Shown here: positions 1 to 64,000 of the stretch, in pieces
Layout: every line of letters begins with the position of its first letter
How positions within the stretch are numbered: position 1 is the stretch's first letter
Assembly: GCA_964400165.1 (NCBI GenBank)
Contig: CAYNSX010000004.1
Coordinates: 5,380-69,379, forward strand
Reading direction: 5' to 3'
Length of the DNA: 64,000 nucleotides
Source of the DNA: an uncultured bacterium
Lineage (GTDB): Bacteria; Armatimonadota; Hebobacteria; CAYNSX01
The notes under the pieces: model-generated
Database searches by the model: none
What the model was told of the DNA's origin: nothing
The model's input: only the letters and a program-made list of their open reading frames with translations
Made by a program: the position numbers and the translations under genes

Positions 1-2585
1 GCCAACTCGGGCCGCCCGCCGCCGCCGCCGCCCGCCACTGCCGCGACGCCGCGGATGAGGGTGCCGGCGTGGACGCCGCGCTTGACCAGGTCGGGCGACA
101 CGCCGCTGGCGAAGAGGACGCTGCCGTCGGTGACGCTCGCCAGCACCACGACCCCCGACCCGACCGCGCGGGTCAGTTCGTCGGCGACCATGCGCAGCGC
201 CTCGGCGCTGACGGACGGCACCCGCCCCGCCACGACGCGCACGCCGTTCACTTGCGCGGCGTTGTCAATCAGACCCCGTGCCGCCAGCGCCGCCGCCTTC
301 GCTTCGGCGGCGAGCGCGGCGCGCTCGCTTTCGGTCAGTTGCGCTTGCAGATGCGCGACGCGTTCCGGCACTTCCTCCGGTGGCGCAGCCAGCTGCGCGG
401 CCACCAATCGCTCACGGCCCGCTCGCGCAAGTTGATAGCGCACCGCGGCGAGTCCGGTCAGCGCCTCGACGCGCCGCAGGCCGGAGCCGATGCCGCTCTC
501 GCCGGTGAAAACGAACTCGCCGATCTGGCCGCTGGCGGTGCAGTGCGTGCCGCCGCAGAGTTCCTTCGAGACCCCACCGACGGCAATCATCCGCACCGTG
601 TCGCCGTACTTCTCGCCGAAGAGCGCCATCGCGCCCTTGGCGATGGCCTCGCGGTAGGGCAGCAAAGTCACGGTGACCGGATGGTCGGCGATGATTTGCT
701 CGCTGATCATCAGCGTGAGTTCGTCGAGTTCGTCGGGCGTCACGCCGTGGAAGTGCGAGAAGTCGAAGCGCAGCCGGTCGTTGTCCACCAGCGAGCCCGC
801 CTGCGCGACATGTACGCCGAGCTTCGTGCGCAGCGCCCAGTGCAGCAGGTGCGTCGCCGTGTGCGCGCGCATCAGCCCGCGCCGCCGGTCGGCGTCGACG
901 ACCGCTCGCGTGTCCTGCCCAACGCGGAGGGTGCCGGTTTCAATCTTGGCGCGGTGGACGGTCACACCATCGAGTGGGTGCTGCGTATCGGTGACCTTTG
1001 CGATCACCCCATCCGCCTGCAACACGCCGGTGTCGCCAATCTGGCCGCCCGACTCGCCGTAGTACGGCGAGTGGTCGAGGACGACCTCGACTTCCTCGCC
1101 CGCAGTCGCCTCCTGAACCGCCGCGCCCTCCTTTAGCAAACCGATGACTTTGCCGGCGCCTTCGGTCGCGTCGTAGCCGAGGAACTCCGTCTTGCCAACG
1201 AAGGGCGCGTAAGTCTTGGCGTCCGCGTACTTGAAGACCTTGGCGGCGTGCGCCTTCGCCCGCTGCCGCTGTTCTTGCATCGCCGCCTCGAATCCGGGCC
1301 GGTCCGGCGTCAATCCCCGCTCTTCAACGATTTCTTGCGTCAGTTCGACCGGGAAGCCGTAGGTGTCGTACAACTGAAACACAACCGCGCCTGGAAACAC
1401 GCTTTGCTTCGTCGCGCTAACTTCTGCGATGCTCTTTTCCAACAACTGCGTGCCCTGATCGAGCGTGCTCTGGAAGCGTTTCTCTTCTTCATGCAGCAGG
1501 CGCTCGGCGAACTCGCGGCGCTCACGCACATTCTGGTAATCCGCGAAGCCGCCGTAGTGCTCCGCAATCACTGCCGGATAGCGGTGCAGGAACGGCTCCT
1601 TGATGCCCAGCAGCGTGCCGAAGCGATAGGCGCGGCGAATGAGGCGCCGCAACGCATAGCCGCGGCCCTCGTTGGTCGGGATAACGCCATCGGCGAGCAG
1701 GAAAGTGACCGCTCGGGCGTGGTCGGCGATGACGCGGAACGCCCGCCGCGCCTTCGGGTCTACATCCACATCGGCGCTCGACTTCGCCGCCTTCAGCAGA
1801 TCACGCGTGAGGTCGTTGATCGGCGCGAAGAGGTCGGTGTCGAACACGCTCGGCACCCGCTGCATCACCAGCGCCAGCCGCTCCAAGCCCATGCCGGTGT
1901 CGATGCCGCGGCGCGCAAGCGGATTGTCCACGCCGTCGGGGTCGCGGTCGAACTGCGGGAAGACCAGATTCCAGAACTCGAAGAACCGCCCGCACGGCGA
2001 CCCGTCGGGCCGGGTGTTCTCGCACTCCGGCTTGCAGTCGGGCTTCCCGCAGCCGAATTCCGGCCCCAGGTCATAGTTGATTTCCGAACACGGCCCGCAC
2101 GGCCCCGTTGCGCCCACCGGCCCCCACCAATTGCTCTCGACCTTCACGATGCGCTCGGCGCGGATGCTGGTCAGCGTCATCCAGAGTTTCGCCGCCTCGT
2201 CGTCGCTCGGGTGGATGGTCACCCAGAACGGCGCCGGGTCGATGCGCATCCGCTCGACGAGGAACTCCCAAGCGAACTCGATGGCCTCGCGCTTGAAATA
2301 GTCGCCGAACGAGAAGTTGCCCAGCATCTCGAAGAACGACAGGTGGCGCGGCGTCAGGCCGACTGTCTCCAGGTCACCCGCCCGGGCGCACTTCTGCACG
2401 GTGGTCAGCCGCGGGGCGGGCGGGTCGGCGTCGCCCTTCCAAAAGGGGACGAACTGCTGCATGCCGGCGCTGGTGAAGAGCGTCGTCGGGTCGCTCGGAA
2501 TCAGCGACGAGCCGGGGCGCCGGAGATGGCCTTTCTCCTCAAAGAAGGCGAGGAAGATGTCGCGCAGTTCGTGGCCGGTTGGCAT
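1..2585 (-). CDS. alaS: alanine--tRNA ligase, partial (C-terminal end beyond window start)
   Basis: Minus-strand translation from the ATG at ~2583-2585 reads MPTGHELRDIFLAFFEEKGHLRRPGSSLIPSDPTTLFTSAGMQQFVP..., the canonical AlaRS N-terminus. The frame stays open to position 1 and ends in a Gly-rich C-Ala-like tail. It is absent from the ORF track because no stop codon lies inside the window. Confidence 0.9.
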   Translation of the reverse strand, partial: MPTGHELRDIFLAFFEEKGHLRRPGSSLIPSDPTTLFTSAGMQQFVPFWKGDADPPAPRLTTVQKCARAGDLETVGLTPRHLSFFEMLGNFSFGDYFKREAIEFAWEFLVERMRIDPAPFWVTIHPSDDEAAKLWMTLTSIRAERIVKVESNWWGPVGATGPCGPCSEINYDLGPEFGCGKPDCKPECENTRPDGSPCGRFFEFWNLVFPQFDRDPDGVDNPLARRGIDTGMGLERLALVMQRVPSVFDTDLFAPINDLTRDLLKAAKSSADVDVDPKARRAFRVIADHARAVTFLLADGVIPTNEGRGYALRRLIRRAYRFGTLLGIKEPFLHRYPAVIAEHYGGFADYQNVRERREFAERLLHEEEKRFQSTLDQGTQLLEKSIAEVSATKQSVFPGAVVFQLYDTYGFPVELTQEIVEERGLTPDRPGFEAAMQEQRQRAKAHAAKVFKYADAKTYAPFVGKTEFLGYDATEGAGKVIGLLKEGAAVQEATAGEEVEVVLDHSPYYGESGGQIGDTGVLQADGVIAKVTDTQHPLDGVTVHRAKIETGTLRVGQDTRAVVDADRRRGLMRAHTATHLLHWALRTKLGVHVAQAGSLVDNDRLRFDFSHFHGVTPDELDELTLMISEQIIADHPVTVTLLPYREAIAKGAMALFGEKYGDTVRMIAVGGVSKELCGGTHCTASGQIGEFVFTGESGIGSGLRRVEALTGLAAVRYQLARAGRERLVAAQLAAPPEEVPERVAHLQAQLTESERAALAAEAKAAALAARGLIDNAAQVNGVRVVAGRVPSVSAEALRMVADELTRAVGSGVVVLASVTDGSVLFASGVSPDLVKRGVHAGTLIRGVAAVAGGGGGGRPEL

Positions 2586-2648
2586 GATAGGGTGTCGTGT
2601 GCCCGCGCCATCTTACCGCGAACGCCGCCAAGCGTTCCTCTTCGCCTT

Positions 2649-2662
2649 CCCCGCGCGCGGGG
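2649..2662. promoter_or_regulatory. perfect 14-bp palindrome CCCCGCGCGCGGGG in the alaS/EamA divergent intergenic region
   Basis: Seen directly in the sequence, about 70 nt upstream of the alaS start. In E. coli, AlaRS autoregulates by binding a palindrome at its own promoter; an analogous role here is only an inference. Confidence 0.25.
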
Positions 2663-2851
2663 AGGGACGGAGGGTGGGGTTCGTGAATCGCCTCCGCCGA
2701 TGCGTCCGAATGAAATCGGCGTGAGTCGGCTGTTTCGCGCCGCGGCCGTTTCGCGCCCGGGGCTAAACCTTTCGGCTTCGCTCAAGACAAGCCCCCGGGC
2801 TCACGACCCCGAGCACACAGCGGGGCTTAAGCCCCGCCGGGTTTCGCCGTC

Positions 2852-3790
2852 ATGAGCCCGGCCGTTCAGGGCCGGGCGTCGTCGCGCCGGGCCTACGCCT
2901 CCCTCTGGATCGCCACGCTCGTCTGGGGCGCGTCGTTCCCGGTGGCGCGGTATTTGTTGCAGCCCGGCGCCGACGGGCAGGCGGCGATCTCGCCGTTGGT
3001 GCTCGCCGCGCTGCGGTTCAGCATCGCGTCGGCGCTGATGCTGATCCCGGCGGCGCGGGCGCTGCGGCGCACGCCGCTCGGCCGCGCCGACTGGTGGCAC
3101 TTGGTGCTGCTCGGGCAGGTCGGCGTCTCGATCTATTTCTGGCTGCAATATGTCGGCGTCCAGAAGACGAATGCGGGCATCTCGTCCATCGTCATCCTCG
3201 GGCTGATTCCCGTCTTCACAGCGGTCGCCGCCTGGCTGCTGCGCTACGAGCGGTTTTCGTGGATGCAGGTCGTCGCGCTCGGCATCGGCATCGGCGGCGT
3301 CTGGGTGCTGGGGCAATCGCAGAACGGCGCGGTCGCTTGGCGCGGCAACGACATGACCATCGGCCTCGTCGCGCTCGTCGCCAACGCGGCCTGCTTCGCC
3401 ATCTATGCGCTGCTGGCGCGGCGGCTGGTGCAACGCGTGCCGACGCTGACGGTGACCGCGGTGTCGATGACGAGCGGCGCGCTGGCGCTGCTGTTGGTCA
3501 CGCTCGCCAACCCCGGCGCGTGGAACGCCGTCGCGCGCTTGCACACCGGACACTGGCTGGCGGTGTTCTATCTGGCGCTGGTCTGTTCGGTGGCGGCGTA
3601 TTACCTCTTCAACTTCGCGCTCACCGTCGTGCCCGCGAGCCGCGCCGCGTTCCTGGCGCTGTTCGAGCCGGTGGTCGCCGTCGCGCTCGGCTCGGCCTTC
3701 CTCGGCGAGCGGCTGACGCTGCTGATGCTAGGCGGCGCGGCGCTGATTGCGCTCTCGGTGGCGTTGGTGCTAAGGCGGGGAAGTGCGTAG
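2852..3790 (+). CDS. EamA/DMT-family drug/metabolite transporter
   Basis: 312 aa with about 10 predicted TM helices and two EamA-like halves (..LWIATLVWGASFPVARYLL.. / ..AVFYLALVCSVAAYYLFNFAL..). It is the track ORF in the correct frame. Confidence 0.7.
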   Translation: MSPAVQGRASSRRAYASLWIATLVWGASFPVARYLLQPGADGQAAISPLVLAALRFSIASALMLIPAARALRRTPLGRADWWHLVLLGQVGVSIYFWLQYVGVQKTNAGISSIVILGLIPVFTAVAAWLLRYERFSWMQVVALGIGIGGVWVLGQSQNGAVAWRGNDMTIGLVALVANAACFAIYALLARRLVQRVPTLTVTAVSMTSGALALLLVTLANPGAWNAVARLHTGHWLAVFYLALVCSVAAYYLFNFALTVVPASRAAFLALFEPVVAVALGSAFLGERLTLLMLGGAALIALSVALVLRRGSA

Positions 3791-3798
3791 CGCCCTCT

Positions 3799-3819
3799 CC
3801 CGGCCCTATAAGGGCCGGG
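3799..3819 (+). terminator. GC hairpin CCCGGCCC-tataa-GGGCCGGG immediately after the EamA stop
   Basis: 8-bp perfect stem with a 5-nt loop, 9 nt after the TAG at 3788-3790. No U-tract follows, which is common in high-GC genomes. Confidence 0.45.
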
Positions 3820-3928
3820 CTCACAAAGCCCGCCCCATGAATGGGACGAACAAATCAATCGTAGGGGGCCGGCGCTACCGAAAATCGTCGCCGCAAGAAT
3901 GCGGCTCCTACAAGAATCCCTCTTTCCT

Positions 3929-3958
3929 CGTTTCCTTGTGACCTGCCGCTGTCTGCTA
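3929..3958 (+). promoter_or_regulatory. candidate sigma70-type promoter for secG (TTGTGA -N15- TATACT)
   Basis: The -10 TATACT ends about 13 nt before the secG ATG at 3972; the -35-like TTGTGA lies 15 nt upstream. Spacing is slightly short, so confidence is low. Confidence 0.3.
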
Positions 3959-3971
3959 TACTTTTGCTCCC

Positions 3972-4220
3972 ATGTGGTTCCTCCAGACCATCCAAGTGCT
4001 CATCTCGCTGTTGCTGATCTTTCTCATTCTGGCGCAGACGACGCGCGCCGAGGGCGGCGGCGGGCTGCTGGGCATGGGCACCATCGGCGGCCAGGCCCGC
4101 GCCGCGTTCAAGACCCGCTCCGGCTTCGAGGAGCACATCGGGCGCATCACGGCCTGGGTGGCGTCGGTGTGGCTTGTCGTCTCGGCGATCCTCTCGGTCC
4201 TCTTCCTCGCCCGCGGGTAG
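3972..4220 (+). CDS. secG: preprotein translocase subunit SecG
   Basis: 82 aa: MWFLQTIQVLISLLLIFLILAQTTRAEGGGGLLGMGTIGGQARAAFKTRSGFEEHIGRITAWVASVWLVVSAILSVLFLARG. Two TM helices flank a Gly-rich loop, the SecG signature. Confidence 0.8.
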   Translation: MWFLQTIQVLISLLLIFLILAQTTRAEGGGGLLGMGTIGGQARAAFKTRSGFEEHIGRITAWVASVWLVVSAILSVLFLARG

Positions 4221-4240
4221 CGCGCGGCGCGCTGCCTCAT

Positions 4241-4249
4241 TGGTACAAT
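4241..4249 (+). promoter_or_regulatory. extended -10 element TGGTACAAT upstream of tRNA-Leu
   Basis: TGnTACAAT matches the extended -10 consensus TGnTATAAT and ends about 10 nt before the tRNA 5' end. The same 12-mer TTGGTACAATCC recurs at 59760-59771. Confidence 0.4.
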
Positions 4250-4259
4250 CCCCACGCCT

Positions 4260-4345
4260 GCCCAGGTGGCGAAATGGTAGACGCGCTAGCTTGAGGGGCT
4301 AGTGGGCGCAAGCCCGTGGGAGTTCAAATCTCCCCCTGGGCACCA
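4260..4345 (+). tRNA. tRNA-Leu (anticodon GAG)
   Basis: Folded by hand: acceptor GCCCAGG/CCTGGGC, D arm GCGA-AATGGTAG-ACGC, anticodon stem CTAGC/GCTAG with loop TTGAGGG (anticodon GAG), a long variable arm GGGCGCAAGCCCGT as expected for type II tRNA-Leu, T arm GGGAG-TTCAAAT-CTCCC, discriminator A, then an encoded CCA. Confidence 0.85.
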
Positions 4346-4357
4346 GCACTGACCAGT

Positions 4358-4451
4358 GACCAGGAAGGCGGGGAGGCGGTGACCAGTGTGTCATGACGAC
4401 GCGTGATTGCGCCGTTCCTGCTTCCCTGCCTCCCCGCCTCCCCGGTTCCTG
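4358..4451. repeat. family-A palindromic repeat element (GACCAGGAAGGCGGGGAGGCGG ... CCGCCTCCCCGGTTCCTG hairpin)
   Basis: Inverted-repeat arms of about 22-30 nt flank a ~35-nt loop. Closely related copies sit at 14498-14570 and 16245-16312, and a half copy at 5905-5948. Confidence 0.5.
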
Positions 4452-4606
4452 TCGTTATGGAATAACCCTCCAATCCCCGTGCGCGCCGAACGGGCCGCCA
4501 AGGAGGGGTTCTGTGACCGACGCGCCGCACACACGCCGATTCCGATGCGGAGGGGCGAGACTGTGAAACGCTCGCTCACCTTCTCGCCGCCGGTCATTCA
4601 TCCCGC

Positions 4607-5812
4607 ATGACGCCGGACGACGGACAACCGAGCGGCGTGTCCGAGGGATTCGGCGCCGCACCGTCCAATGCCGCAACCGCGCGAGCGCGTTCTGCCGCAG
4701 CGCGCGGAACCGTGCGGACCGACAGCGCGGCCGCGCTCGACTCCGACACGGTGTGGCTCCTCTACCAGGCCGCGAAGTCGCTGGGCGGCACCTTCGAATT
4801 GGAACGCATCAGTGAACTCGCCGGCGCATTGCTCAATCACGCCGCGTCGGGCACGCTCACCACGATCTTTCTGCTGAACCCGGCGCGCAACATAGCGCTG
4901 GCGCCGCTGTGCACCGTCCCGGCGCGCGCCGCCACGACCTCGCCGGTGCCTTTGAGCCGCGGCGACCTCGATGCGCTGGTGGCGCTCGGCGCCCCGCTGC
5001 TGCTGCGCGGCGCCGAGGACGACCGCGCGTTCGAGTTCCTGTTCCGCGGCACCGCCTTCCGGCCGCCGGCGCTGCTCGTCCCGCTGTATGCGGACGCGTC
5101 GCTCGTCGGCGTGGCGTTGGTGGCCCTAGCCCCCGGCCACGCGGCGGTGAACGGCGAGCGCCGCGCGATCATCTCCGCGCTGGCGCGCAACATCGGCATC
5201 GCGGTGCAGAACAGTTCGTTCGTGAAGAACCTGGAAGATTTGTACCTGGGCACCATCCGCGCGCTCTCCAGCGCGCTGGGGCACGAGGATGACTATGCGC
5301 GCGGCCACGCCGACCGCGTCGCGGGCTATTGCCAGGAACTGTGTGACCGGCTGGGCGTGCCGGAAGTCGAGCGCAAGGCGCTGCTCGCCGCCGCCCACCT
5401 CGCCCAGATTGGCAAGGCGAAACTGCCCGAGTCGATCCGCCACAAGCGCGGCGGGCTGACCACCGAAGAGGTGCAGCAAGTGCGGCAGTACCCCGTCATC
5501 GGCGCCGAGTTCGTCGGCGACCTGGCGCTGCCCTGGGATGTGCAGGCGCTGGTGCGGCATCACCACGAACACTACGACGGCGGCGGCTATCCCGACCGGC
5601 TGGTGGGGGCTGCCATCCCGCGCGGCTCACGCATTCTCGGCATCGTAGACGCCTATTGCGCGATGGTGGCCGACCGCCCCTATCGCGTCCGGCTGACCCG
5701 CGCCGAGGCGATGGCGGAACTCCTCCGGCAGCGCGGCGCGCAGTTCGACCCCGTCATCGTCGATGTCTTCTGCCAATTGCTGGACGAAGAAGTCGCCCCG
5801 CCCCCCGCGTAG
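4607..5812 (+). CDS. GAF-domain HD-GYP phosphodiesterase (cyclic-di-GMP signalling)
   Basis: The C-terminal half carries the HD-GYP core ..RGHADRVAGYCQEL..HLAQIGKAKLPESI..HHHEHYDGGGYPDRL..IVDAYCAMVADRPYR. The N-terminal ~200 aa are GAF-like. Confidence 0.75.
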   Translation: MTPDDGQPSGVSEGFGAAPSNAATARARSAAARGTVRTDSAAALDSDTVWLLYQAAKSLGGTFELERISELAGALLNHAASGTLTTIFLLNPARNIALAPLCTVPARAATTSPVPLSRGDLDALVALGAPLLLRGAEDDRAFEFLFRGTAFRPPALLVPLYADASLVGVALVALAPGHAAVNGERRAIISALARNIGIAVQNSSFVKNLEDLYLGTIRALSSALGHEDDYARGHADRVAGYCQELCDRLGVPEVERKALLAAAHLAQIGKAKLPESIRHKRGGLTTEEVQQVRQYPVIGAEFVGDLALPWDVQALVRHHHEHYDGGGYPDRLVGAAIPRGSRILGIVDAYCAMVADRPYRVRLTRAEAMAELLRQRGAQFDPVIVDVFCQLLDEEVAPPPA

Positions 5813-5904
5813 TCCTCTGACGCTCCGCCAATCCACCTCACCCCGCCCTTCGGGCATCCCTCCCCGTCTCACGGAGAGGGGCCAGAGATGAAATCGTTCG
5901 GTTG

Positions 5905-5948
5905 TCCTCCTCCCCGCCTTCCTGCCTCCCTGCCTCCCCCGTTCCCCA
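5905..5948. repeat. half copy (C/T-rich arm only) of the family-A repeat
   Basis: CCTCCTCCCCGCCTTCCTGCCTCCCTGCCTCCCCCGTTCCCC matches the right arm of the 4.4 kb, 14.5 kb and 16.3 kb copies. No matching G-rich left arm lies nearby. Confidence 0.35.
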
Positions 5949-6098
5949 AGGTGTGGGGCCGCGGCCGTCACCGCCCCGTGACACGCCGCGGCCCACGATG
6001 CAATTTGTCAGTGCTCTCCGCCGGCCGGACCCGCGGATCGCTGCATGCGCGGGGGAGGAAAGCCGCCGCGGGCCGGCCGAGCAGAGAGATCACACTGG

Positions 6099-6126
6099 GC
6101 TCCGGTGGAGAGCGGTCCACCGGAGC
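6099..6126. terminator. 11-bp perfect hairpin GCTCCGGTGGA-gagcgg-TCCACCGGAGC between convergent genes
   Basis: It lies between the HD-GYP gene (+, ends 5812) and the sigma-54-type regulator (-, ends 6211). It is a candidate bidirectional terminator; no U-tract follows. Confidence 0.4.
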
Positions 6127-6210
6127 CGCCCAGGAGGAGTGAGGGAGAGGCCGAGGGGACATGCGGCTGCATGCCGACCCCCGGCGTGGAGTACTGGCCG
6201 GGACGGGAGC

Positions 6211-7449
6211 TCATGGCTCCGCGATCCCGGTGGAGTAGGCAAGTGACTCTTGTTCTGGAGGGACTGCCAATCGCCGTTCGATGAGGGCGTGCACCAATTC
6301 GTCGGGGACTTCGCCGTTCTCGGACAGGAGCAGCGCGCGCCGCATACAGGTCTCGAGTTCGCGCAAGTTGCCCGGCCAGTCGTAGCGCTCCAGCCGCGCC
6401 AGCACCGGCGGCGTCAGGTGCGGCACCGGTCGGTGCAGCGCCCGGGCGTGCAGCGCGAGGAAATGGCCGGCCAGGTGGGCGATATCTTCCACCCGCTCAC
6501 GCAGCGCCGGCAAGTGAAGCGCGACGCACCCCAGCCGCGCCGCCAGCCGCGGCGGGAAGTCGCGCAGCGTGCGCAGATCGCGCGTCGCGGTGGCGATGAC
6601 ACGCACATCGACGCGCGTCCCGCTGCCCGCGCCGACCGCGTGCACGCGCCCCTCCATCACCAGCCGCTCCAGGCGCACCAGCAAATCGTCCTGCGCCTGG
6701 TGCACGCGCCGCACCACCAGCGTGCCCAAGTCGGCCTGCAACGCCGCGCCCACTCGCTCCACCGCCCCGGCGATCGGTTCGCCCAGCAGTCCGAAGAGAA
6801 GTGCGGTCGGGTCGCTGCCGTTCCCGTTCGTGCAACTCGCCACCATCAGCGGCCCGCGGGACCGCAAACTCTTCTGATGCAGCGCCTGCGCCCAGACCAG
6901 TTTCCCGGTTCCGTGCTCGCCGAACAGCGCGACGGGCAGGTCTGAAGTGGCGAGCGCCTGCAAGGCCCGGAAGTATTCGCGCAATTGCGGGTGCGTCCCG
7001 ACCATCCCCTCGACCCGGCCCACGGCGCCGCTGTCGGGGCTGGCGTTGCGCTGCCGCGCCCGCTGCAGCGCATCGCGGAACGCCGACAGCACAAACGGAT
7101 TGGGCACCACCGCATCCGCCCCCCACGACAGCCCCTCCGACGCCCGCCCGAACACCAAACTGTCCGCCAGCAGCACCAGCACCGGCGTCGGCACCCTTGC
7201 CTTGATGCGGCTGCACAGCGACCGGGCCTCTTCGGCATTGGCGAGAAACGGCGCCACCACCAAGTCGGGCGCCGGCAGTGGCCAGGACTGCTCGTCCATC
7301 TGTGCCGCCACCGCCGTCCGATAGCCCTCTTCGGACAGGATGGTGGCGACCAGCGACGCCACCGCCTGCTCGATGCCGACCACCAGCGCGACCCGGGCCT
7401 CCGGGTGGAGTCCCGCCCGCGCGTCATCCGCTCGCCATCCGTTCGCCAC
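6211..7449 (-). CDS. sigma-54-interaction (AAA+ bEBP) domain protein with a receiver-like N-terminus; atypical (degenerate GAFTGA, no C-terminal HTH)
   Basis: Walker A FGEHGTGK is present, and the Walker B / arginine-finger region aligns with NtrC-type activators. The position of GAFTGA reads GEPIAGAV, and the C-terminus (..DWPGNLRELETCMRRALLL..) lacks a Fis-type HTH. Confidence 0.55.
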   Translation of the reverse strand: MANGWRADDARAGLHPEARVALVVGIEQAVASLVATILSEEGYRTAVAAQMDEQSWPLPAPDLVVAPFLANAEEARSLCSRIKARVPTPVLVLLADSLVFGRASEGLSWGADAVVPNPFVLSAFRDALQRARQRNASPDSGAVGRVEGMVGTHPQLREYFRALQALATSDLPVALFGEHGTGKLVWAQALHQKSLRSRGPLMVASCTNGNGSDPTALLFGLLGEPIAGAVERVGAALQADLGTLVVRRVHQAQDDLLVRLERLVMEGRVHAVGAGSGTRVDVRVIATATRDLRTLRDFPPRLAARLGCVALHLPALRERVEDIAHLAGHFLALHARALHRPVPHLTPPVLARLERYDWPGNLRELETCMRRALLLSENGEVPDELVHALIERRLAVPPEQESLAYSTGIAEP

Positions 7450-7745
7450 GGCTTCTCCATCAACCTGAAAAGCAAAACGCCCGCCGTGGTCCGAAGACCA
7501 CAGGCAGGCGTCGAGACCTGCACACTATTGTTGGGCCGGGTCGGCCCGATCAGGGTGCTCTAGTTCTCCATCGGTGTGCGGGGCGGCGACACGCCATGCC
7601 ATCCTGCAACATGCGTGTCACCCGCAGACCACACCAGCGGCTTTTTCCCCATCCGATGCACATTTTGAGAGGGGGTTTCTCCCGGCTGCGCTAGAATGGG
7701 AAAACAGGGCGACAGCCCGCCCCATACTGCCCTGTGCAATCCCAC

Positions 7746-8591
7746 ATGGCCACCGAGACGGACACCGTGACCACCGACCTGGCGCGCCTGGCCTCGACTG
7801 CCCGGCAGCTGCGCCGCGACATCATCCGGTGCACCACCGCCGCCGGCTCCGGGCATCCGAGCAGTTCGCTCTCGATGGTGGAACTGCTGACGGCGCTGTA
7901 CTTCGGCGGCGTGATGCGCTACGACCCGCACAACCCCCTCTGGCCCGACCGCGACCGCTTCATCCTCTCGAAAGGGCACGGCTGCCCGGGCTTGTACTCG
8001 GCGCTGGCCGAGGCGGGCTACTTCCCGCGCGAGTGGCTGCTGAAACTGCGCGACATCGACTGGCCGCTCGAAGGCCACCCGAAGCGCCACCCGGAACTCG
8101 GCATCGAAGCGGCGACCGGCTCGCTCGGGCAGGGCCTGTCGATCGCCATCGGGCACGCCCTCGCCTGCCGGCTCGACGGACGCGACGCGCGCGTCTACTG
8201 CATGCTCGGCGACGGCGAGTGTCAGGAGGGCCAAGTGTGGGAAGCGGCGATGGCGGCGACGCACTTCCACCTCGACTCGCTGACCGCCATCGTGGACCAC
8301 AACAAGTATCAGCAGACCGGCGCCGTCTTCACCACGATGGACTACCGCCCCTTCGCCGAGAAATGGCGTGCCTTCGGCTGGCACACCGACGAGATTGACG
8401 GCCACGACCAGCAAGAAGTGCTCGACGCCTTCGAGCGCGCCCGCGGCGTCTCCGGCCACCCGCAGGTCATCATCGCCCACACCATCAAGGGCAAAGGTGT
8501 GTCGCTGATGGAAACTGATTTCACTTGGCATGGAAGAGCATTGAGCGCGGAGCAGGCAGAGGTAGCATTGAAGGAAATCGGAGAAGACTGA
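7746..8591 (+). CDS. tkt: transketolase, N-terminal (TPP pyrophosphate-binding) subunit of a split transketolase
   Basis: ..CTTAAGSGHPSSSLSMVELLTALYFGGVMRYDPHNPLWPDRDRFILSKGHGCPGLYSALAEAGYF.. is the transketolase N-terminal section. It starts at the ATG 12 nt inside the track ORF (which begins at a GTG). Confidence 0.85.
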   Translation: MATETDTVTTDLARLASTARQLRRDIIRCTTAAGSGHPSSSLSMVELLTALYFGGVMRYDPHNPLWPDRDRFILSKGHGCPGLYSALAEAGYFPREWLLKLRDIDWPLEGHPKRHPELGIEAATGSLGQGLSIAIGHALACRLDGRDARVYCMLGDGECQEGQVWEAAMAATHFHLDSLTAIVDHNKYQQTGAVFTTMDYRPFAEKWRAFGWHTDEIDGHDQQEVLDAFERARGVSGHPQVIIAHTIKGKGVSLMETDFTWHGRALSAEQAEVALKEIGED

Positions 8592-8596
8592 ACTTG

Positions 8597-8626
8597 CAGG
8601 AAACAAGGAAACAAGGAAACGAGGGT
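8597..8626. repeat. left inverted repeat (GGAAACAAGGAAACAAGGAAACGAGG) flanking the four-helix-bundle gene
   Basis: Its reverse complement, CCTCGTTTCCTCGTTTCCTCG, recurs at 9103-9131 as an imperfect inverted repeat. Confidence 0.5.
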
Positions 8627-8638
8627 CGGCTGACCTTC

Positions 8639-9094
8639 GTGGACGAGGCCTTGCCGGGTTTCAAGAATCTGGTGGCCTGGCAGAGAGCAAGGCGTCTGGC
8701 CGCCCTGGTTGACGAGTTTGCGAAGGGATTTCCCCGCTTGGAAGGAGTTCTACGATCGCAGATGCGGCGCACCGCGATTTCAGTCGGCGCCAACATTGCC
8801 GAGGGTTACTGTCGCGGCGCGATCGGCGATTACATCCGCTACTGCGAAATCGCGCGCGGGTCTCTCGGCGAGCTCGGGAATCACCTCGCGCACGCGGAAG
8901 ACATCGGACTCGCGACACAGTGTCCGTGGTATCCCAAACTGCTCGACGCCTATAGCGAGACACTCGCGGTCCTCAACGGTTTAGTCGCCGCGCTGAAGCG
9001 TAAGAGAGATACCGGGGAATGGGATCGGTCCTTCGCCGTGCGTGAATTCGCCGCGCCGTACATCGGCACCCAAATCGAGGAATCATCGTCATGA
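8639..9094 (+). CDS. four-helix-bundle protein (TIGR02436-like, 23S rRNA intervening-sequence protein family)
   Basis: ..NLVAWQRARRLAALVDEFAKGFPRLEGVLRSQMRRTAISVGANIAEGYCRGAIGDYIRYCEIARGSLGELGNHLAHAE.. matches the conserved core of this family. The start is taken as the in-frame GTG just after the tkt-N stop; it is uncertain. Confidence 0.6.
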   Translation: MDEALPGFKNLVAWQRARRLAALVDEFAKGFPRLEGVLRSQMRRTAISVGANIAEGYCRGAIGDYIRYCEIARGSLGELGNHLAHAEDIGLATQCPWYPKLLDAYSETLAVLNGLVAALKRKRDTGEWDRSFAVREFAAPYIGTQIEESSS

Positions 9095-9102
9095 ACTCGA
9101 CC

Positions 9103-9131
9103 CAATCCTTGTTTCCTCGTTTCCTCGTTTC
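9103..9131. repeat. right inverted repeat (CCTTGTTTCCTCGTTTCCTCGTTTCCTCG)
   Basis: Partner of the repeat at 8597-8626. A shorter related motif, CCTCGTTTCCTTG, also occurs at about 3918-3930. Confidence 0.5.
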
Positions 9132-9149
9132 CTCGCCGTTGGATTTGCA

Positions 9150-10097
9150 ATGATGTCGCGCCCTCTTGGAAAGGCAACCAGAGACGGCTTCGGCGAAGCC
9201 CTCCGCGACCTCGGTGCGGTGGATGCCTCGTTCATCGTCCTCGACGGCGATGTAAACAATTCCACCCGCACCGAATACTTCGCCTCTAAGTACCCCGACC
9301 GGTTCTTCAATGTCGGCATCGCCGAGTCGAACCTGGTCGGCGTCGCGTCGGGCATCGCCTCGAACGGACGCACCACCTGGCTGGCCAGTTTCGCCGCCTT
9401 CCTGATGTGCAACGCCTTCGACCAATTGCGGATGTCGGTCGCGGTGCCCGGCCTGCCGGTCAAGTGCGTCGGCAGTCACGCCGGCATTTCCATCGGCGAA
9501 GACGGCCCCTCGCAGATGGCCATCGAAGATGTCGCGCTCGCCTGCGCGCTGCCCGGCTTCACCGTCGTCGTGCCCGCCGATGAATACACCGCCCGCGCCG
9601 CCGTCCCCGCGCTGCACCGGATGGACGGTCCGTGCTACCTGCGGGTCGGGCGCCCGAAAGTGCCCGTCGTCTACAGCAACGGCTCGGCGCTCTTTGAAAT
9701 CGGTCGCGCCAATCGCTTGCGCGAGGGCGGCGATGTGACGATTGTCGCCAACGGGTTGCTAGTCGCCCCGGCGCTCGACGCCGCCGACACCCTCGCCGGC
9801 GAGGGTGTCGAAGCCCGTGTGCTCGACATGCACACCGTCCGCCCGCTCGACGCTGAAGCGCTCCTGGCGGCGGCGAACGAGACCCGCGGCCTTGTCGTCG
9901 CCGAAGAGCACCTCATCGAGGGCGGGCTCGGCAGCCGCATCGCCGTCCTGCTCGCGCAACAGCGACCCTGCCCGATGCGGTTCGTCGGCCTGACCCGTTA
10001 CGCGGAATCGGGCAAGTCGGAAGCGCTGCTCGAGAAATACCACCTGACCGCGTCCGACATCGCCGCCGCCGCCCGCGACCTGCTGCGCGCGCGCTAG
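9150..10097 (+). CDS. tkt: transketolase, C-terminal (pyrimidine-binding plus C-terminal domain) subunit
   Basis: MMSRPLGKATRDGFGEALRDLGAVDASFIVLDGDVNNSTRTEYFASKYPDRFFNVGIAESNLVGVASGIA..GSHAGISIGEDGPSQMAIEDVALACALPGFTVVVPAD.. The start is the ATGATG 108 nt inside the track ORF. Confidence 0.85.
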   Translation: MMSRPLGKATRDGFGEALRDLGAVDASFIVLDGDVNNSTRTEYFASKYPDRFFNVGIAESNLVGVASGIASNGRTTWLASFAAFLMCNAFDQLRMSVAVPGLPVKCVGSHAGISIGEDGPSQMAIEDVALACALPGFTVVVPADEYTARAAVPALHRMDGPCYLRVGRPKVPVVYSNGSALFEIGRANRLREGGDVTIVANGLLVAPALDAADTLAGEGVEARVLDMHTVRPLDAEALLAAANETRGLVVAEEHLIEGGLGSRIAVLLAQQRPCPMRFVGLTRYAESGKSEALLEKYHLTASDIAAAARDLLRAR

Positions 10098-10120
10098 GCG
10101 CCTGGCCTGACCCGTCGCCG

Positions 10121-12802
10121 ATGAGCCATCCCGCCTCGGCCCGCTGGATCGTCTGCAAGTTCGGCGGCACCAGCGTCGCCACGCGCGCTCGCTGGGACAC
10201 GATCGTCGCCATTGCACGCGAGCGCCTCGCCGAAGGGCTGCGCCCGGTCCTGGTGTGTTCCGCGCTCGACGGCGTCTCGGACGACCTCGAGCGCTGCGTC
10301 GAGGAGGCCGTTCGCGGCAAGCAGCAACCAATCCTGGACGCCATCGCCGCGACGCACTACGCGCTCGGCGACGCCCTCGGCCTCAATGCGGACACATTGC
10401 TCCGTGCCGACTTCGAGGTGCTGACCGGTCTTCTCGCGGCCATTGCGGAGGCGAAAGAGATCACTCCGGCTCGCCACGCCCGCGTCCTGGCGACGGGGGA
10501 ACTCCTCGCCACCCGCCTCGGCGCCGCGTTCTGCAACGCCTCCAGCCTGCCGACCGCCTGGGTGGACGCGCGCTCCTGCCTCGTGTCCACCGACGAGCAG
10601 CATGTCGGCGAGACGCGGCGCATGCTCTCCGCCGTCTGCGCCGCGGAACCGGACCCGGCTCTCGCCGCGCAATTCGCGGCGCTGCCCGAATCGGTCCTTG
10701 TGACGCAGGGGTTCATCGCCCGCTTGGCCGGCGGTGACACGGTCTGCCTGGGGCGCGGCGGCTCCGACACTTCGGCGGCGATCTTCGCCGCCCGGCTGGG
10801 CGCCGTCCACTGTGAAATCTGGACCGATGTGCCTGGGATGTTTTCCGCGGACCCGCGGCAGGTGCCCGCGGCGCGGCTGCTCCGGGCGCTCGACTACGAC
10901 GAGGCCCAGGAGATTGCGACGACCGGCGCCAAAGTGCTGCACCCGCGGTGCATCGCGCCGCTGCGCCAGCACCGCATCCCCCTCCACATCCGCTGGATCG
11001 AGCGACCGGAGTGGGCCGGAACCGTGGTGTCGGGTGACCCGGGCGAAGCCGGCCCGCAAATCAAGGCGATCTCCGCCAAAGGCGACATCACGCTCATCGC
11101 GATGGACACGCCCGGCATGTGGCAGCAGGTCGGTTTCCTCGCCGACACTTTCGCCGTCTTCCAGCGGCACGGCCTCTCGATTGACCTCGTGTCCACTTCC
11201 GAAATGAATGTCACCGTCTCGCTCGACCCGGGCGCCAACCTGCTCGACCCCGGCGCGCTGCATGCGCTGCTGGAAGACCTCCGCCCGCTGTGCACTCCGC
11301 GGACCATCGGCCCCTGTGCCGCGGTCAGTCTGATCGGGCGTAACATCCGAGGGCTGCTGCACGAACTGGGGCCCGCGCTCGAATTGTTCGGGGAGCACCG
11401 CATTCATCTCGTCTCGCAAGCGGCCAGCGACCTCAATTTTACCGTCGTCGTCGACGCCGGCCAGGCGGAGCCGCTCGTCCGGCAGCTGCACGCGCTCTTC
11501 TTCGAGGACCGGGCGGATGATGCGCTCCTCGGCCCGAGTTGGCGCAGTCTGTTTGCAGGCGGCGATGCGCCCGCAGCCACGGATGAAGTGACGGGCCCGA
11601 CGGTGTGGTGGCGCCAGCGGCGCGACGAATTGCTGGCCCTGGCGCGCGCCGCTGCGCCGCTCTATGTGAACGATGCCGCGTCGCTCGACGCCGCGGCCGC
11701 CCGCCTGCAGCGGCTCGCCGCCGTCGACCGCGTGTTCTACGCGCTCAAGGCCAACTCCCACCCCACGATCCTCGAGCGCTTCGCCGCCGCGGGGCTGGGG
11801 TTCGAATGCGTCTCGCCGGGCGAGATCGCCCGGGTCTTGCACACGGTCCCCAGGATCGATCGGCAGCGTATTCTCTTCACGCCGAACTTCGCCCCGCGCC
11901 ACGAATACGCCGACGCGTTCGCCGCCGGCGTGATGGTGACGCTCGACAACGCCTACCCGCTCGAGCGCTGGCCCGATATCTTCCGCGGCAGGGCGGTGTT
12001 CCTCCGCCTCGACCCGGGCCGCGGGCGTGGACACCATGCCTATGTCCGCACCGCCGGCGCGCAGTCGAAATTCGGCATCGCGGAGTTGCAACTCGACGAC
12101 CTCGCGGCGCGCCTCCGTGCATTGGATGTCCGGGTCATCGGCCTGCACGCGCATATCGGCAGCGGCATTCGTGACGCCGGCAGTTGGCTGGAAACGGCCG
12201 AGTTTCTGGCACGGAACGCAGCAAGATTCCCGGAAGTGACCGCGCTCGACCTCGGCGGCGGCCTCGGCGTCCCCGAACAGCCCGGTCAGGTGCCGCTCGA
12301 CTTGGCGGCGTTCGACGCGTCGTTGCAGCAGTTCAAGGCCGCGCACCCGCAGTTCGAACTGTGGCTGGAACCGGGGCGCTTCCTGGTCGCTGAAGCGGGC
12401 GTGCTCCTGGCGCGTGTGACGCAGGTTAAGCGCAAAGGCGACATCACCTTTGTCGGCATCGAGACCGGGATGAACTCACTCATTCGCCCGGCGCTCTACG
12501 GGGCGCACCACGAGATTGTGAACCTGACCCGCCTCGACGAACCGCCCGACCTGACGGCGAACATCGTCGGGCCGATTTGCGAATCCGCCGATGTCCTAGG
12601 CGCCGGCCGCCATCTGCCACCGACAGAGGAGGGCGATGTCTTGCTAATCGCCACCGCCGGCGCCTACGGCGCCGCCATGTCCTCGCACTACAACTTGCGC
12701 GAACCCGCCGCCGAAGTCATGTTGCCGCCGGCTACAACCGCGCCGCGGCGCACCAATTCGCGGAAAGGGCGCCCAGCGAAACAGCCGAGGCCCGCGCCGT
12801 GA
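10121..12802 (+). CDS. lysAC: bifunctional aspartate kinase / diaminopimelate decarboxylase (LysC-LysA fusion)
   Basis: The N-terminal ~450 aa are aspartokinase (..IVCKFGGTSVATRARWDTIVAI..VLVCSALDGVSDDL.. plus ACT-like region). The C-terminal ~430 aa are a PLP-dependent DAP decarboxylase (..PLYVNDAASLDAAAARLQ..VFYALKANSHPTILERFAAAGLGFECVSPGEIARV..). Confidence 0.8.
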   Translation: MSHPASARWIVCKFGGTSVATRARWDTIVAIARERLAEGLRPVLVCSALDGVSDDLERCVEEAVRGKQQPILDAIAATHYALGDALGLNADTLLRADFEVLTGLLAAIAEAKEITPARHARVLATGELLATRLGAAFCNASSLPTAWVDARSCLVSTDEQHVGETRRMLSAVCAAEPDPALAAQFAALPESVLVTQGFIARLAGGDTVCLGRGGSDTSAAIFAARLGAVHCEIWTDVPGMFSADPRQVPAARLLRALDYDEAQEIATTGAKVLHPRCIAPLRQHRIPLHIRWIERPEWAGTVVSGDPGEAGPQIKAISAKGDITLIAMDTPGMWQQVGFLADTFAVFQRHGLSIDLVSTSEMNVTVSLDPGANLLDPGALHALLEDLRPLCTPRTIGPCAAVSLIGRNIRGLLHELGPALELFGEHRIHLVSQAASDLNFTVVVDAGQAEPLVRQLHALFFEDRADDALLGPSWRSLFAGGDAPAATDEVTGPTVWWRQRRDELLALARAAAPLYVNDAASLDAAAARLQRLAAVDRVFYALKANSHPTILERFAAAGLGFECVSPGEIARVLHTVPRIDRQRILFTPNFAPRHEYADAFAAGVMVTLDNAYPLERWPDIFRGRAVFLRLDPGRGRGHHAYVRTAGAQSKFGIAELQLDDLAARLRALDVRVIGLHAHIGSGIRDAGSWLETAEFLARNAARFPEVTALDLGGGLGVPEQPGQVPLDLAAFDASLQQFKAAHPQFELWLEPGRFLVAEAGVLLARVTQVKRKGDITFVGIETGMNSLIRPALYGAHHEIVNLTRLDEPPDLTANIVGPICESADVLGAGRHLPPTEEGDVLLIATAGAYGAAMSSHYNLREPAAEVMLPPATTAPRRTNSRKGRPAKQPRPAP

Positions 12803-13590
12803 CCCCGCACTTGCTGGTTGCGCTCATCGCGCTCTCCGCCGCGGCGCTGACGCTGTTCTCCGGCTTCGGCCTCGGCACCATCCTGCTGCCGGTGTTTGCT
12901 CTGTTCTTCCCCGTCGAAATCGCCGTCGCCGCGACGGCCATCGTGCATCTGGCGAACAACCTCTTCAAGATCGGCCTCATCGGCCGCCACGCGCACTGGC
13001 CCACCGTGGCGCGCTTCGGCATCCCCGCCGCAGTCGGCGCGCTCCTCGGCGCCGAAGCGCTCGTCCGGCTGGGCACGCTGCCGCCTGTCGCCACCTATGC
13101 GCTCGGAACGACCGACCACACCATTACGCTGGTGCATCTCGTCATCGGATCGCTCATCTTCGTCTTCGCGCTCGTCGAACTGCTGCCCGCCGGGCAGCGC
13201 CTCGGTTTTGGCCGCCGCTACCTCGGCATCGGCGGCGCACTGTCGGGGTTTTTCGGGGGCGTCTCGGGGCATCAGGGTGCGCTGCGCTCCGCCTTCCTCA
13301 TCAAGGCCGGACTGACGAAGGAGCAGTTCATCGGCACCGGCGCGGTCGCCGCCGTCTTCGTGGATGTGTCCCGGCTGGTGGTCTACGGGCTGGCGTTCGT
13401 CGGCGACCCCTGGGCCGCGCTCCGGGGCTCCGGCGCGTTGGCGCTGGTCGTAACTGGTACCGTTGCCGCGTTCCTTGGCTCCTATTTCGGCGCCCGGCTG
13501 CTCCCCCGCCTGACGCTGGCGAGCGTCCGCCTCATCATCGGCGTCCTGCTGTTGGTGATGTCCGTCGCCATCGCCACGGCCCTCGTCTAG
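12799..13590 (+). CDS. TauE/SafE (TSUP) family sulfite/anion exporter
   Basis: Two-fold repeat of 4-TM units (..LFSGFGLGTILLPVFALFFPVEIAVAATAIV.. / ..GGALSGFFGGVSGHQGALRSAFLIKAGL..). It starts at a GTG overlapping the lysAC stop (GTGA). Confidence 0.7.
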   Translation: MTPHLLVALIALSAAALTLFSGFGLGTILLPVFALFFPVEIAVAATAIVHLANNLFKIGLIGRHAHWPTVARFGIPAAVGALLGAEALVRLGTLPPVATYALGTTDHTITLVHLVIGSLIFVFALVELLPAGQRLGFGRRYLGIGGALSGFFGGVSGHQGALRSAFLIKAGLTKEQFIGTGAVAAVFVDVSRLVVYGLAFVGDPWAALRGSGALALVVTGTVAAFLGSYFGARLLPRLTLASVRLIIGVLLLVMSVAIATALV

Positions 13591-13603
13591 ACCCAGTCAT
13601 CCA

Positions 13604-13654
13604 TTGACTCCCTCCAAAAGTTAGGATAACCTAACTTTAGTTAGGCACTCCTAA
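13604..13654 (+). promoter_or_regulatory. promoter (-35 TTGACT, -10 TAACCT) overlapped by two AT-rich palindromic operator-like sites GTTAGG-ataa-CCTAAC and GTTAGG-cact-CCTAA
   Basis: A perfect 6+4+6 palindrome (13620-13635) and a second near-palindrome (13640-13654) sit between the -35 element and the RBS GGGGAGG of the outer-membrane gene starting at GTG 13671. The sequence is strikingly AT-rich for this genome. Confidence 0.5.
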
Positions 13655-13670
13655 ATCAAGGGGAGGAACC

Positions 13671-14486
13671 GTGGTGACTGGCCGATTGCTGCACTTTCCA
13701 AGATTGCTGCTGTTGCTCGCTGCACTTGCCGCAGGTCTCTTCGTTCCGATGGAGTCCGCCACGGCTGATGAAGAGGACGAATATGAATTCTCTCGCCCTT
13801 TCATCACCGAATACCCCGAAGCCGACACCGAACTGCGCTTGAGTTTCTTCGTCATCAAAGGCGACCGCGAGCCCGGGCGCACACACCTAGTCCGGCTCTT
13901 GGCCGAGTACGCCTTCCGGCACAACGCCAGCATCGAGATTGAGATCCCGTGGGCCAACTTTCGGCCGGTCGGCGGTTCCTCCGTCAGCCATGTCGGTGAC
14001 ATCGAACTCGGCCTGAAGTTCGTCACCGGCGAGAGCGAGGCGCGCGGCACCGCCACCGCGCTCGGCCTCGAAGTCCGGGCGCCGACCGGCAGCAGCGCCC
14101 TCGGCATCGGCAGCAGCAGTGTGTGGGAACTGGAGCCGTTCTTCGTATTCGGGCGCCGACACGGCGACTGGGAAACGATCGGCGTCGTCCGGCTGGGCTT
14201 CCTCTTCAACGAGCCCGCCGGCGAACCGTCAGAGACGGAACTCGGTTTCGACCTCTCGCTGCTGCGTCACTTGAGTGAGCGCTGGCAGGCGCTGGTCGAG
14301 ATCAATGGCGAGCACGGCCTGCGCGGCGAGGAGGCGGGCGCGACGCTCGTCACCCTCACGCCCGGCCTCAAGTGGCGCCCCAACCCGCACCGCGGCGAGC
14401 AAATCGGCATTGGCGCCAGTTTCCCCGTCACCGGGCCGCGCGAATTCACCAGCCGCGTCTTCCTGATGCTGTTCAAGCCGATGTAA
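13671..14486 (+). CDS. outer-membrane beta-barrel protein (MetA-pathway / transporter-like family), secreted
   Basis: Signal peptide (LLHFPRLLLLLAALAAGLFVP), alternating amphipathic beta strands, a C-terminal aromatic residue pattern, and ..VGDIELGLKFV... Confidence 0.5.
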   Translation: MVTGRLLHFPRLLLLLAALAAGLFVPMESATADEEDEYEFSRPFITEYPEADTELRLSFFVIKGDREPGRTHLVRLLAEYAFRHNASIEIEIPWANFRPVGGSSVSHVGDIELGLKFVTGESEARGTATALGLEVRAPTGSSALGIGSSSVWELEPFFVFGRRHGDWETIGVVRLGFLFNEPAGEPSETELGFDLSLLRHLSERWQALVEINGEHGLRGEEAGATLVTLTPGLKWRPNPHRGEQIGIGASFPVTGPREFTSRVFLMLFKPM

Positions 14487-14497
14487 CAACCAAAGGG

Positions 14498-14570
14498 ACC
14501 AGGGAGGCGGGGAGGCGGGGAGGCAGTGGAGCATTGACTGCGTTCCCGCCTCCCTGCCTCCCTGCTTACC
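14498..14570. repeat. family-A palindromic repeat element between convergent genes
   Basis: GACCAGGGAGGCGGGGAGGCGGGGAGGCAG ... CGTTCCCGCCTCCCTGCCTCCCTGCTTACC. Confidence 0.5.
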
Positions 14571-14576
14571 TAGTCT

Positions 14577-16160
14577 TTAGTCATTCCAATCCGGCGGCCA
14601 ATTGCCCGCCGCCTTGGCGTCGGCGCTGAAAACATCCCACTCGGCATCGGTGAAGCGCCGCACGCTCCCGTCGAGCATCGCCGCGAACACATACCCGCGC
14701 GGCCAGGCGAGGAACGCGAGCGGCACCCCCTGCGGGTTCGGCCGCCCCATCACCATCTGCCCGGGCTGAATCAAGAAACTCACCAGCGCCTCGCCCCCGG
14801 GCGCGCCGAGCGAGTCACTATTCGGCAGCAAGGAACCCACCATGCCCAGGATGCCCTCGGGAAAACTTTCCGCATTCAAGTCAGGGAACCGACTCCCCCA
14901 CACCTTGAGGACATTTTGGAGTGCCGCGGACACCTCACGCATCCGCGACTCGGCGAGTTGCAGCTTCTGCTCATCGCTCAACGGGAGCCCATAGTGCGCC
15001 CGCTCGTCGAGCGTGGCGTCATCCAGGCGAAGGTCAGCCAGCCAAATCTGCCCGCCACGGACAAAACAGACACTCAATGAATCCCCCGCCCATTCCGCTT
15101 CGAAAGACGCATCTGCCGCCACCAACAGCGTGTTGTGACTCCGTCGTTCGGGATTCAGCGCCCACAGGAGAAACAAGTTGCCCTTCCACTCATTCCGCAC
15201 CTCGTCGCGCAGCGGAATCGAAGAGCCGAAGAGCAGCAAGTCATGCTTCGCCGACCAGCCGAGAATGGGGCCCGAGTCACGGGTCACGACTTGCGACTCG
15301 CCCGAGTGCAAGTCAATGACCGACCTGAACACCGTGTCCGCGGCTTGGTCGTGTGCCAACTCGACGCGAAACCGTCCGCTCGGCGATTGCAATCGAATCG
15401 GCCATCGCGTTATGCCAACAACCATATCTCGTTCGAGCAAGACCGATTGCCCCGCTTCGAGGTCGTAATTTACCAACTTTCCTTGCCGGCGTTCACTCCC
15501 GTCGGCATCCACAACACGCTGCGACGCCAAGAATTCGATGCCGTCGCCTTCGGCGTTCCAGCGCGGGATGATTCCCTCACCCACTACGGTAACCGCTCCC
15601 GTCCTCGCGTCAGCCAGCAGGACCTGCGACGGCGTGTCGGGGCTTCGCATGGTGCCAATCAGGATTCGCGTTCCTTGCGGCTCGCAGGCGACAGTCTGTA
15701 AGCGGGCGCCGCCCAACGTGTGCGTCTGGCTCTGCCAGGTGCGCGCATCGAAGACGCGCACCTCGCGCACCTCTCCGTTCTCATTCAGCCACGGCACCAC
15801 CAGTATCGGTGCGCCCTGGCACCAACAGAGGTCGGGATTCAGCCCGCCAGCGAACATCATTTCAGCCTTTAGCAAAACCCGCGGCATCCCTCCGGATGCG
15901 GGGATGACGCTCACCCGCGGCCCCATCATCCGCACCGTGGCGCCCGTCCGGGAATCAGCAACCGGATACGACAGTTCCAGATACGCGATCCACTTCCCGT
16001 CCGGGCTGGCCGCCAGCGAATACACTTCCGCATCGTGGGTCAGTTGCCGCGAGCCGCCCGCGCGGGCGATCTGGTCACCGACGACCATGACTGGATCGGG
16101 CCGCGTAGATCCCGCCGCCGCGAGAATCATCACCCAAGGAACTAGCCAGCCGTTCGCCAT
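14577..16160 (-). CDS. periplasmic PD40/TolB-like beta-propeller protein with an unassigned C-terminal domain
   Basis: Signal peptide MANGWLVPWVMILAAAG, followed by repeated ..SPDGKWIAY.. / ..GQIWLADL..-type blades. The start is taken at M28 of the track ORF. Confidence 0.55.
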   Translation of the reverse strand: MANGWLVPWVMILAAAGSTRPDPVMVVGDQIARAGGSRQLTHDAEVYSLAASPDGKWIAYLELSYPVADSRTGATVRMMGPRVSVIPASGGMPRVLLKAEMMFAGGLNPDLCWCQGAPILVVPWLNENGEVREVRVFDARTWQSQTHTLGGARLQTVACEPQGTRILIGTMRSPDTPSQVLLADARTGAVTVVGEGIIPRWNAEGDGIEFLASQRVVDADGSERRQGKLVNYDLEAGQSVLLERDMVVGITRWPIRLQSPSGRFRVELAHDQAADTVFRSVIDLHSGESQVVTRDSGPILGWSAKHDLLLFGSSIPLRDEVRNEWKGNLFLLWALNPERRSHNTLLVAADASFEAEWAGDSLSVCFVRGGQIWLADLRLDDATLDERAHYGLPLSDEQKLQLAESRMREVSAALQNVLKVWGSRFPDLNAESFPEGILGMVGSLLPNSDSLGAPGGEALVSFLIQPGQMVMGRPNPQGVPLAFLAWPRGYVFAAMLDGSVRRFTDAEWDVFSADAKAAGNWPPDWND

Positions 16161-16244
16161 CCTGCACCTCCCCGCTGCGTTCACTCGCCTGCCGATTCTA
16201 CTCTCCCCGCCCCCGAAAACAACCGGGCCGCGATACGACAAAGT

Positions 16245-16312
16245 GACCAGGAAGGCGGGAACGCAGGGAGGCAGTGACTGCCTTCCTGCCTTCCCGCCTC
16301 CCCGGTTCCTAG
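16245..16312. repeat. family-A palindromic repeat element abutting the stop codon of the peroxiredoxin gene
   Basis: GACCAGGAAGGCGGGAACGCAGGGAGGCAGTG-ACTGCCTTCCTGCCTTCCCGCCTCCCCGGTTCCTAG is a near-perfect palindrome. The TAG stop of the upstream gene lies at its edge. Confidence 0.5.
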
Positions 16313-16914
16313 TTTTTGCCCTGCAGTTCCGCGAGCTTCTTTGCCAGGTCGGCGCCGTGCGTCTTCACACTCACCTTCAGATCGATGTAGCGGACAACGC
16401 CGTCCGGGTCAATGATGAAGGTGCCGCGCTTGGACATGAATTGGACATCGAAGCCGCGCGCTTTCATTTGGGCTTGCTGGTCAGCCGTCAGCATCTGCAG
16501 CATCCCGTAGGACTTCGAGATCTTGCCGTCGGCGTCTACCAGCAGCGGAAACTGGAAGTTGTTCTTCTCGGCGAACTCCTTGTGCGTCTCCTTGCCCTGC
16601 GCGCTGATGATGAAAATGGAAGCGTTGAGTGCTTTCAGATTGGCTTGCTCATCACGGAGCGAGCACCCCTGCAGCGTTCAGCCCCCCGTATTGTCGAGGA
16701 CATAGAACGAGAGGATGACCCAGTCCTTCCCCTTGTGGTCGGCGAGGCGCTGTCGCTTGTCGTTCTGATCGGTGGTGTCGAAGAGGGGGGCCTTGTCGCC
16801 CGCCTTCAGTTGCGGTTCGTCCACTGTCGGTCCTTCCGCGGCGGTCACGCGCGGCGCCGCCAGCATCACGGCGACCAGCGCGCACACGCCCAGCATCCGA
16901 ATGGCTTGTCGCAT
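16309..16914 (-). CDS. secreted BCP/PrxQ-type peroxiredoxin with in-frame TGA (candidate selenocysteine) at the peroxidatic-Cys position; 201 codons if read through
   Basis: Track ORFs 16678..17013 and 16309..16503 lie in the same frame and are separated only by a TGA at 16678-16680. The read-through product ..WVILSFYVLDNTGG[TGA]TLQGCSLRDEQ..GTFIIDPDGVVRYI.. aligns with E. coli Bcp ..[23 protein letters not shown].., so the TGA sits on CP and the resolving Cys is kept. An N-terminal signal peptide (MRQAIRMLGVCALVAVMLAAPRVTA) is present. Confidence 0.6.
16643..16664 (-). ncRNA. candidate bacterial SECIS hairpin 14 nt downstream of the in-frame UGA
   Basis: mRNA UGA-ACGCUGCAGGGGU-[GCUcGCUC-CGUGAU-GAGCaAGC]: an 8-position stem with one C.A mismatch and a 6-nt apical loop containing GU at +26/+27 relative to the U of UGA. 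The spacing is close to the 11-nt-spacer / apical G,U rule known from E. coli fdhF. Confidence 0.35.
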
Positions 16915-16945
16915 TGCGCTCTCCAATTCTCCAGCCCCGCGTATC

Positions 16946-17392
16946 TTACTCGGTTTTGGAAGTGCTCTCCCCCGGCCAGTGCAGCGGCATCGTCGGGCGG
17001 TCGAGCATCTCACGCACCTTCACCGGCGCGTCGGGCGCCGGATGCAGGCGCGGCAGGTCGCCCGGAGCCGCCGGGTCGCGCCCGAAGGCGGCGACGAAGC
17101 GGTCGAGGTCGCGCCGCAGCCGCGCCAAGTCGATGCCGCGGTAGCGCGGCGGCAGTTGGTCGAGTTTCTCGATGCAGTGTTCGTGCAGCCCGCGCACGCC
17201 GGCGAGATTGCCCCGGCTCCAGTGATAGACCGTCACCGCCGCCTGAATCAGCGCGTGATAGAAAGTGCGCTCGTCGCCGTGCACCTGCTTCCACAACGCT
17301 TCCAGCACCTCGTGACACTGGAAGTAGTCGCCCTCGTTGAACAGGGCGATGCCGCGCAGGAAGTCGGGGTGCAGCGCCGGGTCAGGCGGCAT
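16946..17392 (-). CDS. DUF309-family protein
   Basis: ..LRGIALFNEGDYFQCHEVLEALWKQVHGDERTFYHALIQAAVTVYHWSRGNLAGVRGL.. is the DUF309 signature. The start is M70 of the track ORF; it overlaps the upstream peroxiredoxin stop by about 11 nt. Confidence 0.55.
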   Translation of the reverse strand: MPPDPALHPDFLRGIALFNEGDYFQCHEVLEALWKQVHGDERTFYHALIQAAVTVYHWSRGNLAGVRGLHEHCIEKLDQLPPRYRGIDLARLRRDLDRFVAAFGRDPAAPGDLPRLHPAPDAPVKVREMLDRPTMPLHWPGESTSKTE

Positions 17393-17873
17393 TCCTCGCC
17401 GCGGCGAGCACCTCGTCGAACGGCGGCAGTTCGCGGATGTTCTCCCGCACATCGGCATACACGATTTTTCCGTCGCGGCCGATGACGAAAGTGGCCCGCT
17501 CCGAAAACCCCTGCGGGCGGAGGACGCCGTACAGTTCCGCCGCCTTGCCGTGCGGCCAGAAATCGGAGGCGACCGGATAGGGCAGCCCGGCCGGCGCAAT
17601 CGCCTTCACCCAGGCCTTCTTCGCCGGCATGCTGTCCACGCTGATGGAAACGACCTGCGCGCCGGCCTGGGCGTAGCGCTGCCATTCTTTCCCGACCGTG
17701 CACACCTCCGTCTCGCAAACGGCGGTGAACGCCAGCGGGTGAAACATCAAGATGACCGGCCCGTTCTTCAGGGACTCGCTCAACTTGACGGTGACATCCT
17801 TGACCTCCGGCTGCGAGACGAAGCCGGGCAGTTCGAAGTCGGGTGCGGTATCGCCTGCCTTCAGTGGTGGCAT
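17382..17873 (-). CDS. peroxiredoxin (AhpC/TSA / Prx5-like, Cys-type)
   Basis: MPPLKAGDTAPDFELPG..GPVILMFHPLAFTAVCETEVCTV..ATFVIGRDGKIVYADV.. carries the T-x-x-C peroxidatic motif. Confidence 0.8.
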   Translation of the reverse strand: MPPLKAGDTAPDFELPGFVSQPEVKDVTVKLSESLKNGPVILMFHPLAFTAVCETEVCTVGKEWQRYAQAGAQVVSISVDSMPAKKAWVKAIAPAGLPYPVASDFWPHGKAAELYGVLRPQGFSERATFVIGRDGKIVYADVRENIRELPPFDEVLAAARNAA

Positions 17874-17929
17874 CGTTGGGTCTCCTTCATTTCATGCAAA
17901 TGGGATCGCTCTCAACTCCTGGACGCTTG

Positions 17930-18150
17930 TTCTCCCCTCTCCCGAGTCGGGAGAGGGACTTCGCGTCTACCACTTGTTTAATCCTCTCCCCTCTCCGCTC
18001 GTCGGAGAGGGGCTGGGGGTGAGGGCTTTGTCCCCCTCACCCGGCCTGCGGCCACCCTCTCCCGTTTGGGAGAGGGACTACTCATCTACCATTCGTATTC
18101 AATGCCCCCTCTCCTCACAGGAGAAGGGGTCAGGGGGCTTGCCCTTCGTA
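17930..18150. repeat. tandem array of four family-B hairpin units (CCTCTCCC-N5-6-GGGAGAGGG ACT...TCTACCA)
   Basis: Hairpins TCTCCCgagtcGGGAGA, CTCTCCgctcgtcGGAGAG, CTCTCCCgtttGGGAGAG and CTCTCCtcacaGGAGAAG recur about every 55 bp between the aquaporin stop and the peroxiredoxin start. A related pair occurs at 23104-23235. Confidence 0.5.
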
Positions 18151-18175
18151 GCCTTGGCGTAGAAGGGTGAGGCCG

Positions 18176-18898
18176 TCACGCGGCGTCGGGCCGCTTCTGC
18201 AAAAGCAGCGCATACACCCACGCCGCCATCGCGCCGCCCCCCAGTGGCCCCGCCCAATACACCCAGTGGTTGGCCCAATCCATCTGCACCAGCGCCGGCC
18301 CGAACGAGCGCGCCGGATTCATCGAGGCGCCGGTCAGCGGCCCGGCGGCCAGAATATCGAGCACGATGGTCCCGCCGATGGCCAGCCCCGCGGCGCCGGC
18401 GGGCGCGCGCCCGTCCACGGCGACACCGAAAATGACAAACACCAGCAGGAAAGTCAGCACCGCCTCGATGCCTACGCCGGTCGCCGGCGTGATGTTCGAG
18501 GCCAGCATCGTCGCGCCGAGGTGCGTGTCCGTCGTCGCATCCAGCGGGTAGAGCAGCGAGATGAGCAGCGCACCCAGTGACGCCCCCGCCAATTGCACGA
18601 AGACATAGCCGAGTGCCTTCCCGAGTCCGATGCGCCCCGCCAACAGCATCCCGAAAGTCACTGCTGGATTGATGTGCGCCCCGCTGATATGGCCGGTGGC
18701 GTAGACCATCACCATAATGGCGAAGCCGTGCGCCAGTGCGATGCCGACGAGCCCCAATTGCAGCCCGGTCAGCACCACTCCGAACTGCTCCATTGACCTC
18801 GCGGTCGTCGAGTTCATCGCAATGGCGCCGATGCCGATAAAGCACAGCGTGAAAGTGGCGATGAACTCGGCGATGTACGGCTGCGCCCCGCGTCCCAT
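18176..18898 (-). CDS. aqpZ: aquaporin (MIP family, AqpZ/GlpF-like)
   Basis: Two NPA boxes (..SGAHINPAVTFG.. and ..GASMNPARSFGPA..) and six TM helices. Confidence 0.85.
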   Translation of the reverse strand: MGRGAQPYIAEFIATFTLCFIGIGAIAMNSTTARSMEQFGVVLTGLQLGLVGIALAHGFAIMVMVYATGHISGAHINPAVTFGMLLAGRIGLGKALGYVFVQLAGASLGALLISLLYPLDATTDTHLGATMLASNITPATGVGIEAVLTFLLVFVIFGVAVDGRAPAGAAGLAIGGTIVLDILAAGPLTGASMNPARSFGPALVQMDWANHWVYWAGPLGGGAMAAWVYALLLQKRPDAA

Positions 18899-19006
18899 GT
18901 GCGTCGTCCCTTTCTCCTATGCGCCGGTGTGTCGTCCCGCTGTCACTGGTGCGGATTTGCACACGCAAGCCCGATTCGGGGCGGCGCGGCGGCCTTCCTG
19001 CCTCGC

Positions 19007-19036
19007 TTGACCCACTCCCCGACGCCCCGCTACTAT
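19007..19036 (+). promoter_or_regulatory. candidate sigma70 promoter TTGACC -N18- TACTAT for the FBP aldolase/phosphatase gene
   Basis: Lies in the 196-bp divergent region between aqpZ and fbp, about 60 nt upstream of the fbp ATG. Confidence 0.35.
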
Positions 19037-19094
19037 GCATACGCGGGGCTGCGGGCGGGGTATAAGACACCACTCCACAAGTGAGGGAAGGGTT

Positions 19095-20240
19095 ATGGGT
19101 TCTCCGGTCACTTTGAGTGTCATCAAGGCCGATGTCGGGGGGTATGTCGGCCACTCGCGCGTTCATCCCGAGATGCTCGCCAAGGCCGAGGAACTGCTCC
19201 AGAAGCAGCGGGGCAAACTCCTCATCGACAGCACCGTGCTGGTCTGCGGCGACGACCTCTTCCTGACGATGACGCACGAACTCGGCAACGACAACCAGGC
19301 GATTCACTCACTCGCCTGGGACACCTTCTCCGCCGCCGCCGACATCGCGCACCGCCTCAAAATGTACGGCGCCGGACAGGACCTGCAGGCCGACGCCTTC
19401 AGCGGCAATGTCAAGGGCATGGGTCCCGGCGTCGCCGAGATGACCTTCATCGAGCGCCAATCCGAACCCATCCTGATTTTCTGCGCCGACAAGTGCGCGC
19501 CCGGCGCCTGGAACCTGCCCCTCTATAAGATGTTCGCCGACCCGATGAACTCGCCCGGCCTCGTCATCGACACCAAAATGAATCAAGGCGCGCAGTTCGA
19601 AGTTTTCGATGCCGTCGAGGGCAAGTCGCTGAAACTCAACACTCCCGAAGAGGTCTACATCCTCTTGACCTTCATCGGCTCGACCGGACGCTATCTGATC
19701 AAGAATGTCTTCATGCGCTTCTGCAACGATGTCGCCGCCACCGGTTCGGTGCAACGGCTGAAGGATGTCGCCGGCCGCTATGTCGGCAAGGACGACCCGG
19801 TGCTCGTCGTGCGCGGCCAGGCCGGCTTCCCGGCGCTCGGCGAAATCACCGAGGCCTTCACCCTCGGCCACACCACCGCCGGCTGGATGCGCGGCAGCCA
19901 CCAAGGGCCGCTGATGCCGTGCTCGTTCGACACCGCGCGCCCCGTCCGTTTCGACGGCCCGCCGCGCGTCATCTGCGCCGGCTTCCAGCTGGCGCACGGC
20001 AAACTCATCGGCCCGGTCGACATCTTCGACAACCCGGCCTTCGACCGCACCCGGGACCGCTGCAACAAAGTCGCCGATTACCTGCGGGCGCACGGCGTCT
20101 TCGAGCCGCACCGCCTGCACCCCGAAGAGATGGAATACACCACGCTGCCGGAAGTCCAGAAGCAGGTCGCCCACCGCTGGGAGTCCGAGGACAAGCTGCC
20201 CTCGAAAGTCGGCGCCGGCGTCGGCGGCGATTTCGATTAG
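19095..20240 (+). CDS. fbp: bifunctional fructose-1,6-bisphosphate aldolase/phosphatase (class V FBPase)
   Basis: MGSPVTLSVIKADVGGYVGHSRVHPEMLAKAEELL..LIDSTVLVCGDDLFLTMTHE.. is the hallmark N-terminus of the archaeal-type FBP aldolase/phosphatase. The RBS GAGGGAAGGG precedes the ATG, 60 nt inside the track ORF. Confidence 0.85.
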   Translation: MGSPVTLSVIKADVGGYVGHSRVHPEMLAKAEELLQKQRGKLLIDSTVLVCGDDLFLTMTHELGNDNQAIHSLAWDTFSAAADIAHRLKMYGAGQDLQADAFSGNVKGMGPGVAEMTFIERQSEPILIFCADKCAPGAWNLPLYKMFADPMNSPGLVIDTKMNQGAQFEVFDAVEGKSLKLNTPEEVYILLTFIGSTGRYLIKNVFMRFCNDVAATGSVQRLKDVAGRYVGKDDPVLVVRGQAGFPALGEITEAFTLGHTTAGWMRGSHQGPLMPCSFDTARPVRFDGPPRVICAGFQLAHGKLIGPVDIFDNPAFDRTRDRCNKVADYLRAHGVFEPHRLHPEEMEYTTLPEVQKQVAHRWESEDKLPSKVGAGVGGDFD

Positions 20241-20307
20241 GTTTCCGTCCTGATTTCCCGCCGTCCATTCAACCTGGAGGAGGCAGGCTGAAACGGGCGG
20301 CGGCTTT

Positions 20308-21264
20308 TTGTCGTCTGGTTTAGTGAAGGGTACAACCTCCAAGATGCCCCGACCGAAAGAACCCGCCCTGCTCATCGGCACCGACGACGGCCTGCACCAA
20401 CTGCTGCCGGAGCCGCGCGTGGTGCTGCCCGAAGAGAAAGTGACCGCCATCGCCACCAGCGGCGAAGCCGTCTGGTGCATCACCGATGAGCGCACTGTCC
20501 GCCGCCAGCGCCACGGCACCGCCTTCAAGCCCATCTTCGAACTCACCGACCGCCGCCTCACCTGCCTGGGGCTGACCAGCCACGGCGTCTTCATCGGCAC
20601 CAGCGGCGCGCACCTGCTCCGCATCAAGAACAAGAAACTGGGGATGCTGCACTCCTTCGACCGCGTCACCGGGCGCAGCGAGTGGTTCACGCCTGACGGC
20701 GACGAGGCCGACATCCGCTCCATCGCCCAGTCCGAGAGCGGCGCCGTCTTCGTCAATGTCCATGTCGGCGGCATCCCGCGCACGCTCAACGGCGGCGACA
20801 CCTGGAAGCCCACCATCGACATCGAGCAGGATGTCCATCAGGTCATCGCCCACCCGAAGAAGGAAGGGCTGCTCCTCGCCGCCGCCGCGGTCGGGCTGTG
20901 CGTCAGTGACGACGACGGCGGCACCTGGACGGTGCGCAATGACGGCTTGCACGGCGACTACTGCCGGGCGGTGGCGCTCTGCCGCGACACCGTCCTGGTC
21001 ACGGCCTCGACCGGCCCGCGCAGCCGCCGCGGCGCCGTCTACCACACCTCGCTCAACGCCGCCGACACGCTGGAGAAGTGCGAGCGCGGCCTGCCCGAGT
21101 GGTTCCCCGGCAACATCGACACCGGCTGCCTTGCCGCCCACGGTGACCGTGCCGCCTTCGGCACCAAAGAGGGCGAAGTCTATCAGTCGCTTGACGCCGG
21201 CGAGTCCTGGACGCGCATCGCCGCCGCCCTGCCCCGCGTCCGCGCCGTCTCGTTTAGCGGGTAG
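20308..21264 (+). CDS. BNR/Asp-box repeat beta-propeller protein (sialidase-like / Ycf48-like fold)
   Basis: Asp-box repeats GGDTWK, SDDDGGTWT and SLDAGESWT. The start may instead be the ATG at 20344. Confidence 0.5.
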   Translation: MSSGLVKGTTSKMPRPKEPALLIGTDDGLHQLLPEPRVVLPEEKVTAIATSGEAVWCITDERTVRRQRHGTAFKPIFELTDRRLTCLGLTSHGVFIGTSGAHLLRIKNKKLGMLHSFDRVTGRSEWFTPDGDEADIRSIAQSESGAVFVNVHVGGIPRTLNGGDTWKPTIDIEQDVHQVIAHPKKEGLLLAAAAVGLCVSDDDGGTWTVRNDGLHGDYCRAVALCRDTVLVTASTGPRSRRGAVYHTSLNAADTLEKCERGLPEWFPGNIDTGCLAAHGDRAAFGTKEGEVYQSLDAGESWTRIAAALPRVRAVSFSG

Positions 21265-21406
21265 GACGCTGGGATGAGATGCCTGCGCAACCCTCCGCGG
21301 CGTCGGTTCGTCAGGTTTGCCATTGCCTCAGTGGCTGAAAGTGAGGCCTTGGGCATGCGATTCGCTCGATTCTTATCAGTAATTCTACTGAGTTGGGGTC
21401 TGTTCA

Positions 21407-21436
21407 CTTGACAGCGTTGCGGGGCGCGGGGATGAT
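21407..21436 (+). promoter_or_regulatory. sigma70-like promoter TTGACA -N17- GATGAT at the edge of the low-GC island
   Basis: A consensus -35 hexamer with a 17-nt spacer, followed by the RBS GGGAGCGAGG and the ATG of the Cys-rich ORF. Confidence 0.4.
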
Positions 21437-21463
21437 TCGCAGCGCTTGAAGGGAGCGAGGTCA

Positions 21464-21844
21464 ATGAGACTGAGAGCGGGGTCAGCAGTTCAGGCACTTT
21501 TGATTCTGGTCTTGCTGTCGGGAAGCGCGGGACCGCTGTTCGCAGTCTGTACGGTCGACCACGGACCATGCGTCAATGATGGCACATGCGAGGTCGGGAC
21601 TCTCGAATGCCAATCATATAATGAATTGACTGGGACCAATAAAGGGGTCATCTGTATTATGTCATGGCCCTTGGAACAAATCACCCGCCACGCGGGATCC
21701 TCACCCGATTTATATTTCATGACGCGTTATTGTGTCGAACTGGGAAAATGGCCTTGGCAATGGCCTGGCTGCGCTTGCCTCGGAACTCCAGACCAAACTG
21801 AACACCAGAGTCCATATGTTAGCTGCCAGACAACATGGCCATGA
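21464..21844 (+). CDS. small secreted cysteine-rich protein (10 Cys in about 100 mature residues), no recognisable family
   Basis: Signal peptide MRLRAGSAVQALLILVLLSGSAGPLFA, then CTVDHGPCVNDGTCEVGTLECQ...CIMSW...YCVELGKWPWQWPGCACLG...CQTTWP. GC is markedly lower than in the flanks. Confidence 0.4.
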   Translation: MRLRAGSAVQALLILVLLSGSAGPLFAVCTVDHGPCVNDGTCEVGTLECQSYNELTGTNKGVICIMSWPLEQITRHAGSSPDLYFMTRYCVELGKWPWQWPGCACLGTPDQTEHQSPYVSCQTTWP

Positions 21845-21905
21845 TGGAGGAATGGCTGGTCTGCGAAGTCGGGATGACCGTCTTTGCGAATGAGGAGGAG
21901 GATCT

Positions 21906-22976
21906 GTGAACACCACACATCCGACTGCGTTTCGCGCCTTCACATTAGTCGGCTTACTCGTAGTTGGCATTCTGGGCTTCGTTCTCTGGTTGAGGTCGCC
22001 GGAACCGCAAAGGACATCAGTCGCGACTGCATCGCCGGTAGCTTCAGCGCTGACGATTGGGGCTGTCGGGGCGGATGCGAAAGCCGTAGAGCTCCTCAAT
22101 AAACTGCAGGAGCGACTCGTCTCTTTGGGGACCGTCTCGGCGATCTGGAGTGAGACTTGGGAGCAGCATCCCATTTCAGGACACAGCGCCCTTTTGGCAT
22201 TGTTGACCCGCTCTCCAAAGATACCAGTTTACGTGACGACACGCGAGTCTCGCTCTGTCTGGTTTGCCACCGACGGCACCAAGTGGCGGCTGGATTGTTC
22301 TGAAGCGGCAGAACCCGTTTATGCGGAAGGCAGCACCGGCGAACGATCTAAGGGGTCGGACGACTATTCTGTCGCGTTTGACGGACTGCTAACGACCGCT
22401 CTTTCACAGGGTGGACGGGCAATGTATATCGCTGACACATCGACTGCCCGTACCGCCGTGCCGCACAATGGCTGGGAACACACCTACCGCGCGATCCTTT
22501 TTGGGGTGCCCTATTACAACCTCGGACAAGGCAGCACTTTCGCTTATGCGGGCCGAGAGTTTTTTTCGAAGTGGTGGTGCCACCGCCTGCATGGGGAGGG
22601 CACGGTCGAAGCGCCTGCGGGTGCTAGCGGCGATTGGAGTTACGAGGTGGACCTCTGGATTACCGATGACCCGATAGGCGTGCCTGTGGGTTACGAATTC
22701 CGCGGACATCAGGGCAACGCCGGGACTAGTAAGTGGCACTGGCAGATTGACCGCTTGGAGCAGCCGGCCGCCGGTGTCTTTCTCGGCGCAGATGGGTGGA
22801 AGGCATTTTGGCCGCCGTCCTGGAAGCTGACCGAACCGGAAGCGCGGACGACCTGGACCCTGCAGCAGGCCAGTGTCGATAACTCCCCTGCAGCGGAGAC
22901 ATTCCATCTGAGTCCTCCGGTGAAATGTCTCGTCCACGATCTCGTCGCAGGGGAAACTCGGCAAACTGGCCCTTAG
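21906..22976 (+). CDS. hypothetical membrane-anchored protein (N-terminal TM helix, ~330-aa extracytoplasmic domain)
   Basis: GTG start; N-terminal AFRAFTLVGLLVVGILGFVLWL. No motif recognised. Lies inside the same low-GC island. Confidence 0.4.
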   Translation: MNTTHPTAFRAFTLVGLLVVGILGFVLWLRSPEPQRTSVATASPVASALTIGAVGADAKAVELLNKLQERLVSLGTVSAIWSETWEQHPISGHSALLALLTRSPKIPVYVTTRESRSVWFATDGTKWRLDCSEAAEPVYAEGSTGERSKGSDDYSVAFDGLLTTALSQGGRAMYIADTSTARTAVPHNGWEHTYRAILFGVPYYNLGQGSTFAYAGREFFSKWWCHRLHGEGTVEAPAGASGDWSYEVDLWITDDPIGVPVGYEFRGHQGNAGTSKWHWQIDRLEQPAAGVFLGADGWKAFWPPSWKLTEPEARTTWTLQQASVDNSPAAETFHLSPPVKCLVHDLVAGETRQTGP

Positions 22977-23103
22977 CCACAAGTCCGAGCGAATGATACG
23001 AGAAGGTCGCAACTTTTAGCGCCGCGCCGCCGCTTCCGCCTGCGCGTCCCCCTCACTCCCGCTTCCTCCTTCGCCCTATGGGCTACGAAGGACAAGTCGC
23101 GTA

Positions 23104-23235
23104 CCCCTCGCCAATGTCAGGGAGAGGGGATTACAAGCACCGTGGGGCGCTGGCTGTGCCTCTCCTCTTCAGGGAGAGGGTGTCCACCGAAGCCTGATGT
23201 TTGGGCGAAGGAGGGCGGGAGAGGGACTTTACACC
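23104..23235. repeat. family-B hairpin units abutting the mrp stop codon
   Basis: CCTCGCCaatgtcaGGGAGAGGGGA, CCTCTCCtcttcaGGGAGAGGG and GGGAGAGGGACTTTACACC. The last unit matches GGGAGAGGGACTTcgcg at about 17951. Confidence 0.4.
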
Positions 23236-24377
23236 TTCGCCGCGGCTTCCGCCTGCGCGTCCTTGATGGCCTGGCGCAATTCGTCGCGCGTCTGCTGAAC
23301 CGCCGGGGCGTCGGCGCCGCGCAGCGTCTGCACGCTGATACGCGCCGCCACCAATTCCGCCACCGCCCGGAACGCCTGCGCCGCCGGCCGGTCCGGGTGC
23401 GCCAGCACATAGGGCACGCCGGCGTCGCTCGAACGCACGATCTCCGGATCGAGCGGCAGCGTCCCCAGGAACGGCACGCCCAACTGCTCCGCCGCGGCGC
23501 GCCCGCCCCCGCGCACGCCGAAGATTTCATGTTCAGCCCCGCAACTCGGGCAGATGAAGGTGCTCATATTCTCGACGATGCCGAGGATGGGCGCCTCAAG
23601 CTTCTGGAACATTTTCAGCGCCTTGGCAGCGATGGTGCGCGCCAAGTCTTGCGCGGTCATCACGATGACGACGCCGCTCAACGGAATCAGTTGCGCCAGC
23701 GTTAGTTGCGCGTCGCCGGTGCCGGGCGGCAGGTCGAGCACCAGGTAATCGAGTTCGCCCCACTCGACATCGCCGAGCATCTGCGACACCGCCTTGTGCA
23801 CCATCGGCCCGCGCCAGATGACCGGCCGGTCATCATCGCCGAGCAGGAAGCCGAGCGACATCACCTTCATCCCGTGCGCGTCGAGCGGCAGGATCTTGTT
23901 GTTGTCGCCCCAGACCGGGTGTTCATGTACCCCCGCCAGCGTCGGCAGCGAGGGGCCGTAGATGTCGAGGTCGAGCAACCCGACGCGGGCGCCGCGCTGG
24001 CTCAACGACACCGCCAGGTTCACCGCCACTGTGGACTTCCCGACGCCGCCCTTGCCCGAGGCCACCGCCACCGTGTTGCGCACGCCGGGGATGAGTGTTT
24101 CGCCCCCCTGCTGGCCGACCGGCACCTGCGCCGTCATCTTCACTTCGACCGCGCCGACGCCCGGCACCAGCCGCCGGATGGCGTCCGCCGCCACTTCCTG
24201 AAACTGGTCCTTGATCGGGCAGGCGGGCGTGGTCAATTCGAAAGTGAAGGCGACATCGGCGCCCGCAATGCGCAAGTCCTTGATCATCCCGAGCGTGACG
24301 ATGTCCTTGCCCAGGTCGGGGTCAATGACGGTGCGCAGCGCGTCGAGCACCTGCTCTTCGGTGACTTTCGGGGCCAC
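23229..24377 (-). CDS. apbC: Mrp/ApbC/NBP35 Fe-S cluster carrier ATPase with N-terminal MIP18 (DUF59) domain
   Basis: ..VLDALRTVIDPDLGKDIVTLGMIKDL.. (DUF59) followed by ..VAVASGKGGVGKSTVAVNLAVSLS.. (deviant Walker A) and the CxxC region ..FICPSCGAEHEIFG... Confidence 0.85.
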   Translation of the reverse strand: MAPKVTEEQVLDALRTVIDPDLGKDIVTLGMIKDLRIAGADVAFTFELTTPACPIKDQFQEVAADAIRRLVPGVGAVEVKMTAQVPVGQQGGETLIPGVRNTVAVASGKGGVGKSTVAVNLAVSLSQRGARVGLLDLDIYGPSLPTLAGVHEHPVWGDNNKILPLDAHGMKVMSLGFLLGDDDRPVIWRGPMVHKAVSQMLGDVEWGELDYLVLDLPPGTGDAQLTLAQLIPLSGVVIVMTAQDLARTIAAKALKMFQKLEAPILGIVENMSTFICPSCGAEHEIFGVRGGGRAAAEQLGVPFLGTLPLDPEIVRSSDAGVPYVLAHPDRPAAQAFRAVAELVAARISVQTLRGADAPAVQQTRDELRQAIKDAQAEAAAKV

Positions 24378-24471
24378 AGTTGCCTTTCAGCCGGATTCCT
24401 GCCGTGCGCGTGAGGAACGGCAATCGCACACTACTGCCGCCGTCGCGGACGGTCAAGCGAACGACGCGCCG

Positions 24472-24774
24472 CTAATTGAGGTGCCGTTTGACGGCCTGAA
24501 TGCGGTCCTTGATGCCCATCGGGCGGTCGCGGCGGTCGTCGATCTTGATGAACATCGAGACGCGCTGCACGCCCGTCGCTGTGAAGCACCGCTCCTGCAT
24601 CGCCTGTGCCGCGGCGAGCAGGTCGGGCGTGTTGCCCTCGACGCAGGTGCCCATCGCATTGAGTTCATAGGCCATCTTGCGCTCGTCGAGCACCTTGAGG
24701 CAGGCGGCAATCGCCGCCGACAGACTGGTCGAGCCGGTGCCGATCGGGGTGAGACTGATTTCCATAATCGCCAT
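24472..24774 (-). CDS. MTH1187/YkoF-family (thiamine/HMP-binding-like) small protein
   Basis: MAIMEISLTPIGTGSTSLSAAIAACLKVLDERKMAYELNAMGTCVEGNTPDLLAAAQAMQERCF..VQRVSMFIKIDDRRD.. The RBS AGGAGG lies 7 nt before the ATG (M45 of the track ORF). Confidence 0.6.
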   Translation of the reverse strand: MAIMEISLTPIGTGSTSLSAAIAACLKVLDERKMAYELNAMGTCVEGNTPDLLAAAQAMQERCFTATGVQRVSMFIKIDDRRDRPMGIKDRIQAVKRHLN

Positions 24775-25141
24775 TGGGTCGCCTCCTACTGATAGGGTAA
24801 TGGTGCTGGGAAGAGAGGAAAAAAGGACAGGCGTAACCGATGCTACTTGGGTCGAGAAAAGCCAATCTCCGACTGCTCCGGCGCAGGCAAAACTGCCTGC
24901 AGGCACGCTCGCAATAGAGCGATTCTACTAAGAAAGGCAGTCCCGGGGATTCCGCGCTCTTCTGAAAACGGCTGAATGTGACCGATCACTTCGCTGTCGG
25001 TCAGGTGCTCTGCTGCAAGTTCCAAGATTCAGTTGAAATCATAAAGCGTCACCGGCATCGCAACCATCGCGGTGTTCGCGGAAAGTATGGCTGCCCAAGT
25101 TTCATATAGGGCCTCGGCCGCGAAATAGAGTTCTGTGACGC

Positions 25142-25399
25142 TCAATGCTTCACTACATTCTCAAATCGGCTGGGAACGAGCACCACGATCTGAAGACCGT
25201 CGCGCCACGGATACACTTCAATCCGTCGGCCGCAGGTCGGACAAACGAACTGGTCGCCGCGGGTGCCGCGCTGCGAAAAGAGCATCGGCGATGCCGGATG
25301 CCCCGCCGCGCAGTGAGGAACGGTCTGTGGGTCACGGACGGCCATTCGCATCCGCATTATCCCACAAACCCCGCTTCGCATCCCGCGCCGCGCGTTCAA
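25142..25399 (-). CDS. possible small zinc-ribbon protein (HC...CPTC); uncertain
   Basis: ..VPHCAAGHPASPMLFSQRGTRGDQFVCPTCGRRIEVYPW.. The ORF lies in a lower-GC stretch and its start is ambiguous (several in-frame Met). Confidence 0.2.
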   Translation of the reverse strand: MNARRGMRSGVCGIMRMRMAVRDPQTVPHCAAGHPASPMLFSQRGTRGDQFVCPTCGRRIEVYPWRDGLQIVVLVPSRFENVVKH

Positions 25400-25877
25400 G
25401 CGGCAGCCACTGCGCGCTGTCTACATGGCAGGGCGGCAGCGTGTAGACCACCGCCCAGCCCTCTTCGAGCAGGCGCGTGTTCAGCATCATGCCGTCGGGC
25501 AGATAGATGAGCGCCCGAGTGCGGCCGTAGCGGTCGGTCGGGCGTACCGGGCAGACCTCGACCCGCACCGCTTGCCCATCGCACAGCGCCCGCGTGCGCT
25601 CGGTCGCTTGGACGAAGCCGGGTCGCCCCCGCTCCGGCGTGTCGATGCCGATCAGCCGGATGCGCCCGTAGCCCGAGACATCGATGGTGTCGCCGTCCAC
25701 GAAGTGGGTGACGACGCCCGCGCCTTGCCGTGCGGGATGCGCGGACTGCGACTGCTGCCACAGTCGAAACGCCCCCGCGGCGAGCAGGATTGCCCAAACA
25801 ATCAGAAACGCCCACTTCGAGGCCCGTTTCGCGCGTTTTCGAGGCATTTTTCGCAGAATACCACGCTTTTTCCACAC
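25332..25877 (-). CDS. thermonuclease (SNase-like) family secreted nuclease
   Basis: ..VTHFVDGDTIDVSGYGRIRLIGIDTPERGRPG....DRYGRTRALIYLPDGMMLNTRLLEEGWA.. with an N-terminal membrane anchor. Confidence 0.7.
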   Translation of the reverse strand: MWKKRGILRKMPRKRAKRASKWAFLIVWAILLAAGAFRLWQQSQSAHPARQGAGVVTHFVDGDTIDVSGYGRIRLIGIDTPERGRPGFVQATERTRALCDGQAVRVEVCPVRPTDRYGRTRALIYLPDGMMLNTRLLEEGWAVVYTLPPCHVDSAQWLPLERAARDAKRGLWDNADANGRP

Positions 25878-25983
25878 CTATTGGGGAGGAAACAGCCTCC
25901 GCCGGGCCGAATCTAGAGAGTGGCTGGGCCCGCGGCGGCGTGGTGGCCGGGCGGGCCACTTTCTCGTCTGGGAGGGCGACGCT

Positions 25984-26823
25984 GTGCGGCAGCGACACGC
26001 CTACCGTTGGTGGCACGCGTGCCTGTGGCTGGCCGTGTGCCTGATTGTCGGCCCAATGGATGCCTCGGCGGCCGATTCGGCGCTCGCGCCTGCGGGCGGG
26101 CGCATCGCCCCCGCCATCCCGCTGACCCTGGTCGCCGACGGCGACCGGCGGGAGATCCTGGCGCCGCCGACGACAGTCGGCGACGCCCTGGCCTTCGCCG
26201 GCGTCTCGCTCGGCGAGAACGACCGGGTGGCGCCATCCCCGCGGCAGCGGGTGTCGCCGAACCTGACGATCACCGTCACCCGCGTCAAGATTGTCGAGCA
26301 AACGGAGCCCATCGACCTGCCGCCGCCGATCCTGTTCCTCGAAGATGCCGCTCTGCGCAGCGGCCAGCGGGCCGTCCGGCAGACCGGCCAGGCCGGCAAA
26401 GCCGAGCGCACCCGCGTCACCTACTTGCGCGACGGCGTCGTGACACTGGAAAAGACCACCGCACCGCGGACCATCGAGCAGCCCGTCCCCGAAATCGTCG
26501 CCGTCTGGCCGGGCGCCGTCCCGGCCGGCGGGCTGGCGGCCCGCACGATGGTGGCGACGGCGTATGAGCCCGGGCCGCGCAGTTGTGGCCGCTCCGCCGA
26601 CGGCATTACCGCCACCGGCGTCCCGGCACGCCGCGGCGTCATCGCGGTGGACCCGCGGGTCATCCCGCTCGGTTCAAAAGTGTATGTCGAGGGCTACGGC
26701 TTTGCGCTGGCGGCGGATGTCGGTGGCGCCATCAAGGGCAACAAGATCGACCTGTGCTACGCGACGGTCAGTGAGTGTCTGCAGTTCGGCCGCCGCAAAG
26801 TGCTGGTGTGGCTGCTGGACTAG
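25984..26823 (+). CDS. 3D-domain protein (YuiC/YabE/MltA-like) with DUF348/G5-like N-terminal region
   Basis: C-terminus ..GITATGVPARRGVIAVDPRVIPLGSKVYVEGYGFALAADVGGAIKGNKIDLCYATVSEC.. is the 3D domain. The start is placed at an in-frame GTG and is uncertain. Confidence 0.55.
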   Translation: MRQRHAYRWWHACLWLAVCLIVGPMDASAADSALAPAGGRIAPAIPLTLVADGDRREILAPPTTVGDALAFAGVSLGENDRVAPSPRQRVSPNLTITVTRVKIVEQTEPIDLPPPILFLEDAALRSGQRAVRQTGQAGKAERTRVTYLRDGVVTLEKTTAPRTIEQPVPEIVAVWPGAVPAGGLAARTMVATAYEPGPRSCGRSADGITATGVPARRGVIAVDPRVIPLGSKVYVEGYGFALAADVGGAIKGNKIDLCYATVSECLQFGRRKVLVWLLD

Positions 26824-26865
26824 ACGGGTGTCGGGTGTCGGGTGTCGGGTGTGGGGTGTCGGGAA
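26824..26865. repeat. (GGGTGTC)x5 heptamer tandem repeat followed by CTAACTA-type repeats
   Basis: ACGGGTGTCGGGTGTCGGGTGTCGGGTGTGGGGTGTCGGG contains six GGG runs with 4-nt spacers, so it has G-quadruplex potential. It lies in the intergenic region between convergent genes. Confidence 0.6.
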
Positions 26866-26938
26866 ACGAAGAGTGCGGGTGACGGGCCGGACAGACCGCA
26901 GTTCCTACTAACTACTAACAACTAACGCTTTCTCTGCC

Positions 26939-29068
26939 TTACCAGCGATAGTTCGCTGTCAGCGAGTAGCGCGTTTTCGGCTGGCTGAAGAGGACATCGC
27001 TGCCTTCGGTGGTGCGCACGACGCCCGACAGGTCGAGGTACCAGTCCTTGGCGTCGATCTGGCTGGTCAGCCCGAAGCGGAGCAGGTAGTCGAAGCCGTC
27101 GCGGCGGTCGCCCGTCCCCATCAAGCCGAACTCGGCGCCGAGGTAGCCGCGGGCGTGTTTGCCGAACGGCCCGTCGACGCGCAGTTCGCCGGTCAGGATG
27201 TTGCGCTGCGACGGCAGTTCGATGCGCTCCGAGAAGCCGGTCGTCAGGTCATACCGCCCGAGCGGGAGCGTCAGGCGGATGGTGTGCGCTTCGTAGGGCT
27301 GGATGCGGCGGTTGTCGTCGAGCGGGTTGATGACATGCTCGACGGACAGCGTGCTGCGCTTGCCGAGCGCCCACTCGATGCGCTGGCGTTCGCCGGCGCC
27401 CTGTTGCAGGCGGCGCTCCTTGTCGAGCGGGTTGTCGAACTGCTCGAGGGTGAGCCGCATCTGCTTCGTCGCCTGCCAGGTGAGCAGCGTGTAGGCGCCG
27501 TCACCGAGTTGCGGGCGCTCCTTCTTGTCGAGCGGGTTTTGGAATTGTGCGTACTTCACTTGCAGCCCCTTGGCGGGCTTCCACTCGGCGAGCACTTCCT
27601 GCACGCCGATCGTGTCAAGCGCTTGCGCGCCCGCCGCGGTCGTCTGGGTCAGGCCGTCGCCGGTGCGCTGTTGAATGCGGGTCGTGAGGCTGAATCCGGG
27701 GATCGGCTGCATCGTCATCGAGAGGCCGACGATTTGCTGCTCGACGCCGTCCTTCTCGCCCGCCATCCAAGTGGCGGTCAGCGTGCCGAGTTTGCCCGCC
27801 TTCCAGCCGAGATCGAGTTGTGTGCGGCTGCGGTTGTCATTGCCGGCGAGCACGAGCGAGGTGCCGGTCAGCGACAGTGCTTTGCTCACGGGCAGCGTCA
27901 GGTTGATTGCGGTCGTGCTTTGGCCGGCGTCTTCGCCCTGGCGGATGCCGTCGCGCACCGCCTGGATTTGAATCTTGCCAAGGTTCGTCTGCAACTGCAT
28001 ATGGTCGCGCACCTGGTCGCGCGTCTGCCCGTCGGGCGTCGTCACCTGCGTCGTCTCTTGCAGCGCTTGCACGATGACGCCGGCAATCTGGTAATCGAGT
28101 TGCATCAGGTCGGTCACGGTGTCGGTGCTGCGGTCGTTCTGGGTGTCGGTGAGACTGGTGCGGCGCATCGTCATCTTGGGCAGGCCGGCGAGCCCGAGGC
28201 CGAAGTCGTAGGTCATCGTGCGCTTCGACTGGCCGGCGCTCGGCTTCGACCAATCGGTGAACGCCGCCTTCAGCGACAGCGGCCCGACCAGGTTGGGCGC
28301 CATCTCGAAGCCGAGGCGGCTCTCGCCGGGCTTGATGTCGAAGCCCGACTGCTCGGCGCCGGCGAACCCGAGGCCGAGCGACACATAGGTCGCCTTCATC
28401 GAGGCGAATCCGAGACTGCCGCTGGCGTTGAGTTTCATCGCGCTGGCGTCGGTGTGCTGCTGCCCCGACGACTGCATCGCCAAGCGCTGCAGGTCGCTTT
28501 GGAACGGCGCCCGCGGGTCGGTCGCCTGGCTGAACATCACCGCGGCGTCGAACCCGAACGCGCCGGTCGTGTGGGCGAGTTTCAATCCGGTTTGCAAGAA
28601 ACTGGCGTTGGGGTTGTTCGGGTCGGTGGTCATGCGCAGCAGCGCCGACAGATCACCGGCGAAGAATGTCCCGATGGCCGCTTCGCTGGCGACATTCGAC
28701 GCGCGGATGTTCGGCTGCGAGCGCAGCGGCAAGCGGAAGTACTCCACCGTCACTTGCGTCCCCGTGGGCAGCGGCTCCGTGAAAGTTACCGCGCCCTCGC
28801 CGGGGTTGATCTGATACTGCTCGCGCGCCATCCGCTGATTGCCCAGCCGCACCACGAACCCGACCGGCGAGATGTCCTTGAAGCGCAGGTAGTAGGGACC
28901 GGGCACGCCGCGGCCCGCGACCAGGTCGCGGGTCATCAAACTGGTGGCGTCACTGGCGGTCTGGCCGGCGGGCAGACCGGGCGCCACAAACGGCGACGGG
29001 TCCGCGACTGCCGCCGAGGCAAGCGCGACCGCCAGGAGCGCTGCGCCGAGATACCGAATTCCCCGCAT
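26939..29068 (-). CDS. large secreted/outer-membrane beta-barrel-like protein with internal NPLD-K/RERR repeats
   Basis: Signal peptide MRGIRYLGAALLAVALASAAVA; repeats FQNPLDKKERPQ / FDNPLDKERRLQ / INPLDDNRRIQ; alternating beta pattern; C-terminal ..TANYRW. Confidence 0.45.
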   Translation of the reverse strand: MRGIRYLGAALLAVALASAAVADPSPFVAPGLPAGQTASDATSLMTRDLVAGRGVPGPYYLRFKDISPVGFVVRLGNQRMAREQYQINPGEGAVTFTEPLPTGTQVTVEYFRLPLRSQPNIRASNVASEAAIGTFFAGDLSALLRMTTDPNNPNASFLQTGLKLAHTTGAFGFDAAVMFSQATDPRAPFQSDLQRLAMQSSGQQHTDASAMKLNASGSLGFASMKATYVSLGLGFAGAEQSGFDIKPGESRLGFEMAPNLVGPLSLKAAFTDWSKPSAGQSKRTMTYDFGLGLAGLPKMTMRRTSLTDTQNDRSTDTVTDLMQLDYQIAGVIVQALQETTQVTTPDGQTRDQVRDHMQLQTNLGKIQIQAVRDGIRQGEDAGQSTTAINLTLPVSKALSLTGTSLVLAGNDNRSRTQLDLGWKAGKLGTLTATWMAGEKDGVEQQIVGLSMTMQPIPGFSLTTRIQQRTGDGLTQTTAAGAQALDTIGVQEVLAEWKPAKGLQVKYAQFQNPLDKKERPQLGDGAYTLLTWQATKQMRLTLEQFDNPLDKERRLQQGAGERQRIEWALGKRSTLSVEHVINPLDDNRRIQPYEAHTIRLTLPLGRYDLTTGFSERIELPSQRNILTGELRVDGPFGKHARGYLGAEFGLMGTGDRRDGFDYLLRFGLTSQIDAKDWYLDLSGVVRTTEGSDVLFSQPKTRYSLTANYRW

Positions 29069-29352
29069 TCTCCTGCTTTCGCGGGCCATCCTACGCTGCC
29101 CGCCAGGGAGGGTCAATCAGCCCGCCCGCCCTCGATGTTCCACAGCCCGACAGGCCTTGGACGGCGGCGGGAGGCGTAAAGTTCGGCGACACGGAGGAGC
29201 GCATCGTCAGCAAAGCCAGCGCGGAATTACCGCATCCGTAAGAACCCAATGGTACCGTTTGCCGCAATCCCCGTCACCGCAAATTGGGTTCGTTTCGCAA
29301 TTTTGGTTTTCCCTGGCATGCCTGGGGATGAACAGAGGGCAGGGAGAAACGG

Positions 29353-30411
29353 TTAACCGGGCGCGCGGGCCGGGCGGGCCTCCGCAATCTGCCGGCCATC
29401 CGTGCGCTTCAGCGCGACGGGCTGGCCGGTCGCTTCGGCGAGCAACTGCAGCGGCACGGTGATGCCGTAGTCATAGTGCCGCGCCGGCGAGGGGAGCTTC
29501 ACCTGCCGCCCAGCGACGCTCGCCGTTCGCGTCCCGAACGCCACCGTCACCGCGCGCCCGCCGACGGTGAACTGCACTTCCTTCGCGCTCGCCTTCACGA
29601 CCTTGCCGCCGAGCAGCGCCAGCGCCTGGTCGAGCGCGACTTCGCTCTGCCCTGCGTTGACGCGATGCGCAATCGGCCGCTGTTTTGTTCCCGACACCAG
29701 ATTGCCCGGATCGATGCGCTTGCCCCACAACAAATACCCCTCGATGCGCATATCGAGCGTGTAAATCATCTGCTCTACGAGCGACCGCTCTTCCGGGCGA
29801 AGCGGTACCGTCACGGCGTCGAAGTCCCATCGCTTTCCGCTCAAAGTCCAAACACTCACGAAGATCGGACCTCGGGTGAAATAGACGCGGTAGTAGAAAT
29901 CCTCTCGGTCATTCACTTCACCAACCGACCAGTCGCCCAGGTGTCCTGCAGGGCCTGGCGAGGGCAAGGTGCGAATGTCGAACGAAACACTCGCGACAAA
30001 GAGGCCAGCCGTCTTAGATGCTTCTAACCCCTTCGGCTCTGTCGTCCATTCCATTCCGAAACCAATCTTGCGAGTGCCCAGCGGCGCGGTGGGATCAGAA
30101 TCTTCTCTGAAGAACGACTGCCCGGCGGCCGCTATGATCGGCAGTCCCACATCGTCAGTGTGCATCCTTCTCCAGTCCTCGTATTCTGCAAATGACGGAC
30201 GCGGCGGCGGGATGTGATGCCACCGGGGCAAACCGGATTCCAGTTTCCAGCCCACTGGACCTTCCGAGTCCGCGAAACGAATAGCGTCAAACCATACAGT
30301 CGGTACGGCGCGCACTTCTTGCGACCAGCTCGGCGCCAGGCACACTGGCAAGAAAAGAGTAACCGCGGTAAGCGCCATCCAACGGCGGGCGAACCAGCGA
30401 GTGCTGTTCAT
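29353..30411 (-). CDS. secreted hypothetical protein with C-terminal copper-amine-oxidase-N-terminal-like (stalk) domain
   Basis: Signal peptide. The C-terminal ..KEVQFTVGGRAVTVAFGTRTASVAGRQVKLPSPARHYDYGITVPLQLLAEATG.. resembles the Cu_amine_oxidN1 domain. GC is lower than in the flanks. Confidence 0.4.
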   Translation of the reverse strand: MNSTRWFARRWMALTAVTLFLPVCLAPSWSQEVRAVPTVWFDAIRFADSEGPVGWKLESGLPRWHHIPPPRPSFAEYEDWRRMHTDDVGLPIIAAAGQSFFREDSDPTAPLGTRKIGFGMEWTTEPKGLEASKTAGLFVASVSFDIRTLPSPGPAGHLGDWSVGEVNDREDFYYRVYFTRGPIFVSVWTLSGKRWDFDAVTVPLRPEERSLVEQMIYTLDMRIEGYLLWGKRIDPGNLVSGTKQRPIAHRVNAGQSEVALDQALALLGGKVVKASAKEVQFTVGGRAVTVAFGTRTASVAGRQVKLPSPARHYDYGITVPLQLLAEATGQPVALKRTDGRQIAEARPARAPG

Positions 30412-30413
30412 CT

Positions 30414-31718
30414 TCAGTCCACCACCTTTGGGACATAGCCCCGGAGCACCTCGAGATCGCTCGCAGGATAGCCCTGCACCAGCGCTGCTCGATACAGATT
30501 CCAGGCGACCTTCAATACATTAGAACCAGGAGGACAGTTCACCCTCGAACAGGCATCCCACGCGTATTCTGCCGTGCTTCCTCCGGGGGATGCCATGATG
30601 GCATGATAGTTCCAACTCCAGGTCTGACAGCCATACCTGAGCCCAGTCACATCGATGGGCCATGTACAGAACTGCTTGAAGGGTTGCGACGGGTCACAGT
30701 CAGGTGAAACCGCCGTTGGAACGATCGTTTTCGAATCTCTCGAGGTGACGCCGACTGCCCGACACAAGAGCACTAACAGGTCGTTAACATCATTGCACTG
30801 TCCGTTTACGCGGACGTTCATGTGCGCGCTCTCCGCGACATACAGTTGTGCGTTGAACTCTGGCGGATCTGCCCAATAGTTCGAGTAGAAGTATGCATCG
30901 CCGTCGGCTCGCTGTTGCGGGAAGGGAGGCAAGGGATAATTGAATAGAAACATTTCCACCCATAAGGTCAAACCAGCCGCCACCGAGTCGTTTGTGTTAG
31001 ACATTATCGCGTGCCGACAGGCGTAGTCGAGGAGCGTTTGCCACGGCAGCGCACCCCAGGCCTCGCCGCTCTCAATCCATTGCGGCGCCTCAAGCAAGCG
31101 ATAGATCCGCACGGGGGCTATACCGACTGCCACATCATTGTTCCCAAACTCCCAGTGACTCTCCGTGTCAGTCTTCGTCATGACCATATTCAATTCATAC
31201 CCGATGTCATCCGGCAGCGGTCCCACCTCGAACTCAATGAGATGAATCGTTGGATTCGCGCCCCCGAACTTCAACAGCCATGACGCTTCTTCGGGATCCT
31301 CGCCGCTCCCAACATACACTGGTATGACGCGGTCGAATTCATCGCTGGCCTCTATGGTGAGAATGGTTTTCGTGATGATGGTGCACGAATACAGCACCAT
31401 CGTCACATGCAGCGTGCTTCCCATCAGAACTGCTGTCGGATCCCGGTGCGGATTCGGTCCGCCCCCGACGCTGCATCCATACGGCGCTCCGTCCCACATC
31501 CACCCCGCCGGGTCGGTGGCATGCGGTATCGCAACTTCGTTCAGCCAGATCGCGTATTCTGGCGCGCCGCTGACCTTCAGACTTCGGACGAACAGTTCAC
31601 CATCTTCGCCCTGTTGCTGCGCGTCCACAGGCGCGGACTGCAGCGAAAGCAGCCCACCGAGAATCAGGAGAGCCAGGAGGCCTGGCCTGGCCTTGCCTTG
31701 CCTTGCCTTGCCGCTCAC
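30414..31718 (-). CDS. secreted transglutaminase-like (papain-fold Cys/His/Asp) domain protein
   Basis: GTG start preceded by GGAGGG; signal peptide VSGKARQGKARPGLLALLILGGLLSLQSAPVDA. Core ..GQCNDVNDLLVLLCRAVGVTSRD....WNYHAIM....AWDAC.. resembles the transglutaminase-like C/H/D triad. Lies in the low-GC region. Confidence 0.4.
   Translation of the reverse strand: MSGKARQGKARPGLLALLILGGLLSLQSAPVDAQQQGEDGELFVRSLKVSGAPEYAIWLNEVAIPHATDPAGWMWDGAPYGCSVGGGPNPHRDPTAVLMGSTLHVTMVLYSCTIITKTILTIEASDEFDRVIPVYVGSGEDPEEASWLLKFGGANPTIHLIEFEVGPLPDDIGYELNMVMTKTDTESHWEFGNNDVAVGIAPVRIYRLLEAPQWIESGEAWGALPWQTLLDYACRHAIMSNTNDSVAAGLTLWVEMFLFNYPLPPFPQQRADGDAYFYSNYWADPPEFNAQLYVAESAHMNVRVNGQCNDVNDLLVLLCRAVGVTSRDSKTIVPTAVSPDCDPSQPFKQFCTWPIDVTGLRYGCQTWSWNYHAIMASPGGSTAEYAWDACSRVNCPPGSNVLKVAWNLYRAALVQGYPASDLEVLRGYVPKVVD
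31691..31710. repeat. (CCTTG)4 = (GGCAA)4 pentanucleotide tract inside the first codons of the transglutaminase-like gene
   Basis: On the coding strand GTG AGC GGCAAGGCAAGGCAAGGCAAGG CC encodes the n-region SGKARQGKAR of the signal peptide. Gain or loss of one unit shifts the frame. Confidence 0.6.
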
Positions 31719-31854
31719 CCTTCTTCCCTCCGAATTGATTCTACCCCCGCGATGCAAGAGTTGTGCACTGCTGACAACCGCCTGCTTGCCTGCCACGCCT
31801 TCCGCCGATGCAGTCCTTTCGCCCTGGCGATAAGATGCCATCACACAGGACTCT

Positions 31855-33291
31855 ATGACCACGGACGCCCTCATCGCGGAACTGCGCCGCCTGCTCGGAC
31901 CCGAGGCCGTCTTCTCGCGGCCGGAGGAACTGGCCGTCTACGAATGCGACGCCTACACCGTCCCGAAGATGCGGCCCGAGGCGGTCGTCCTGCCGCGCAA
32001 CACCGACGAAGTGGCGGCGGTGGTGCGGCTGTGCGCCCGGGCGCGGGTGCCTTTCGTCCCGCGCGGCGCGGGCACGGGGTTGAGCGGCGGCACGCTCCCC
32101 ACCCGCGGCGGCGTGATGATCGGCTTGAGCCGGATGAACCGCATCGTCGCGGTGGACATCGCCAACCGCCGGGCGGTGGTCGAGGCGGGATTGGTGAACC
32201 TGCGCCTGACCGAGGCGGTCAGCAGCCGCGGGCTGTGCTTCGCGCCCGACCCGAGCAGCCAGATGGTCTCGACCATCGGCGGCAATGTCGCCGAGAACGC
32301 CGGCGGCCCGCACACACTGAAGTACGGCGTCACCACCAATCATGTGCTCGGCGTGGAACTGGTGCTGCCCGACGGCGAGGTGGTCTGGTGCGGCGCCGCG
32401 GTCGAAGACCTGCCCGGCCTCGACCTGACGGGCGTCGTCGTCGGCTCCGAGGGCACCTTCGGCATCGTGACGAAGGCGATCGTGCGGCTGGTGCCGCTGC
32501 CGCAGGGCTGGCGGACACTGCTGGCCATTTTCCCGAGCATCGACACGGCGAGCCGGGCGGTGTCGGGCATTCTCGGCGCCGGCGTGACGCCGGCGGCGCT
32601 GGAGATGATCGACCAGACGATGCTGCGCGCCATCGAGGAGGCGTTCCACTACGGCTTCCCGACCGACGCCGGCGCGGTGCTGCTGGTGGAACTCGACGGC
32701 ATCGAAGCGGGCCTCGACGCGCAGGCGGACCGCGTCGAGAAGGTGTGCGCGGAGTCGGGGGCGGTCGAAGTGCGCCGGGCGCACGACGCCGACGAGCGCG
32801 CCCATTTCTGGAAGGCGCGCAAGATGGCGGTGGGCACGGTCGGGCGCCTGGCGCCGAGCGTGGCGACGCAAGACGGCGTCATTCCGCGCACCAAACTCCC
32901 CGAGGCGCTGAAGCGCATCGACGAGATCGCGGCGCGGCACCGGGTGCGCATTTGCCATGTCTTCCACGCCGGCGACGGCAACCTGCATCCCGTCACGCTC
33001 TTTGACGAGCGCGACGCCGACGAGGCGCAGCGGGTCCTCGCCGCCGGCATGGACATCCTGCGGGTGTGCATCGACCTGGGCGGCAGTCTCACCGGCGAAC
33101 ACGGCATCGGCACCGAGAAACTCGACGCGATGGCGCTGATGTTCACCGACGACGACCTGGCGGTCTTCCGCCGGGTGCGCGAGGCGTTCAATCCCGACGG
33201 GCTGTGCAATCCCGGCAAAGTGGTGCCGACGGGCGCCGAATGCCGCGAATTGCGAGTCAAGCAGGCCGCGGCGCCGGGCGCATGGGTTTGA
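31855..33291 (+). CDS. glcD: glycolate oxidase subunit GlcD (FAD-linked oxidase)
   Basis: ..VVLPRNTDEVAAVVRLCARARVPFVPRGAGTGLSGG.. (FAD PCMH) and a C-terminal FAD-oxidase domain. Confidence 0.85.
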   Translation: MTTDALIAELRRLLGPEAVFSRPEELAVYECDAYTVPKMRPEAVVLPRNTDEVAAVVRLCARARVPFVPRGAGTGLSGGTLPTRGGVMIGLSRMNRIVAVDIANRRAVVEAGLVNLRLTEAVSSRGLCFAPDPSSQMVSTIGGNVAENAGGPHTLKYGVTTNHVLGVELVLPDGEVVWCGAAVEDLPGLDLTGVVVGSEGTFGIVTKAIVRLVPLPQGWRTLLAIFPSIDTASRAVSGILGAGVTPAALEMIDQTMLRAIEEAFHYGFPTDAGAVLLVELDGIEAGLDAQADRVEKVCAESGAVEVRRAHDADERAHFWKARKMAVGTVGRLAPSVATQDGVIPRTKLPEALKRIDEIAARHRVRICHVFHAGDGNLHPVTLFDERDADEAQRVLAAGMDILRVCIDLGGSLTGEHGIGTEKLDAMALMFTDDDLAVFRRVREAFNPDGLCNPGKVVPTGAECRELRVKQAAAPGAWV

Positions 33292-34454
33292 GCGCGGCGG
33301 GGCTGGGCCACAGCCTCCGCGTCCGCAGCGCGGGAGAAGTGGCGGCGGCGCTGCGCGCGGCGACCGCGGACAACGGCACTGTGTTTCCCGTCGGCGGCGG
33401 CACCCACCAGTTTCTCTCCGACCTGCCGGCGGACGGCGCGACTTTCCTGCACCTCGCCGACCTCGACGACCTGGTGGACTATCAACCGGCCGACTTGACG
33501 GTGACCGTCGGGCCGGGAATGTCGCTCGCCCGCCTGCAGCACACGCTCGCCGAGAAGAAACAATGGGTCGCGCTCGAAGCAGCCGACGCGGAGCGGGCGA
33601 CCATCGGCGGCATTCTGGCGACCGGCTGGGCGGGGCCGCTGCGTCTCGGCCACGGCCGCCCGCGCGACCAAGTGCTCGGGATGCGGTTCGTGACCGGCGA
33701 CGGCGTGCTGGCTAAAGCGGGCGGGCGGGTGGTGAAGAATGTGGCGGGCTACGATGTCTGCCGGCTGCTGTGCAGCAGCCACGGAACGCTGGCGGTCATC
33801 ACGGAGGTGACGCTGCGCGTCCGGCCGCTGCCGGAACGCGAGGAGACTGTGGTGGCGCGGTTCGACGGCGCCGAGGATGCGGTGCATGCCGCCGAGGCGG
33901 TGTGGCGGACGCGCTGGGCGCCGACAATGCTGACGCTGCAGATCGAGCAGCAGTCGGCACGGCTGTTCATCGGGTCGGACGGCGACCCCGACTCCGTCGC
34001 CGCGCAGAGCGCGGCGCTCGCCGAGTTGCTGCGCATCCGCGGCGCGCAGCCGCAAGTGCTGCGCGAGGACCGGTGGAACGAGGCGCCGCCGCGGCAGGCG
34101 CTGCGCGCCGCCGCGGTGCCCGAGTCGGGGCACGGGCTGCGGGTGTCGCTGCTGCCGAGCGACCTGGGCGCGCTGCTGACGACGGTGGGAAGCGAGTCGC
34201 AGTCGGCGGTGGCGCACTACGCGTCGGGGATCGCGCACCTGCGCTTCGCGCCGGGGGCGGTGGCGGCGATGCGGGCAGTGCGGAAGTTCGCGCTGAAGCA
34301 CGGCGGCGCGGCGGTGCTGGAAGGGCCGGGCGTGGACGGCTTCTCGCGTTGGGGCCCGCGGCGGCCCGATTTCCCGCTGATGCAGCGCTTGAAGACCGCT
34401 TTCGACCCAAAGAGTGTCCTGCCGCCGCTGCCATTCGGCGAGGCGCCCCAATGA
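33282..34454 (+). CDS. glcE: glycolate oxidase FAD-binding subunit GlcE
   Basis: ..VFPVGGGTHQF..TIGGILATGWAGPLRLGHGRPRDQVLGMRFVTGDGVLAKAGGRVVKNVAGYD.. The ATG overlaps the glcD stop (ATGGGTTTGA). The upstream part of track ORF 33066.. is an artefact. Confidence 0.75.
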   Translation: MGLSAAGLGHSLRVRSAGEVAAALRAATADNGTVFPVGGGTHQFLSDLPADGATFLHLADLDDLVDYQPADLTVTVGPGMSLARLQHTLAEKKQWVALEAADAERATIGGILATGWAGPLRLGHGRPRDQVLGMRFVTGDGVLAKAGGRVVKNVAGYDVCRLLCSSHGTLAVITEVTLRVRPLPEREETVVARFDGAEDAVHAAEAVWRTRWAPTMLTLQIEQQSARLFIGSDGDPDSVAAQSAALAELLRIRGAQPQVLREDRWNEAPPRQALRAAAVPESGHGLRVSLLPSDLGALLTTVGSESQSAVAHYASGIAHLRFAPGAVAAMRAVRKFALKHGGAAVLEGPGVDGFSRWGPRRPDFPLMQRLKTAFDPKSVLPPLPFGEAPQ

Positions 34455-35671
34455 GTGAGCCCGCCCGCGCCGAACTCGACCAATTGAGCCAGGCCTGCAT
34501 CCACTGCGGGCTGTGCTTGGAGGCGTGCCCGACCTACCGCGTCCTGGGCTCGGAGATGGACTCGCCGCGCGGGCGCATTTATCTGATGCGCGCCGTCCTG
34601 CATGACGAATTGCAGCCGACCGCGACGGTGCAGAAACACCTCGACCGTTGCGTCGGCTGCCGGGCGTGCGAACCGGCGTGTCCGTCGGGGATGCAATACG
34701 GGCGATTGCTCGAGGGGTTCCGCGCCGCGGTGTCGGAACCGGCGCGACCGCGCGGCTGGCGGCGGACAGTGGTGCGCGCGCTGATTCGGACGGTGCTGCC
34801 GCACCCCGCCCGCTTGCGCCGGGCGCTGGCGTGGGGCGCGTTCGCTCGCGCGATCGCGCGCCTGTTCAAGCGCCGCGGGCCGCTGCCGCTGGCGCTTGAT
34901 TCGCTGCCGCAGCCGCAGGCGCGACTGCCGCTGCCGGAGACGACATACGCGGGAGGCGCGCGCGGGCGCGTCGGGTTCTTGCGCGGCTGCGCGATGTCCG
35001 TGCTGTTCCCGGCCGTGAATGCCGATACCGTGCGCGTCCTCGCCGCGGCGGGCTACGCGGTCGTGACGCCGCCGCAGCAGGGCTGCTGCGGCGCGCTGGC
35101 CGCGCATGACGGCGATCACGCGGGCGCGGCGCAGTTCGCGCGGGCGCTGATCGCGGCGTTCCCGACCGACTTGGAATGCATCGTGACGAACTCCGCCGGC
35201 TGCGGCGCCGCTATGAAACAATACGGCCACCTGCTCGGCGATGAGGACGGCGCCCGGTTCGCCGCCACGGTGCGCGATGTCAGCGAAGTGCTGGTCGATA
35301 CTCCGTTGCCGCTCGTCGAGCGGAAACAGCGCGTCGCCTACTACGACCCCTGCCACCTGAAGAACGGCCAGGGCATCACAAAGCAACCGCGGGCGCTGCT
35401 GCGAGCGGCGCCGGGCGTGGAATTGGTCGAACTCGGCGCGCTCGGCTGCTGCGGCGGCGCCGGCGCCTACTTCCTGACGCAGCCCGGACTCTCGCAATCG
35501 CTGCTCGATGCGCTGATGGACTGCGTCGCCGAGGCGAAGCCCGATGTTGTCGTCACCGGCAACCCGTCGTGCCTGCTGCAGTTGCAGAAAGGGGTGGCCC
35601 AGCGCGGCCTGACCATCCCCGTCCAGCACCTCGCCGAGTTCCTGGCTGAATCGCTTTCGACAGACCCTTGA
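34451..35671 (+). CDS. glcF: glycolate oxidase iron-sulfur subunit GlcF
   Basis: MSEPARAELDQLSQACIHCGLCLEACPTYRV..LDRCVGCRACEPACPSG.. (2x 4Fe-4S) plus two CCG domains. ATGA overlap with the glcE stop. Confidence 0.8.
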   Translation: MSEPARAELDQLSQACIHCGLCLEACPTYRVLGSEMDSPRGRIYLMRAVLHDELQPTATVQKHLDRCVGCRACEPACPSGMQYGRLLEGFRAAVSEPARPRGWRRTVVRALIRTVLPHPARLRRALAWGAFARAIARLFKRRGPLPLALDSLPQPQARLPLPETTYAGGARGRVGFLRGCAMSVLFPAVNADTVRVLAAAGYAVVTPPQQGCCGALAAHDGDHAGAAQFARALIAAFPTDLECIVTNSAGCGAAMKQYGHLLGDEDGARFAATVRDVSEVLVDTPLPLVERKQRVAYYDPCHLKNGQGITKQPRALLRAAPGVELVELGALGCCGGAGAYFLTQPGLSQSLLDALMDCVAEAKPDVVVTGNPSCLLQLQKGVAQRGLTIPVQHLAEFLAESLSTDP

Positions 35672-35759
35672 CAGGACATCCACAGGATTGGCATACTAAT
35701 AAAACAAAAGTTTGAATATCGAGACGCATGGAAAGTCTGTACAGTCCGAAGGGAAAGCC

Positions 35760-36701
35760 ATGAGTCGAGAAAAGAACGGCAGAGTTAACAAAGGGCGACG
35801 CGAACGCAGCAGATACCTCTCCCCAATCTATCTGGATGGCATCCTAACAGTCAGAGAGCAGCTTGCGCTCTATGGCTACAAGGTCATCCAACGGAAGACA
35901 CGGGGACGAAAATTCATCGCATTTGGATGGTACGGTGGCAAGTTTTCTCATCTCGATTGGCTCCTGCCGCTGCTGCCCTCGTGTCACCACTACTGCGAAC
36001 CTTTTGGCGGCTCTGCTGCGGTTCTGTTGAATCGGCCCCCTTGTCCCGTGGAAACATACAACGATATTGACGGAGAGGTAGTGAATTTCTTCCGAATCCT
36101 TCGCAGCCGACCAGAGCGACTACTCAAGGAGATTGCGCTCACACCCTTTTCCCGGGAAGAGTTCTTCTTTGCCTGCACAACCAATGGTCAGCGCATAACT
36201 GACCTTGAGCGTGCAAGGAGATTCTTCGTTCGCGCACGACAGGTAAGAACGGGACTTGCGCAGAGTGCAAGCCTTGGTCGTTGGGCAAACTGCAAGAACA
36301 CCACCCGTTCGGGAATGTCTGGCGTCGTGTCACGATGGCTTGGGAGCGTTGACACTCTGCCATCGGTCGCAGAGAGATTGCTGCGAGTGCAAATCGAGAA
36401 CCGCCCAGCTGCCGATCTCGTCAAGCTGTACGATGACAAGGGGACTCTTTTCTACTGTGACCCACCCTATCCCCACGAGGCACGCGGAGATGACAAGGCG
36501 TATGGCGCAGAGATGACAGACGAAGAGCATGCAGAGCTGTCAGAACTCTTGGTGCGCGCAAGAGGCAAGGTGGCTGTCTCGGGCTACCGTTGCAAGCTTA
36601 TGGACAAGCTATACAAGGGATTCCGTCGTATCGATGCTCCAACAAAGCTCTGCCATTCAACCAAGGGACCACGCACCGAATCCCTCTGGATCAACTACTG
36701 A
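35760..36701 (+). CDS. Dam-family (alpha-class, D12) N6-adenine DNA methyltransferase
   Basis: Motif X FGWYGGK, motif I EPFGGSAAVLL and motif IV YCDPPY occur in the Dam order. GC is about 50%, far below the flanks. Confidence 0.7.
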   Translation: MSREKNGRVNKGRRERSRYLSPIYLDGILTVREQLALYGYKVIQRKTRGRKFIAFGWYGGKFSHLDWLLPLLPSCHHYCEPFGGSAAVLLNRPPCPVETYNDIDGEVVNFFRILRSRPERLLKEIALTPFSREEFFFACTTNGQRITDLERARRFFVRARQVRTGLAQSASLGRWANCKNTTRSGMSGVVSRWLGSVDTLPSVAERLLRVQIENRPAADLVKLYDDKGTLFYCDPPYPHEARGDDKAYGAEMTDEEHAELSELLVRARGKVAVSGYRCKLMDKLYKGFRRIDAPTKLCHSTKGPRTESLWINY

Positions 36702-36719
36702 GTTACGACAAGTCCGCGA

Positions 36720-37805
36720 ATGCCTGATCTGAATCTCGAAGCCGCGCGTGAAGTACTTGAGCGCCTCTTCACCGAAGTGGAGGGCGAACTGCTTGAGGGC
36801 ACCGTTCCCTCAGTCGACCCGCGATTCAACGATGCGATCTCACATGTGTTCAGATCCTCCACTCAATCATACAGAGAGATCCTCCTTGGCTGCATCCTGG
36901 CCCGTCTCCAGGACAAGAGCATCGACATTCACCTCCCCTATGTTGGCCTAGGAGAGAATTCATACCACGGCAGAAAACTGGATGAAGACGTGGTGAATCC
37001 ATTCCTGCACGCTCACCAAATCCCAAGCACGCGGGGTGCCTTTCTAGCGGTCTTCCGCAGGTCGGTCAGTTTCGTCCCCGAGACTCGGGAGGGACTGAAA
37101 GATACAGCCGGATATGATTCCCTGCTCATCCTAATCGACTACCTTGCTCAAGAAGTGGACGATGGAGCGATAGAAAGTTTTCTAAAAGTGCTGTTGGCAA
37201 AGTTGGTCGAAGTTCGTGAGGGTGCACGTATTGAGCTAATCAATCTGCAACGACTGAGCGCGGATCAATATGGCGCATTGATTGACGGGCTCCTGGCAAG
37301 ACAGAGTGGGGGGAGATTTCCAGTCATGCTGGTCGCGGCTGCTTTCGAGGCGCTCCGCGAGAGATTCCACTTGCCCTGGGAGATACAGACACAAGGGATC
37401 AATGTAGCGGACCTTCCATCGAAGTTCGGTGGAGACATCGTAATCCTGGAAGGTGACAGGACAGTTTTGGCCGCAGAGGTCACCGAACGACGGATCGACA
37501 AAGAGCGAGTCGTGGCCACGTTTCAGGCCAAAATTGGCCCACAAGGGATTGATGACTACTTGTTCTTTGTCACTGCGGACGTGGATGAGTCAGTGATGCG
37601 CCAATCCAGGCAGTACTTCACCCAAGGTCATGAAGTGAGCTTTGTGCTCATAAAGGGTTGGATTCTCGCAATTTTGCTGACGATCGGCCCTGACGGTCGA
37701 AGGGCCTTCAACAATGCATTGTTGGAACGGTTGTCAGACTCAACGGTACCCTCTTCGCTGAAGGCCATTTGGAACGAACTGATGGTCGTGCTTACAGAAG
37801 TTTGA
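36720..37805 (+). CDS. hypothetical 361-aa protein immediately downstream of the methyltransferase; putative restriction endonuclease partner
   Basis: No recognised motif; the call rests only on adjacency and co-orientation with the Dam-like MTase and the shared low GC. A possible PD-(D/E)xK-like stretch ..GGDIVILEGDRTVLAAEVTERRIDKER.. is not convincing. Confidence 0.3.
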   Translation: MPDLNLEAAREVLERLFTEVEGELLEGTVPSVDPRFNDAISHVFRSSTQSYREILLGCILARLQDKSIDIHLPYVGLGENSYHGRKLDEDVVNPFLHAHQIPSTRGAFLAVFRRSVSFVPETREGLKDTAGYDSLLILIDYLAQEVDDGAIESFLKVLLAKLVEVREGARIELINLQRLSADQYGALIDGLLARQSGGRFPVMLVAAAFEALRERFHLPWEIQTQGINVADLPSKFGGDIVILEGDRTVLAAEVTERRIDKERVVATFQAKIGPQGIDDYLFFVTADVDESVMRQSRQYFTQGHEVSFVLIKGWILAILLTIGPDGRRAFNNALLERLSDSTVPSSLKAIWNELMVVLTEV

Positions 37806-37810
37806 CCTCT

Positions 37811-38572
37811 TCAGCTCCTTGACTTCAGCGCCTCTTTCAACAACTCCACCGTCGCGGCGACATCGGTCTCGATGTAGCGCTCGCCGCGGGCGCGGTCGCC
37901 GAGCGTCGGGTCGCCGACGACCCCGTTGCCGGTGACCTGCTTCCAGGTCTTGCTCTTGAAGTCTTCCCGCGCCTCGCGGTAGTCGCCGGTGAAGCCGGGC
38001 GCGGCCTTGTCCATCTGCACCAGGCCGCTGTGGAGCGCCAGCATGATCGAGGTCTCGACCTCGCCGGCGTGGGCGCCGGCGGCGCCGGTGCCGATGCCGT
38101 CCTTGGCGGCCACCTGATAGAAGCGGTCGAAAGCGGTATCGAGGTCAATCAGGTAGTGCACGCGCGCCGGCGCCACCGTCCGGCGCAAGTCGGCGAGCAT
38201 CGCTTCGAGCGGCGGGAAGTTGCCGCCGTGCGTCGGCAGCAGGACCAGGTCGGTGAGGCCATGCTGCGCCAGGGTGCGGCAATAATCGGTGACGACGGCC
38301 TGCAGCGTTTCGCGGCGCAGCGAGATGGTGCCGGGGAACTCCATGTGGTGGTCGCTGCAGCCGGCGGCGATGCACGGGGCGACGAACGCCTGGCCCAGCG
38401 CCCGCGCCACCCGCTCGCCGAGCGCCCGGCCGTAGGCGCTGTCGGTCATGGTCGGCAGGTGGGGGCCGTGCTGCTCGTTCGAGCCGACGGGGATCAGGCA
38501 GGTGGTCCAGCCGACGGCAATGCGGGCGGCGATTTCGGGCGAAGTCAGATGTTCCAGCGCGACGGTCTCCAC
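37811..38572 (-). CDS. creatininase / creatinine amidohydrolase family protein
   Basis: ..IPVGSNEQHGPHLP..D....HGGN.. metal-binding pattern of the creatininase fold. The start is taken at the GTG of VETVALEH (M/V45 of the track ORF). Confidence 0.6.
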   Translation of the reverse strand: METVALEHLTSPEIAARIAVGWTTCLIPVGSNEQHGPHLPTMTDSAYGRALGERVARALGQAFVAPCIAAGCSDHHMEFPGTISLRRETLQAVVTDYCRTLAQHGLTDLVLLPTHGGNFPPLEAMLADLRRTVAPARVHYLIDLDTAFDRFYQVAAKDGIGTGAAGAHAGEVETSIMLALHSGLVQMDKAAPGFTGDYREAREDFKSKTWKQVTGNGVVGDPTLGDRARGERYIETDVAATVELLKEALKSRS

Positions 38573-38652
38573 GGGGCGTCCTCCCGGAGGAAGGATACGC
38601 ACCGCGGCGCGCCGAAACAATTGGGCAGCGTCTTCCGGGAAGGGAGTCCCTC

Positions 38653-39330
38653 GTGACACGACCGATTGCACTCGGCCTCGCGGCCCTGATGACCGCCGCC
38701 ACATTGGCGGCGCCAGCCCTGGCCAGCCCCAACCTCCTCGGCGCCACCGGGCTGATCCGCACGCCGTCGGCGGATGTCCTGCCGGCCGGCGGCTACAACC
38801 TGGGCGGCTTCTTTTCCGAGAGCAACCCGTTCACGCTCGACACGACCGCGGACACATCGCTGTGGGTTGCGAACTACGGCGTGGAGGGCAATCTCGAACT
38901 GGGCATCGTCGGCTTGAGCAACAGCACGGACATTTTCACGGGGAATGCGAAACTGCTGATCGAGCCGGAGGTGGGCAGCCAAGTGGGGATTGCCGTCGGC
39001 GTGTACGACTTCCTGGACGAGACCGCCATCACCCCGTATGTCGTCTTCAGCAAATCACTGGTGCCCGGGCACGGGCTGCCGTTCGGCGCCGATGAAGTGT
39101 CGGTCGTGCGCCTGCATGTCGGCGGGTCGTCCGAGGGAATCTTGCACGGCATCTTCGCCGGCGCCACCGTCGTGGTCGGCCGGCAGTTGATGGGCATGGC
39201 GGAGTGGGACGGCGACGATTTCAACTTCGGCGGGCGCCTGTTCATCGGCACCAACTTGCGCATCCACGGCTTCTATCTGGGCGGCCCGGAGAACTTCGCC
39301 GGCGGCGTGTCCTGGAACGGGCGCTTCTAG
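38653..39330 (+). CDS. small outer-membrane beta-barrel-like protein, hypothetical
   Basis: Signal peptide MTRPIALGLAALMTAATLAAPALA, Gly/aromatic-rich alternating strands, C-terminal ..WNGRF. Confidence 0.4.
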   Translation: MTRPIALGLAALMTAATLAAPALASPNLLGATGLIRTPSADVLPAGGYNLGGFFSESNPFTLDTTADTSLWVANYGVEGNLELGIVGLSNSTDIFTGNAKLLIEPEVGSQVGIAVGVYDFLDETAITPYVVFSKSLVPGHGLPFGADEVSVVRLHVGGSSEGILHGIFAGATVVVGRQLMGMAEWDGDDFNFGGRLFIGTNLRIHGFYLGGPENFAGGVSWNGRF

Positions 39331-39334
39331 CCCC

Positions 39335-41386
39335 TCACAGCCGCGTCGCGATCACTTCGACCCAGAACTTGCTGCCGGCGCCGAACGAGAACCCCTGCCC
39401 GACGCCGGTGCCGCCGTTGGGCGAGTAGTTGGCCACCAGTTCATACAGCCCCAGCCGGTAGGCCAGCGCCACCCGGCTGTCGGTGAAAGTGCCGAGCGAC
39501 AAGTCCGAATGGCTGACCTGGGCGAAAACCCGCCAGCGCGGCGGGGCGCCGCCCGCGCTCGGGAACCGATAGCCCGCCCAGCTGCTGGCAAACAGGTCGG
39601 ACCGGGTCAGGTCGTAGGTGGCGTACAACTGCCCCTCCCAGCGCCGCCCCTGCTGTAACCCGAAGGACAGGTCGAGACTCTGCCGCGAGTCAAAGTCGCC
39701 GTCCCGGCCCTGCGTCACCGAGGTGCGGAAACTGAAGTTGCCGTAGGCGGTGCGCTGCTGATTCGCGCTCGTGCTGCGATAGGCGAGGCCGGCGCGACCG
39801 GTGTAGGACTGGCGCAGGCCGAGGATGTCGAAGTTGGTGAGCCGCGCCGTGACGGCCGTCGTCAGGCGCAGCGCGGAATTGAACTCGACCGACGGGGGCG
39901 CCAGCGTCAGCGCGCCGGTCTCGTGCAGCACCTGCTGCTCGGTTGCTTCCGCGGACGCGTCGGGGTCCTCGGAAAAGCCGGGTGCAACGATGAGCGGCCC
40001 GATGCCGACTCCCAGCCGCCAGCGCGTCCGCAGCCAGCCGCCGAAGAGCGCTCCGCCGGAATCCGCCGACAGTTCGCTCGTCCAGGCCGAGTTGTCGCCG
40101 CTCTTCACGGCGCTGCCGACAAACGAAAAGGTCGTCAATCCGATGCGGCGGGAGAGACCGGCGCTCACCGTGCCCTGGTCGGGGAGTGTCTCGAAGCCGG
40201 GGTCGTAACTGATGCCGAAGTTGCCGTCGGTCTGGTGTTCGAAGCGCTGCCAGTGGGTCCAAAGAAGCGCATGGCGGCCGGTCAGGTCGTCTACCCAGAT
40301 GCCGCCCTGGCCGCCATTCGACAGGCGGTATTGATGCTCGAACTGCACCGACCAGCCGGGGGTCACGAACTCCGGCGAAAAGCCGAACAGGGCCGTGCGT
40401 TGGACATGCAGCGCGGTAATGGCGTCGGTGCCCGCGAACAGATAGAAGGGCAGATCGAGGCCCAACCCGCGGGCGCTGTCGTAACTCAAAATCTGATTGA
40501 TGTAGCCCGGGTCGAGCCGCTGCAAGAAGGCGACATGGTAGAGCAGCGACCAGACGCGCCGGCCTTGAATGATGAAGGTCGGGCGCTTGAAGTGCACGCG
40601 GTCGCCGACGAAGACAATCGCTTCCTTCGCCTCGATCCAGACGGCGGTGCCGGCGGTCTCGAAGCCGCCGAGTTCCTCGACCGGGTCCGGGTCGCGGTCG
40701 GTGCGCGTATTGAGGCCGCGATCGAAAACCCAATGAGACGGATCCGCGCCCGGGTCGTACAGCGTGCCGTAGCCCTGCGCCAGGCGGAAAATGAGGCCGG
40801 TCCCGCGCCGGACGCGGTCCTGCCACTGCACGGTGACGGCGCCGGTCGCCCGCACGACGCCCAGCAGCGCATGACATTCGATCTCGTCGGCCTCGATGAC
40901 GAAGCCCTCCCACTCGAGCCGCGCGTGCGGGCCGGCGATGACGACGGCGGCCTGCTCGCTGAAGGCGACGCGGTCGCCCGTGAGGCGCACCACCAGCCGC
41001 TCGGCGGGCGGCGGCGCCTGTTCCTGCGGCACGAATTCGACGGAGGCCTCGCCGGTGATGCCTTCGACTGCGGCGGTGATAACGGCCGTGGCGGGGTAGG
41101 CCGGCGCGGTGAGTTCCGCGCGAGCGACACCGCCCGCGGTGGTGGCGTACGGGGTGATGGTCCCGTGTGAGGCGAGCAGCGAGACGCGCGTGCCGTCCGG
41201 CGCCGGCGCGCCGAGCCCATCGCGCACTTCAACGGTCACGGTGATGCGGGTGGCGCCGTCGGCCGGCGCCGCATCGGTGGACGTGCGCACCAGCACCGAG
41301 GCGACTTGGGCGACCGCCGCCTGCGCGGCGCACAACATCATGCACACAGCGACGGCGCGGGTGCGGCGGACCAGCGACCCCCTCAC
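39335..41386 (-). CDS. LptD/OstA-like outer-membrane protein (putative)
   Basis: Signal peptide, an OstA-like N-terminal region (..VVRLTGDRVAFSEQAAVVIAGPHARLEWEGFVIEADEIECH..GAVTVQWQDRVRRGTGLIF..), then a long beta-barrel-like C-terminal region ending ..FWVEVIATRL. Confidence 0.4.
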   Translation of the reverse strand: MRGSLVRRTRAVAVCMMLCAAQAAVAQVASVLVRTSTDAAPADGATRITVTVEVRDGLGAPAPDGTRVSLLASHGTITPYATTAGGVARAELTAPAYPATAVITAAVEGITGEASVEFVPQEQAPPPAERLVVRLTGDRVAFSEQAAVVIAGPHARLEWEGFVIEADEIECHALLGVVRATGAVTVQWQDRVRRGTGLIFRLAQGYGTLYDPGADPSHWVFDRGLNTRTDRDPDPVEELGGFETAGTAVWIEAKEAIVFVGDRVHFKRPTFIIQGRRVWSLLYHVAFLQRLDPGYINQILSYDSARGLGLDLPFYLFAGTDAITALHVQRTALFGFSPEFVTPGWSVQFEHQYRLSNGGQGGIWVDDLTGRHALLWTHWQRFEHQTDGNFGISYDPGFETLPDQGTVSAGLSRRIGLTTFSFVGSAVKSGDNSAWTSELSADSGGALFGGWLRTRWRLGVGIGPLIVAPGFSEDPDASAEATEQQVLHETGALTLAPPSVEFNSALRLTTAVTARLTNFDILGLRQSYTGRAGLAYRSTSANQQRTAYGNFSFRTSVTQGRDGDFDSRQSLDLSFGLQQGRRWEGQLYATYDLTRSDLFASSWAGYRFPSAGGAPPRWRVFAQVSHSDLSLGTFTDSRVALAYRLGLYELVANYSPNGGTGVGQGFSFGAGSKFWVEVIATRL

Positions 41387-41396
41387 GGGTCTGCGC

Positions 41397-41612
41397 TTAT
41401 CGCGGAGCGACGGGGGTGCGCGTTCCGGGTGTGATGCTCTTGGGGCCGGACGCCGAGGAGATGATTTGCAGCTGCCGCGATCGCTCGCTCGGGAGCGTCA
41501 GCGTGTAGGACGGCTGCTTGCGCAAGTCGATGACCTTGCCGGCGATTCGGTCGTAGAGTTGCAGCCGCACGCCGTCCGGGACGCCGGCCAGTCCGCGCCA
41601 ATCGAGCGTCAC
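41397..41612 (-). pseudogene. out-of-frame C-terminal FlgD-Ig-like domain belonging to the upstream 768-aa gene (frameshift or sequencing error)
   Basis: VTLDWRGLAGVPDGVRLQLYDRIAGKVIDLRKQPSYTLTLPSERSRQLQI is homologous to the C-terminus of the M6 protease paralog, VTLTWSMFQVPAGYALTLTDSVTGARTDLKRAKSYSFTLAPGQTTRALTI. It begins with GTG overlapping the upstream TGA (GGTGACG), next to a GGCGGCGGGGCGGCGG run. Confidence 0.45.
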
Positions 41613-43915
41613 CGCTCCGCCGCCCCGCCGCCGCTCGGCGCCGTCACTTCGACGGTCCAGGTCTGCGACGGGCCGGAGCGGCGATAGTCGGCGGCGAGCC
41701 CGGGGCGGTAGTCGGATGAGAGGAAGCGCAGCGACACGGTGGAGGCGATGGCAGGCGCCTTTTCGACATCTTCCGAGCCGAAGCGGTCCGCGGCGCTCGT
41801 GAGGATGCCGAAGAAGTTATCGGGGTCTTGCAGGCGGCCGCTGGTGGCCACGAGGCGGAGACGCCAGTCGGGCGCGGCGCCCGTCGCGGCCATGGTGGTC
41901 GCGGTGGCGTCGGAGGTCGGTCGGTAGTCGAGCACACCGGCGCGCTGCAGGTCGGCCAGGGCGCGCTCGCGGGCGGCATCGAACTTGGCGCGTGACGGGA
42001 GCGCCGGGCCGTTGCTGCCGCCGCGGCCGATGGTCGGCAGGCGCAACGACGGCAGGTTCACGCGGAACGGCACCGACAGCGGGTCGATGGTCGGGTCGAT
42101 CGGAATGGGCTGGAAAATCAGGAACACATCGCGCAACGCGCGAATCCAATAGCCGCGGTACGGCTCCAGGATCTGGCCGTCAAAGTCGGAGAAGCGATAA
42201 TTGCCGATGCGGCGGTCCCAGAAATAGATGTTGCGGCGGATGTACCCGCGGTCCACCGCTTCGCGCATCGTGAACACTTCGTTGTCCTTGACGATGAGCA
42301 GTGTCCCGCGGTGAATCGGGAAGTGGTACGGGGGGCTGATGCCGTTCCAACCGTCGCCACGCGAGTCGAGGAAAAATGCAAACTCCCGCTGCGGGTTGAC
42401 GGATTGGAAGTCTTCCATCAACAGCGGGCGCGCCTGCAGGCCGTTCTGCAAGGTGTACATATCGGAGGCCTGCTGGAGACTGATCCAATAGGCGCGGCCC
42501 GGGACGGTGTCGGCAAGTTCCGGCTCCAGGTTGATCGGGTCGAAGATGGCATAGCGGCGGCGGTCGGGCAGATAGGTGGCGAACCGACCGGTCAGTTCGT
42601 CTTCACCGAGCGTGACCGACCCGCGGTCGCGGGCCAGCCCCAGCGCGATCGGCGGATAGCGGTCGGTGAAATCGAAGGGGAAGCCGACAAAGTCCACACC
42701 CGTCGGGTCGCTGGGCGAGACGGCGGCCGGGAAGAAGTGCCAGGGCAGCGCGGGCACGACCACTTTTCGCTTGATGGTGCGCGCGGCAATGCCCTGCGGG
42801 CCGACTGGAGAGACGACAATCTGATACTCCAGGACGCCGTTGCGCAGATTGTCGGCAATCACATCCCAGCCGAGAAAAGTCTCCTGCTGAATGTCAACGG
42901 ACGGGAAGGCCTTGGTCGACAGTTCCCCTGGCGCCAACCGTAGCCCTTCGGGCAGGAAGATGGTGGCGGTGCCGCCGGCACCCGTCAGGTGGTTACCGAG
43001 AATGAGCGGGCCCTGGTTGAAGACTCCCATCCGCGCGGTAAACGGCTCCGGGGTGAAATGGAATGGGAACGGAAAACCGGTCTGCGAATACATGGCGTTG
43101 GCGATGCCCAGCGCCCGCACCGAGGAGGTAGTCGCCGAATAAGGTTTTTGGTATTCGCCAGACCCCCACCCCAGCCCGATGTAGACGATGAAGGTGCGCT
43201 TCTGGCCTGCGGCGACGCTGATGCTGGGGAAGATGATGCGCCAGAAGCCGGGCAGAACCGGCGGACTAACTTCCACACGGGTCGGCAACACCACTTTGCG
43301 CGGGTCCTGATCGCTGAGGCCGCTCAAGTACACCTGCGCCGTGATCTGGCCCCCGCCGACGAAGGGCGGCGTGGGGAAGAAGGACAGCAGTTGCGCGGGC
43401 CGGTCGCGTCCGGTGTATACGGGCCCGCTGAAGGGCGGCCCGGGCAGGTGGTCCGGGAACGCCTCGAACGCACTAAAGGGGTTGCGGATAATGACTTCCG
43501 GCTGCAAGGTGAAGAAAGTGCCGAAGGGGTTCACCAGACTGAACTCGAAGCGGAACATATCCCGCGTCACTTCGGCATCGGGGAAGTTCAGGTCCTCCAC
43601 GAAACTGCTGGCGACGCCGACATTGTCGAACACGGACTCCCCATTGATCAGCAGCCAGAGGTCGGCCAGGTCTTGTCCCTCATCGCCATCCCGGAAGGGG
43701 TCGCCGTTGAGCGTCGTAATCCGGAACAGCGGATTGACGCCGCCGCCGGCGAGCGGGTTATCCGTTGGAACCGGGAATGACGGCCAGAGAACCGCAAAGA
43801 GATAGTTGCTCGCCGTGACCTGCGCCGCGGACGGCAGCGCCAAGCCCATGGCGCCGACCGCCAAAAGCACCAGCGCCCGCCCGACGCCCGCGCAACCTGT
43901 CCCGATGCCGCGCAT
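41609..43915 (-). CDS. large secreted hypothetical protein (768 aa), paralogous to the C-terminal part of the M6 protease
   Basis: Signal peptide MRGIGTGCAGVGRALVLLAVGAMGLALPSAAQ. The pre-tail ..PDWRLRLVATSGRLQDPDNFFGIL.. parallels ..SEWRLRLIAETARFRDNDAILGAS.. in the M6 protein. Confidence 0.5.
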   Translation of the reverse strand: MRGIGTGCAGVGRALVLLAVGAMGLALPSAAQVTASNYLFAVLWPSFPVPTDNPLAGGGVNPLFRITTLNGDPFRDGDEGQDLADLWLLINGESVFDNVGVASSFVEDLNFPDAEVTRDMFRFEFSLVNPFGTFFTLQPEVIIRNPFSAFEAFPDHLPGPPFSGPVYTGRDRPAQLLSFFPTPPFVGGGQITAQVYLSGLSDQDPRKVVLPTRVEVSPPVLPGFWRIIFPSISVAAGQKRTFIVYIGLGWGSGEYQKPYSATTSSVRALGIANAMYSQTGFPFPFHFTPEPFTARMGVFNQGPLILGNHLTGAGGTATIFLPEGLRLAPGELSTKAFPSVDIQQETFLGWDVIADNLRNGVLEYQIVVSPVGPQGIAARTIKRKVVVPALPWHFFPAAVSPSDPTGVDFVGFPFDFTDRYPPIALGLARDRGSVTLGEDELTGRFATYLPDRRRYAIFDPINLEPELADTVPGRAYWISLQQASDMYTLQNGLQARPLLMEDFQSVNPQREFAFFLDSRGDGWNGISPPYHFPIHRGTLLIVKDNEVFTMREAVDRGYIRRNIYFWDRRIGNYRFSDFDGQILEPYRGYWIRALRDVFLIFQPIPIDPTIDPLSVPFRVNLPSLRLPTIGRGGSNGPALPSRAKFDAARERALADLQRAGVLDYRPTSDATATTMAATGAAPDWRLRLVATSGRLQDPDNFFGILTSAADRFGSEDVEKAPAIASTVSLRFLSSDYRPGLAADYRRSGPSQTWTVEVTAPSGGGAAER

Positions 43916-43936
43916 GCCGACGATCTCCCTCCCGAG

Positions 43937-46900
43937 TTAGCGTCCGGCCGGATCGACCGTGATGGTGAGCGCGCGCGTGGTCTGCCCCGGCGCCAGGGTG
44001 AAACTGTAAGACTTGGCGCGCTTGAGGTCCGTGCGCGCGCCGGTGACCGAGTCGGTGAGGGTCAGGGCATAGCCCGCCGGCACTTGGAACATCGACCAGG
44101 TCAGTGTGACTCGCTGGCCCGGCTCGCTGACTCGGATTTCGACCGGCCACACCTCGCGGCGTACCACCGGCGCCCGGACATCCAGGGCATACTGGCCGGC
44201 GAACCGGCCCCAGCCGCGCTGCGGAATGCTGACGCTGACATATTGCGGCGGCGGCGGAGACTTCTCACGGTCATAGGCCAGGTCATAGCCGCGGCTGGCG
44301 CCCGGCGAGGCGCCCAGGATGGCGTCGTTGTCACGGAAGCGCGCGGTTTCGGCGATCAGGCGGAGCCGCCATTCGCTCGGCGCCAGCGGGCGCGAGGCAA
44401 CCGGCGCTTGCGCCCCGGCGTGGGCCGGGTTCGGCGCGAAGATCATGCGGATGCCGGCGGTGCCGCTGTCGATGACCGACGGGTCCACCCGCAGCCAATA
44501 GCCACGGAACGCCTCTAGGACGCCGTCGGGGGGCCGGAAGAAGGTGTAGCGCCCGCGCATCTGTGACGGCGCCGCGACCGAGTCCGGCGCCCAGGTGTAA
44601 ACGAACGGCCGCACCCAGCCGCGCTGGATGGCCTGCGCGAAGTTCAGCAGCTCCCCCTGGTGCCGGAAGAACACCGAGGCCGACGGGATATCGAATTCAT
44701 ACGGCGTGGCAAACATATTCCACTCGCGCTTCAGCGGCACCTCGAAGGTGTTCAGTGGATCGATCGGGTCGCCGCGCAACCAGAGCGGCAATTGGCTCAC
44801 GGCGGTCGAGGTGGTGTCCTCGACATACAGGAAGACCGCCTCGGCAATCGGCTTCGCCAGGCCGGCGACGCCGGGGGTGTCTGTAACGAAACTGAAGTTG
44901 AGCGCGTCGAGGTTGCGGACATACTGCTGGGTCACCGCGTCCCAGCGGGCAATCTTGGCGACATTGATATCCGTCGTGCCGTCGTGCACCAGCCCCTGGA
45001 AGTCAAAAATGGTGGACACCACGGCGTCCGAGGCGGCGACATCGCCGAGCCCGAACGGGAGGCTGAACATGCGGAGCCCTTCGGGAATGGTCTTCGCCCG
45101 GAAAAAGTAACTGAACAAGATGGTATTGGTGTTGGGGACGAACGGACCGAAGGGGGGATTCCAGGTGCGGAACCCGGCCGGTTCCGTCGCCGCGATCGAC
45201 AGGGTGTGCCGCCCGGGCACCAGTTCGGGGCGAACCTGCACTTTGGCGCGGAACGGATCGGCGGGATCGCTGGGGTCGGGCTGCGAGGACACCGCGGAGG
45301 TGACATCGGCGCCATCAACCAGCACTTGGAGGCTGGCCGGGTCAAACCCGGCGATGCGGGCGCGGATGCTGGGCGCCACCGAGGCGGTCTCGAAGCCGGA
45401 GGTCGGCCGCACCTCGCGGAACCGCGGGAGATCACTCACGAACAGGTCGGCCAGCGCGCCGACGCCGGTGTACGACGAGGAAGCAGAGAGGGTCTGATTG
45501 CGCTGCACGCGGCTGACTTCGACGAGCGAGTCAAAACCGTCGTTCGACCGGCTGCTGGGGAGGGTATCGTGCTTAAATGTGGCCATCGACCCAAACGGCC
45601 ACATATCGCCGGCCGCAAACGCCGGAGGGGTGATGAGCAGGTGGCAGAAGACAATCGGGGTCGTGCATTCCACTTCCCCGAATCCGCCCAGCGTGGCAAA
45701 GCGGGTTCCGGTGGCGCTCATCAATGTCACCGTGGGGTGCACCGTGTCGGTGACGGTCCCGCGCTCGTCCACATGCCAAATCAGCAGGCCGTCGTTAGCG
45801 AGCCGGGTGTCGGGCGCACCGGGACGAAAACTGGAAGTGTCGGCGTCACGGTATTCGATCAGGAAGTATTCCGGAGCGCCGGGATCACTGTCGGTCCATA
45901 ACTTATACACCGTGGTCGGGCGCTCCCCAGGCGGCGTGGCGCTCCAGTCGAACGACGCCGACGCGATGAAGGTGCCGAGCCGATAACTGTCAATGATGGT
46001 CGGGATGACCCAGCCCAGTTGCAAGCGCGACCAGGCGCTAAAGTTGGCCGGACTGCTCAACCAGTCGATGCAGGCATTCGTCACCGGAGACGGGGAGTCC
46101 TTGGCATACAGTGCCCCCCAGTTGTCCATCGTGTCCCACGGACCGATGCCCCGGCCCTCCACGGCCAAATACAGATCCGGCAGGCCAAGTTGGTGTCCAA
46201 ACTCGTGGACCCAGACCCCGAACACATCCATGTTGGGCGTCGGGCACCATTCGTCGCTGCCGTCGGAGAGGCAGATGGAGCAGGACCCGATCACCCCGCA
46301 GGTGAGCGACGGATCGAAGTCACACGGCACGCAGTCGAATTCGCCCGTGTCACATCCCTTTTCGAAAGTGTCATTGTCGCGTTCCGACTCGGGCACGACC
46401 GCGAACGCCACCACATCGGCCTCGTCCAGCGTCTGGATCGCCAGCCCAAACGGCCAGAGACTGGCGAACAGCGAGTCGAAGTTGCCATTCTTCGGACACG
46501 CCGGACAATAGATGCCGTTTCCCAATTCGTTGCCCGCGCCGGCCGTCACAAAGACCACCGCGTCGGCCAGACGGAAGTTCACGAAGGTGTCGGCCACGGC
46601 CACGGTCAGCGCAGCCAAATCCAGGAAGTTGGCTTCCAGCGCGCTCTTCGTGACCGGCAGGTGAACGACCGGCGTGATGATCGGGTCGATCGTCAACTGC
46701 CCCATCGACGCGATATCATAGAAGTTGACGAAGCGCTGCACCATGCCCTGCATGAAGAACTGGACATCGAGCGTCTGAAAGGTACCGCAGCCCGTGATTT
46801 CTTCGTCTTCGCAGTCTTCGATGAACTCGACCGGGAGAAACATCACGCGCAGCGTGCCGGTCGAAGTGACGAAGCGCCCGACCTGCTTGCGCGTCCCTTG

Positions 46901-47125
46901 AGCCAATTGTGCCCCGGGCACTGCGGTCGTTCCGGGGCGTCCTGTTTGCGGCGAGGTCAGGTGAATGGGGGTTCGGCTTTCCAGCCGTTGCCGGAGCGGC
47001 GTGCCGTTCGGCACAAAGCACGGCTTCTCGATGGTGGCCGCCTCGACGACCTTTGCCTGCACGGCGCCCGCCACGGCCAGGCCCACCCCCGCGCTGACCA
47101 GCAGCGCGAGAATTGGGACTCTCAT
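43937..47125 (-). CDS. M6-family (immune inhibitor A-like) zinc metalloprotease with C-terminal FlgD-Ig-like beta-sandwich domain
   Basis: HEXXH motif in the context VWVHEFGHQLGLPDLY (M6 InhA: HEYGHNLGLPDEY). Signal peptide MRVPILALLVSAGVGLAVAGAVQA. The start is M27 of the track ORF; ATGA overlap with the upstream gene. Confidence 0.7.
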   Translation of the reverse strand: MRVPILALLVSAGVGLAVAGAVQAKVVEAATIEKPCFVPNGTPLRQRLESRTPIHLTSPQTGRPGTTAVPGAQLAQGTRKQVGRFVTSTGTLRVMFLPVEFIEDCEDEEITGCGTFQTLDVQFFMQGMVQRFVNFYDIASMGQLTIDPIITPVVHLPVTKSALEANFLDLAALTVAVADTFVNFRLADAVVFVTAGAGNELGNGIYCPACPKNGNFDSLFASLWPFGLAIQTLDEADVVAFAVVPESERDNDTFEKGCDTGEFDCVPCDFDPSLTCGVIGSCSICLSDGSDEWCPTPNMDVFGVWVHEFGHQLGLPDLYLAVEGRGIGPWDTMDNWGALYAKDSPSPVTNACIDWLSSPANFSAWSRLQLGWVIPTIIDSYRLGTFIASASFDWSATPPGERPTTVYKLWTDSDPGAPEYFLIEYRDADTSSFRPGAPDTRLANDGLLIWHVDERGTVTDTVHPTVTLMSATGTRFATLGGFGEVECTTPIVFCHLLITPPAFAAGDMWPFGSMATFKHDTLPSSRSNDGFDSLVEVSRVQRNQTLSASSSYTGVGALADLFVSDLPRFREVRPTSGFETASVAPSIRARIAGFDPASLQVLVDGADVTSAVSSQPDPSDPADPFRAKVQVRPELVPGRHTLSIAATEPAGFRTWNPPFGPFVPNTNTILFSYFFRAKTIPEGLRMFSLPFGLGDVAASDAVVSTIFDFQGLVHDGTTDINVAKIARWDAVTQQYVRNLDALNFSFVTDTPGVAGLAKPIAEAVFLYVEDTTSTAVSQLPLWLRGDPIDPLNTFEVPLKREWNMFATPYEFDIPSASVFFRHQGELLNFAQAIQRGWVRPFVYTWAPDSVAAPSQMRGRYTFFRPPDGVLEAFRGYWLRVDPSVIDSGTAGIRMIFAPNPAHAGAQAPVASRPLAPSEWRLRLIAETARFRDNDAILGASPGASRGYDLAYDREKSPPPPQYVSVSIPQRGWGRFAGQYALDVRAPVVRREVWPVEIRVSEPGQRVTLTWSMFQVPAGYALTLTDSVTGARTDLKRAKSYSFTLAPGQTTRALTITVDPAGR

Positions 47126-49455
47126 CAGTTGCCTCCGGTGCTCTTCGGTCGCGGCGCGGGCGCGCTGCCGCCGACGGGGGCATTGCGCCCGTTCCAATTC
47201 CATAACAGGCGGAGGGAGGCCCGCGGGCTGGTCGGGCCGGACAGTTGGGGCAGCAAGATGGTGACGGGCTGCCGCGAGCCGTTGCGGCGTGGGTCAGTGA
47301 GCAACGGCACTGTCACACTGGGCGGCGGCGGGATATCGCCCGTGAACGCCTGCACCGCTTGCGCCGGGCTCCAGACATAGCCGTTCCAGTTATCGTTGGG
47401 CGAGGTGCCGACCAGCGGCTGCGGGAAGTTGGGCACTGTGGACTGCGGCGTCACCCGGTCAATGGATGAACGGGCGCCGACGCGCCAGAAATACACCACC
47501 GGCTGCGTCGAGCCCGGCGGAAAGCCCGCGAATGCCAGATTCAGTTTCACGGACCAGCTGACGCGGGAGAAACTTTGCGTGGGGAAGATGCCCGGCGGGT
47601 CAAAGAAGGCCGGATTCTGTACGGCGAGGAGCGAGTTGAAGGTGACCGCGTCGGAGAAACTGGCGTTCGAGGCGACCTGTACCGCATATTCGTCCGCGCC
47701 GCCGGCGTCGGGCGCGTCCCATTCAAACAGGAGACCTTCGTTCGTGTTGACTTCCGCGTCGGGGATGGGCGAAACGATCTGCGGCGGCAGGATCGGCGTG
47801 ACGGGTCCGGCCTGCGGCCCTTCGAATTGCTCGAAGACCGCCCACTGGACGTCCAGAGTCCCATCAGGATTGCGGCCGCAAGTGACGCGGTCGCTGACGA
47901 TTTGGCGCAGCCGGTAAATGTGGCCGACGCCGGCTGCCGGGAAGTTGCCGCTCAAGTAGATGACTCCGAGCCCGGAAATGCACGAGAGCGTCGCTGCCGG
48001 CGTCGGGGTGAAGTTGGCCGCCGCCGGCGTCACCGGCGTGCGCGGGTTGCGCGGCAGGCCGGCGCCGCCCCCTCCGCCCGACGACGCGCAGTCGTCCTGG
48101 CACAAGGTTGGTGAGACCCAGGTAAACGCGGCGGAATCGGGATCCACATTCACTTCCGTGCAGGTGGCGACCAGAAAACCGTCGTCATCCAGACAAACCT
48201 GGCCCGCATAGTCCACAAAGTGGTCGGTGGCGTCAAAGCCGTTGACGAGGATCTGGACGAGGAACCCGTCCCGCTCGATGATCCAGGCCAGCGTGCCGTC
48301 TTCCACGCCGCGCGGATTCCAGCGCAGTTCGATCGCGGGATTGGGGACAATCGTGCTCAAGTCGGAGCCGCCGTTGAAGTTGGAAATGGCGTGGGCTTGG
48401 AAGCCCCCGGCCTGCCCCGGCGGAGGGCCGACGAAGGCGCCACCCTGGCCGAAGAAACTGACCAGCGCCGCCAAGGCCACGATGCCCAGGGTGCTGTTCA
48501 TCGAGCTACGGCGCCCGGCGGTGGAGGTGACGACGGGCGAGCGGCGTTCGCCGACCTCGGCCACTTGCGCCACATCGGGCTCCCAGATCGCACGGGCCTG
48601 GTCTTGCACCCAGATACCACCCGGCGCATCGATGATCTTGCAGAAGGTGTCGCGCTTGCGGACGAGGTAGGCCTTGATCGTGCCGACGCGCTGACTGCCG
48701 CGCGTCACGGCGAAGGACTGATCCGGGCGGACACCGTTATCGGCGCCGGCGTTGACCACCACATCGCTGGGCGTCGAACTCAACACGGACCCGCGCGGCT
48801 GTTTGTACGCTTCCCACTGCCGGCGGGCGCGGAAAGCCGTATCATTGGCGGCGGCCTGGGCCAGGACATCCAGGCCGAAGCCCGAGGGGCGCGGGCTGCC
48901 GCGGCCGACGACTTCGGCGCCCGATTGCGCCGCTTCCATCGCCCGGCTGAACAGGCGGACGGACAAGCCGATTTCGAAATACTCGTTGCCGTCGCGCGTG
49001 GTCACCACCTGCGCGGTTTTGATGGTCGACAGCAGCGCAAAGCGGGCATCGAGCGATTCGAGCAGCCGCAAGAGCGAGATGCCGTCCATGGCGACATTCA
49101 GACTCAGTTGCCGCATGGCATCGAGGACACGCGCCGGCGGGATTACTTCGTAGATGCGATTGTTGCCTAACTCGGAGGCCAGCGCGGCGGACATCATGGC
49201 GCCAAGGGGCGTGAGGCCCATTTGCTGGGCGGAGGCAACATCGCCCGCTATCCCGGTGTAAGCCTCGAGGTCAGTCAGTTGCGATTGGTCGATTTTCGAC
49301 GCATCGACGCAGGGCAGCACGATGACACTATCGGGGACTCGCTGCTGCACCGTTTCGATCTGCGCCACCCCGGGCCGGACCGCTCCGAGAATGCCGGCGG
49401 CCAGCGCCACCCCACCAAGGAATCCCCAACGCACAACGCTTCGGGTCGTTCCCAT
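47125..49455 (-). CDS. large secreted hypothetical protein (about 775 aa), first gene of the secreted-protein operon
   Basis: Signal peptide MGTTRSVVRWGFLGGVALAAGILGAVRPGVAQ and a Gly-rich linker SSGGGGGAG. No motif recognised. Confidence 0.45.
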   Translation of the reverse strand: MGTTRSVVRWGFLGGVALAAGILGAVRPGVAQIETVQQRVPDSVIVLPCVDASKIDQSQLTDLEAYTGIAGDVASAQQMGLTPLGAMMSAALASELGNNRIYEVIPPARVLDAMRQLSLNVAMDGISLLRLLESLDARFALLSTIKTAQVVTTRDGNEYFEIGLSVRLFSRAMEAAQSGAEVVGRGSPRPSGFGLDVLAQAAANDTAFRARRQWEAYKQPRGSVLSSTPSDVVVNAGADNGVRPDQSFAVTRGSQRVGTIKAYLVRKRDTFCKIIDAPGGIWVQDQARAIWEPDVAQVAEVGERRSPVVTSTAGRRSSMNSTLGIVALAALVSFFGQGGAFVGPPPGQAGGFQAHAISNFNGGSDLSTIVPNPAIELRWNPRGVEDGTLAWIIERDGFLVQILVNGFDATDHFVDYAGQVCLDDDGFLVATCTEVNVDPDSAAFTWVSPTLCQDDCASSGGGGGAGLPRNPRTPVTPAAANFTPTPAATLSCISGLGVIYLSGNFPAAGVGHIYRLRQIVSDRVTCGRNPDGTLDVQWAVFEQFEGPQAGPVTPILPPQIVSPIPDAEVNTNEGLLFEWDAPDAGGADEYAVQVASNASFSDAVTFNSLLAVQNPAFFDPPGIFPTQSFSRVSWSVKLNLAFAGFPPGSTQPVVYFWRVGARSSIDRVTPQSTVPNFPQPLVGTSPNDNWNGYVWSPAQAVQAFTGDIPPPPSVTVPLLTDPRRNGSRQPVTILLPQLSGPTSPRASLRLLWNWNGRNAPVGGSAPAPRPKSTGGN

Positions 49456-49553
49456 TGTGACGCGTCGTCCTCCCCTCCGTGGAATCACCGAGGTTGGTGT
49501 CCTTCCCGCGCGAGCGCGATTGTAACAAAGCGATTTTGGCCTGTAAACACGCT

Positions 49554-50234
49554 TCATGCCTTCCCGGCGCCAGCCGCGGCTGTCGCCGACGCCGCCACCA
49601 GGGCGGGCCAGAGCGCGCGCACCCGGGCGCGCGTCTCATCGAGCGCCCCGGTGGTATCCACCACATAGTCAGCGCGAGCCGCCTTCTCCGCCGCCGGCCA
49701 TTGCGCGGCGAGGCGCTGCCGCGCTTCGGCGTCCGTCAATCCGTCGCGCGCCTGGACGCGGGCGATCAGCGTCTCGTCGGGTGCGTCCGTCACGAGGACT
49801 CGGTCGACTAATCCGTCCACGCCCGCCTCATACAGCAGCGGCAACACGACGACCAGGACCGCGTCCGGGCGGGCGCGCGACTGCCAGGCGGCGATGCGGG
49901 CGCGCAATGCGGTGAGGATGGCGGGATGGGTGAGCGCCTCGAGGCGCTGGCGGGCGGCGGGGTCGGCAAAGATGCGACGCGCCAACGCCCGGCGGTCGAG
50001 TGCGCCCGCCGGCGTCACGACATCGGTCCCAATCTCCTCGCGTATGGCCGCCACGATAGGTGAGTGGGGCGCGCAGACCGCACGCGCCAGGTCATCCGCA
50101 TCAATCACCGAGGCGCCGCAGTCCGCCAGCGCCTGGGCGACTGTGCTTTTGCCGCTGGCTATTCCGCCGGTGACTCCGAGGATGAAGATGCCGGGTCTCC
50201 CGCGGTGTCCGCCGTGACCGCCTCGTCGGCGGCA
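49554..50234 (-). CDS. coaE: dephospho-CoA kinase
   Basis: The P-loop ..GIFILGVTGGIASGKSTVAQALADCGASVIDADDLA.. lies upstream of the track ORF's first ATG, so the true start is further 5'. It is tentatively the TTG at about 50234; there is no ATG or GTG in frame. It overlaps the rpsA 3' end. Confidence 0.65.
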   Translation of the reverse strand, partial: CRRRGGHGGHRGRPGIFILGVTGGIASGKSTVAQALADCGASVIDADDLARAVCAPHSPIVAAIREEIGTDVVTPAGALDRRALARRIFADPAARQRLEALTHPAILTALRARIAAWQSRARPDAVLVVVLPLLYEAGVDGLVDRVLVTDAPDETLIARVQARDGLTDAEARQRLAAQWPAAEKAARADYVVDTTGALDETRARVRALWPALVAASATAAAGAGKA

Positions 50235-51520
50235 ACTTCCGCCGCCGGGGCCACGGTCTCCGTGCGACGCAGCCCGCGCTGCAACGCGTCGCCCACCAAA
50301 TCGCCCAGGGTGATGCGCCGGTTGTCATCGTTGTTCCGGCGCTCTTTCACAAACTCTTTCGTGTCCTTCTTCGGCGTGGCTTCGCGTTCCGAGTGCACCG
50401 TTTGCCGGACGCTCAACGACATGCGCCGCTCCGTCGGTCGAATCTGCATGACGCGGACGGTGATCTCTTTGCCGACCGGCACCGCGTCGGCGGGCTTGCG
50501 GACAGTCTCGGTCGAGAGTTCCCGTGTCGGGACAAAGCCCTCGATGCCGGAGGGGAGCCGCACGAAGGCGCCGGCGGGCACGACACGCGTCACCGTGCCC
50601 TGCACTACCTGCCCGACGGTGTGGTGGTCGCCGATGTGCTGCCAGGGGTCGGGCATAATCTGCTTGCGGCTCAACGACACCCGCCCGCGCCCCGGGTCCA
50701 TCTTGAGAATGAGCACTTCAATCTTTTGGCCGGTCTTCAACACTTCTTTCGGGTGACCGACACGCGCCCAGTCGATTTCTGTGACATGAAGCAGGCCGTC
50801 GAGACCGCCCAGGTCCACGAATGCGCCGTAATCGACCAGCCGGCGCACCACGCCCTTGCGGATTTGGCCCTCGGCCAGACTGGAGACGAGCGTCTCGCGC
50901 TGGGTCTTGCGGTCTTCCTCGAGCGCCTTCTTCTGCGAGACGACGACGCGCTTGCGGTTCGGGTCGAGTTCGAGAACCTTCAGTTTGATCGACTGGCCCA
51001 CCATGCGGTCGAGGGCGCCGATGTGCTTGACCGCCACCTGCGACGCAGGCAGAAAGCCGCGCATGCCGAGGTCGACCACCAGGCCGCCCTTGACGCGCTC
51101 GATGACCATTGCGGAGGTCGTGCTCTGCGTCTTGTGCGCGTCAACCAGCCGGTCCCACACTTTTTCATAGTCGGCCTTGCGCTTAGAGAGCAGGACATGG
51201 CCTTCGGCGCTGTGCGGCTGGATGACATAGACATCAATTTGGTCGCCGACGCTCAAGCCGTCGCCGCCGGCTTCGAGTTCCGACGGCGGGATGAACCCTT
51301 CCGACTTGGTGCCGACATCCACGAACACGCCGTGGTTGTCGACTGCGACGACCTGGCCCTTGACGATGTCGCCGACGGACAGCGGCTTCAAATGCTGTTC
51401 GTATTCCGCTTCCGCGACACTCGTGGTGGTCAGTTCGTCGGTGTGGCTCGCGACGGAGTCCGGCAGCGACTCCGCGGCCACATCCGTCGGTTCGGTTGGA
51501 TCAGTCCCAGCCATTGACAA
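50159..51520 (-). CDS. rpsA: 30S ribosomal protein S1 (four S1 domains, acidic N-terminal extension)
   Basis: Repeated S1 modules: ..GDIVKGQVVAVDNHGVFVDVGTKSEGFIPPSEL.., ..GGLVVDLGMRGFLPASQV.., ..GVVRRLVDYGAFVDLGGLDGLLHVTEI.., ..GTVTRVVPAGAFVRLPSGIEGFVPTREL... Confidence 0.85.
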   Translation of the reverse strand: MSMAGTDPTEPTDVAAESLPDSVASHTDELTTTSVAEAEYEQHLKPLSVGDIVKGQVVAVDNHGVFVDVGTKSEGFIPPSELEAGGDGLSVGDQIDVYVIQPHSAEGHVLLSKRKADYEKVWDRLVDAHKTQSTTSAMVIERVKGGLVVDLGMRGFLPASQVAVKHIGALDRMVGQSIKLKVLELDPNRKRVVVSQKKALEEDRKTQRETLVSSLAEGQIRKGVVRRLVDYGAFVDLGGLDGLLHVTEIDWARVGHPKEVLKTGQKIEVLILKMDPGRGRVSLSRKQIMPDPWQHIGDHHTVGQVVQGTVTRVVPAGAFVRLPSGIEGFVPTRELSTETVRKPADAVPVGKEITVRVMQIRPTERRMSLSVRQTVHSEREATPKKDTKEFVKERRNNDDNRRITLGDLVGDALQRGLRRTETVAPAAEVAADEAVTADTAGDPASSSSESPAE

Positions 51521-51664
51521 CAGCCCTTCCCGCTCTCTGGTGAGTCTTCCCGCCGGATTGCGGTTCTAACCCCGGGAGACGCCAGCATACCCCTTCGCCT
51601 CCGAATCGACCACTCCTTCCTTGCTTGGTAGGATGGCCCTCGCCAGCCCCAAAGGAGCCACTGC

Positions 51665-52648
51665 ATGAGCGAGCCGCGACGGGCCTTGATTACCGGCGCC
51701 ACCGGCTTTGTCGGCAGCCATCTGATCGAGCACTTGGTAGCGGCGACCGACTGTCTGGTCTTCGCCTGCCGTCGCTCCCGGTCGAACTTGGAGAATGTCG
51801 CCCACCTCAACGACCCGCGCATCATCTGGGTCGAGACCGAAATCACCGATTCGTTGAGCATGGACCAGGCGATCACCGACACACGCCCGGACTTCGTGTT
51901 TCACCTGGCGGCGATTTCGTTCGTCCCGCAGTCCTGGCGCGAGCCGGAGCAGACCTTTCGCGTCAACACGCAGGGCACCATCAATCTGCTCGAGTCGGTG
52001 CGGCGGTATGTCCGCACCGGCGGTGCGGCGCGGGTGCTGGTGATCGGGTCGTCGGAAGAATACGGGCTGGTGTACCCGCACGAAGTACCCATTACTGAAG
52101 ACAACCCGCTGCGGCCGTTGAGCCCGTACGGCGTCTCGAAGGTGGCGGAAGATTTGCTCGGCTTTCAGTATCACCGCAGTTATGGGCTGCACATCGTCCG
52201 CAGCCGGGCGTTCAACCATACCGGCCCGCGCCGCGGCGCGCAGTTCGCCACCTCGAACTTCGCCAGCCAGGTCGCCGAATGCGAAGCGGGGGTGCGCGAG
52301 CCGGTGATCCGCGTCGGCAACTTGGAGGCGCAGCGCGACTTCACCGATGTGCGCGACATTGTTCGCGGCTACCACCTGGCGGTGCTGAAGGGCGAGCCGG
52401 GTGAGGTCTACAACCTCTGCTCGGGCCGCGCCGTCACGCTCGGCTGGGTGCTTGACACGCTGCTGGCGCGTTCGACCGTCAAACCGCGCATTGAAGTCGA
52501 CCCCGACCGTCTCCGTCCATCCGATGTGCCGGTCCTGCAGGGCGATCACAGCAAGTTCACCAAAGCGACGGGCTGGACGCCCACGATTCCGCTGGAACAG
52601 ACGCTGGCAGACTTGCTCGATTTCTGGCGGGCAAAACTGAAGAAGTAG
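51665..52648 (+). CDS. NAD-dependent epimerase/dehydratase (extended SDR; GDP-sugar 4,6-dehydratase/reductase Gmd/Rmd-like)
   Basis: ALITGATGFVGSHLIEHL (Rossmann) ...SSEEYG...PYGVSKVAEDLL (YxxxK). Confidence 0.75.
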   Translation: MSEPRRALITGATGFVGSHLIEHLVAATDCLVFACRRSRSNLENVAHLNDPRIIWVETEITDSLSMDQAITDTRPDFVFHLAAISFVPQSWREPEQTFRVNTQGTINLLESVRRYVRTGGAARVLVIGSSEEYGLVYPHEVPITEDNPLRPLSPYGVSKVAEDLLGFQYHRSYGLHIVRSRAFNHTGPRRGAQFATSNFASQVAECEAGVREPVIRVGNLEAQRDFTDVRDIVRGYHLAVLKGEPGEVYNLCSGRAVTLGWVLDTLLARSTVKPRIEVDPDRLRPSDVPVLQGDHSKFTKATGWTPTIPLEQTLADLLDFWRAKLKK

Positions 52649-52705
52649 AGGCCGGCAGAGAGCCAGAAGAACCTCCTCCGCAGTGCCTGCTTCCGGCGCA
52701 CTCCG

Positions 52706-55700
52706 TCAGAGGGGCAGTTGCGCCGCCCGCGTAATGAAAACTGCCATTTGGGCGCGGGTAACGATGTTCGCCGGCTTATATGTGCCGTCCGGGAATCCGG
52801 CTGTAATGCCCTTGCTGACGATGTATTCGATGAACTTGTAGGACGGGTGCGCGCACGAGACATCCGAGAAGCGCTCGCTGCCGCACGCTGGGGGAGTGAA
52901 AGCAGCAAGGTCGAGGTCGGCCAGGTCGCGCACGCGCGCAAGGAACACTGCCATCGCGCCGCGGCTGACGAAGTTGCCCGGTTTGTAGGTGCCATCCGGA
53001 AAGCCCGCGGCAATCCCCTTGCTGACAATGTACTCGATGAATTTGTAGGACGGGTGAGTGCACGAGAGATCGGAGAAGGTCTCACTGGCGCACGCTGGCG
53101 GCGCGAAAGAAGCGAAGTCGCCAAGCGTCAAATTTGCTGCCCGCGCCATGAAGACCGCCATCGCGCTGCGACTGACCATGCTGTCGGGGTGAAAGGAGCC
53201 GTCAGGGAACCCAGAAGCGATGGCGGCACGCGATACGGCTTCAATGAATTGGAATGCCCAGTAGCCGCAGGGGACATCGGAGAAGGAGTCGGCAGTTTGC
53301 TTCACAGCGTAGGAGACCGTGTCTTCCGAGGTCAGGCCACCCCAATCGGTGACGCGCAGCCGCACCGTGGTGACGCCAAGCGGCAACTCTATGACCTTGC
53401 GCTCGCCTTGCTCGTCAACGGTACCATCGTTTCCGAAATCCCACTCGAAGAAGGCAATGTTGTCGTTCGTGTGGGGCAGCGAGTCGAAGTCGGACGACCG
53501 CGTCCCATCGAGGAGTATTGTGCCAGCGGTCGCCTGGCAGCCGACGACGGTCGTCACATCGGGGCCGGCATCCGCTATCGGCTGCCGGTTCCCGCCCACC
53601 GCGACGAAGACCTCGCGTTGCAGCGCAGAATCGCGACCGAATCCGTTCGACACAGTGATCAGGGCCTCGCCGGAGTCAACAGCGGTGACAAGGCCGTCCG
53701 AAGTCACGGTGGCCACGGTCGGATCGGAAGTGGCAAACGACGTGCCGGTCGTCGTATCTGTCAGGTCGCGCCATAGCTGATCATTGAAGAGGCCCGTCAC
53801 TTGGAGCGGTTGGCTCTCTCCCATGTTTGCAAAGCGGATCGCGTCGGGCTGCACGACCAGATCAGCAAGGATCGCGTTTGGCATAGCGGTGACTGTGACC
53901 GCGGGGGAAGTGACCAGCGAACCATCTGCCAGCTGCCCCGCGGCCGAGATGGTGATGGGGCCGGAAGCGTTCGCCGATACCTGGTATGAAACAGTCCACG
54001 GGCTGCTCCCGGCCGGGTCGAGGACGACCGTGTCGTCGACTCCGAGCACGACCAGGCTTTGAGGCGCGATCCCATTGTCAGCGACGACCGTTACACTCAC
54101 GCTGCTGCCGCTTTCGACTTGCGTCCCCCCCAATGGGGCCGTGATATGCAATTGCCCATGCGAGGAGGGCCGCAACCTCGACGTGCCGGACACTGCACGC
54201 GGGGCCGCGCTCAACCTGGATAGGGCTGATGGTGCTGGTGGGAATGCGAAGGTCGCGGTATAGCTCGGGGTGTTGAGCAGCGCAAGAACGCGATCCCGGT
54301 ACACCGGGCTCGTTGTGTTCGCGGGGTGATTGAAGTCGCAGCCCTGAAACACATCGTACGCTCCGGACGGAAGCCCTCCCCGCTGGCTGTATGCGGACAC
54401 GATCCCATCGCTCGATGCACCTGAGAACACCGTATCCCATACCCCACACGCCGTATCCACGCCGCCGGCAGCGCATAGTGACCAGGTCTTAATGGCAAAG
54501 GAAAAGAAAACCCTCGCGTCAATGGAAAGACAGAACAACGCTTCACAGCCAAATCCGGCGTGCCCAATGAGCGCGTGAGTGGGGATTCCAGTCGCGCCCA
54601 TGTCCAAAATAGCCCGATTGCCAGGGACAAGGTCGTTCACTGCGCCCTGGTCGATTGGCAATCCTGCCTGGGCCATCAGCCAAGTCAGATATTCGCCGCA
54701 TAGCAAATGATTATCACGCATGTCGACGAGAGCGAGGGCGAGTCCTGACCCGAAGTGAGGGGTGTCAAGCGTAATGAGCTTGTGAACATCGCCCTGCATG
54801 AGGTTATCTCGGCGCCGGTATTCGGGCTGGTTGAAATACACCCGCGTCAGGACGCCGCCCATACTGTGTCCCACAATATCGGCGCCCATGACAGCGACTC
54901 CCGGGCGCCGCAGCTTGAACAGCGCAATTGCTTGAGCCACCGCGGTTCTCGGGACCAGAGCATTGGCAGCGAAGGAGAGCGCACTGCCTCGAGTGGAGGG
55001 ATCGTTGTCGGAATCCCCGTCGTAGTCCGCGATCCACATCACGAATCGGGAATCTTGTATGAATGATGTAAAGAACGGTGCCTGACCTTGAGACCAAGTG
55101 TCCGCGTTGGACCAGACACCATGGAGCAGTACCACCGGAGGGCGGTGAATTTCGATGGATGTGTCCGGAAGCGTTTGTGCAGAGCCTCCCGCCGGATAGA
55201 AAGTCGCGTGCAACACGACACTGCGGGTGGCGCGAAATGCGTCGCCGGGCGCGCTCATGCGCACGAAGTCGGCCGGCGCCCGGTAATAGGCAAAGGCGAA
55301 TTTCCCCCGCGAGGTGTTCACCACCGGCACTGTCAGCGCCAGTCGTGGGTCGGAGCGATTGGCGAAGTACAGGCCGCCGCCCTCGTTAGTGTTCGCCTCA
55401 TTCTGGACTGCAAAAGCCACCGTCCCGTCGGCGGTAGCCGGCAAGCGCAAGAGCACTGTCGCTTGACCGTCCGCCGCGACGCCACGTCGCGGGCCGCCGC
55501 CGACGGCTAACACCTCGGCGGCAGTGACGGTATTGCCGGTGCTGCCAACGAACTCCGGCCAGGCGTCGAGCCGCTGGACGGGTCCGCGAACTGCGCGATT
55601 CGGACCGGTCGTGAATGCTACCGTGGCGTAGTTGGAATAGCCGACCGGGTAGTCGTAGTACAAGGCAGTGCCCGTCACGAACACGGTCGCCCCATCGGGG

Positions 55701-57064
55701 CTGACAGCGAGCGCCGTATTGGTCTCCCAGTTCGAATGTGTCTCCCACAGCTGCTTCCCGGTGGCGGTGCTGTAGGCGACGGTGGCGAAGGCGTCGACGG
55801 GGCCTCCACGGGTGATCCCCGTCACTAACACAGCCCTACCATCCGGGCTGACGGCCATCGCACTCGACAGCCCCAGCGCCGTGTCGATGTACCGCGCCTC
55901 CCAGCGCTGCGTGCCAGTGGCAGCGTCGTAAGCAACGGTGGCGCAGTCGGATTTCCAGTTGAAACTATTCACCCAGAACCCCGCCGAGGACCCCGTCACG
56001 AACACGTTCGCCCCGTCCGGGCTGACTGCGGCGTCGATCGCCTGGTCGTGCCAATTGATAGGTCCGTCGTAGCGCGACTCCCACAGTTGCGCACCAGTGG
56101 CCGCGCTGTAGGCGAGAGTGACGTAGTCGTAGTCGGGGTCCGGGCCGCCGCCCAAAACGGATCCCACCACGAAAACTATCGCCCCGCCCGGGCTGGCAAC
56201 GATGGCGGCCACGAACGCTCCCCCAAAGTCCTCCCCGCAGTAGTGGGCCACCGGAATCGTCGGCAACTCCGTCCACAGTAGGGCCCCGTTTGCGGCGTTC
56301 AAAGCCACGGTGCTGATACATGAACCACTCCCCGTCACGAACACCGCCCCCCCGTCAGGGCTGACGGCGATGGCTTTCCCCGGACTCGTAATATAGGCGT
56401 CATTGACTTGCGCCTGCCAGCGCTGCGCGCCGGAAGCGGCGTTGTAAGCGACGGTGGTTAATCCCCCGACCCCGGTGATGAACACGGTTGCCCCGTCCGG
56501 GCTGACGGCGAGGACCTTTTCAGGACTGAGGCCCTGATTCGGCCCCTGGGTCCCATTTTCGTACCGCGCCTCCCAGACTTGCGCGCCGGTGGCAGCGCTG
56601 TAAGCGAGAGTGACGTGATCCCAGCCGGGATCCGCGACGCTTTTCGAAGTCCCCGTCACGAAAACTGTCGCCCCGTCCGGGCTGACGGCGGCGGCCACCG
56701 CTCGGTCGTCCGCATTGTTCGGCCCGTTGTAGCGCGACTCCCACAATTGCGCGCCGGTGGCAGCGTCGTAGGCGACGGTGTCGTAGTCGGGGTCACCGCG
56801 GTTTTCATCGTTTGCCCAGTACGACCCCGTCACAAAAACAGTAGCACCGCCGGAGCTGACGGCGACGGCGGTCGCGCCTTCAAAGCGGTGGGTCTCCGAC
56901 AGCACATCCCAGAGCACCGATACCGGCCCTTCAAGTGTGTATGTGCCCTGGAGGCCACTGCCCATGGCCGGCGCCGGGGCGCGGGTCAACAGCCCCAAAG
57001 ACCCCAGCAGAACCACTCCGGCCGCGAAGAGCCGTGGTATGCGCTGCGCCCGGTAGCCCCTCAT
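52706..57064 (-). CDS. giant S-layer-homology (SLH) anchored multidomain protein (1452 aa): SBBP-type beta-propeller repeats, alpha/beta-hydrolase (lipase-like), Big_2, PKD, and 3 C-terminal SLH domains
   Basis: About 9 repeats of ..SPDGATVFVTG..YDxVTLAYSAATGAQLWE.RY..; lipase-like ..LLHGVWSNADTW..GHSMGGVLTRVYF..; PKD ..PIADAGPDVTTVVG..; Big_2 ..DSGEALITVSNGF... Three SLH motifs: FSDVPCGYWAFQFIEAVS..GFPDGSFHP, FSDLSCTHPSYKFIEYIVSKGIAAGFPDGTYKP and FSDVSCAHPSYKFIEYIVSKGITAGFPDGTYKP. The start is set at M404 of the track ORF (signal peptide MRGYRAQRIPRLFAAGVVLLGSLGLL); the upstream 403 Arg-rich codons overlap the next gene. Confidence 0.7.
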   Translation of the reverse strand: MRGYRAQRIPRLFAAGVVLLGSLGLLTRAPAPAMGSGLQGTYTLEGPVSVLWDVLSETHRFEGATAVAVSSGGATVFVTGSYWANDENRGDPDYDTVAYDAATGAQLWESRYNGPNNADDRAVAAAVSPDGATVFVTGTSKSVADPGWDHVTLAYSAATGAQVWEARYENGTQGPNQGLSPEKVLAVSPDGATVFITGVGGLTTVAYNAASGAQRWQAQVNDAYITSPGKAIAVSPDGGAVFVTGSGSCISTVALNAANGALLWTELPTIPVAHYCGEDFGGAFVAAIVASPGGAIVFVVGSVLGGGPDPDYDYVTLAYSAATGAQLWESRYDGPINWHDQAIDAAVSPDGANVFVTGSSAGFWVNSFNWKSDCATVAYDAATGTQRWEARYIDTALGLSSAMAVSPDGRAVLVTGITRGGPVDAFATVAYSTATGKQLWETHSNWETNTALAVSPDGATVFVTGTALYYDYPVGYSNYATVAFTTGPNRAVRGPVQRLDAWPEFVGSTGNTVTAAEVLAVGGGPRRGVAADGQATVLLRLPATADGTVAFAVQNEANTNEGGGLYFANRSDPRLALTVPVVNTSRGKFAFAYYRAPADFVRMSAPGDAFRATRSVVLHATFYPAGGSAQTLPDTSIEIHRPPVVLLHGVWSNADTWSQGQAPFFTSFIQDSRFVMWIADYDGDSDNDPSTRGSALSFAANALVPRTAVAQAIALFKLRRPGVAVMGADIVGHSMGGVLTRVYFNQPEYRRRDNLMQGDVHKLITLDTPHFGSGLALALVDMRDNHLLCGEYLTWLMAQAGLPIDQGAVNDLVPGNRAILDMGATGIPTHALIGHAGFGCEALFCLSIDARVFFSFAIKTWSLCAAGGVDTACGVWDTVFSGASSDGIVSAYSQRGGLPSGAYDVFQGCDFNHPANTTSPVYRDRVLALLNTPSYTATFAFPPAPSALSRLSAAPRAVSGTSRLRPSSHGQLHITAPLGGTQVESGSSVSVTVVADNGIAPQSLVVLGVDDTVVLDPAGSSPWTVSYQVSANASGPITISAAGQLADGSLVTSPAVTVTAMPNAILADLVVQPDAIRFANMGESQPLQVTGLFNDQLWRDLTDTTTGTSFATSDPTVATVTSDGLVTAVDSGEALITVSNGFGRDSALQREVFVAVGGNRQPIADAGPDVTTVVGCQATAGTILLDGTRSSDFDSLPHTNDNIAFFEWDFGNDGTVDEQGERKVIELPLGVTTVRLRVTDWGGLTSEDTVSYAVKQTADSFSDVPCGYWAFQFIEAVSRAAIASGFPDGSFHPDSMVSRSAMAVFMARAANLTLGDFASFAPPACASETFSDLSCTHPSYKFIEYIVSKGIAAGFPDGTYKPGNFVSRGAMAVFLARVRDLADLDLAAFTPPACGSERFSDVSCAHPSYKFIEYIVSKGITAGFPDGTYKPANIVTRAQMAVFITRAAQLPL

Positions 57065-57186
57065 GGCTTCAGCCCCCTTGTGGCAAGCCAACATGCCAAT
57101 GCCCTGACTTCGTGCGCGGCGCCTCAATCCCTGCCACCCTGCCCCTGCCCTGCGTAGCCCGGAGGGCGAAGCAGGGTCCCTGGTCC

Positions 57187-59304
57187 CTAGAGTTTGTACA
57201 GCAGGGCGATGTCGGGGACATCCTGCGGGCCGCGCAGCAGAATCTGTTCGAGCCGCAAGAACCGCTCGCTGAACTGCTTGAGGAACGCCTCTTTCGTGAA
57301 GTCCTGCGCCTTGCGGCGCGCGTCGGCGCCAAGTCGGGCTCGCAACGCCGGGTCGCGGATGAGTTGCTGGGTGCGGTCGAGCAGGTCGTCCGTCGAGTTG
57401 AAGAGATAGCCGTTGTCGCCGTGGTCGACGCTCTCCGACAAGCCGCCGCCGTTGAAGACGATGGGCACGGCACCGTTCTGCATCGCCTCGACGGTGGTCA
57501 TCCCGAAGTGTTCGGTCAGGCGCGGGTCGGTCTCGCCCAGGCCGGTCAGATTCCAGAAGATGCCGGCGTTGCGATACAACTCGGCGATGGTCGGTTGCGG
57601 CACATTGGCGTCGACGGTGATGGGCAGGCGCGTCTCCTGCGCGCGCTGCACGACGCGGCGGTAATACGGGTCCTCCGTGTTCGCGCCGCCGGCGATGGCG
57701 AGGCGCCAGCCGTCCTTCACGACGCCCTGGCGCTTGTCGAGTTGCACGAACGCCTCGACGCACTCCAGCTGTTTCTTGTGGCCGGCCCGCTCGAAGCGCC
57801 CGATGGCGATGATGAGCGGCTGCTTCTCGCCGCGCTCGACCGGTGGGAAATCGACGGGCGGATAGAGCCGAAAGTCGGCGAGCAGCCCCCAGCGCAAAAA
57901 GAGGTGCGATTCGCAGAAGCGCGAACTGGCGATGAGCCAGTCGTATTTGTCGGCGAAAAAGTAGTGGTCGCGCGGGAACTCGGGGAAGTGACAGGCGAAG
58001 ATGGAAAACGCCGCCCGCGGGTAAACATGCGCCACCATATTGGCGTTGACGAACACATCGAGGGCTTCGCTGCGCTCGCTGACCAGCGTGAAGATGTTGG
58101 GCACCGGCGGGCGAATGACCGTCGGGTCGATGTGGAAACTGTCGGCGAACGGCGGCAACTCGATCGTCTCGACCGTCGCGCCCTTGAGCGGCAGGTGATA
58201 CCACTGGCGGACGCGGTCGAGGTCGATGGGCTTGTTGACGAGATAGCGCACGGGGTGCCGTTCCAGAATCCAATCGGCGATGGTGGCGAAGTACTTCTGC
58301 CCGCCGCCTGGGTAGTGGAAGGCGCGGTCGTAGATGCCCACTTCCAGGTGCGGTGACTTCGACAGCCAGCGCCGCACGCGCGTCACCAGCCGGACACCCT
58401 CATCGAAACCGAAGTGCCGAATGACCAAGTCCGCCGCCGCCCGCGCCACCGGCTCCGCTTTCGCGCCATGCGCCTTGAAGAGTTTCACCACGCCCTCGGC
58501 GAGCGACCAGAGCAGCGTGTAGCGCTCACCGGTGATGAACGCATGCGTGCGCGGGATCATCTCGACGAATCGGTCGGGGCGGTGGCGGGCGAGCCACAGG
58601 AAGCGGTTGCGATTCATCAGCCGCGCGCAGAGTTGGGAGGAGGCGGTGCCGTGGAATTCGTGGTAACTGACCAGGTCGGGGTAGAACCAGAGTTCGCCGC
58701 CCGCCTCGGTGAGGCGGAAGCCGAGGTCGATGTCCTCGGCGTACATCACATAGTCCTCGTCCACCCCGCCGATGGCGTCGAGCGCCGCTTTGCGGTAGAT
58801 AGCGCAGCCGTTGGTGACGGCCTTGCGCGGCGCGGGGGCGTCGTATTGGCCGCTGTCGCGCTCGCTGAAGCCGACATCACGTCCGTAGAAGTCGGAGTCG
58901 AGTTCGCAGCCGCAACTGTTGAGGATGCCGCGCCGCCGCTCGAAGAAGATCTTCCCCTGCAGGCCGGCACATTTCGGCTCTTGTTCGAAGTGCCGGACCG
59001 CACGCTCCAGCCAGGGCGGATCGAGATACATATCGTTGTTGAGGAAGAGAACGAGCGGGGCGTGCGCCAGCGCGGTGCCGGTGTTCAGCGCGCGGGCGAA
59101 GTTATTACGATCGGCGGCCTGCGCGCGCACCTGCGGGTATTGCTGTTGCACGAACTCGAGCGAGCCGTCGCTGGACCCGGTATCGAGCAGGATGATGTCG
59201 ATGCCGGCGGCGGGCAGCGTCTGTTGCGCCAGGCACTGCATCACCCGGGGGAGGAACTGGCGGCCGTTGTAATTGACGATGACGACGGAGACCTGCGGCG
59301 TCAT
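57187..59304 (-). CDS. bifunctional glycosyltransferase (N-terminal GT2 fused to C-terminal GT4/group-1 domain)
   Basis: N-terminus MTPQVSVVIVNYNGRQFLPRVMQCL..DGSLEF....FLNNDMYLDP (GT2 DxD-type). C-terminus ..LIIAIGRFERAGHKKQLECVEAF........FGMTTVEAMQNGAVPI.. (GT4 E-x7-E region). Confidence 0.7.
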   Translation of the reverse strand: MTPQVSVVIVNYNGRQFLPRVMQCLAQQTLPAAGIDIILLDTGSSDGSLEFVQQQYPQVRAQAADRNNFARALNTGTALAHAPLVLFLNNDMYLDPPWLERAVRHFEQEPKCAGLQGKIFFERRRGILNSCGCELDSDFYGRDVGFSERDSGQYDAPAPRKAVTNGCAIYRKAALDAIGGVDEDYVMYAEDIDLGFRLTEAGGELWFYPDLVSYHEFHGTASSQLCARLMNRNRFLWLARHRPDRFVEMIPRTHAFITGERYTLLWSLAEGVVKLFKAHGAKAEPVARAAADLVIRHFGFDEGVRLVTRVRRWLSKSPHLEVGIYDRAFHYPGGGQKYFATIADWILERHPVRYLVNKPIDLDRVRQWYHLPLKGATVETIELPPFADSFHIDPTVIRPPVPNIFTLVSERSEALDVFVNANMVAHVYPRAAFSIFACHFPEFPRDHYFFADKYDWLIASSRFCESHLFLRWGLLADFRLYPPVDFPPVERGEKQPLIIAIGRFERAGHKKQLECVEAFVQLDKRQGVVKDGWRLAIAGGANTEDPYYRRVVQRAQETRLPITVDANVPQPTIAELYRNAGIFWNLTGLGETDPRLTEHFGMTTVEAMQNGAVPIVFNGGGLSESVDHGDNGYLFNSTDDLLDRTQQLIRDPALRARLGADARRKAQDFTKEAFLKQFSERFLRLEQILLRGPQDVPDIALLYKL

Positions 59305-59729
59305 GAGTCCTCACGCCGCAGTTGGCGCTCCAATTTGGCGATGCGGTCTTCGAGCACGGCGATGCGGTCGAACATATAGAAGTTCAACCGTTCCTGCGTC
59401 GCCAGCGATTTCAGCATGAACAGTTGCACCTTGCCGAGCAGCCGAGTCAGCGCCGCCTGAATCAGGCGGCCGACCGGGCCCGGCTTGGTCGTGCGGGTGA
59501 TTTCGTAATCGAACTTATCCGTCAGTTTGAAGTCGGAAATCAGGTCGGAGGTGCGGGTCATCTGTGCGGGGCGCTGGGTGCGCACATACTCGCCGAGGGA
59601 CTGCACGAACGCCTCGGCCTCCGCGGCGGGGCGAGGAGGCGAGACGACGCCGGGAGCGGATGTCGTCGGGGGGGTCTGCGCGGGGTCGGGAATGAAGCGA
59701 TTATAGGAATCGCCTGCGCGCGGCGTCAA
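59301..59729 (-). CDS. hypothetical protein (Pro-rich N-terminus, coiled-coil C-terminus), translationally coupled to the GT2-GT4 gene
   Basis: ATGA overlap with the downstream gene. ..DRIAVLEDRIAKLERQLRRED.. is heptad-like. No family recognised. Confidence 0.35.
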   Translation of the reverse strand: MTPRAGDSYNRFIPDPAQTPPTTSAPGVVSPPRPAAEAEAFVQSLGEYVRTQRPAQMTRTSDLISDFKLTDKFDYEITRTTKPGPVGRLIQAALTRLLGKVQLFMLKSLATQERLNFYMFDRIAVLEDRIAKLERQLRREDS

Positions 59730-59759
59730 CGGCGGCGTCGTTTGGGGCTAGCGCGGCGG

Positions 59760-59771
59760 TTGGTACAATCC
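59760..59771 (+). promoter_or_regulatory. extended -10 promoter element TTGGTACAATCC upstream of the GT4 gene, followed by a small 5'-UTR hairpin CGCTTG-tcgg-CAAGCG and the RBS GGGAGG
   Basis: Same 12-mer as upstream of tRNA-Leu (4240-4251). Confidence 0.35.
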
Positions 59772-59804
59772 GCTTGTCGGGCAAGCGACCAAGCGGGAGG
59801 GCGC

Positions 59805-61163
59805 ATGCGCGTCGTGATGGCCATCCGGCCGGATTACCTGACGCGGCCGGGCGGCGACACCGTGCAATTGCTGCGGACGCGCGAGGCCTTGGTGCGCGCG
59901 GGGGTCGCCGTCGATGTCGTCACGGAGATGCCGGACTCGCTGCGCGAGTTCGACCTGGTCCACTGTTTCAATCTGACGCGCCCGCACGACGCCCTTCGGC
60001 ACGCCTGGCGCGCCCAGGCCGCCGACCGCCCCGTCGCCCTCTCCACGATCTACTGGGACATGGAAGAACTGTGGCAGCGCGGCAACCCGTTCCGCGCCGC
60101 GCCGCCGCACCAGGCCAACTGGGACGCGATGACCGCCGCGCACCTGGCGCTGTTGCACGCGCAGGCGCATGCGGTGGTGACGATGAGCGACTGGTTCCTG
60201 CCCAATTCGCGCGCCGAGGGGCAGCGCGTCTCCGAGCGCCTCGGCGCGCCCGCCGACCAGCAGACCGTCGCGGTGCTCGGCGTCGACCCGCTGTTCTTCG
60301 CCGGCGATGCGGCGCGCTTCGAGCAGGCGCACGGGCTGCGCGATTTCATTCTCTGCGCCGGCCGCCTCGACCACCGCAAGAATCAGGAAGCGCTGCTGCA
60401 CGCGCTGCGCGGCACGGACCTGCCGCTGGTGCTGGCGGGCGACGCGGCGGACGAGGCCTATGCGGCGCGCTGCCGCGCCGCGGCCTGGGAGGGCGTGCGC
60501 TTCCTGCCCGCGCTGGAGCCGGCGCAACTGGCCGACGCCTTCGCCGCGGCGCGCGTCCACGCGCTGCCGAGTTGGTATGAGACGCCGGGGCTGGCCAATC
60601 TGGAGGCCGCCGCGGCCGGGTGCGCGCTGGCCGTCACGGCCCGCGGGAGCGCCCGCGAGTACTTCGGTGACGCGGCGCACTATTGCGACCCGGGCGACCC
60701 CGATTCAATCCGCACCGCGGTGCTGGCTGCCTGGGAAGCGCGGCCCGACCCCTCGCTCGCCGAACTGGTGCGCACTCGCTACACCTGGGATGCCGCCGCC
60801 GAACAGACCCGCACCGGCTACGAGCGGGCGATGGCCGCGCACCCGAGCGGGCCGGTCGAACAGGCGGGCGCGTGGATGGCGCGCGGCGGCGCGCTGCTCG
60901 CCATGGACGAGGCGTGGCAGCAGTACCACGATGCGGAACGCGCCTATCTGTCCGAGTACGCCGAGTTCCTGCGCGTGGCGCCGGAACAGTTGCAGGCCGA
61001 GATCGCGGCACGCGGTGAGCAAGTGCTGGCCTTGCAGCAGCGCATCGACGAATTGCACGCGGACTTGAAGGAGCGCGAGGCGTTCATCGCCAAAGTGCGG
61101 CGCAACCCCGCCTACCGGGTGCTGCACGCGCTGCGCCGCCTGACCGGCGGCGGGCGCGACTAG
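59805..61163 (+). CDS. GT4 (group-1) glycosyltransferase with C-terminal coiled-coil extension
   Basis: ..FILCAGRLDHRKNQEALLHAL....HALPSWYETPGLANLEAAAAGCALAV.. The start ATG is preceded by GGGAGG; the upstream part of the track ORF is an artefact. Confidence 0.7.
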   Translation: MRVVMAIRPDYLTRPGGDTVQLLRTREALVRAGVAVDVVTEMPDSLREFDLVHCFNLTRPHDALRHAWRAQAADRPVALSTIYWDMEELWQRGNPFRAAPPHQANWDAMTAAHLALLHAQAHAVVTMSDWFLPNSRAEGQRVSERLGAPADQQTVAVLGVDPLFFAGDAARFEQAHGLRDFILCAGRLDHRKNQEALLHALRGTDLPLVLAGDAADEAYAARCRAAAWEGVRFLPALEPAQLADAFAAARVHALPSWYETPGLANLEAAAAGCALAVTARGSAREYFGDAAHYCDPGDPDSIRTAVLAAWEARPDPSLAELVRTRYTWDAAAEQTRTGYERAMAAHPSGPVEQAGAWMARGGALLAMDEAWQQYHDAERAYLSEYAEFLRVAPEQLQAEIAARGEQVLALQQRIDELHADLKEREAFIAKVRRNPAYRVLHALRRLTGGGRD

Positions 61164-62512
61164 GCCAGCGCCGAGCGCCCGTCGGCGCCGGGGAGCGTGA
61201 CGCCCGCCAGCGCCGCGACCGTGGCGCCGACATCGTGCAGCATTATCAGCCCGTCGCGCAGCCGCCGCCGGCGGACATACAGGAACGCATCGTCCACCGA
61301 ATGCATCCCCGAGAACGCCCCTTGGGCGAACACCTGGCCGCTCGGGTGGGTGCCGCGCAGGTCATAGCCGCGCTGCCAGTCGGGCAGCAGGTCGGCCGCG
61401 AGGTGGGCATAGGGACCTTCGTACGCTTCCGCGCCGCGGCGCACGCCGGCGAAGATGGTCTCGCCGCGTTCGGGGTGCGTCCACGCCGCCAGTGCCCCGC
61501 CTAACTGCTCCATCACCGTTTCGTACTCTGTGCTCGGAACTTCGCCTGTCGCTTCGCGTCCCCGCAAGTTCACATACACGCGCCCGCCGGCCAGCGCATA
61601 CGCCCGAGTGCCCGCCGCCGGGTCGAGTGTGCCCGGATTGTGGCGCGGGCCGGCGACGAACCAGCCCTGCTCGCGCAGCCAGTCGTTGACATAGACCTCC
61701 GCATGCAGGCGGCAGAAGCCGTGGTCGGCGAGCAGCGCCAGTTCCGTGCCCGCATCGAAGCGCTCGAGCGTCTGCCCGATGTATCGGTCAATCTGCCGAT
61801 AGGTTTCGAGGAAATAGTCAAAGCCCCAGCCCGACTGCGCTTCCCAGTCGGCCCAGAAAAAGTGGTGGAGCAGGTCGGTCTCCTTGCAGACACACAGCAC
61901 CGCGTCCCACGGCTCGGCATCGAGCAGCCCGAGGAACGCGCGGAAGCGCCCGTCGATGACCTGCGTCAATTGCCGGGCGAAGGCGGCGCGGTCTTGATGC
62001 CCCAAGTGCACATCGGCATCCACGATGTAGCCCCACTCTTCCAAGCGCGGCAGATATGACGCCGGGAAGGTCGCCTTCTCCAGGTTGGGCGCTTCGAAGC
62101 CGGCGATGAGCAGGCCGTTCACCGGCTGCGGCGGATAGTTGCCCGGGCAGTTGAGGACGAGTACGCGCCCGCCGGCGCGGCTGATCGGTTCCCACCACGG
62201 CGGCGCTTTGCGGTCGGCGGTGGTGGGGATGAATGTCTCGAGCGGATTCGGGCGGCGGTCGATGAACCCGAAGATGCCGTGCCGGCCCGGGTTGCAGGCG
62301 GTGGCGAACGAAGTCCACGCCACCGACGAGAGCGGGGGCCGCGACGAGTGCGTCTGCTTGCAGTCGCCCGTAACGAGCAGCGCCGCCAGATTCGGGCAAT
62401 ATCCGCCGTCCGTCAGCGTTTTCAACAGTGGAAACGGCGTCCCATCGAGGCCGATCACGGCGAGCCGGGGCGGCCGCTGGCGGGGCTTGGGAGAGGAAGC
62501 GGGGGCGCTCAT
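61160..62512 (-). CDS. alkaline-phosphatase-superfamily (type I phosphodiesterase / nucleotide pyrophosphatase-like) protein
   Basis: ..LAVIGLDGTPFPLL........SSRPPLSSVAWTSFATACNPGRHGIFGF.. (metal-ligand Asp and the nucleophile-region pattern of PF01663). The start is M30 of the track ORF (the track M1 is a GTG). Confidence 0.6.
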   Translation of the reverse strand: MSAPASSPKPRQRPPRLAVIGLDGTPFPLLKTLTDGGYCPNLAALLVTGDCKQTHSSRPPLSSVAWTSFATACNPGRHGIFGFIDRRPNPLETFIPTTADRKAPPWWEPISRAGGRVLVLNCPGNYPPQPVNGLLIAGFEAPNLEKATFPASYLPRLEEWGYIVDADVHLGHQDRAAFARQLTQVIDGRFRAFLGLLDAEPWDAVLCVCKETDLLHHFFWADWEAQSGWGFDYFLETYRQIDRYIGQTLERFDAGTELALLADHGFCRLHAEVYVNDWLREQGWFVAGPRHNPGTLDPAAGTRAYALAGGRVYVNLRGREATGEVPSTEYETVMEQLGGALAAWTHPERGETIFAGVRRGAEAYEGPYAHLAADLLPDWQRGYDLRGTHPSGQVFAQGAFSGMHSVDDAFLYVRRRRLRDGLIMLHDVGATVAALAGVTLPGADGRSALA

Positions 62513-62564
62513 CGGGGCGTATGGTACGGGTTTCGACCAGCCGGTGCGATACCATCGGAGGCGG

Positions 62565-64000
62565 CATGGGACGCTCCACCGAAGAGGAATGGCTCGCACT
62601 CGCCCGCACCGCCGGCCGGCGGCGGGTGCGCCCGGTCGGCTGGGTGCGCGCCGCGCTGCGCGTGCGTGCGGTCCGCATCCTGCTCGTGCTCGCCGGGCTG
62701 GCGGTGCTCGCCGAGGGGTCGCGGCGCTTCACGCTGTCGCGGTCGCTCTACCGGCTGAACCTCGGCGCCAACGCGGAATTGACCGAACTCCCGGAGCCCA
62801 CCGCCGCCGACCGCATCCTCCTCTTTGCGCCGCACCCGGACGACGAAATCCTGGGCGCCGGCGGATTCTTGCAGCGAGCAATGGCCGCCGGCGCTGTGGT
62901 GCGCGTCGTGCTGATGACCAACGGCGAGTTCTCACGCATTGCCGCGGCGCTCTCCGAGAAAACCGTCCCGCGCACGCCCACCTCGTTCATCGAACTGGGC
63001 TACGCGCGGCAGCAAGAGTCGCTCGCGGCCCTTGGCGGCCTCGGTCTCTCCGAGCGCGCGGTCACTTTCCTCGGCTATCCGAATGAATACCTTGACCGCT
63101 TGTGGTCTCCCGACCACTGGCTGCCGGCGAACCCGGTTCGCTCCCCCCGCCTGGCGGCAAACCGGACGCCGTACACGAATGCCTTCACGCCGCACGCGCT
63201 CTTTGCCGGGCAGTCGCTGCTCGCCGACATTCAGCACTTGCTCCTACAAGTCCGTCCGACCATCATCATCACCATCCACCCCAACGATCTTCACAACGAC
63301 CATTGGCCGACCTATGCCTTCGTGCAACTGGCCCTGCAGCGGCTCCGGCTGGCCGACCATGCCTTCGCATCGCACGCGCGCCTGTATGCCTATCTCATCC
63401 ACCGCGGTCACTGGCCGGCGCCGCGGGGGTTTCTCCCGCTGCACCACCTGGAGCCGCCGCTGGCCCTTTCGGCGCTGGAGGGCGCCGACTGGAAGGCCTT
63501 TCCGCTGACGCTGGCCGAGACGCTCGACAAGCGGGACGCCATCGCCCGCTTCGGCTCGCAAGGCGGGGCGCTCGACAAGCTGCTCGTCTCCTTCGCCCGC
63601 GCCAACGAACTCTTCTGCCTGCCGGCGCCGATTGCGTGGCAGTCGGACGGCAGCGGCAGTCGCATTCAATTCAAAGACCCGATCGGCGATTCCAATGCGG
63701 CGGCGCTCGCCCCGAGCGGGGACTTGCGTACCGTCTCGGTGAGCGCCGCGGGGCGCCGGTTGGTTGCCGGCGTGGAGACGGTTGGGCCGGTGAACCGCGA
63801 GGTGGGCTATCACCTAGTGGCGCATGTCTTGGGGGCGGCGGGCGAACTGCAGGTCTTCCAGTTCGAATGGACGGGCACGCGCGTCAGCGGCATGAGCGTC
63901 CGCAACGGCGTGTTGCGCGCCGTCACCGGCCCGCAGGTGTCGACCACCAACGGCGGCCGCGTCAGCGAATTGCGGATGCCACTGCCCTGGTCCGGCGCGC
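62565..64000 (+). CDS. PIG-L / LmbE-family N-acetylglucosaminyl deacetylase with long C-terminal extension, partial (continues past window end)
   Basis: ..ADRILLFAPHPDDEILGAGGFLQRAMAAGAVVRVVLMTNGE.. is the PIG-L HPDDE motif. The ORF runs open to position 64000 and so is not in the track. The start coordinate is +-1. Confidence 0.6.

What the first reader, a model, noticed from the sequence alone, without database searches (positions are those of the whole stretch)
16309..16914. In-frame TGA exactly at the peroxidatic cysteine of a secreted BCP/PrxQ peroxiredoxin: candidate selenocysteine peroxiredoxin
Seen in the sequence: two same-frame minus-strand ORFs are separated only by a TGA at 16678-16680. 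Read through, they give ..SFYVLDNTGG-U-TLQGCSLRDEQ.., which aligns residue for residue with E. coli Bcp ..[20 protein letters not shown]... The stop codon therefore replaces CP, and the resolving Cys five residues later is retained. A Cys-to-Sec swap at the catalytic residue, with a downstream hairpin in SECIS position, is the classic selenoprotein signature and is unlikely to be a random nonsense mutation. The protein also carries an N-terminal signal peptide, so it would be an exported selenoprotein, which is uncommon. A Cys-type paralog sits two genes upstream.
Basis: partly seen in the sequence, partly recalled or inferred. Interest (0 to 1): 0.85.

Follow-up and report, generated by a model that had tools for sequence, protein, structure and literature searches.

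The report
Exported selenocysteine peroxiredoxin (BCP/PrxQ type)
This gene for a secreted peroxide-destroying enzyme has a UGA "stop" exactly where its catalytic cysteine should be, and comparison with relatives shows the codon is almost certainly read as selenocysteine; the call is sound, but this kind of selenoprotein has been known for about 20 years.

Summary
A minus-strand gene (16914..16309) has one in-frame TGA (16678-16680). Read through, it gives a 201-aa protein whose AhpC/TSA domain spans the TGA end to end. The TGA aligns with the peroxidatic Cys of E. coli Bcp and of 89 Cys-type homologues.

It is not an error or a pseudogene:
- The TGA recurs in five independent metagenome assemblies covering three orthologue lineages (about 99%, about 93% and 72.5% aa identity).
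- The 58 codons after the TGA contain no ATG/GTG/TTG, yet evolve under strong purifying selection (dN/dS 0.04).
- More distant BCPs that gene callers split in two were TGA-split at the same column in 6 of 6 cases tested.
- All Sec-type sequences carry a hairpin about 21 nt after the UGA that meets the published bacterial SECIS model. It is maintained through changes in coding. In the window alone it is weak.

selA, selB, selD and tRNA-Sec are absent from the window and could not be looked for in the rest of the genome.

Sec-peroxiredoxins with a TxxU site, including COG1225/Bcp-type ones, have been described since 2001-2005. This is therefore a new member of a known kind. The minor peculiarities are a signal peptide, Val in place of the motif Pro, a mobile resolving Cys, and a deep-branching uncultured host.

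The parts
16309..16914 (-). Complete coding sequence of the Sec-type BCP/PrxQ-like peroxiredoxin (201 aa including Sec79; stop TAG at 16309-16311)
   Evidence: AhpC-TSA profile 2-124/124 across the TGA. (alignment to E. coli Bcp). (nearest solved structures are BCPs 3drn and 5enu).
16919..16924 (-). Shine-Dalgarno-like GGAGAG, 4 nt upstream of the ATG
   Evidence: Read from the sequence. Conserved in the sister genome.
16837..16914 (-). Predicted Sec-type signal peptide (residues 1-26, cleavage after VTA)
   Evidence: By inspection only: R2 and R6, a 14-residue hydrophobic core, and V-T-A before the cleavage site. Conserved in L001 and L095. C11 is Ser in the orthologues, so this is not a lipobox.
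16687..16689 (-). Codon of the catalytic Thr76 (T of TxxU)
16678..16680 (-). In-frame TGA, the proposed Sec79 codon at the peroxidatic position
16663..16665 (-). Codon of Cys84, the candidate resolving Cys at +5
   Evidence: It shifts to +4 in L001 and is absent in L096.
16643..16664 (-). SECIS-like hairpin: GCU-C-GCUC / loop CGUGAU / GAGC-A-AGC. The loop starts 21 nt after the UGA.
   Evidence: Constraints of the bSECIS model are taken from PMC13188914.
16426..16428 (-). Codon of the conserved catalytic Arg163 (in KRGTFIID)
   Evidence: aligns with the R of E. coli Bcp HRISFLID.
16246..16306 (-). Very stable hairpin immediately after the stop codon. It is a copy of a repeated palindromic element and probably acts as a transcript end or stabiliser.
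   Evidence: -61.1 kcal/mol, z -8.15. (related copies at 4418, 5914 and 14506).
16946..17392 (-). DUF309 gene between the two peroxiredoxin genes, on the same strand
   Evidence: PF03745 in the syntenic loci.
17382..17873 (-). Cys-type cytoplasmic peroxiredoxin paralogue (163 aa, PLAFTAVCETEVC)
18176..18898 (-). MIP/aquaporin gene heading the conserved cluster
   Evidence: PF00230 in the syntenic loci.

Best explanation
The gene encodes an exported BCP/PrxQ-type peroxiredoxin in which the peroxidatic residue is selenocysteine. Inferred: the UGA at 16678-16680 is decoded by Sec-tRNA(Sec) delivered by SelB, which is recruited by the hairpin about 21 nt downstream. Inferred: the signal peptide sends the protein through the Sec translocon to the cell envelope. 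There Sec79 (activated by Thr76 and Arg163) attacks a peroxide and forms a selenenic acid. This is then resolved by Cys84 as an intramolecular selenenylsulfide, or directly by an envelope thiol reductant. Shown: the fold and family; the position of the UGA on the catalytic Cys column; conservation of the UGA; selection on the downstream codons; and a hairpin shared by Sec-type relatives. The gene is the last of a conserved cluster of aquaporin, cytoplasmic Prx, DUF309 and Sec-Prx.
For: (1) Full-length AhpC/TSA match across the TGA. The best NCBIfam models are PrxQ and Bcp, and the nearest PDB chains are BCPs. (2) The TGA lies opposite the CP Cys of E. coli Bcp and of 89 of 89 Cys-type homologues. 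(3) The same TGA occurs in five independent assemblies: L004 (two synonymous SNPs), L095, and L001/L002/L003 at 72.5% aa identity. The frame is intact on both sides. (4) Codons 80-137 contain no ATG/GTG/TTG. Against L095 they show 11 synonymous and 2 non-synonymous changes, dN/dS 0.04, Fisher p 8e-7. Across the whole downstream part dN/dS is 0.13 (L095) and 0.40 (L001), against 0.00 (L095) and 0.38 (L001) for the mature part upstream of the TGA. (5) All 6 truncated BCP fragments from the protein searches that I looked up are TGA-split at the CP column, in different genomic contexts. (6) All 7 distinct Sec-type sequences have a hairpin whose 5' arm lies on the Ser-Leu codons and whose loop lies on the Arg-Asp codons. 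The 3' arm is encoded by differing residues (EQ, ER, AAN, AAD, ELN, SEL), and there is one compensatory G-C to A-U change. MFE is -7.8 to -15.3 kcal/mol. GC-corrected MFE is lower than in 81 Cys-type homologues (Mann-Whitney p 2e-4). (7) The window hairpin meets all four bSECIS model constraints quoted in PMC13188914: a 6-nt loop, G at loop position 2 followed by U, 21-nt spacing, and -8.6 kcal/mol. (8) TGA is an ordinary stop for 11 of the 31 complete predicted genes in the window. No other gene is interrupted by it.
Against: No selA, selB, selD or tRNA-Sec is present in the window, or in any of the loci carrying a Sec-type BCP or flanking regions of the sister genome. The rest of the genome could not be read, and no close relative is in the GTDB representative set. 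The window's own hairpin is not significant against shuffles or against synonymous resampling (90 of 500), and it has a C.A mismatch. The seven Sec-type sequences are not all independent, since three are close relatives. The universal Prx Pro is Val here. There is no direct evidence of selenium incorporation or of export.
Confidence: 0.88

Rival explanations
1. UGA at this site is read through without selenium. Cys, Trp or Gly would be inserted by a suppressor or near-cognate tRNA, or by a Sec-like system recoded to deliver Cys. The product would then be an ordinary Cys-Prx, or an inactive variant, made at low level.
For: The Sec machinery was not found in any sequence available. The window hairpin is weak on its own.
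Against: The UGA lies only on the redox-active Cys column, and the same is true in many unrelated BCP lineages. That is the signature of a Sec/Cys pair. A shared hairpin fits the SelB-dependent model. TGA is a normal stop in 11 of 31 window genes and interrupts no other gene. A TGC or TGT codon would achieve Cys insertion far more efficiently.
Confidence: 0.06
2. It is a pseudogene: a TGC or TGT to TGA nonsense mutation inactivated a Cys-type BCP.
For: A single base change converts a Cys codon to TGA. Gene callers split the gene.
Against: The TGA is retained in orthologues with dS of about 0.5 and 72% aa identity, with no frameshift or second stop in 123 downstream codons. Downstream dN/dS is 0.04-0.45. 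The catalytic Thr and Arg are kept. No Cys-type orthologue above 41.7% aa identity (full-length tblastn; 46% to P0047 over the C-terminal part alone) was found among 5.8 billion proteins, 1.84 billion cluster representatives or the fetched loci.
Confidence: 0.03
3. Two separate products are made: a 78-residue secreted peptide ending at the UGA, and an independently initiated C-terminal protein.
For: ORF callers annotate two genes.
Against: The first canonical start after the TGA in the window is codon 138, yet codons 80-137 are strongly conserved at protein level. The starts chosen by gene callers differ between orthologues. Neither half is a complete thioredoxin fold.
Confidence: 0.02
4. It is a sequencing or assembly error at one base.
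For: None beyond the prior possibility.
Against: The identical TGA is present in contigs from five different datasets: JGI 3300010391, Logan ERR14788471, JGI 3300033233, ENA ERZ27248239 and Logan SRR10861649.
Confidence: 0.01

Closest known systems
Sec-containing peroxiredoxin family 'Prx (TxxU)' of bacterial selenoproteome surveys. It is listed under COG1225 in the Sargasso Sea study (43 genes), with 12 genes in sequenced bacteria in 2006.
   Same: AhpC/TSA fold, with Sec replacing the peroxidatic Cys in a T-x-x-U site. Cys homologues are widespread, and a SECIS hairpin lies just downstream (PMC1088965, PMC1794560, PMC13188914). COG1225 being the Bcp group is from my own knowledge.
   Different: I could not align it to a named member of that set. 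This protein has Val instead of Pro in PxxxTxxU and an N-terminal signal peptide. It comes from a deep-branching uncultured lineage rather than from Deltaproteobacteria, Clostridia or marine plankton.
E. coli Bcp and PrxQ (Cys-type atypical 2-Cys peroxiredoxins)
   Same: 34% identity over 149 residues. CP and CR (+5) are in the same columns, and the catalytic Thr and Arg are conserved. They are the best NCBIfam and PDB matches.
   Different: Sec instead of Cys at CP. Exported rather than cytoplasmic. An insertion of about 12 residues precedes the Arg. Scores fall below both equivalog cut-offs (83.6 against 260; 80.4 against 140).
PrxU of Eubacterium acidaminophilum (NCBIfam NF040737), the biochemically characterised Sec-peroxiredoxin
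   Same: A peroxiredoxin with Sec at the peroxidatic position.
   Different: It belongs to a different Prx subfamily. The window protein scores 51.9 bits against a cut-off of 270.
Prx-like thiol:disulfide oxidoreductase (UxxC) and Prx-SUH (CxxU) selenoproteins
   Same: AhpC/TSA-related fold containing Sec.
   Different: Sec sits in a different motif (a thioredoxin-like UxxC, or CxxU). Prx-SUH scores 23.5 bits against a cut-off of 298.

Membership tests
Peroxiredoxin (AhpC/TSA, PF00578) | Full-length match to the domain model above the gathering score | tested here: met
   112.9 bits against a cut-off of 26, profile 2-124/124, residues 39-177 spanning the TGA.
Peroxiredoxin (AhpC/TSA, PF00578) | Active-site motif PxxxT/SxxC(U) plus the distal catalytic Arg | tested here: inconclusive
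   Thr76, U79 and Arg163 are in place. The Pro at -7 is Val (YVLDNTGGU). It is also Val in the L096 clade (FVKAKTPGU) but Pro in L100, L101 and L102.
BCP/PrxQ subfamily | Closest to BCP/PrxQ models and structures, with the resolving Cys at CP+5 | tested here: met
   The top NCBIfam hits are PrxQ and Bcp. The top PDB hits are 3drn and 5enu, with further BCP and AhpC/TSA-family chains among the 12. C84 aligns with the E. coli Bcp CR.
BCP/PrxQ subfamily | Scores above the NCBIfam equivalog cut-offs (NF053650, NF006960) | tested here: not met
   83.6 against 260 and 80.4 against 140 bits. This is a divergent branch, not an equivalog of either.
Bacterial selenoprotein (SelB/SECIS-dependent UGA decoding) | In-frame UGA aligned with Cys in homologues (Sec/Cys pair) | tested here: met
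   89 Cys against 5 TGA at that column. Four further TGA-type loci (L096, L100, L101, L102).
Bacterial selenoprotein (SelB/SECIS-dependent UGA decoding) | UGA conserved in orthologues, with coding conservation on both sides | tested here: met
   Downstream dN/dS is 0.04-0.45.
Bacterial selenoprotein (SelB/SECIS-dependent UGA decoding) | bSECIS hairpin: loop 3-9 nt, stem of at least 4 bp, G in the first two loop positions, 16-37 nt after the UGA, MFE no higher than -7.5 kcal/mol | tested here: met
   Loop CGUGAU, 4+3 bp stem, spacing 21 nt, -8.6 kcal/mol. Model constraints come from PMC13188914. It is weak against shuffles for the window alone, but conserved among Sec-type relatives and not among Cys-type ones.
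Bacterial selenoprotein (SelB/SECIS-dependent UGA decoding) | Genome encodes selA, selB, selD and tRNA-Sec (selC) | not testable with these tools
   Absent from the 64-kb window and from all fetched loci of relatives.
Bacterial selenoprotein (SelB/SECIS-dependent UGA decoding) | Selenium is actually incorporated at the UGA | not testable with these tools
   This needs 75Se labelling or mass spectrometry.
PrxU (NF040737) | Score above the equivalog cut-off | tested here: not met
   51.9 against 270 bits.
Sec-translocon exported protein | Cleavable N-terminal signal peptide | tested here: inconclusive
   By inspection only: a positively charged n-region, a 14-residue hydrophobic core and a VTA|AE site. 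It is a 35-residue extension relative to E. coli Bcp and is conserved in orthologues. No predictor was available.

The most novel reading that the evidence does not exclude
The window protein and its relatives form an exclusively Sec-type, envelope-exported branch of BCP peroxiredoxins. In this branch the canonical Pro is replaced by Val (VxxxTxxU), and the resolving Cys is unconstrained: +5 here, +4 in the sister genome, absent in the L096 clade. That would suggest a recycling chemistry different from cytoplasmic Bcp, namely direct reduction of a selenenic acid or selenenylsulfide by an extracytoplasmic partner. It would also document Sec use in a deep, unnamed Terrabacteria or Armatimonadota-like lineage.
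Probability: 0.3. Interest if true: 0.45.

Novelty: new member of a known kind. Interest (0 to 1): 0.3.

Why it matters
For annotation, the two ORF fragments should be merged into one selenoprotein gene. The same mis-annotation affects many BCP fragments in public protein catalogues: all 6 fragments I tested were TGA-split. Biologically, the gene implies that this poorly sampled, high-GC lineage has the Sec-decoding trait and places a selenium-dependent peroxidase in its cell envelope, next to an aquaporin and a cytoplasmic Cys-peroxiredoxin. It does not change what is known about selenoproteins, because Sec-peroxiredoxins are an established family.

Tried and rejected
- **Sec machinery in the window and loci.** tblastn with E. 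coli SelA, SelB and SelD, plus ARAGORN and Rfam, found nothing. The only hit was a SelD fragment in an unrelated Cys-type locus (L084).
- **Extending into the sister genome.** A look-up via its AlaRS added about 10 kb with no sel genes. Further walking is not possible because only window or search-returned proteins can be looked up.
- **GTDB representative genomes.** The scan found only distant Cys-type BCPs (at most 36% identity) and did not identify the organism.
- **Metagenome scan.** It returned only one close relative, already known, plus 79 Cys-type BCPs. I used these as a control set.
- **Other in-frame TGA genes in the window.** A screen on GC3 gave 19 candidates. All but 16678 lie antisense to, or out of frame with, real genes. 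The GlcF-like CCG protein, whose family has Sec forms, has no in-frame TGA.
- **Rfam at permissive threshold around the gene.** This gave only sub-threshold miRNA-like hits on the long terminator hairpin, and none on the SECIS-like hairpin.
- **Strict column-wise covariation counting.** I abandoned this because the stem register shifts by 1 nt between clades and L102 has a 5-nt longer loop that MAFFT did not gap. I compared the pairs by hand instead.
- **Literature on secreted Sec-BCP/PrxQ.** Searches found nothing specific.
- **Genome-wide reassignment of TGA.** Rejected, because TGA ends 11 of 31 complete predicted genes in the window.

Full report
**Observation.** On the minus strand an ATG at 16914 follows a GGAGAG Shine-Dalgarno-like motif. 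It opens a frame that runs to TAG at 16311-16309 and is interrupted once, by TGA at 16680-16678. The read-through product is 201 aa. Pfam AhpC-TSA matches residues 39-177 to profile positions 2-124 of 124, so the domain spans the TGA (E 1.2e-32). BLASTP against E. coli K-12 Bcp gives 34% identity. It places the TGA opposite the peroxidatic Cys of TPGC and places C84 opposite the resolving Cys five residues later. The nearest solved structures are BCP-type peroxiredoxins, 3drn and 5enu. The best NCBIfam models are PrxQ and Bcp, although both score below their equivalog cut-offs. The PrxU model, which represents the characterised Sec-Prx, scores only 52 bits against a cut-off of 270.

**Not an error or a pseudogene.** The same TGA is present in contigs from five independent datasets:
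- L004 is about 99% identical in nucleotides and differs by two synonymous SNPs.
- L095 is about 93% identical in amino acids.
- L001, L002 and L003 are 72.5% identical in amino acids.

The sister genome keeps the whole neighbourhood: FBPase class V, MIP aquaporin, 163-aa Prx, DUF309, split Prx, then a gene for an unknown protein of about 530 aa. In the window there is no ATG, GTG or TTG between the TGA and codon 138. Even so, codons 80-137 differ from L095 by 11 synonymous and only 2 non-synonymous changes (dN/dS 0.04, Fisher p 8e-7). Over the whole downstream part dN/dS is 0.13 (L095) and 0.40 (L001). For the mature part upstream of the TGA it is 0.00 (L095) and 0.38 (L001). The downstream half is therefore translated, and only decoding of the UGA can achieve that.

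**Sec/Cys pair across the family.** In tblastn alignments of the fetched loci, the column is Cys in 89 homologues and TGA in 5. A phmmer search of 1.84 billion representatives with the C-terminal half returned many proteins of 100-115 aa that begin M-(x)-x-C-S-L-R-D, immediately after the CP position. I looked up six truncated fragments (P0001, P0045, P0046, P0055, P0061, P0067). All six are the downstream halves of TGA-split BCP genes, in different genomic contexts:
- ..FFVKAKTPG*TIQMQSLRD..
- ..FYPMAMTPG*TREVCSLRD..
- ..FYPMDMTPG*TMEVCSLRD..
- ..FFPKANSKG*TAEMCSLRD..

No Cys-type orthologue above 41.7% aa identity (full-length tblastn) was found in the word-index search of 5.8 billion proteins, in the phmmer search, where the best full-length Cys-type hit, P0047, is 46% identical over the C-terminal part alone, or among the fetched loci.

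**SECIS.** All seven distinct Sec-type sequences carry a hairpin at the same place. The 5' arm lies on the Ser-Leu codons (nt 18-25 after the U of UGA), and the loop lies on the Arg-Asp codons (CGUGAU, GGA, CGGGAU, or an 11-nt loop). The 3' arm is encoded by different residues in each lineage: EQ, ER, AAN, AAD, ELN and SEL. L101 shows a compensatory G21-C34 to A21-U34 change. The register shifts by 1 nt between clades. The core hairpins fold at -7.8 to -15.3 kcal/mol. After regression on GC content, the MFE of nt 10-52 is lower in the Sec-type sequences than in 81 Cys-type homologues (Mann-Whitney p 2e-4). The Sec-type sequences are not all independent.

The window's own hairpin meets all four constraints of the published bSECIS model. 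It has a 6-nt loop, G at loop position 2 followed by U, 21-nt spacing and -8.6 kcal/mol (PMC13188914). It also contains a C.A mismatch and is not significant by itself: z is -0.36 for 71 nt and -1.35 for the 27-nt core, and 90 of 500 synonymous resamplings fold at least as well. The hairpin is thus family-level support, not stand-alone proof.

**Other readings of UGA.** TGA ends 11 of the 31 complete predicted genes in the window. No other real gene is interrupted by it. Long ORFs of up to 1855 aa and full-length Pfam matches argue against a reassigned code. Site-specific non-Sec readthrough cannot be formally excluded without the machinery or proteomics.

**What could not be tested.** selA, selB, selD and tRNA-Sec are absent from the window and from about 930 kb of fetched loci. 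These loci include about 40 kb of the sister genome. The organism is not among the GTDB representatives. Its AlaRS is 77% identical to that of the sister contig and only about 50% identical to anything named, with an Armatimonadota MAG first, followed by Bacillota and Chloroflexota. SLH and Cu-amine-oxidase-N1 domain proteins fit a Terrabacteria-like envelope.

**Mechanism (inferred).** The signal peptide, MRQAIRMLGVCALVAVMLAAPRVTA|AEGP, is conserved in the orthologues. C11 is Ser in those orthologues, so this is not a lipoprotein. The signal peptide should send the protein through the Sec translocon. In the envelope, Sec79, positioned by Thr76 and Arg163, would reduce peroxides. Cys84 would resolve the selenenic acid as a selenenylsulfide. 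An unidentified extracytoplasmic thiol system would then recycle the enzyme. The resolving Cys moves to +4 in the sister genome (U-TLQC) and is missing in the L096 clade. The universal Prx Pro is Val in both of those clades. The resolving step is therefore not tightly constrained.

**Comparison with what is known.** Sec-peroxiredoxins are established. PrxU of Eubacterium acidaminophilum was characterised in 2001. [quoted passage not shown] It had 12 members, and five inferred Cys-to-Sec conversions, in the 2006 survey of bacterial genomes. It is listed as experimentally supported in a 2026 review. COG1225 being the Bcp group is from my own knowledge. The window gene works like these proteins and is best filed with the TxxU, Bcp-type Sec-Prx group. 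It is not a PrxU equivalog, nor a Bcp or PrxQ equivalog, by NCBIfam cut-offs.

**Verdict.** Novelty is that of a new member of a known kind. The minor peculiarities are export, Val in place of Pro, a mobile resolving Cys, and the host lineage. Interest is 0.3.

Noticed in passing
window 16246-16306; related copies at 4418-4438, 5914-5934 and 14506-14526: A GC-rich palindromic element (GGCGGGRAGGCAGGRAGGCAG and its complement) forms a -61 kcal/mol hairpin (z -8) directly after the Sec-Prx stop codon. Related copies recur at other gene ends in the window: 5 matches against 0.01 expected. It looks like a REP-like intergenic repeat family.
   Followed up: partly
window 16309-18898 (minus strand); L001 7917-10339: The gene order MIP aquaporin, cytoplasmic Cys-Prx (163 aa), DUF309, exported Sec-Prx is conserved in the sister genome. 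An aquaporin next to two peroxiredoxins hints at a peroxide-handling module, and DUF309 may belong to it.
   Followed up: partly
L001 9953-9970 against window 16660-16677; L096 9992-10009: The resolving Cys is at +5 in the window (U-TLQGC), at +4 in the 72%-identical orthologue (U-TLQCN), and absent in the L096 clade (U-TIQMQS).
   Followed up: partly
window 16699-16701 (Val72); L096 9968-9970: The Pro of the universal Prx motif PxxxTxxC is Val in the window clade (YVLDNTGGU) and in the L096 clade (FVKAKTPGU). It is Pro in the other Sec-type and Cys-type homologues.
   Followed up: partly
protein hits P0046, P0054, P0055, P0061, P0063, P0067, P0090, P0110, P0148, P0152 and others: Public protein catalogues hold many BCP fragments of about 100-115 aa that start just after the catalytic position. 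All 6 truncated fragments I looked up (four of them from this set) were halves of TGA-split genes, which suggests Sec-type BCPs are widely mis-annotated as two ORFs.
   Followed up: yes
window 35712-37805: A low-GC island (about 0.55 against 0.66 for the window) carries a D12-class N6-adenine DNA methyltransferase and an adjacent 361-aa ORF with no Pfam match. It may be a horizontally acquired restriction-modification module.
   Followed up: no
window 3-2585 (AlaRS) and the whole window: The host is a deep, poorly sampled lineage. Its AlaRS is 77% identical to that of one sister metagenome contig and about 50% identical to everything else, with an Armatimonadota MAG as the nearest named hit. 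No close relative is in the GTDB species representatives.
   Followed up: partly
window 52706-58273 (minus strand): An 1855-aa ORF carries three C-terminal SLH domains and PQQ_2/BamB-like beta-propeller repeats. It is probably a large cell-surface protein.
   Followed up: no
window 10121-12802 (plus strand): An 893-aa fusion of an aspartokinase-type AA_kinase domain with an Orn/DAP/Arg decarboxylase domain (LysC-LysA-like). It is conserved in the sister genome.
   Followed up: no
window 31855-35671 (plus strand): A glycolate-oxidase-like cluster: two FAD_binding_4 proteins and a Fer4/CCG GlcF-like protein. The CCG protein, whose family has Sec-containing members elsewhere, has no in-frame TGA.
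   Followed up: no

What the first reader, a model, noticed from the sequence alone, without database searches (positions are those of the whole stretch)
16643..16664. Candidate SECIS hairpin at the correct distance downstream of the UGA
The mRNA reads UGA, 13 nt, then GCUcGCUC-CGUGAU-GAGCaAGC. This folds into an 8-position stem with one mismatch and a GU-containing apical loop at +25 to +30 from the U of UGA. Bacterial SECIS elements need an apical stem-loop about 11-15 nt after UGA with exposed G and U in the loop; this hairpin is close to that geometry. It lies in coding sequence, as bacterial SECIS elements do.
Basis: partly seen in the sequence, partly recalled or inferred. Interest (0 to 1): 0.6.

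Follow-up and report, generated by a model that had tools for sequence, protein, structure and literature searches.

The report
SECIS hairpin of a selenocysteine peroxiredoxin
The hairpin is real and is very probably the RNA signal that makes the ribosome read an in-frame UGA as selenocysteine in a BCP/PrxQ-type peroxiredoxin gene; this is an ordinary feature of a selenoprotein family catalogued since 2005, although databases hold this gene only as a truncated fragment.

Summary
On the minus strand, UGA (16680-16678) is followed by 13 nt and then GCUCGCUC-CGUGAU-GAGCAAGC (16664-16643). The UGA replaces the peroxidatic Cys of an AhpC/TSA (BCP/PrxQ-type) peroxiredoxin gene (16309-16914).

On its own the hairpin is not significant. 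Its fold z-score is -0.71, and 16-17% of random TGAs in this 66% GC window have an equally good SECIS-like hairpin.

The comparative evidence is strong. A structure-agnostic metagenome scan returned 120 Sec-BCP genes. Excess RNA structure beyond coding constraints occurs only just after the UGA, and 85 of 109 genes have a hairpin with its loop at +20 to +30. All 15 genes sharing the window's R-D-E motif use the same register, with compensatory codon changes (covariation 0.548 against 0.187 shuffled, 0/500). Only 2 of 15 Cys homologues have such a hairpin. A covariance model built without the window gene finds this hairpin as the only significant hit in 64 kb (E = 2.5e-5).

The hairpin meets all four criteria of the published bacterial SECIS model. 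Sec machinery could not be checked.

The parts
16309..16914 (-). Sec-containing BCP/PrxQ-type peroxiredoxin gene: 201 codons plus stop, N-terminal signal-peptide-like segment, active-site motif DNTGG-U-TLQGC-SLRD.
   Evidence: Translation. Pfam PF00578 at 1.2e-32. NCBIfam places it nearest PrxQ/BCP. dN/dS against orthologue L001 is 0.43 upstream and 0.40 downstream of the UGA. It is the only in-frame TGA in the window with a coding signature on both sides.
16678..16680 (-). In-frame UGA, codon 79: the inferred selenocysteine codon, replacing the peroxidatic Cys.
   Evidence: It aligns with a nearly invariant Cys in homologues. The TGA is conserved in orthologues from at least 5 other samples (L001-L003, L146-L148). 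120 further Sec-BCP genes carry TGA at the same site.
16665..16677 (-). 13-nt spacer between the UGA and the base of the hairpin (ACGCUGCAGGGGU).
   Evidence: Read directly from the sequence.
16657..16664 (-). 5' arm GCUCGCUC (+17..+24). It encodes part of Cys-Ser-Leu. The conserved core is +19..+24 (16662..16657).
   Evidence: Core helix supported.
16651..16656 (-). Apical loop CGUGAU (+25..+30), which is the Arg-Asp codons; G at loop position 2 is followed by U.
   Evidence: The same loop position and the CG[U/G]GA[U/C] consensus occur in all 15 R-D-E-type Sec-BCP genes. The Arg codon in this register is CGU in 19, CGG in 12 and CGC in 1.
16643..16650 (-). 3' arm GAGCAAGC (+31..+38). It encodes Glu-Gln-Ala(1-2). 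The conserved core is +31..+36 (16650..16645). A35 faces C20 as a C.A mismatch.
16626..16680 (-). Possible extended lower stem (pairs +10-13/+42-45, +6-8/+48-50 and UGA itself with +53-55). It is predicted in this gene and in its closest relatives only.
   Evidence: MFE folds. It is not formed in orthologue L001, so its status is doubtful.

Best explanation
The hairpin at 16643-16664 (minus strand) is the bacterial SECIS element of a selenocysteine-containing BCP/PrxQ-type peroxiredoxin gene. The proposed mechanism is as follows. While the ribosome translates towards UGA79, the Sec-specific elongation factor SelB, carrying GTP and Sec-tRNA(Sec), binds the upper stem and apical loop through the exposed G-U at loop positions 2-3. 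The loop lies 21 nt 3' of the UGA, and this tether delivers Sec-tRNA(Sec) to the A site, so UGA is read as Sec and not as stop. The product is a full-length, probably exported, peroxiredoxin with Sec as its peroxidatic residue and Cys84 as the likely resolving residue. Shown here: the gene, the UGA/Cys correspondence, the hairpin, its fit to the SECIS model, its conservation with compensatory changes, its specificity to Sec forms, and its position-specificity. Inferred from established knowledge of the bacterial Sec pathway: SelB binding, actual Sec insertion, and the presence of selA/selB/selC/selD in this genome.
For: (1) The UGA aligns with the peroxidatic Cys of an AhpC/TSA protein. The frame downstream is under the same purifying selection as upstream (dN/dS 0.40 against 0.43). 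The TGA and hairpin recur in independent samples. (2) All four criteria of the published bSECIS model are met, and this is the only hairpin after the UGA that meets them. (3) A metagenome scan that did not constrain the arm or loop sequences gave 120 Sec-BCP genes. Across 109 unique genes, synonymous-codon permutation shows excess structure only at +7..+47 after the UGA: mean Z is -1.27 with 39% below -1.64, against -0.10 to -0.36 and 5-12% at eight other positions. 85 of 109 genes have a hairpin of at least 5 bp with its loop centre at +20..+30. Chimeric 5'/3' halves are less stable (p = 6.8e-12 and 5.8e-9). (4) All 15 genes selected only for the amino acids R-D-E form at least 6 pairs in the window's register, with reverse-complementary codon pairs GAA/UUC, GUA/UAC, GGC/GCC, AAA/UUU and UCG/CGA. 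81.7% of cells pair against 62.0% shuffled; covariation is 0.548 against 0.187 (0/500); 22 cells carry double changes against 6.6; slid registers give 13-45% paired. RNAalifold predicts the same 6-bp core de novo, with 4 of 6 pairs compensatory. (5) In Cys homologues only 2 of 15 have such a hairpin and mean Z is -0.01 (Fisher p = 1.7e-6). With one strict scanner, 49.5% of Sec genes pass, against 13% of Cys genes, 1-13% at other anchors and 17% of random TGAs. (6) A covariance model built from 13 other genes, excluding the window and its orthologue, finds this hairpin as the only significant hit in the window (24.4 bits, E = 2.5e-5; next best 13.7 bits). A sequence-only model gives 9.9 bits. 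In 533 kb of loci, all 14 hits lie just after Sec-BCP UGAs and none fall in Cys controls.
Against: The hairpin alone is not statistically distinguishable from background. Its stand-alone energy of -7.6 kcal/mol only just passes the -7.5 threshold, and the stem has a C.A mismatch. The repeat GCUC-GCUC in the 5' arm allows a competing register in a short local fold. No tRNA-Sec, selA, selB or selD lies in the 64-kb window or next to 60 other Sec-BCP loci, so Sec decoding in this organism is unverified. No Rfam family matches. The 15-sequence covariation set comes from perhaps 5-6 lineages, so the events are fewer than the cells counted. The Cys control set is small (n = 15). There are no experimental data.
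Confidence: 0.85

Rival explanations
1. The hairpin is a by-product of the encoded amino acids (C-S-L-R-D-E-Q-A) and of the GC-rich composition. It has no role in recoding, and any real SECIS is elsewhere or absent.
For: For this gene alone the synonymous-permutation Z is only -0.59, because most pairs are fixed by the amino acids. 16-17% of random TGAs in the window have an equally good hairpin. The shuffle z-score is -0.71.
Against: The residues 3' of R-D are not conserved as protein, yet they covary as reverse complements of the residues 5' of it. Cys homologues with the same motifs lack the hairpin; this includes a Cys paralogue in the same contig as a Sec form (L090). Excess structure is confined to the post-UGA position. 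No other hairpin after the UGA fits the SECIS model.
Confidence: 0.06
2. The TGA is a genuine stop: the gene is a pseudogene, or yields a truncated 78-residue product, as current gene calls imply. In that case the hairpin is irrelevant.
For: Public collections hold only the 78-aa fragment for this gene. TGA is a common ordinary stop in this window (30 of 66 long ORFs). No Sec machinery was seen in the window.
Against: The TGA lies exactly at the peroxidatic Cys position. The frame continues for 122 codons of conserved Prx sequence with dN/dS of 0.40. The TGA is conserved in orthologues of 70-93% identity from several samples and in at least 120 other BCP genes. A 78-residue fragment would lack most of the thioredoxin fold.
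Confidence: 0.03
3. A SECIS is present, but the functional conformer differs from the one described. It is either the shifted register that pairs the first GCUC repeat (+17-20) with GAGC (+31-34) around a UCCGU loop, or the long 55-nt structure that includes the UGA in a lower stem.
For: The 30-nt local fold prefers the shifted register (-9.6 kcal/mol). The 60-nt MFE folds of the window, L147 and L148 extend the stem down to the UGA.
Against: The shifted register puts no G in the first two loop positions and cannot form in orthologue L001. The lower stem is also absent in L001. Comparative analysis supports only the core +19-24/+31-36 with loop +25-30.
Confidence: 0.06

Closest known systems
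Bacterial SECIS consensus model (bSECISearch; Zhang and Gladyshev 2005, as summarised in PMC13188914 Fig. 2A and PMC10778597)
   Same: A stem-loop inside the coding region immediately 3' of the Sec-UGA. The loop is 6 nt (allowed 3-9), the upper stem has 7 pairs (allowed 4-16), G at loop position 2 is followed by U, the loop starts 21 nt after the UGA (allowed 16-37), and the energy is -7.6 kcal/mol (threshold -7.5).
   Different: Nothing defining differs. The energy passes only marginally, the stem carries a C.A mismatch, and loop positions N1/N2 (C and A) cannot pair as they do in most modelled loops.
E. coli fdhF SECIS (the experimentally characterised SelB-binding hairpin; details from my own knowledge of Huttenhofer 1996, Liu 1998 and Fourmy 2002)
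   Same: A short apical hairpin a fixed distance 3' of the UGA, with an exposed G-U dinucleotide in the loop, lying within the reading frame.
   Different: fdhF has a GGUC tetraloop at +22..+25 (G23, U24), a bulged U17 and an 11-nt spacer. Here there is a CGUGAU hexaloop at +25..+30 (G26, U27), no bulged U (a C.A mismatch instead) and a 13-nt spacer. There is no sequence similarity, and no Rfam model matches.
Peroxiredoxin (Prx) selenoprotein family: TxxU motif, PF00578 / COG1225 (PMC1088965, PMC1794560, PMC13188914)
   Same: An AhpC/TSA fold with the T-x-x-U active site (T76-G-G-U79), widespread Cys homologues, and abundance in environmental metagenomes.
   Different: This lineage carries a signal-peptide-like N-terminus, an insertion (QQAQM..RGFDVQFMSK) and the motif VLDNTGGU in place of the usual YPKxxTPGU. 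It has no close relative among 185,579 species-representative genomes.
PrxU of Eubacterium (Peptoclostridium) acidaminophilum, the biochemically characterised Sec-peroxiredoxin (NCBIfam NF040737)
   Same: A peroxiredoxin with Sec as the peroxidatic residue.
   Different: It belongs to a different Prx subfamily. The window protein scores 51.9 bits against PrxU, compared with 83.6 bits against PrxQ and 80.4 bits against BCP models, all below their curated cut-offs.

Membership tests
Bacterial SECIS element (bSECIS consensus model) | Apical loop of 3-9 nt on an upper stem of 4-16 bp | tested here: met
   The loop is 6 nt. The stem is 4 bp, then a C.A mismatch, then 3 bp.
Bacterial SECIS element (bSECIS consensus model) | G in one of the first two loop positions, usually followed by G or U | tested here: met
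   In the loop C-G-U-G-A-U, G is at position 2 and is followed by U. 52 of 54 passing Sec-BCP hairpins share this feature.
Bacterial SECIS element (bSECIS consensus model) | [quoted passage not shown] | tested here: met
   The distance is 21 nt. Family-wide, the modes are 17 nt and 21 nt.
Bacterial SECIS element (bSECIS consensus model) | MFE of -7.5 kcal/mol or lower | tested here: met
   -7.6 kcal/mol for the 22-nt hairpin, which is marginal; -11.8 to -17.8 kcal/mol with flanks.
Bacterial SECIS element (bSECIS consensus model) | Structure conserved with compensatory changes in Sec-containing orthologues and absent from Cys homologues | tested here: met
   covariation; Cys controls; leave-out covariance model.
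Bacterial SECIS element (bSECIS consensus model) | Bound by SelB and required for UGA-to-Sec recoding | not testable with these tools
   This needs binding or reporter assays.
Bacterial SECIS element (bSECIS consensus model) | The host genome encodes the Sec-decoding trait (selA, selB, selC, selD) | tested here: inconclusive
   None is present in the 64-kb window.
E. coli fdhF-type SECIS | GGUC-type tetraloop with G23/U24, bulged U17 and an 11-nt spacer (own knowledge) | tested here: not met
   This hairpin has a hexaloop at +25..+30, no bulged U and a 13-nt spacer. It may work like the fdhF element, but it is not a sequence homologue of it.
Any Rfam RNA family | Match at the gathering threshold, or any plausible sub-threshold match | tested here: not met
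   Only tRNA-Leu is found in the window. The local permissive scan gives only chance snoRNA hits with E above 5.
Prx selenoprotein family (TxxU, PF00578/COG1225) | AhpC/TSA domain spanning both sides of the UGA | tested here: met
   PF00578 covers residues 39-177 at E = 1.2e-32.
Prx selenoprotein family (TxxU, PF00578/COG1225) | T-x-x-U motif with U aligned to the peroxidatic Cys of Cys homologues | tested here: met
   T76-G-G-U79 aligns with T-[GP]-G-C in 21 homologues.
Prx selenoprotein family (TxxU, PF00578/COG1225) | TGA conserved in orthologues, with the downstream frame under purifying selection | tested here: met

The most novel reading that the evidence does not exclude
Within the Sec-BCP family the SECIS occupies two discrete registers laid over the conserved F/L-R-D codons. 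One is a GUU triloop 17 nt after the UGA, whose stem uses the resolving-Cys or Arg codon and a CGC Arg codon. The other is a CG[U/G]GAY hexa- to octaloop 21 nt after the UGA, as in this window. Which register a gene uses tracks the amino acids around the resolving Cys, and in the second register the otherwise unconserved residues after R-D are dictated by RNA complementarity (E/F, V/Y, K/F, G/A, S/R codon pairs). If this two-register 'sliding SECIS' and its imprint on protein sequence have not been described, they would make a neat case study of RNA-protein co-constraint and a useful family-specific SECIS model for annotation.
Probability: 0.3. Interest if true: 0.35.

Novelty: new member of a known kind. 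Interest (0 to 1): 0.22.

Why it matters
It confirms that the in-frame TGA at 16678-16680 should be annotated as selenocysteine, giving one 201-residue exported peroxiredoxin in place of the 78-residue fragment now held in public collections. It also implies that this uncultured, GC-rich lineage has the Sec-decoding trait. Sec-BCP peroxiredoxins and in-frame bacterial SECIS hairpins are both well established, so the finding mainly has annotation value. The family-wide data set assembled here (more than 100 Sec-BCP genes, two SECIS registers, clear codon covariation) could seed a curated covariance model, since Rfam currently has nothing that matches.

Tried and rejected
- Rfam at gathering threshold on the whole window, and a permissive scan on 16500-16800, found nothing relevant.
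- ARAGORN found no tRNA-Sec in the window or in 60 Sec-BCP loci.
- The genome-contig scan with a two-sequence alignment used poorly chosen peptides (MRQAIRML, GDKAPLFD).
- Two viral-contig scans for Cys-type controls yielded only 3 usable loci each, and these overlapped.
- Counting only consecutive pairs in a fixed register was too crude, because many hairpins have bulges or mismatches. I replaced it with energy-based tests and a scanner that tolerates a mismatch.
- The single-gene synonymous-permutation test was uninformative for the window gene, because the amino acids fix most pairs.
- Attempts to recover the NCBI source record or organism name failed, so the taxon remains unknown.
- Searches for papers specifically on 'bacterioferritin comigratory protein' selenoproteins found nothing useful.
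- An alternative genetic code (UGA as a sense codon) is rejected, because TGA ends 30 of 66 long ORFs and this is the only coding-flanked in-frame TGA in the window.

Full report
**Observation**

The feature lies on the minus strand. Window 16309-16914 is a 201-codon reading frame with one in-frame TGA at 16680..16678, which is codon 79. The mRNA reads UGA, then 13 nt (ACGCUGCAGGGGU), then GCUCGCUC (16664..16657), CGUGAU (16656..16651) and GAGCAAGC (16650..16643).

The hairpin is part of the MFE and centroid structure of the 60 nt that start at the UGA (-17.8 kcal/mol). On its own it is worth -7.6 kcal/mol.

As an isolated object it is not more than chance would give:
- The fold z-score is -0.71, and 47 of 200 shuffles fold as well.
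- 16-17% of the 1509 TGA triplets in this 66% GC window are followed by a hairpin that passes the bacterial SECIS model at least as well.

**The gene**

With Cys substituted for the stop, the product is an AhpC/TSA protein (PF00578, E = 1.2e-32, covering residues 39-177 on both sides of the TGA). NCBIfam places it nearest PrxQ and BCP thiol peroxidases, and further from the characterised Sec-peroxiredoxin PrxU.

In an alignment with 21 full-length homologues, the TGA falls on the nearly invariant peroxidatic Cys: T-G-G-U-T-L-Q-G-C against T-[GP]-G-C-T-x-x-x-C.

The closest relative (L001-L003, 70-73% identity, three samples) has the same synteny of aquaporin, Cys-Prx, DUF309 and split Prx, and it keeps the TGA. 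Three further samples (L146-L148, up to about 93-100% identity) also keep both the TGA and the hairpin. This excludes a sequencing error.

dN/dS between the window and L001 is 0.43 upstream and 0.40 downstream of the TGA. TGA is an ordinary stop elsewhere in the window, and this is the only in-frame TGA flanked on both sides by coding-like sequence. The TGA is therefore best read as selenocysteine.

**Family-wide test of the hairpin**

The 5' arm and loop encode the conserved S-L-R-D-E motif, so conservation alone proves little. To address this I scanned metagenome contigs with a pattern that fixes only protein features (F-Y-x4-T-[GPAR]-G-TGA-T-x6-R-[DE]) and leaves the arm and loop sequences unconstrained.

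Across 109 unique genes:
- *Synonymous-codon permutation.* Keeping each protein and each gene's codon usage fixed, excess RNA structure appears only in the 40 nt beginning 7 nt after the UGA. There, mean Z is -1.27, 39% of genes fall below -1.64, and mean energy is -12.0 against -9.1 kcal/mol. At eight other positions in the same genes, mean Z is -0.10 to -0.36 and 5-12% fall below -1.64.
- *Hairpin position.* 85 of 109 genes have a hairpin of at least 5 bp with its loop centre at +20..+30. The distribution is bimodal, at +22 (GUU triloop, 49 genes) and +28 (CGNGAY-type loops, 30 genes, including the window).
- *Chimeras.* Joining the 5' part of one gene to the 3' part of another loses 2-3 kcal/mol (p = 6.8e-12 and 5.8e-9).
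- *bSECIS scanner.* With one strict scanner, 49.5% of Sec genes pass, against 1-13% at other anchors in the same genes, 13% of Cys controls and 17% of random TGAs in the window. Spacings cluster at 17 and 21 nt, and 52 of 54 loops carry G followed by G or U.

**The window's own register**

I selected genes only by the amino acids R-D-E, which fixes just the two closing pairs. This gave 15 genes from perhaps five or six lineages. All 15 form at least six pairs in exactly the window's register.

The codon before Phe/Leu and the codon after Glu vary as reverse complements: GAA/UUC, AAA/UUU, GUA/UAC, GGC/GCC and UCG/CGA. In other words, amino acids that are otherwise unconserved covary to keep the helix.

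| Measure | Observed | Control |
|---|---|---|
| Cells forming a standard pair | 81.7% | 62.0% shuffled (0/500 reach it) |
| Covariation score | 0.548 | 0.187 +/- 0.036 shuffled (0/500) |
| Cells with changes on both sides | 22 | 6.6 shuffled |
| Pairs with compensatory changes | 5 of 8 | - |
| Cells paired in slid registers | - | 13-45% |

RNAalifold, given no structure, predicts the same core (+19-24 with +31-36, loop +25-30), with 4 of 6 pairs compensatory.

**Controls with Cys homologues**

I assembled fifteen Cys-type BCP genes anchored on the homologous TGY codon. Only 2 of 15 have such a hairpin, mean permutation Z is -0.01, and mean energy is -8.4 kcal/mol (Fisher p = 1.7e-6 against 85 of 109). 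One contig (L090) carries both a Sec and a Cys paralogue with the same C-G-F-R-D motif, and only the Sec copy has the strong hairpin.

**Leave-out covariance model**

I built a model from 13 R-D-E-type hairpins, excluding the window and its orthologue. In 64 kb on both strands it finds 16639-16668(-) as the only significant hit (24.4 bits, E = 2.5e-5; next best 13.7 bits, E = 0.087).

A sequence-only model from the same alignment gives 9.9 bits (E = 0.06), so about 14 bits come from base pairing.

In 533 kb of fetched loci, all 14 hits lie just after Sec-BCP UGAs. Six of them were not in the training set, and no Cys control is hit.

**Comparison with what is known**

The published bacterial SECIS model requires a 3-9 nt loop on a 4-16 bp stem, a G in the first two loop positions (mostly followed by G or U), 16-37 nt between the UGA and the loop, and an MFE of -7.5 kcal/mol or lower (PMC13188914; spacing also in PMC10778597).

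The window hairpin meets all four, the energy only marginally, and it is the only hairpin after the UGA that does.

It is not a sequence relative of the E. coli fdhF SECIS, which has a GGUC loop with G23/U24, a bulged U17 and an 11-nt spacer (my own knowledge). No Rfam family matches.

Sec-containing peroxiredoxins with the TxxU motif are an established and abundant selenoprotein family (PMC1794560). In the Sargasso Sea survey they were assigned to COG1225, which is the Bcp COG, and were the second most abundant family (PMC1088965).

**What remains unshown**

The window has no tRNA-Sec, selA, selB or selD, and the rest of the genome could not be retrieved. Sec decoding in this organism is therefore inferred.

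A competing local register exists, because the 5' arm contains the repeat GCUC-GCUC. The long lower stem that includes the UGA is not conserved in L001. SelB binding and Sec insertion are inferences from the established bacterial pathway.

**Verdict**

This is a new member of a known kind: the SECIS of a BCP-type Sec-peroxiredoxin from an uncultured lineage. Its main value is in correcting the annotation, since public collections hold the gene only as a 78-residue fragment. Interest is low.

Noticed in passing
L013, about 3001-3276 (Planctomycetota MAG CBDCXR010000004.1): A TlpA/ResA-like thioredoxin-fold ORF has an in-frame stop inside its redox motif (..TTYRASW*PFCKTQ.., that is W-U-P-F-C). 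It is probably a Sec-containing 'Prx-like thiol:disulfide oxidoreductase' with a UxxC motif.
   Followed up: no
window 16309-18898 (minus strand); L001 7917-10339; L148: A conserved four-gene cluster: aquaporin (MIP, 18176-18898), Cys-peroxiredoxin (17382-17873), DUF309 protein (about 16946-17599, overlapping the Prx end), and the signal-peptide-bearing Sec-peroxiredoxin. This looks like a peroxide-handling module with one cytoplasmic and one exported Prx.
   Followed up: partly
window 16663-16665 against L001 9962-9964: The putative resolving Cys sits at U+5 in the window (U-TLQG-C) but at U+4 in the 70%-identical orthologue (U-TLQ-C-N). That is a one-residue shift within an otherwise conserved active-site segment.
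   Followed up: no
window 16678-16914 (minus strand): Public protein collections hold this gene only as a 78-residue N-terminal fragment ending at the TGA (cluster of 3, sources NCBI, Logan and JGI). The C-terminal part is not on record, so the selenoprotein is unannotated.
   Followed up: yes
L014-L133 (Sec-BCP loci), +17..+38 after each UGA: The family uses two SECIS registers, and Arg-codon choice follows the register. CGC (41 of 50) is used where the Arg codon pairs in the stem (GUU-loop register). CGU or CGG (31 of 32) is used where it opens the loop (the window's register).
   Followed up: partly
window 16661/16646 (C20.A35) and L123: The window gene and the unrelated gene L123 share a C.A mismatch at the same helix position (pair 20-35), followed by three more outer pairs. 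The orthologue L001 has C-G there. Whether the mismatch matters (compare the bulged U of fdhF) is unknown.
   Followed up: no
L090 (Ga0070741_10000092): One contig carries both a Sec-BCP and a Cys-BCP paralogue with nearly the same active-site peptide (TPGU-TREACGFRD and TPGC-TKEACGFRD). This gives a natural within-genome control pair.
   Followed up: partly
window 4260-4345 (+): The only RNA gene detected in the 64 kb is tRNA-Leu (GAG).
   Followed up: yes
window 16250-16300 (minus strand, just 3' of the Sec-Prx stop codon): A GC-rich inverted repeat (GGAAGGCAGUCACUGCCUCCC) follows the stop codon directly and may be a transcription terminator for the cluster. This was read from the sequence and not scanned formally.
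   Followed up: no

Follow-up and report, generated by a model that had tools for sequence, protein, structure and literature searches.

A compositionally foreign two-gene cassette between convergent core genes: a probable horizontally acquired islet in a hypervariable slot

Between two convergent core genes of the window (the whole 64,000-nucleotide stretch of DNA analyzed here), a short low-GC cassette carries two genes, orfA and orfB, and collinear relatives have at the same position either nothing or unrelated genes. On balance, the locus is probably a small genomic islet that was gained horizontally and occupies a hypervariable hot spot, its 1.75-kb bicistronic cassette encoding a binary envelope module. 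The features of the locus are as follows.

20344-21264, forward strand: left flanking core gene, a 306-aa BNR/Asp-box repeat protein (Ycf48-like beta-propeller), assigned by weak Pfam and NCBIfam BNR matches
21265-23015, no strand: cargo cassette, 1,751 bp, 57% GC, delimited by blastn against locus L083, GC, and tetranucleotides
21408-21436, forward strand: sigma-70-like promoter site, TTGACA-17 nt-GATGAT, from a consensus scan (10/12 matches), putative in function
21464-21844, forward strand: orfA, encoding a 126-aa precursor, from the ORF list and the homologue in contig L081
21906-22976, forward strand: orfB, 356 aa, GTG start, from the ORF list and entries P0123 and P0002
23016-23049, reverse strand: relic copy of the Mrp/ApbC 3' end, reading DAQAEAAARR and then stop, from a direct repeat and sequence reading
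23050-23228, no strand: 179-nt GC-rich imperfect palindrome in the Mrp 3' end, from its inverted repeat and fold
23229-24377, reverse strand: right flanking core gene, a 382-aa Mrp/ApbC-type Fe-S cluster carrier ATPase, assigned by Pfam

The slot that holds the islet is a stretch of a few nucleotides that separates the stop codon of the BNR gene from that of the Mrp/ApbC gene. On the left, the insertion is bounded by the TAG stop of the BNR gene (21262-21264), and the Mrp/ApbC gene (Pfam ParA/NUBPL, 8.5e-100, and FeS_assembly_P) runs convergent to orfB. Both flanking products have orthologues in L083, with 93% identity for the BNR protein (P0003) and 95.8% for Mrp/ApbC. According to blastn, positions 10920 and 10929 of L083 correspond to positions 21263 and 23230 of the window, and 8 unaligned L083 bases face window positions 21264-23229. 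Since the two convergent stop codons are separated by only ~6 nt in L083 versus 1,966 bp of inserted DNA in the window, L083 represents an empty site. The preliminary description had placed an island at 21270-22990; the island is present, but by this comparison the inserted DNA is larger, covering the whole of 21264-23229.

L083, L084, and L085 are collinear with window positions 10118-38439 (28 kb) at a DNA identity of 80-91.5%, and all three are empty at the slot, which gives the sporadic distribution typical of an islet. The useful relatives were reached via the BNR protein, the only route by which the empty-site test worked; the 80 GTDB loci found via Mrp have a best identity of 54% and no neighbour in common with the window. 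Two further relatives carry other cargo in the same slot, namely a gene for an unrelated secreted protein of ~293 aa in L087 (94.7% identical) and a DUF4190 membrane-protein gene with an IS701-like fragment in L086 (89.5% identical). Because these genes are unrelated, the slot is regarded as a hypervariable hot spot, with four states seen so far: orfA and orfB in the window, the ~293-aa gene, the DUF4190 gene, and the empty site. At the left junction, the window resembles the L087 or L086 cargos no more than expected by chance.

Regarding composition, the cargo differs from the core in GC, GC3, and tetranucleotides, as is expected of a genomic island. In 400-nt windows GC ranges from 0.512 to 0.585 within 21400-22600 versus 0.65-0.70 on both sides, and the cargo as a whole has 57.3% GC versus 68.3±2.7% in core windows of equal size (z = −4.05). 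Earlier put at 50-55% by eye, the GC drop is borne out at 51-58% versus 68% in the core and is significant. The preliminary description had also named two outcomes that would speak against an island, the lack of a significant sliding-window GC deviation and syntenic conservation across relatives; the z score of the cargo excludes the former, and as for the latter, the closest collinear relative is empty and two others have different cargo. GC3 equals 0.52 for orfA and 0.636 for orfB, compared with 0.869±0.034 for 19 core genes (z = −10.3 and −6.9, respectively) and 0.91 for the BNR gene. The tetranucleotide distance of the cargo from the core has z = +8, and the cargo is nearer than the core is to L081, a metagenomic contig of ~60% GC. 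The cargo is compositionally foreign, with a probable donor of ~57-60% GC.

Presence and absence alone give no polarity, and two samples of the species, taken independently, both stably carry the islet: it recurs in the same context, 99.85% identical, in L082, an independent JGI contig from another metagenome. The two genes could then be ancestral to the lineage and precisely deleted in relatives, i.e., lost rather than gained. This is very improbable, however, given GC3 values 7-10 standard deviations below those of core genes and a foreign k-mer signature. Loss would also need three independent events (one clean ~6-nt spacer and two replacements by unrelated genes), and among 1.84 billion representative proteins the only homologue outside the species lies on a single compositionally different contig.

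That contig, L081, carries adjacent homologues of both genes, the orfA homologue lying 73 nt upstream of the orfB homologue. The OrfA homologue has 36% protein identity and retains 9 of 9 cysteines in the same order and spacing, while the OrfB homologue (P0002) is 41% identical over its full length (E = 1e-74). There is no DNA similarity between the window and L081, and the proteins have invariant Cys, Trp, Gly, and Pro columns. These two genes are the only ones common to the window islet and the L081 locus, where the pair adjoins a GerE-type regulator gene; the window islet holds no GerE remnant. At the level of predicted proteins, both the gene pair and its cysteines are conserved, and the co-occurrence of homologues, which had been proposed as a check, is confirmed by the adjacent pair in L081 (n = 2 lineages).

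Because the homologous pair is conserved in the same order in L081, both ORFs are judged to be real genes. Open frames arising by chance in an AT-richer non-coding spacer would agree with the missing frame signal in orfA (GC3 of 0.53/0.53/0.52 by frame), with a gene caller that overlooked orfA, and with the absence of the orfA product from a collection of 15 billion proteins. Nevertheless, this idea is scarcely credible and is refuted by the L081 pair, with its order and invariant columns at no DNA similarity, and by the strong Shine-Dalgarno sites. As for annotation, the JGI gene caller has no call for orfA and only a truncated orfB. The identical 356-aa OrfB product is found in the NCBI-derived entry P0123.

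No further relatives were detected: OrfB has no other relative among 1.84 billion representative proteins, which were scanned exhaustively, and word-index protein searches for OrfA and OrfB were empty, as were scans of metagenome and viral contigs with profiles built for the two families. Searches of plasmids (PLSDB) and phages (INPHARED) by tblastn with the two proteins also gave no match, which lends no support to a plasmid or phage origin. Elsewhere in the window there are no paralogues of either gene. Neither protein falls into a family of Pfam (mature domains also at E ≤ 10), NCBIfam, or PHROGs, the PDB profile search with OrfB gave no match, and no PADLOC anti-phage defence model matches any of the four proteins (OrfA, OrfB, and the L081 homologues) at E ≤ 1. 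AlphaFold2 single-sequence models have pLDDT values of 35 for OrfB and 40 for OrfA and are therefore unusable for a fold search. Methylamine dehydrogenase combines a Cys-rich small subunit with a beta-rich large subunit; light and heavy subunits of this kind were considered for the pair and rejected, with no Pfam match and no cofactor-maturation genes.

In all four proteins there is just one hydrophobic segment, at the N-terminus. In OrfA it forms a signal peptide of the Sec type with an n-h-c layout according to heuristic sequence reading, as in its homologue, and the probable cleavage site lies after residue 27, between LFA and VC. The predicted mature protein has 99 aa, 11 kDa, a pI of 4.7, and a net charge of −6. 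OrfA was previously described as a 126-aa secreted protein with 10 cysteines; length and signal hold, whereas the cysteines number 9 (positions 29, 36, 42, 49, 64, 90, 103, 105, and 121). Given that cysteine makes up 1.29% of residues in the core, nine among 99 residues have P = 6e-6. A lipoprotein was rejected, as L-F-A-V-C has Val at −1 and there is no [LVI][ASTVI][GAS]C lipobox; in the L081 homologue the first cysteine comes 14 residues past the ALA cleavage motif. Also rejected was a PDB profile match of OrfA to bradavidin-2 (E = 0.034), whose alignment spans the signal peptide and pairs none of the cysteines.

Regarding expression signals, the promoter-like site lies where a promoter would be expected, 28 nt ahead of the orfA ATG, and transcription would start ~20 nt before this codon. 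The consensus scan of 2.8 kb gave 1 match versus 0.5±0.7 expected, which is not significant by count. Of the promoter claimed earlier, the TTGACA-17-GATGAT site itself stands, with 10/12 matches and a suitable position, but its occurrence is no more frequent than chance would allow. The good ribosome-binding site reported ahead of orfA is confirmed as AGGGAG, 8 nt before the ATG at 21464. That of orfB is GAGGAGGAGGA, 4-5 nt before the GTG at 21906.

The hydrophobic segment of OrfB is, according to hydropathy, a signal-anchor at about residues 8-30. In OrfB-type proteins the h-region spans 22-25 residues and, by sequence reading, no small-x-small cleavage site follows. The former account of a 356-aa N-terminally anchored protein of no known family agrees with the ORF list, hydropathy, Pfam, and NCBIfam. 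The predicted 327-aa ectodomain is Trp/Gly-rich, looks beta-rich, and includes two conserved cysteines, C225 (in WCHRLH) and C341. By eye it recalls LolA, as it opens with an amphipathic helix followed by strands and has a "DG.kW.L" motif; the end, "F.L.PP....V.D", resembles E. coli LolA, and hhalign chooses exactly the same C-terminal stretch. The hhalign scores, however, are non-significant (LolA E = 0.11, probability 0.6%; with provisional RseB and LolB sequences, RseB E = 0.65 and LolB E = 0.35), and Pfam has no LolA-like match for OrfB even at E ≤ 10; the resemblance is no more than a lead.

Expression, export, disulfides, physical interaction, and biological role are inferred from these sequences, and the mechanism they suggest for the islet is the following. 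The sigma-70-like promoter of the cassette and its strong Shine-Dalgarno sites would allow orfA and orfB to be co-transcribed. OrfA would be exported by Sec and lose its signal peptide, and its acidic 11-kDa domain would fold outside the cytoplasm with four disulfides and one spare cysteine. OrfB would be held at the cytoplasmic membrane by its uncleaved N-terminal anchor, with the 327-aa domain in the same compartment as OrfA. Together they may form a binary envelope module, i.e., a secreted ligand or effector with a membrane-tethered binding partner. Since neither protein is inherited without the other (n = 2 lineages), OrfA and OrfB probably act together.

A more specific proposal, already raised in the preliminary description as a toxin/immunity or bacteriocin-like pair, is that OrfA is a secreted toxin and OrfB a membrane-tethered immunity protein at the outer face of the producer membrane. 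Several observations agree with it: the unit is mobile, patchy, and of two genes with its own promoter, and the gene for a small, exported, disulfide-rich protein precedes that for an anchored protein whose domain faces the same side of the membrane. The export signal of OrfA and the anchor of OrfB (heuristic sequence reading) also match the locations of a bacteriocin and its immunity protein, another islet in the window is a conflict system (type II R-M), and 3/3 SNPs between the two populations fall in orfB, 2 of them non-synonymous (Fisher p = 0.08). An anchored periplasmic immunity architecture is known as well (PMC4661593). The proposal is nonetheless unlikely, and the earlier claim is not supported: neither protein is homologous to a bacteriocin, immunity, toxin, or defence model in Pfam, NCBIfam, PADLOC, PHROGs, or PDB, and OrfA is acidic rather than a cationic membrane-active peptide. 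The alternative cargos of the hot spot are single envelope proteins and not toxin/immunity pairs, and the L081 pair lies beside the regulator rather than export or processing genes. Finally, OrfB, the putative immunity protein, exceeds OrfA threefold in size and is, to our knowledge, far larger than known anchored immunity proteins.

As for mobility, no integrase or recombinase occurs among the neighbours or in the 28-kb collinear region, and Rfam searches of the islet (E ≤ 1) and of the whole window gave only tRNA-Leu at 4260, 17 kb away. An integrase or tRNA gene nearby, another check proposed earlier, was thus not found. The cargo is bracketed by no mobility gene, tRNA, or repeat, and the four window-specific islets have no boundary repeats or hairpins in common. 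Islets often have no mobility signatures, and this lack is compatible with membership in that class.

Beside the cargo lies the palindrome, with 24-nt terminal inverted arms (23053-23076 and 23203-23226), two copies of TCAGGGAGAGGG, and an RNA fold z score of −2.3. The one significant direct repeat (25 nt, 23025-23049 and 23238-23262, 96% identical) brackets the palindrome and not the cargo. Its left copy belongs to the Mrp relic, at which the original Mrp stop codon and the right-hand limit of the cargo probably lie; L087 has a corresponding relic. The ~34-nt duplication rebuilds the end of the conserved Mrp/ApbC gene.

It is conceivable that the cargo was mobilized by or targeted to the palindrome, which would act as a unit of cassette and hairpin, comparable to an integron cassette with its attC, or as a recombination landing pad. 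Both lineages with the palindrome (the window and L087) have cargo immediately beside it, L083 lacks the palindrome and is empty, and the duplication of the Mrp 3' end flanks the palindrome. Yet this association has n = 3, and the reading is quite improbable. The palindrome lies 3' of the cargo as in an integron cassette, but no integron integrase or other recombinase is found within the 28 kb. In the other three islets specific to the window there is neither a comparable hairpin nor a boundary sequence in common, and there is no second copy of the palindrome in the window or any other retrieved locus. Moreover, the window and L087 have orthologous palindromes (left-arm score of 52; null maximum, 31), which were not carried along with the cargos. 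Since the insertion point is the same and identity reaches 94% while the cargos differ, sequence comparison indicates a separate event, older than the cargo. The palindrome with its 34-nt duplication represents an unexplained type of insertion that may be linked to the hot spot.

The islet is otherwise textbook turnover of the flexible genome, a foreign two-gene insert with the empty site seen and two alternative cargos. What it adds is a new two-protein family, a 9-Cys exported protein with an anchored 327-aa ectodomain, found in two lineages among 1.84 billion proteins. Tentatively, and with rather low confidence, the pair may be the founders of a new, very rare family of binary extracytoplasmic modules moving between distantly related high-GC bacteria. 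If true, the most interesting case would be a Sec-dependent disulfide-knotted toxin, or a decoy for phages or predators, together with a large cognate binder tethered to the membrane, in a minimal two-gene unit that lands in stop-codon-to-stop-codon slots without a recombinase of its own. The pairing makes a direct OrfA-OrfB interaction testable. Low-GC islets in high-GC genomes are under-called; given that the metagenome gene caller missed one gene and truncated the other, such cargo is under-represented in protein databases.

Among known systems, colicin M-type bacteriocins have an inner-membrane-anchored periplasmic immunity protein (PMC4661593). As in colicin M pairs, one product is predicted outside the cytoplasm and the other tethered to the membrane facing the same compartment; however, there is no sequence similarity, and OrfA is small, Sec-exported, and disulfide-rich rather than a modular colicin. 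Replacement and additive flexible genomic islands have been described in the Alteromonas model (PMC4898812). Similarly to these, different lineages have entirely different genes at the same position here, and all cargos are envelope-exposed or exported proteins, the class typical of replacement islands. Classical replacement islands, however, are large polysaccharide or glycosylation clusters rather than 1-2 genes, and classical additive islands use tRNA or integron sites, whereas here there is neither a tRNA nor a recombinase.

Islets are short laterally acquired regions (PMC4887561), and the Listeria monocytogenes lmo0443-lmo0449 hot spot holds SSI-1, SSI-2, or a single-gene insert (PMC5541211). 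In comparison with this hot spot, the cargo here is unrelated, the slot is a ~6-nt gap between convergent stop codons, and the empty state is observed. In both cases, however, a short insert (<10 kb) lies between core genes and the inserts are unrelated and mutually exclusive. Like SSI-2, the islet is a self-contained two-gene unit of atypical composition that carries no mobility genes.

Relatives L083-L085 are three identical contigs (one 386 kb long) that carry a 93% identical orthologue of the flanking BNR-repeat protein and are collinear with window positions 10118-38439 at a DNA identity of 80-91.5%. In these contigs ~6 nt separate the BNR stop codon from the convergent stop codon of the Mrp/ApbC gene (Fe-S carrier ATPase), and between the equivalent points the window has 1,966 bp (21264-23229). 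The slot in L083-L085 is an empty site: the genes that the preliminary description assigned to an island are not syntenic there, and the insert passes the synteny check which that description had set. As for the other relatives, the slot of L087 (94.7% identical to the window) holds an unrelated secreted-protein gene (~293 aa), and that of L086 (89.5% identical) a DUF4190 membrane-protein gene, followed by an apparent transposase fragment (L086 1960-2282, minus strand, ...ERLYCFWDRYGLHFRTKTRDQSDHAYDYLSALLTMETERNF...), which we take to resemble an IS701-type N-terminus. This stretch abuts or truncates the DUF4190 gene, and the junction could be an assembly chimera of the 2.3-kb contig. Since L083-L085 are empty and the window, L087 and L086 are filled differently, four states of the slot are observed, which makes it a hypervariable hot spot. 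Given the foreign composition of the cargo and the three different fillings, its horizontal gain is far more likely than ancestral presence followed by loss. Among the GTDB species representatives, no Mrp protein is more than 54% identical to that of the window.

The insert in the window is composite and contains the following features.

Features of the insert (window coordinates)
21265-23015: cargo
21408-21436: promoter-like site TTGACA-17-GATGAT
21464-21844: orfA, 126 aa, 9 Cys
21906-22976: orfB, 356 aa, GTG start
23016-23049: relic copy of the last Mrp codons and stop (DAQAEAAARR-stop)
23050-23228: GC-rich imperfect palindrome, 179 nt, with 24-nt terminal arms
from 23229: functional Mrp end (DAQAEAAAKV-stop)

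An equivalent Mrp relic (DAQAELAGKS-stop) followed by the same palindrome left arm is found in L087 (2310-2379); its alignment with the window scores 52, whereas shuffled sequences reach 31 at most. No further copy of the palindrome was found. Since L087 has the relic and left arm and L083 has no palindrome, the element was inserted into the 3' end of Mrp, accompanied by a ~34-nt duplication, before the lineages of the window and L087 separated, and the cargo changes in the slot are later. Through this duplication the old Mrp end apparently persists as a decaying relic, next to a rebuilt, functional end. The cargo has no accompanying integrase, transposase, tRNA or bracketing repeat; the simplest route for its arrival would be exchange through homologous recombination within the core genes on either side.

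Regarding base composition, GC content in 400-nt windows decreases to 0.51-0.58 at 21400-22600 versus 0.65-0.70 on either side (66% for the whole window), this region being one of four low-GC stretches. The GC drop reported earlier is significant: the cargo has 57.3% GC versus 68.3±2.7% in core windows of equal size (z = -4.05), and GC3 values of orfA and orfB (0.52 and 0.636; z = -10.3 and -6.9, respectively) compare with 0.869±0.034 in 19 core genes, chosen by orthologues in a relative. In tetranucleotide usage, the cargo lies 8 sd farther from the core than the core windows themselves do. According to k-mer composition, the cargo is nearer than the core to L081, an ENA contig with a homologous pair, where the pair does not differ in composition from its neighbour genes; from this likeness, a donor with ~60% GC is plausible.

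Other parts of the window also differ from L083. A low-GC islet at 35650-37822 (53% GC, 2,173 bp; 47 nt there in L083) encodes a type II R-M system, consisting of a D12/Dam-type N6-adenine methyltransferase and a SacI-like restriction endonuclease, and has its own promoter-like site (TTGACA...CATACT) near 35668. The window-specific islet at 29188-31854 (59.5% GC, 2,667 bp; 73 nt in L083) holds two minus-strand genes: one product, of 352 aa, carries a Cu_amine_oxidN1 'stalk' domain (29353-30411), and the other, of 486 aa, weakly matches a transglutaminase core. No convincing gene was found inside the window-specific insert at 24787-25361 (575 bp, 56.5% GC; 62 nt in L083), which lies between a thiamine-binding-protein-like gene and an SNase-like gene. 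The gene at 14580-16088 (minus strand) shares only 43% identity with the L083 gene at the same position, versus 79-96% for its neighbours, has the lowest GC3 of the core genes (0.765), and is either a replaced or a fast-evolving gene with no family assignment. The window also encodes a 1,855-aa protein with an SLH-like C-terminus (52706-58273) and a DUF348-G5-3D protein (25984-26817). Together with the Cu_amine_oxidN1 domain, these would hint at a host resembling Bacillota or Armatimonadota, whereas the best matches of Mrp pointed to Planctomycetota.

Neither OrfA nor OrfB has a match in Pfam, NCBIfam, PADLOC, PHROGs or PDB sequences, and word-index searches of 5.8 billion protein clusters returned nothing for either. 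When 1.84 billion representative proteins were scanned exhaustively with OrfB (phmmer), just two were recovered: P0001, a 99% identical fragment encoded on JGI contig L082, and P0002, a full-length homologue of 362 aa (41% identity, E = 1e-74) on L081 (2.65 kb, ~60% GC). L082 is 99.88% identical to window positions 21011-23463, and thus the islet occurs, in unchanged context, in an independent sample. Directly upstream of P0002, L081 encodes a 146-aa protein 36% identical to OrfA, with 9 of 9 Cys in the same order (C-x6/7-C-x5-C-x6/8-C-x14/11-C-x25-C-x12/16-C-x-C-x15-C). As both proteins recur side by side in L081 with the Cys pattern kept, although L081 and the window have no similarity at the DNA level, orfA and orfB are genuine genes under purifying selection, maintained as an adjacent pair. 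In L081 the pair is preceded by a GerE-type regulator gene, of which the window has no trace, so the unit common to both loci is exactly orfA and orfB. Between this GerE/LuxR-type gene and the orfA homologue lies a perfect palindrome (L081 440-461, GTGTCACA-N6-TGTGACAC), a likely candidate operator, which would suggest that the organism of L081 expresses the pair under regulation. The pair in the window has a constitutive-looking promoter in its place.

The Cys count of OrfA is 9, not the 10 initially given (P = 6e-6 for 9 Cys in 99 mature residues at core Cys frequency). The 356-aa length of the second protein was correct, its product being exactly matched by an NCBI-derived database entry, and strong Shine-Dalgarno sequences precede both orfB and orfA, for which a good RBS had been noted. 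The near-consensus promoter-like site is present and well placed, but not significant by count, as this sole site in 2.8 kb compares with 0.5 expected. The metagenome caller used for L082 overlooked orfA, giving a 24-aa ORF instead, and began orfB only at Met173 (184 aa); low-GC islets in high-GC genomes are evidently under-called. The OrfA product is absent from a 15-billion-protein collection. Only three differences separate L082 and the window in 2,453 bp (22602, 22779 and 22958), all within orfB and two of them non-synonymous (T->A, F->L), which is suggestive, though not significant (Fisher p = 0.08), of accelerated change in orfB.

OrfA, OrfB and both L081 homologues each have a single hydrophobic segment, which is N-terminal. 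According to heuristic signal-peptide and anchor assignments, OrfA-type N-termini are predicted classic Sec signal peptides (MRLRAG-h region-LFA/VC in the window, ...GALA/PTPPPPP in L081), with no lipobox conserved between the two; mature OrfA has 11 kDa, pI 4.7 and net charge -6. OrfB-type N-termini, with h-regions of 22-25 residues and no cleavage motif after them, fit a predicted type II anchor, followed by a 327-aa ectodomain (pI 5.4-5.6); among its invariant motifs are ETWxQHP, GSTGxR, QGGxAMxIA, LFGxPYYNL, WxCHRLHxEG, VPVGYEFR, KAFWP, TTWxLQ and C-terminal TGP. A resemblance of OrfB to LolA was tested and is not significant, and single-sequence structure predictions gave unusable models for both OrfA and OrfB. 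Because of the predicted Sec signal and anchor, the two proteins should share one extracytoplasmic compartment, where, in the model we favour, OrfA is a secreted, disulfide-stabilised ligand or effector and OrfB its membrane-tethered partner, the two probably acting jointly outside the cytoplasm. That they form specifically a toxin/immunity pair seems unlikely: neither is homologous to any such family, OrfA is an acidic protein with a partner three times as large, and the other cargos at the hot spot are single envelope proteins. An acquired islet encoding an extracytoplasmic pair is, as a whole explanation, reasonably probable.

Short regions that were acquired laterally, differ in composition and occur sporadically are termed genomic islets (PMC4887561), and the orfA-orfB insert is an islet in this accepted sense; its cargo is a new and very rare protein pair. 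Of the described systems, the one most like it is lmo0443-lmo0449 of Listeria, a hot spot occupied by alternative inserts, as here: SSI-1, SSI-2 with its two genes, or only one gene (PMC5541211). Replacement-type flexible islands encode exposed structures (PMC4898812), and the cargos of the window, L086 and L087 fit this pattern, all three encoding exported or membrane proteins.
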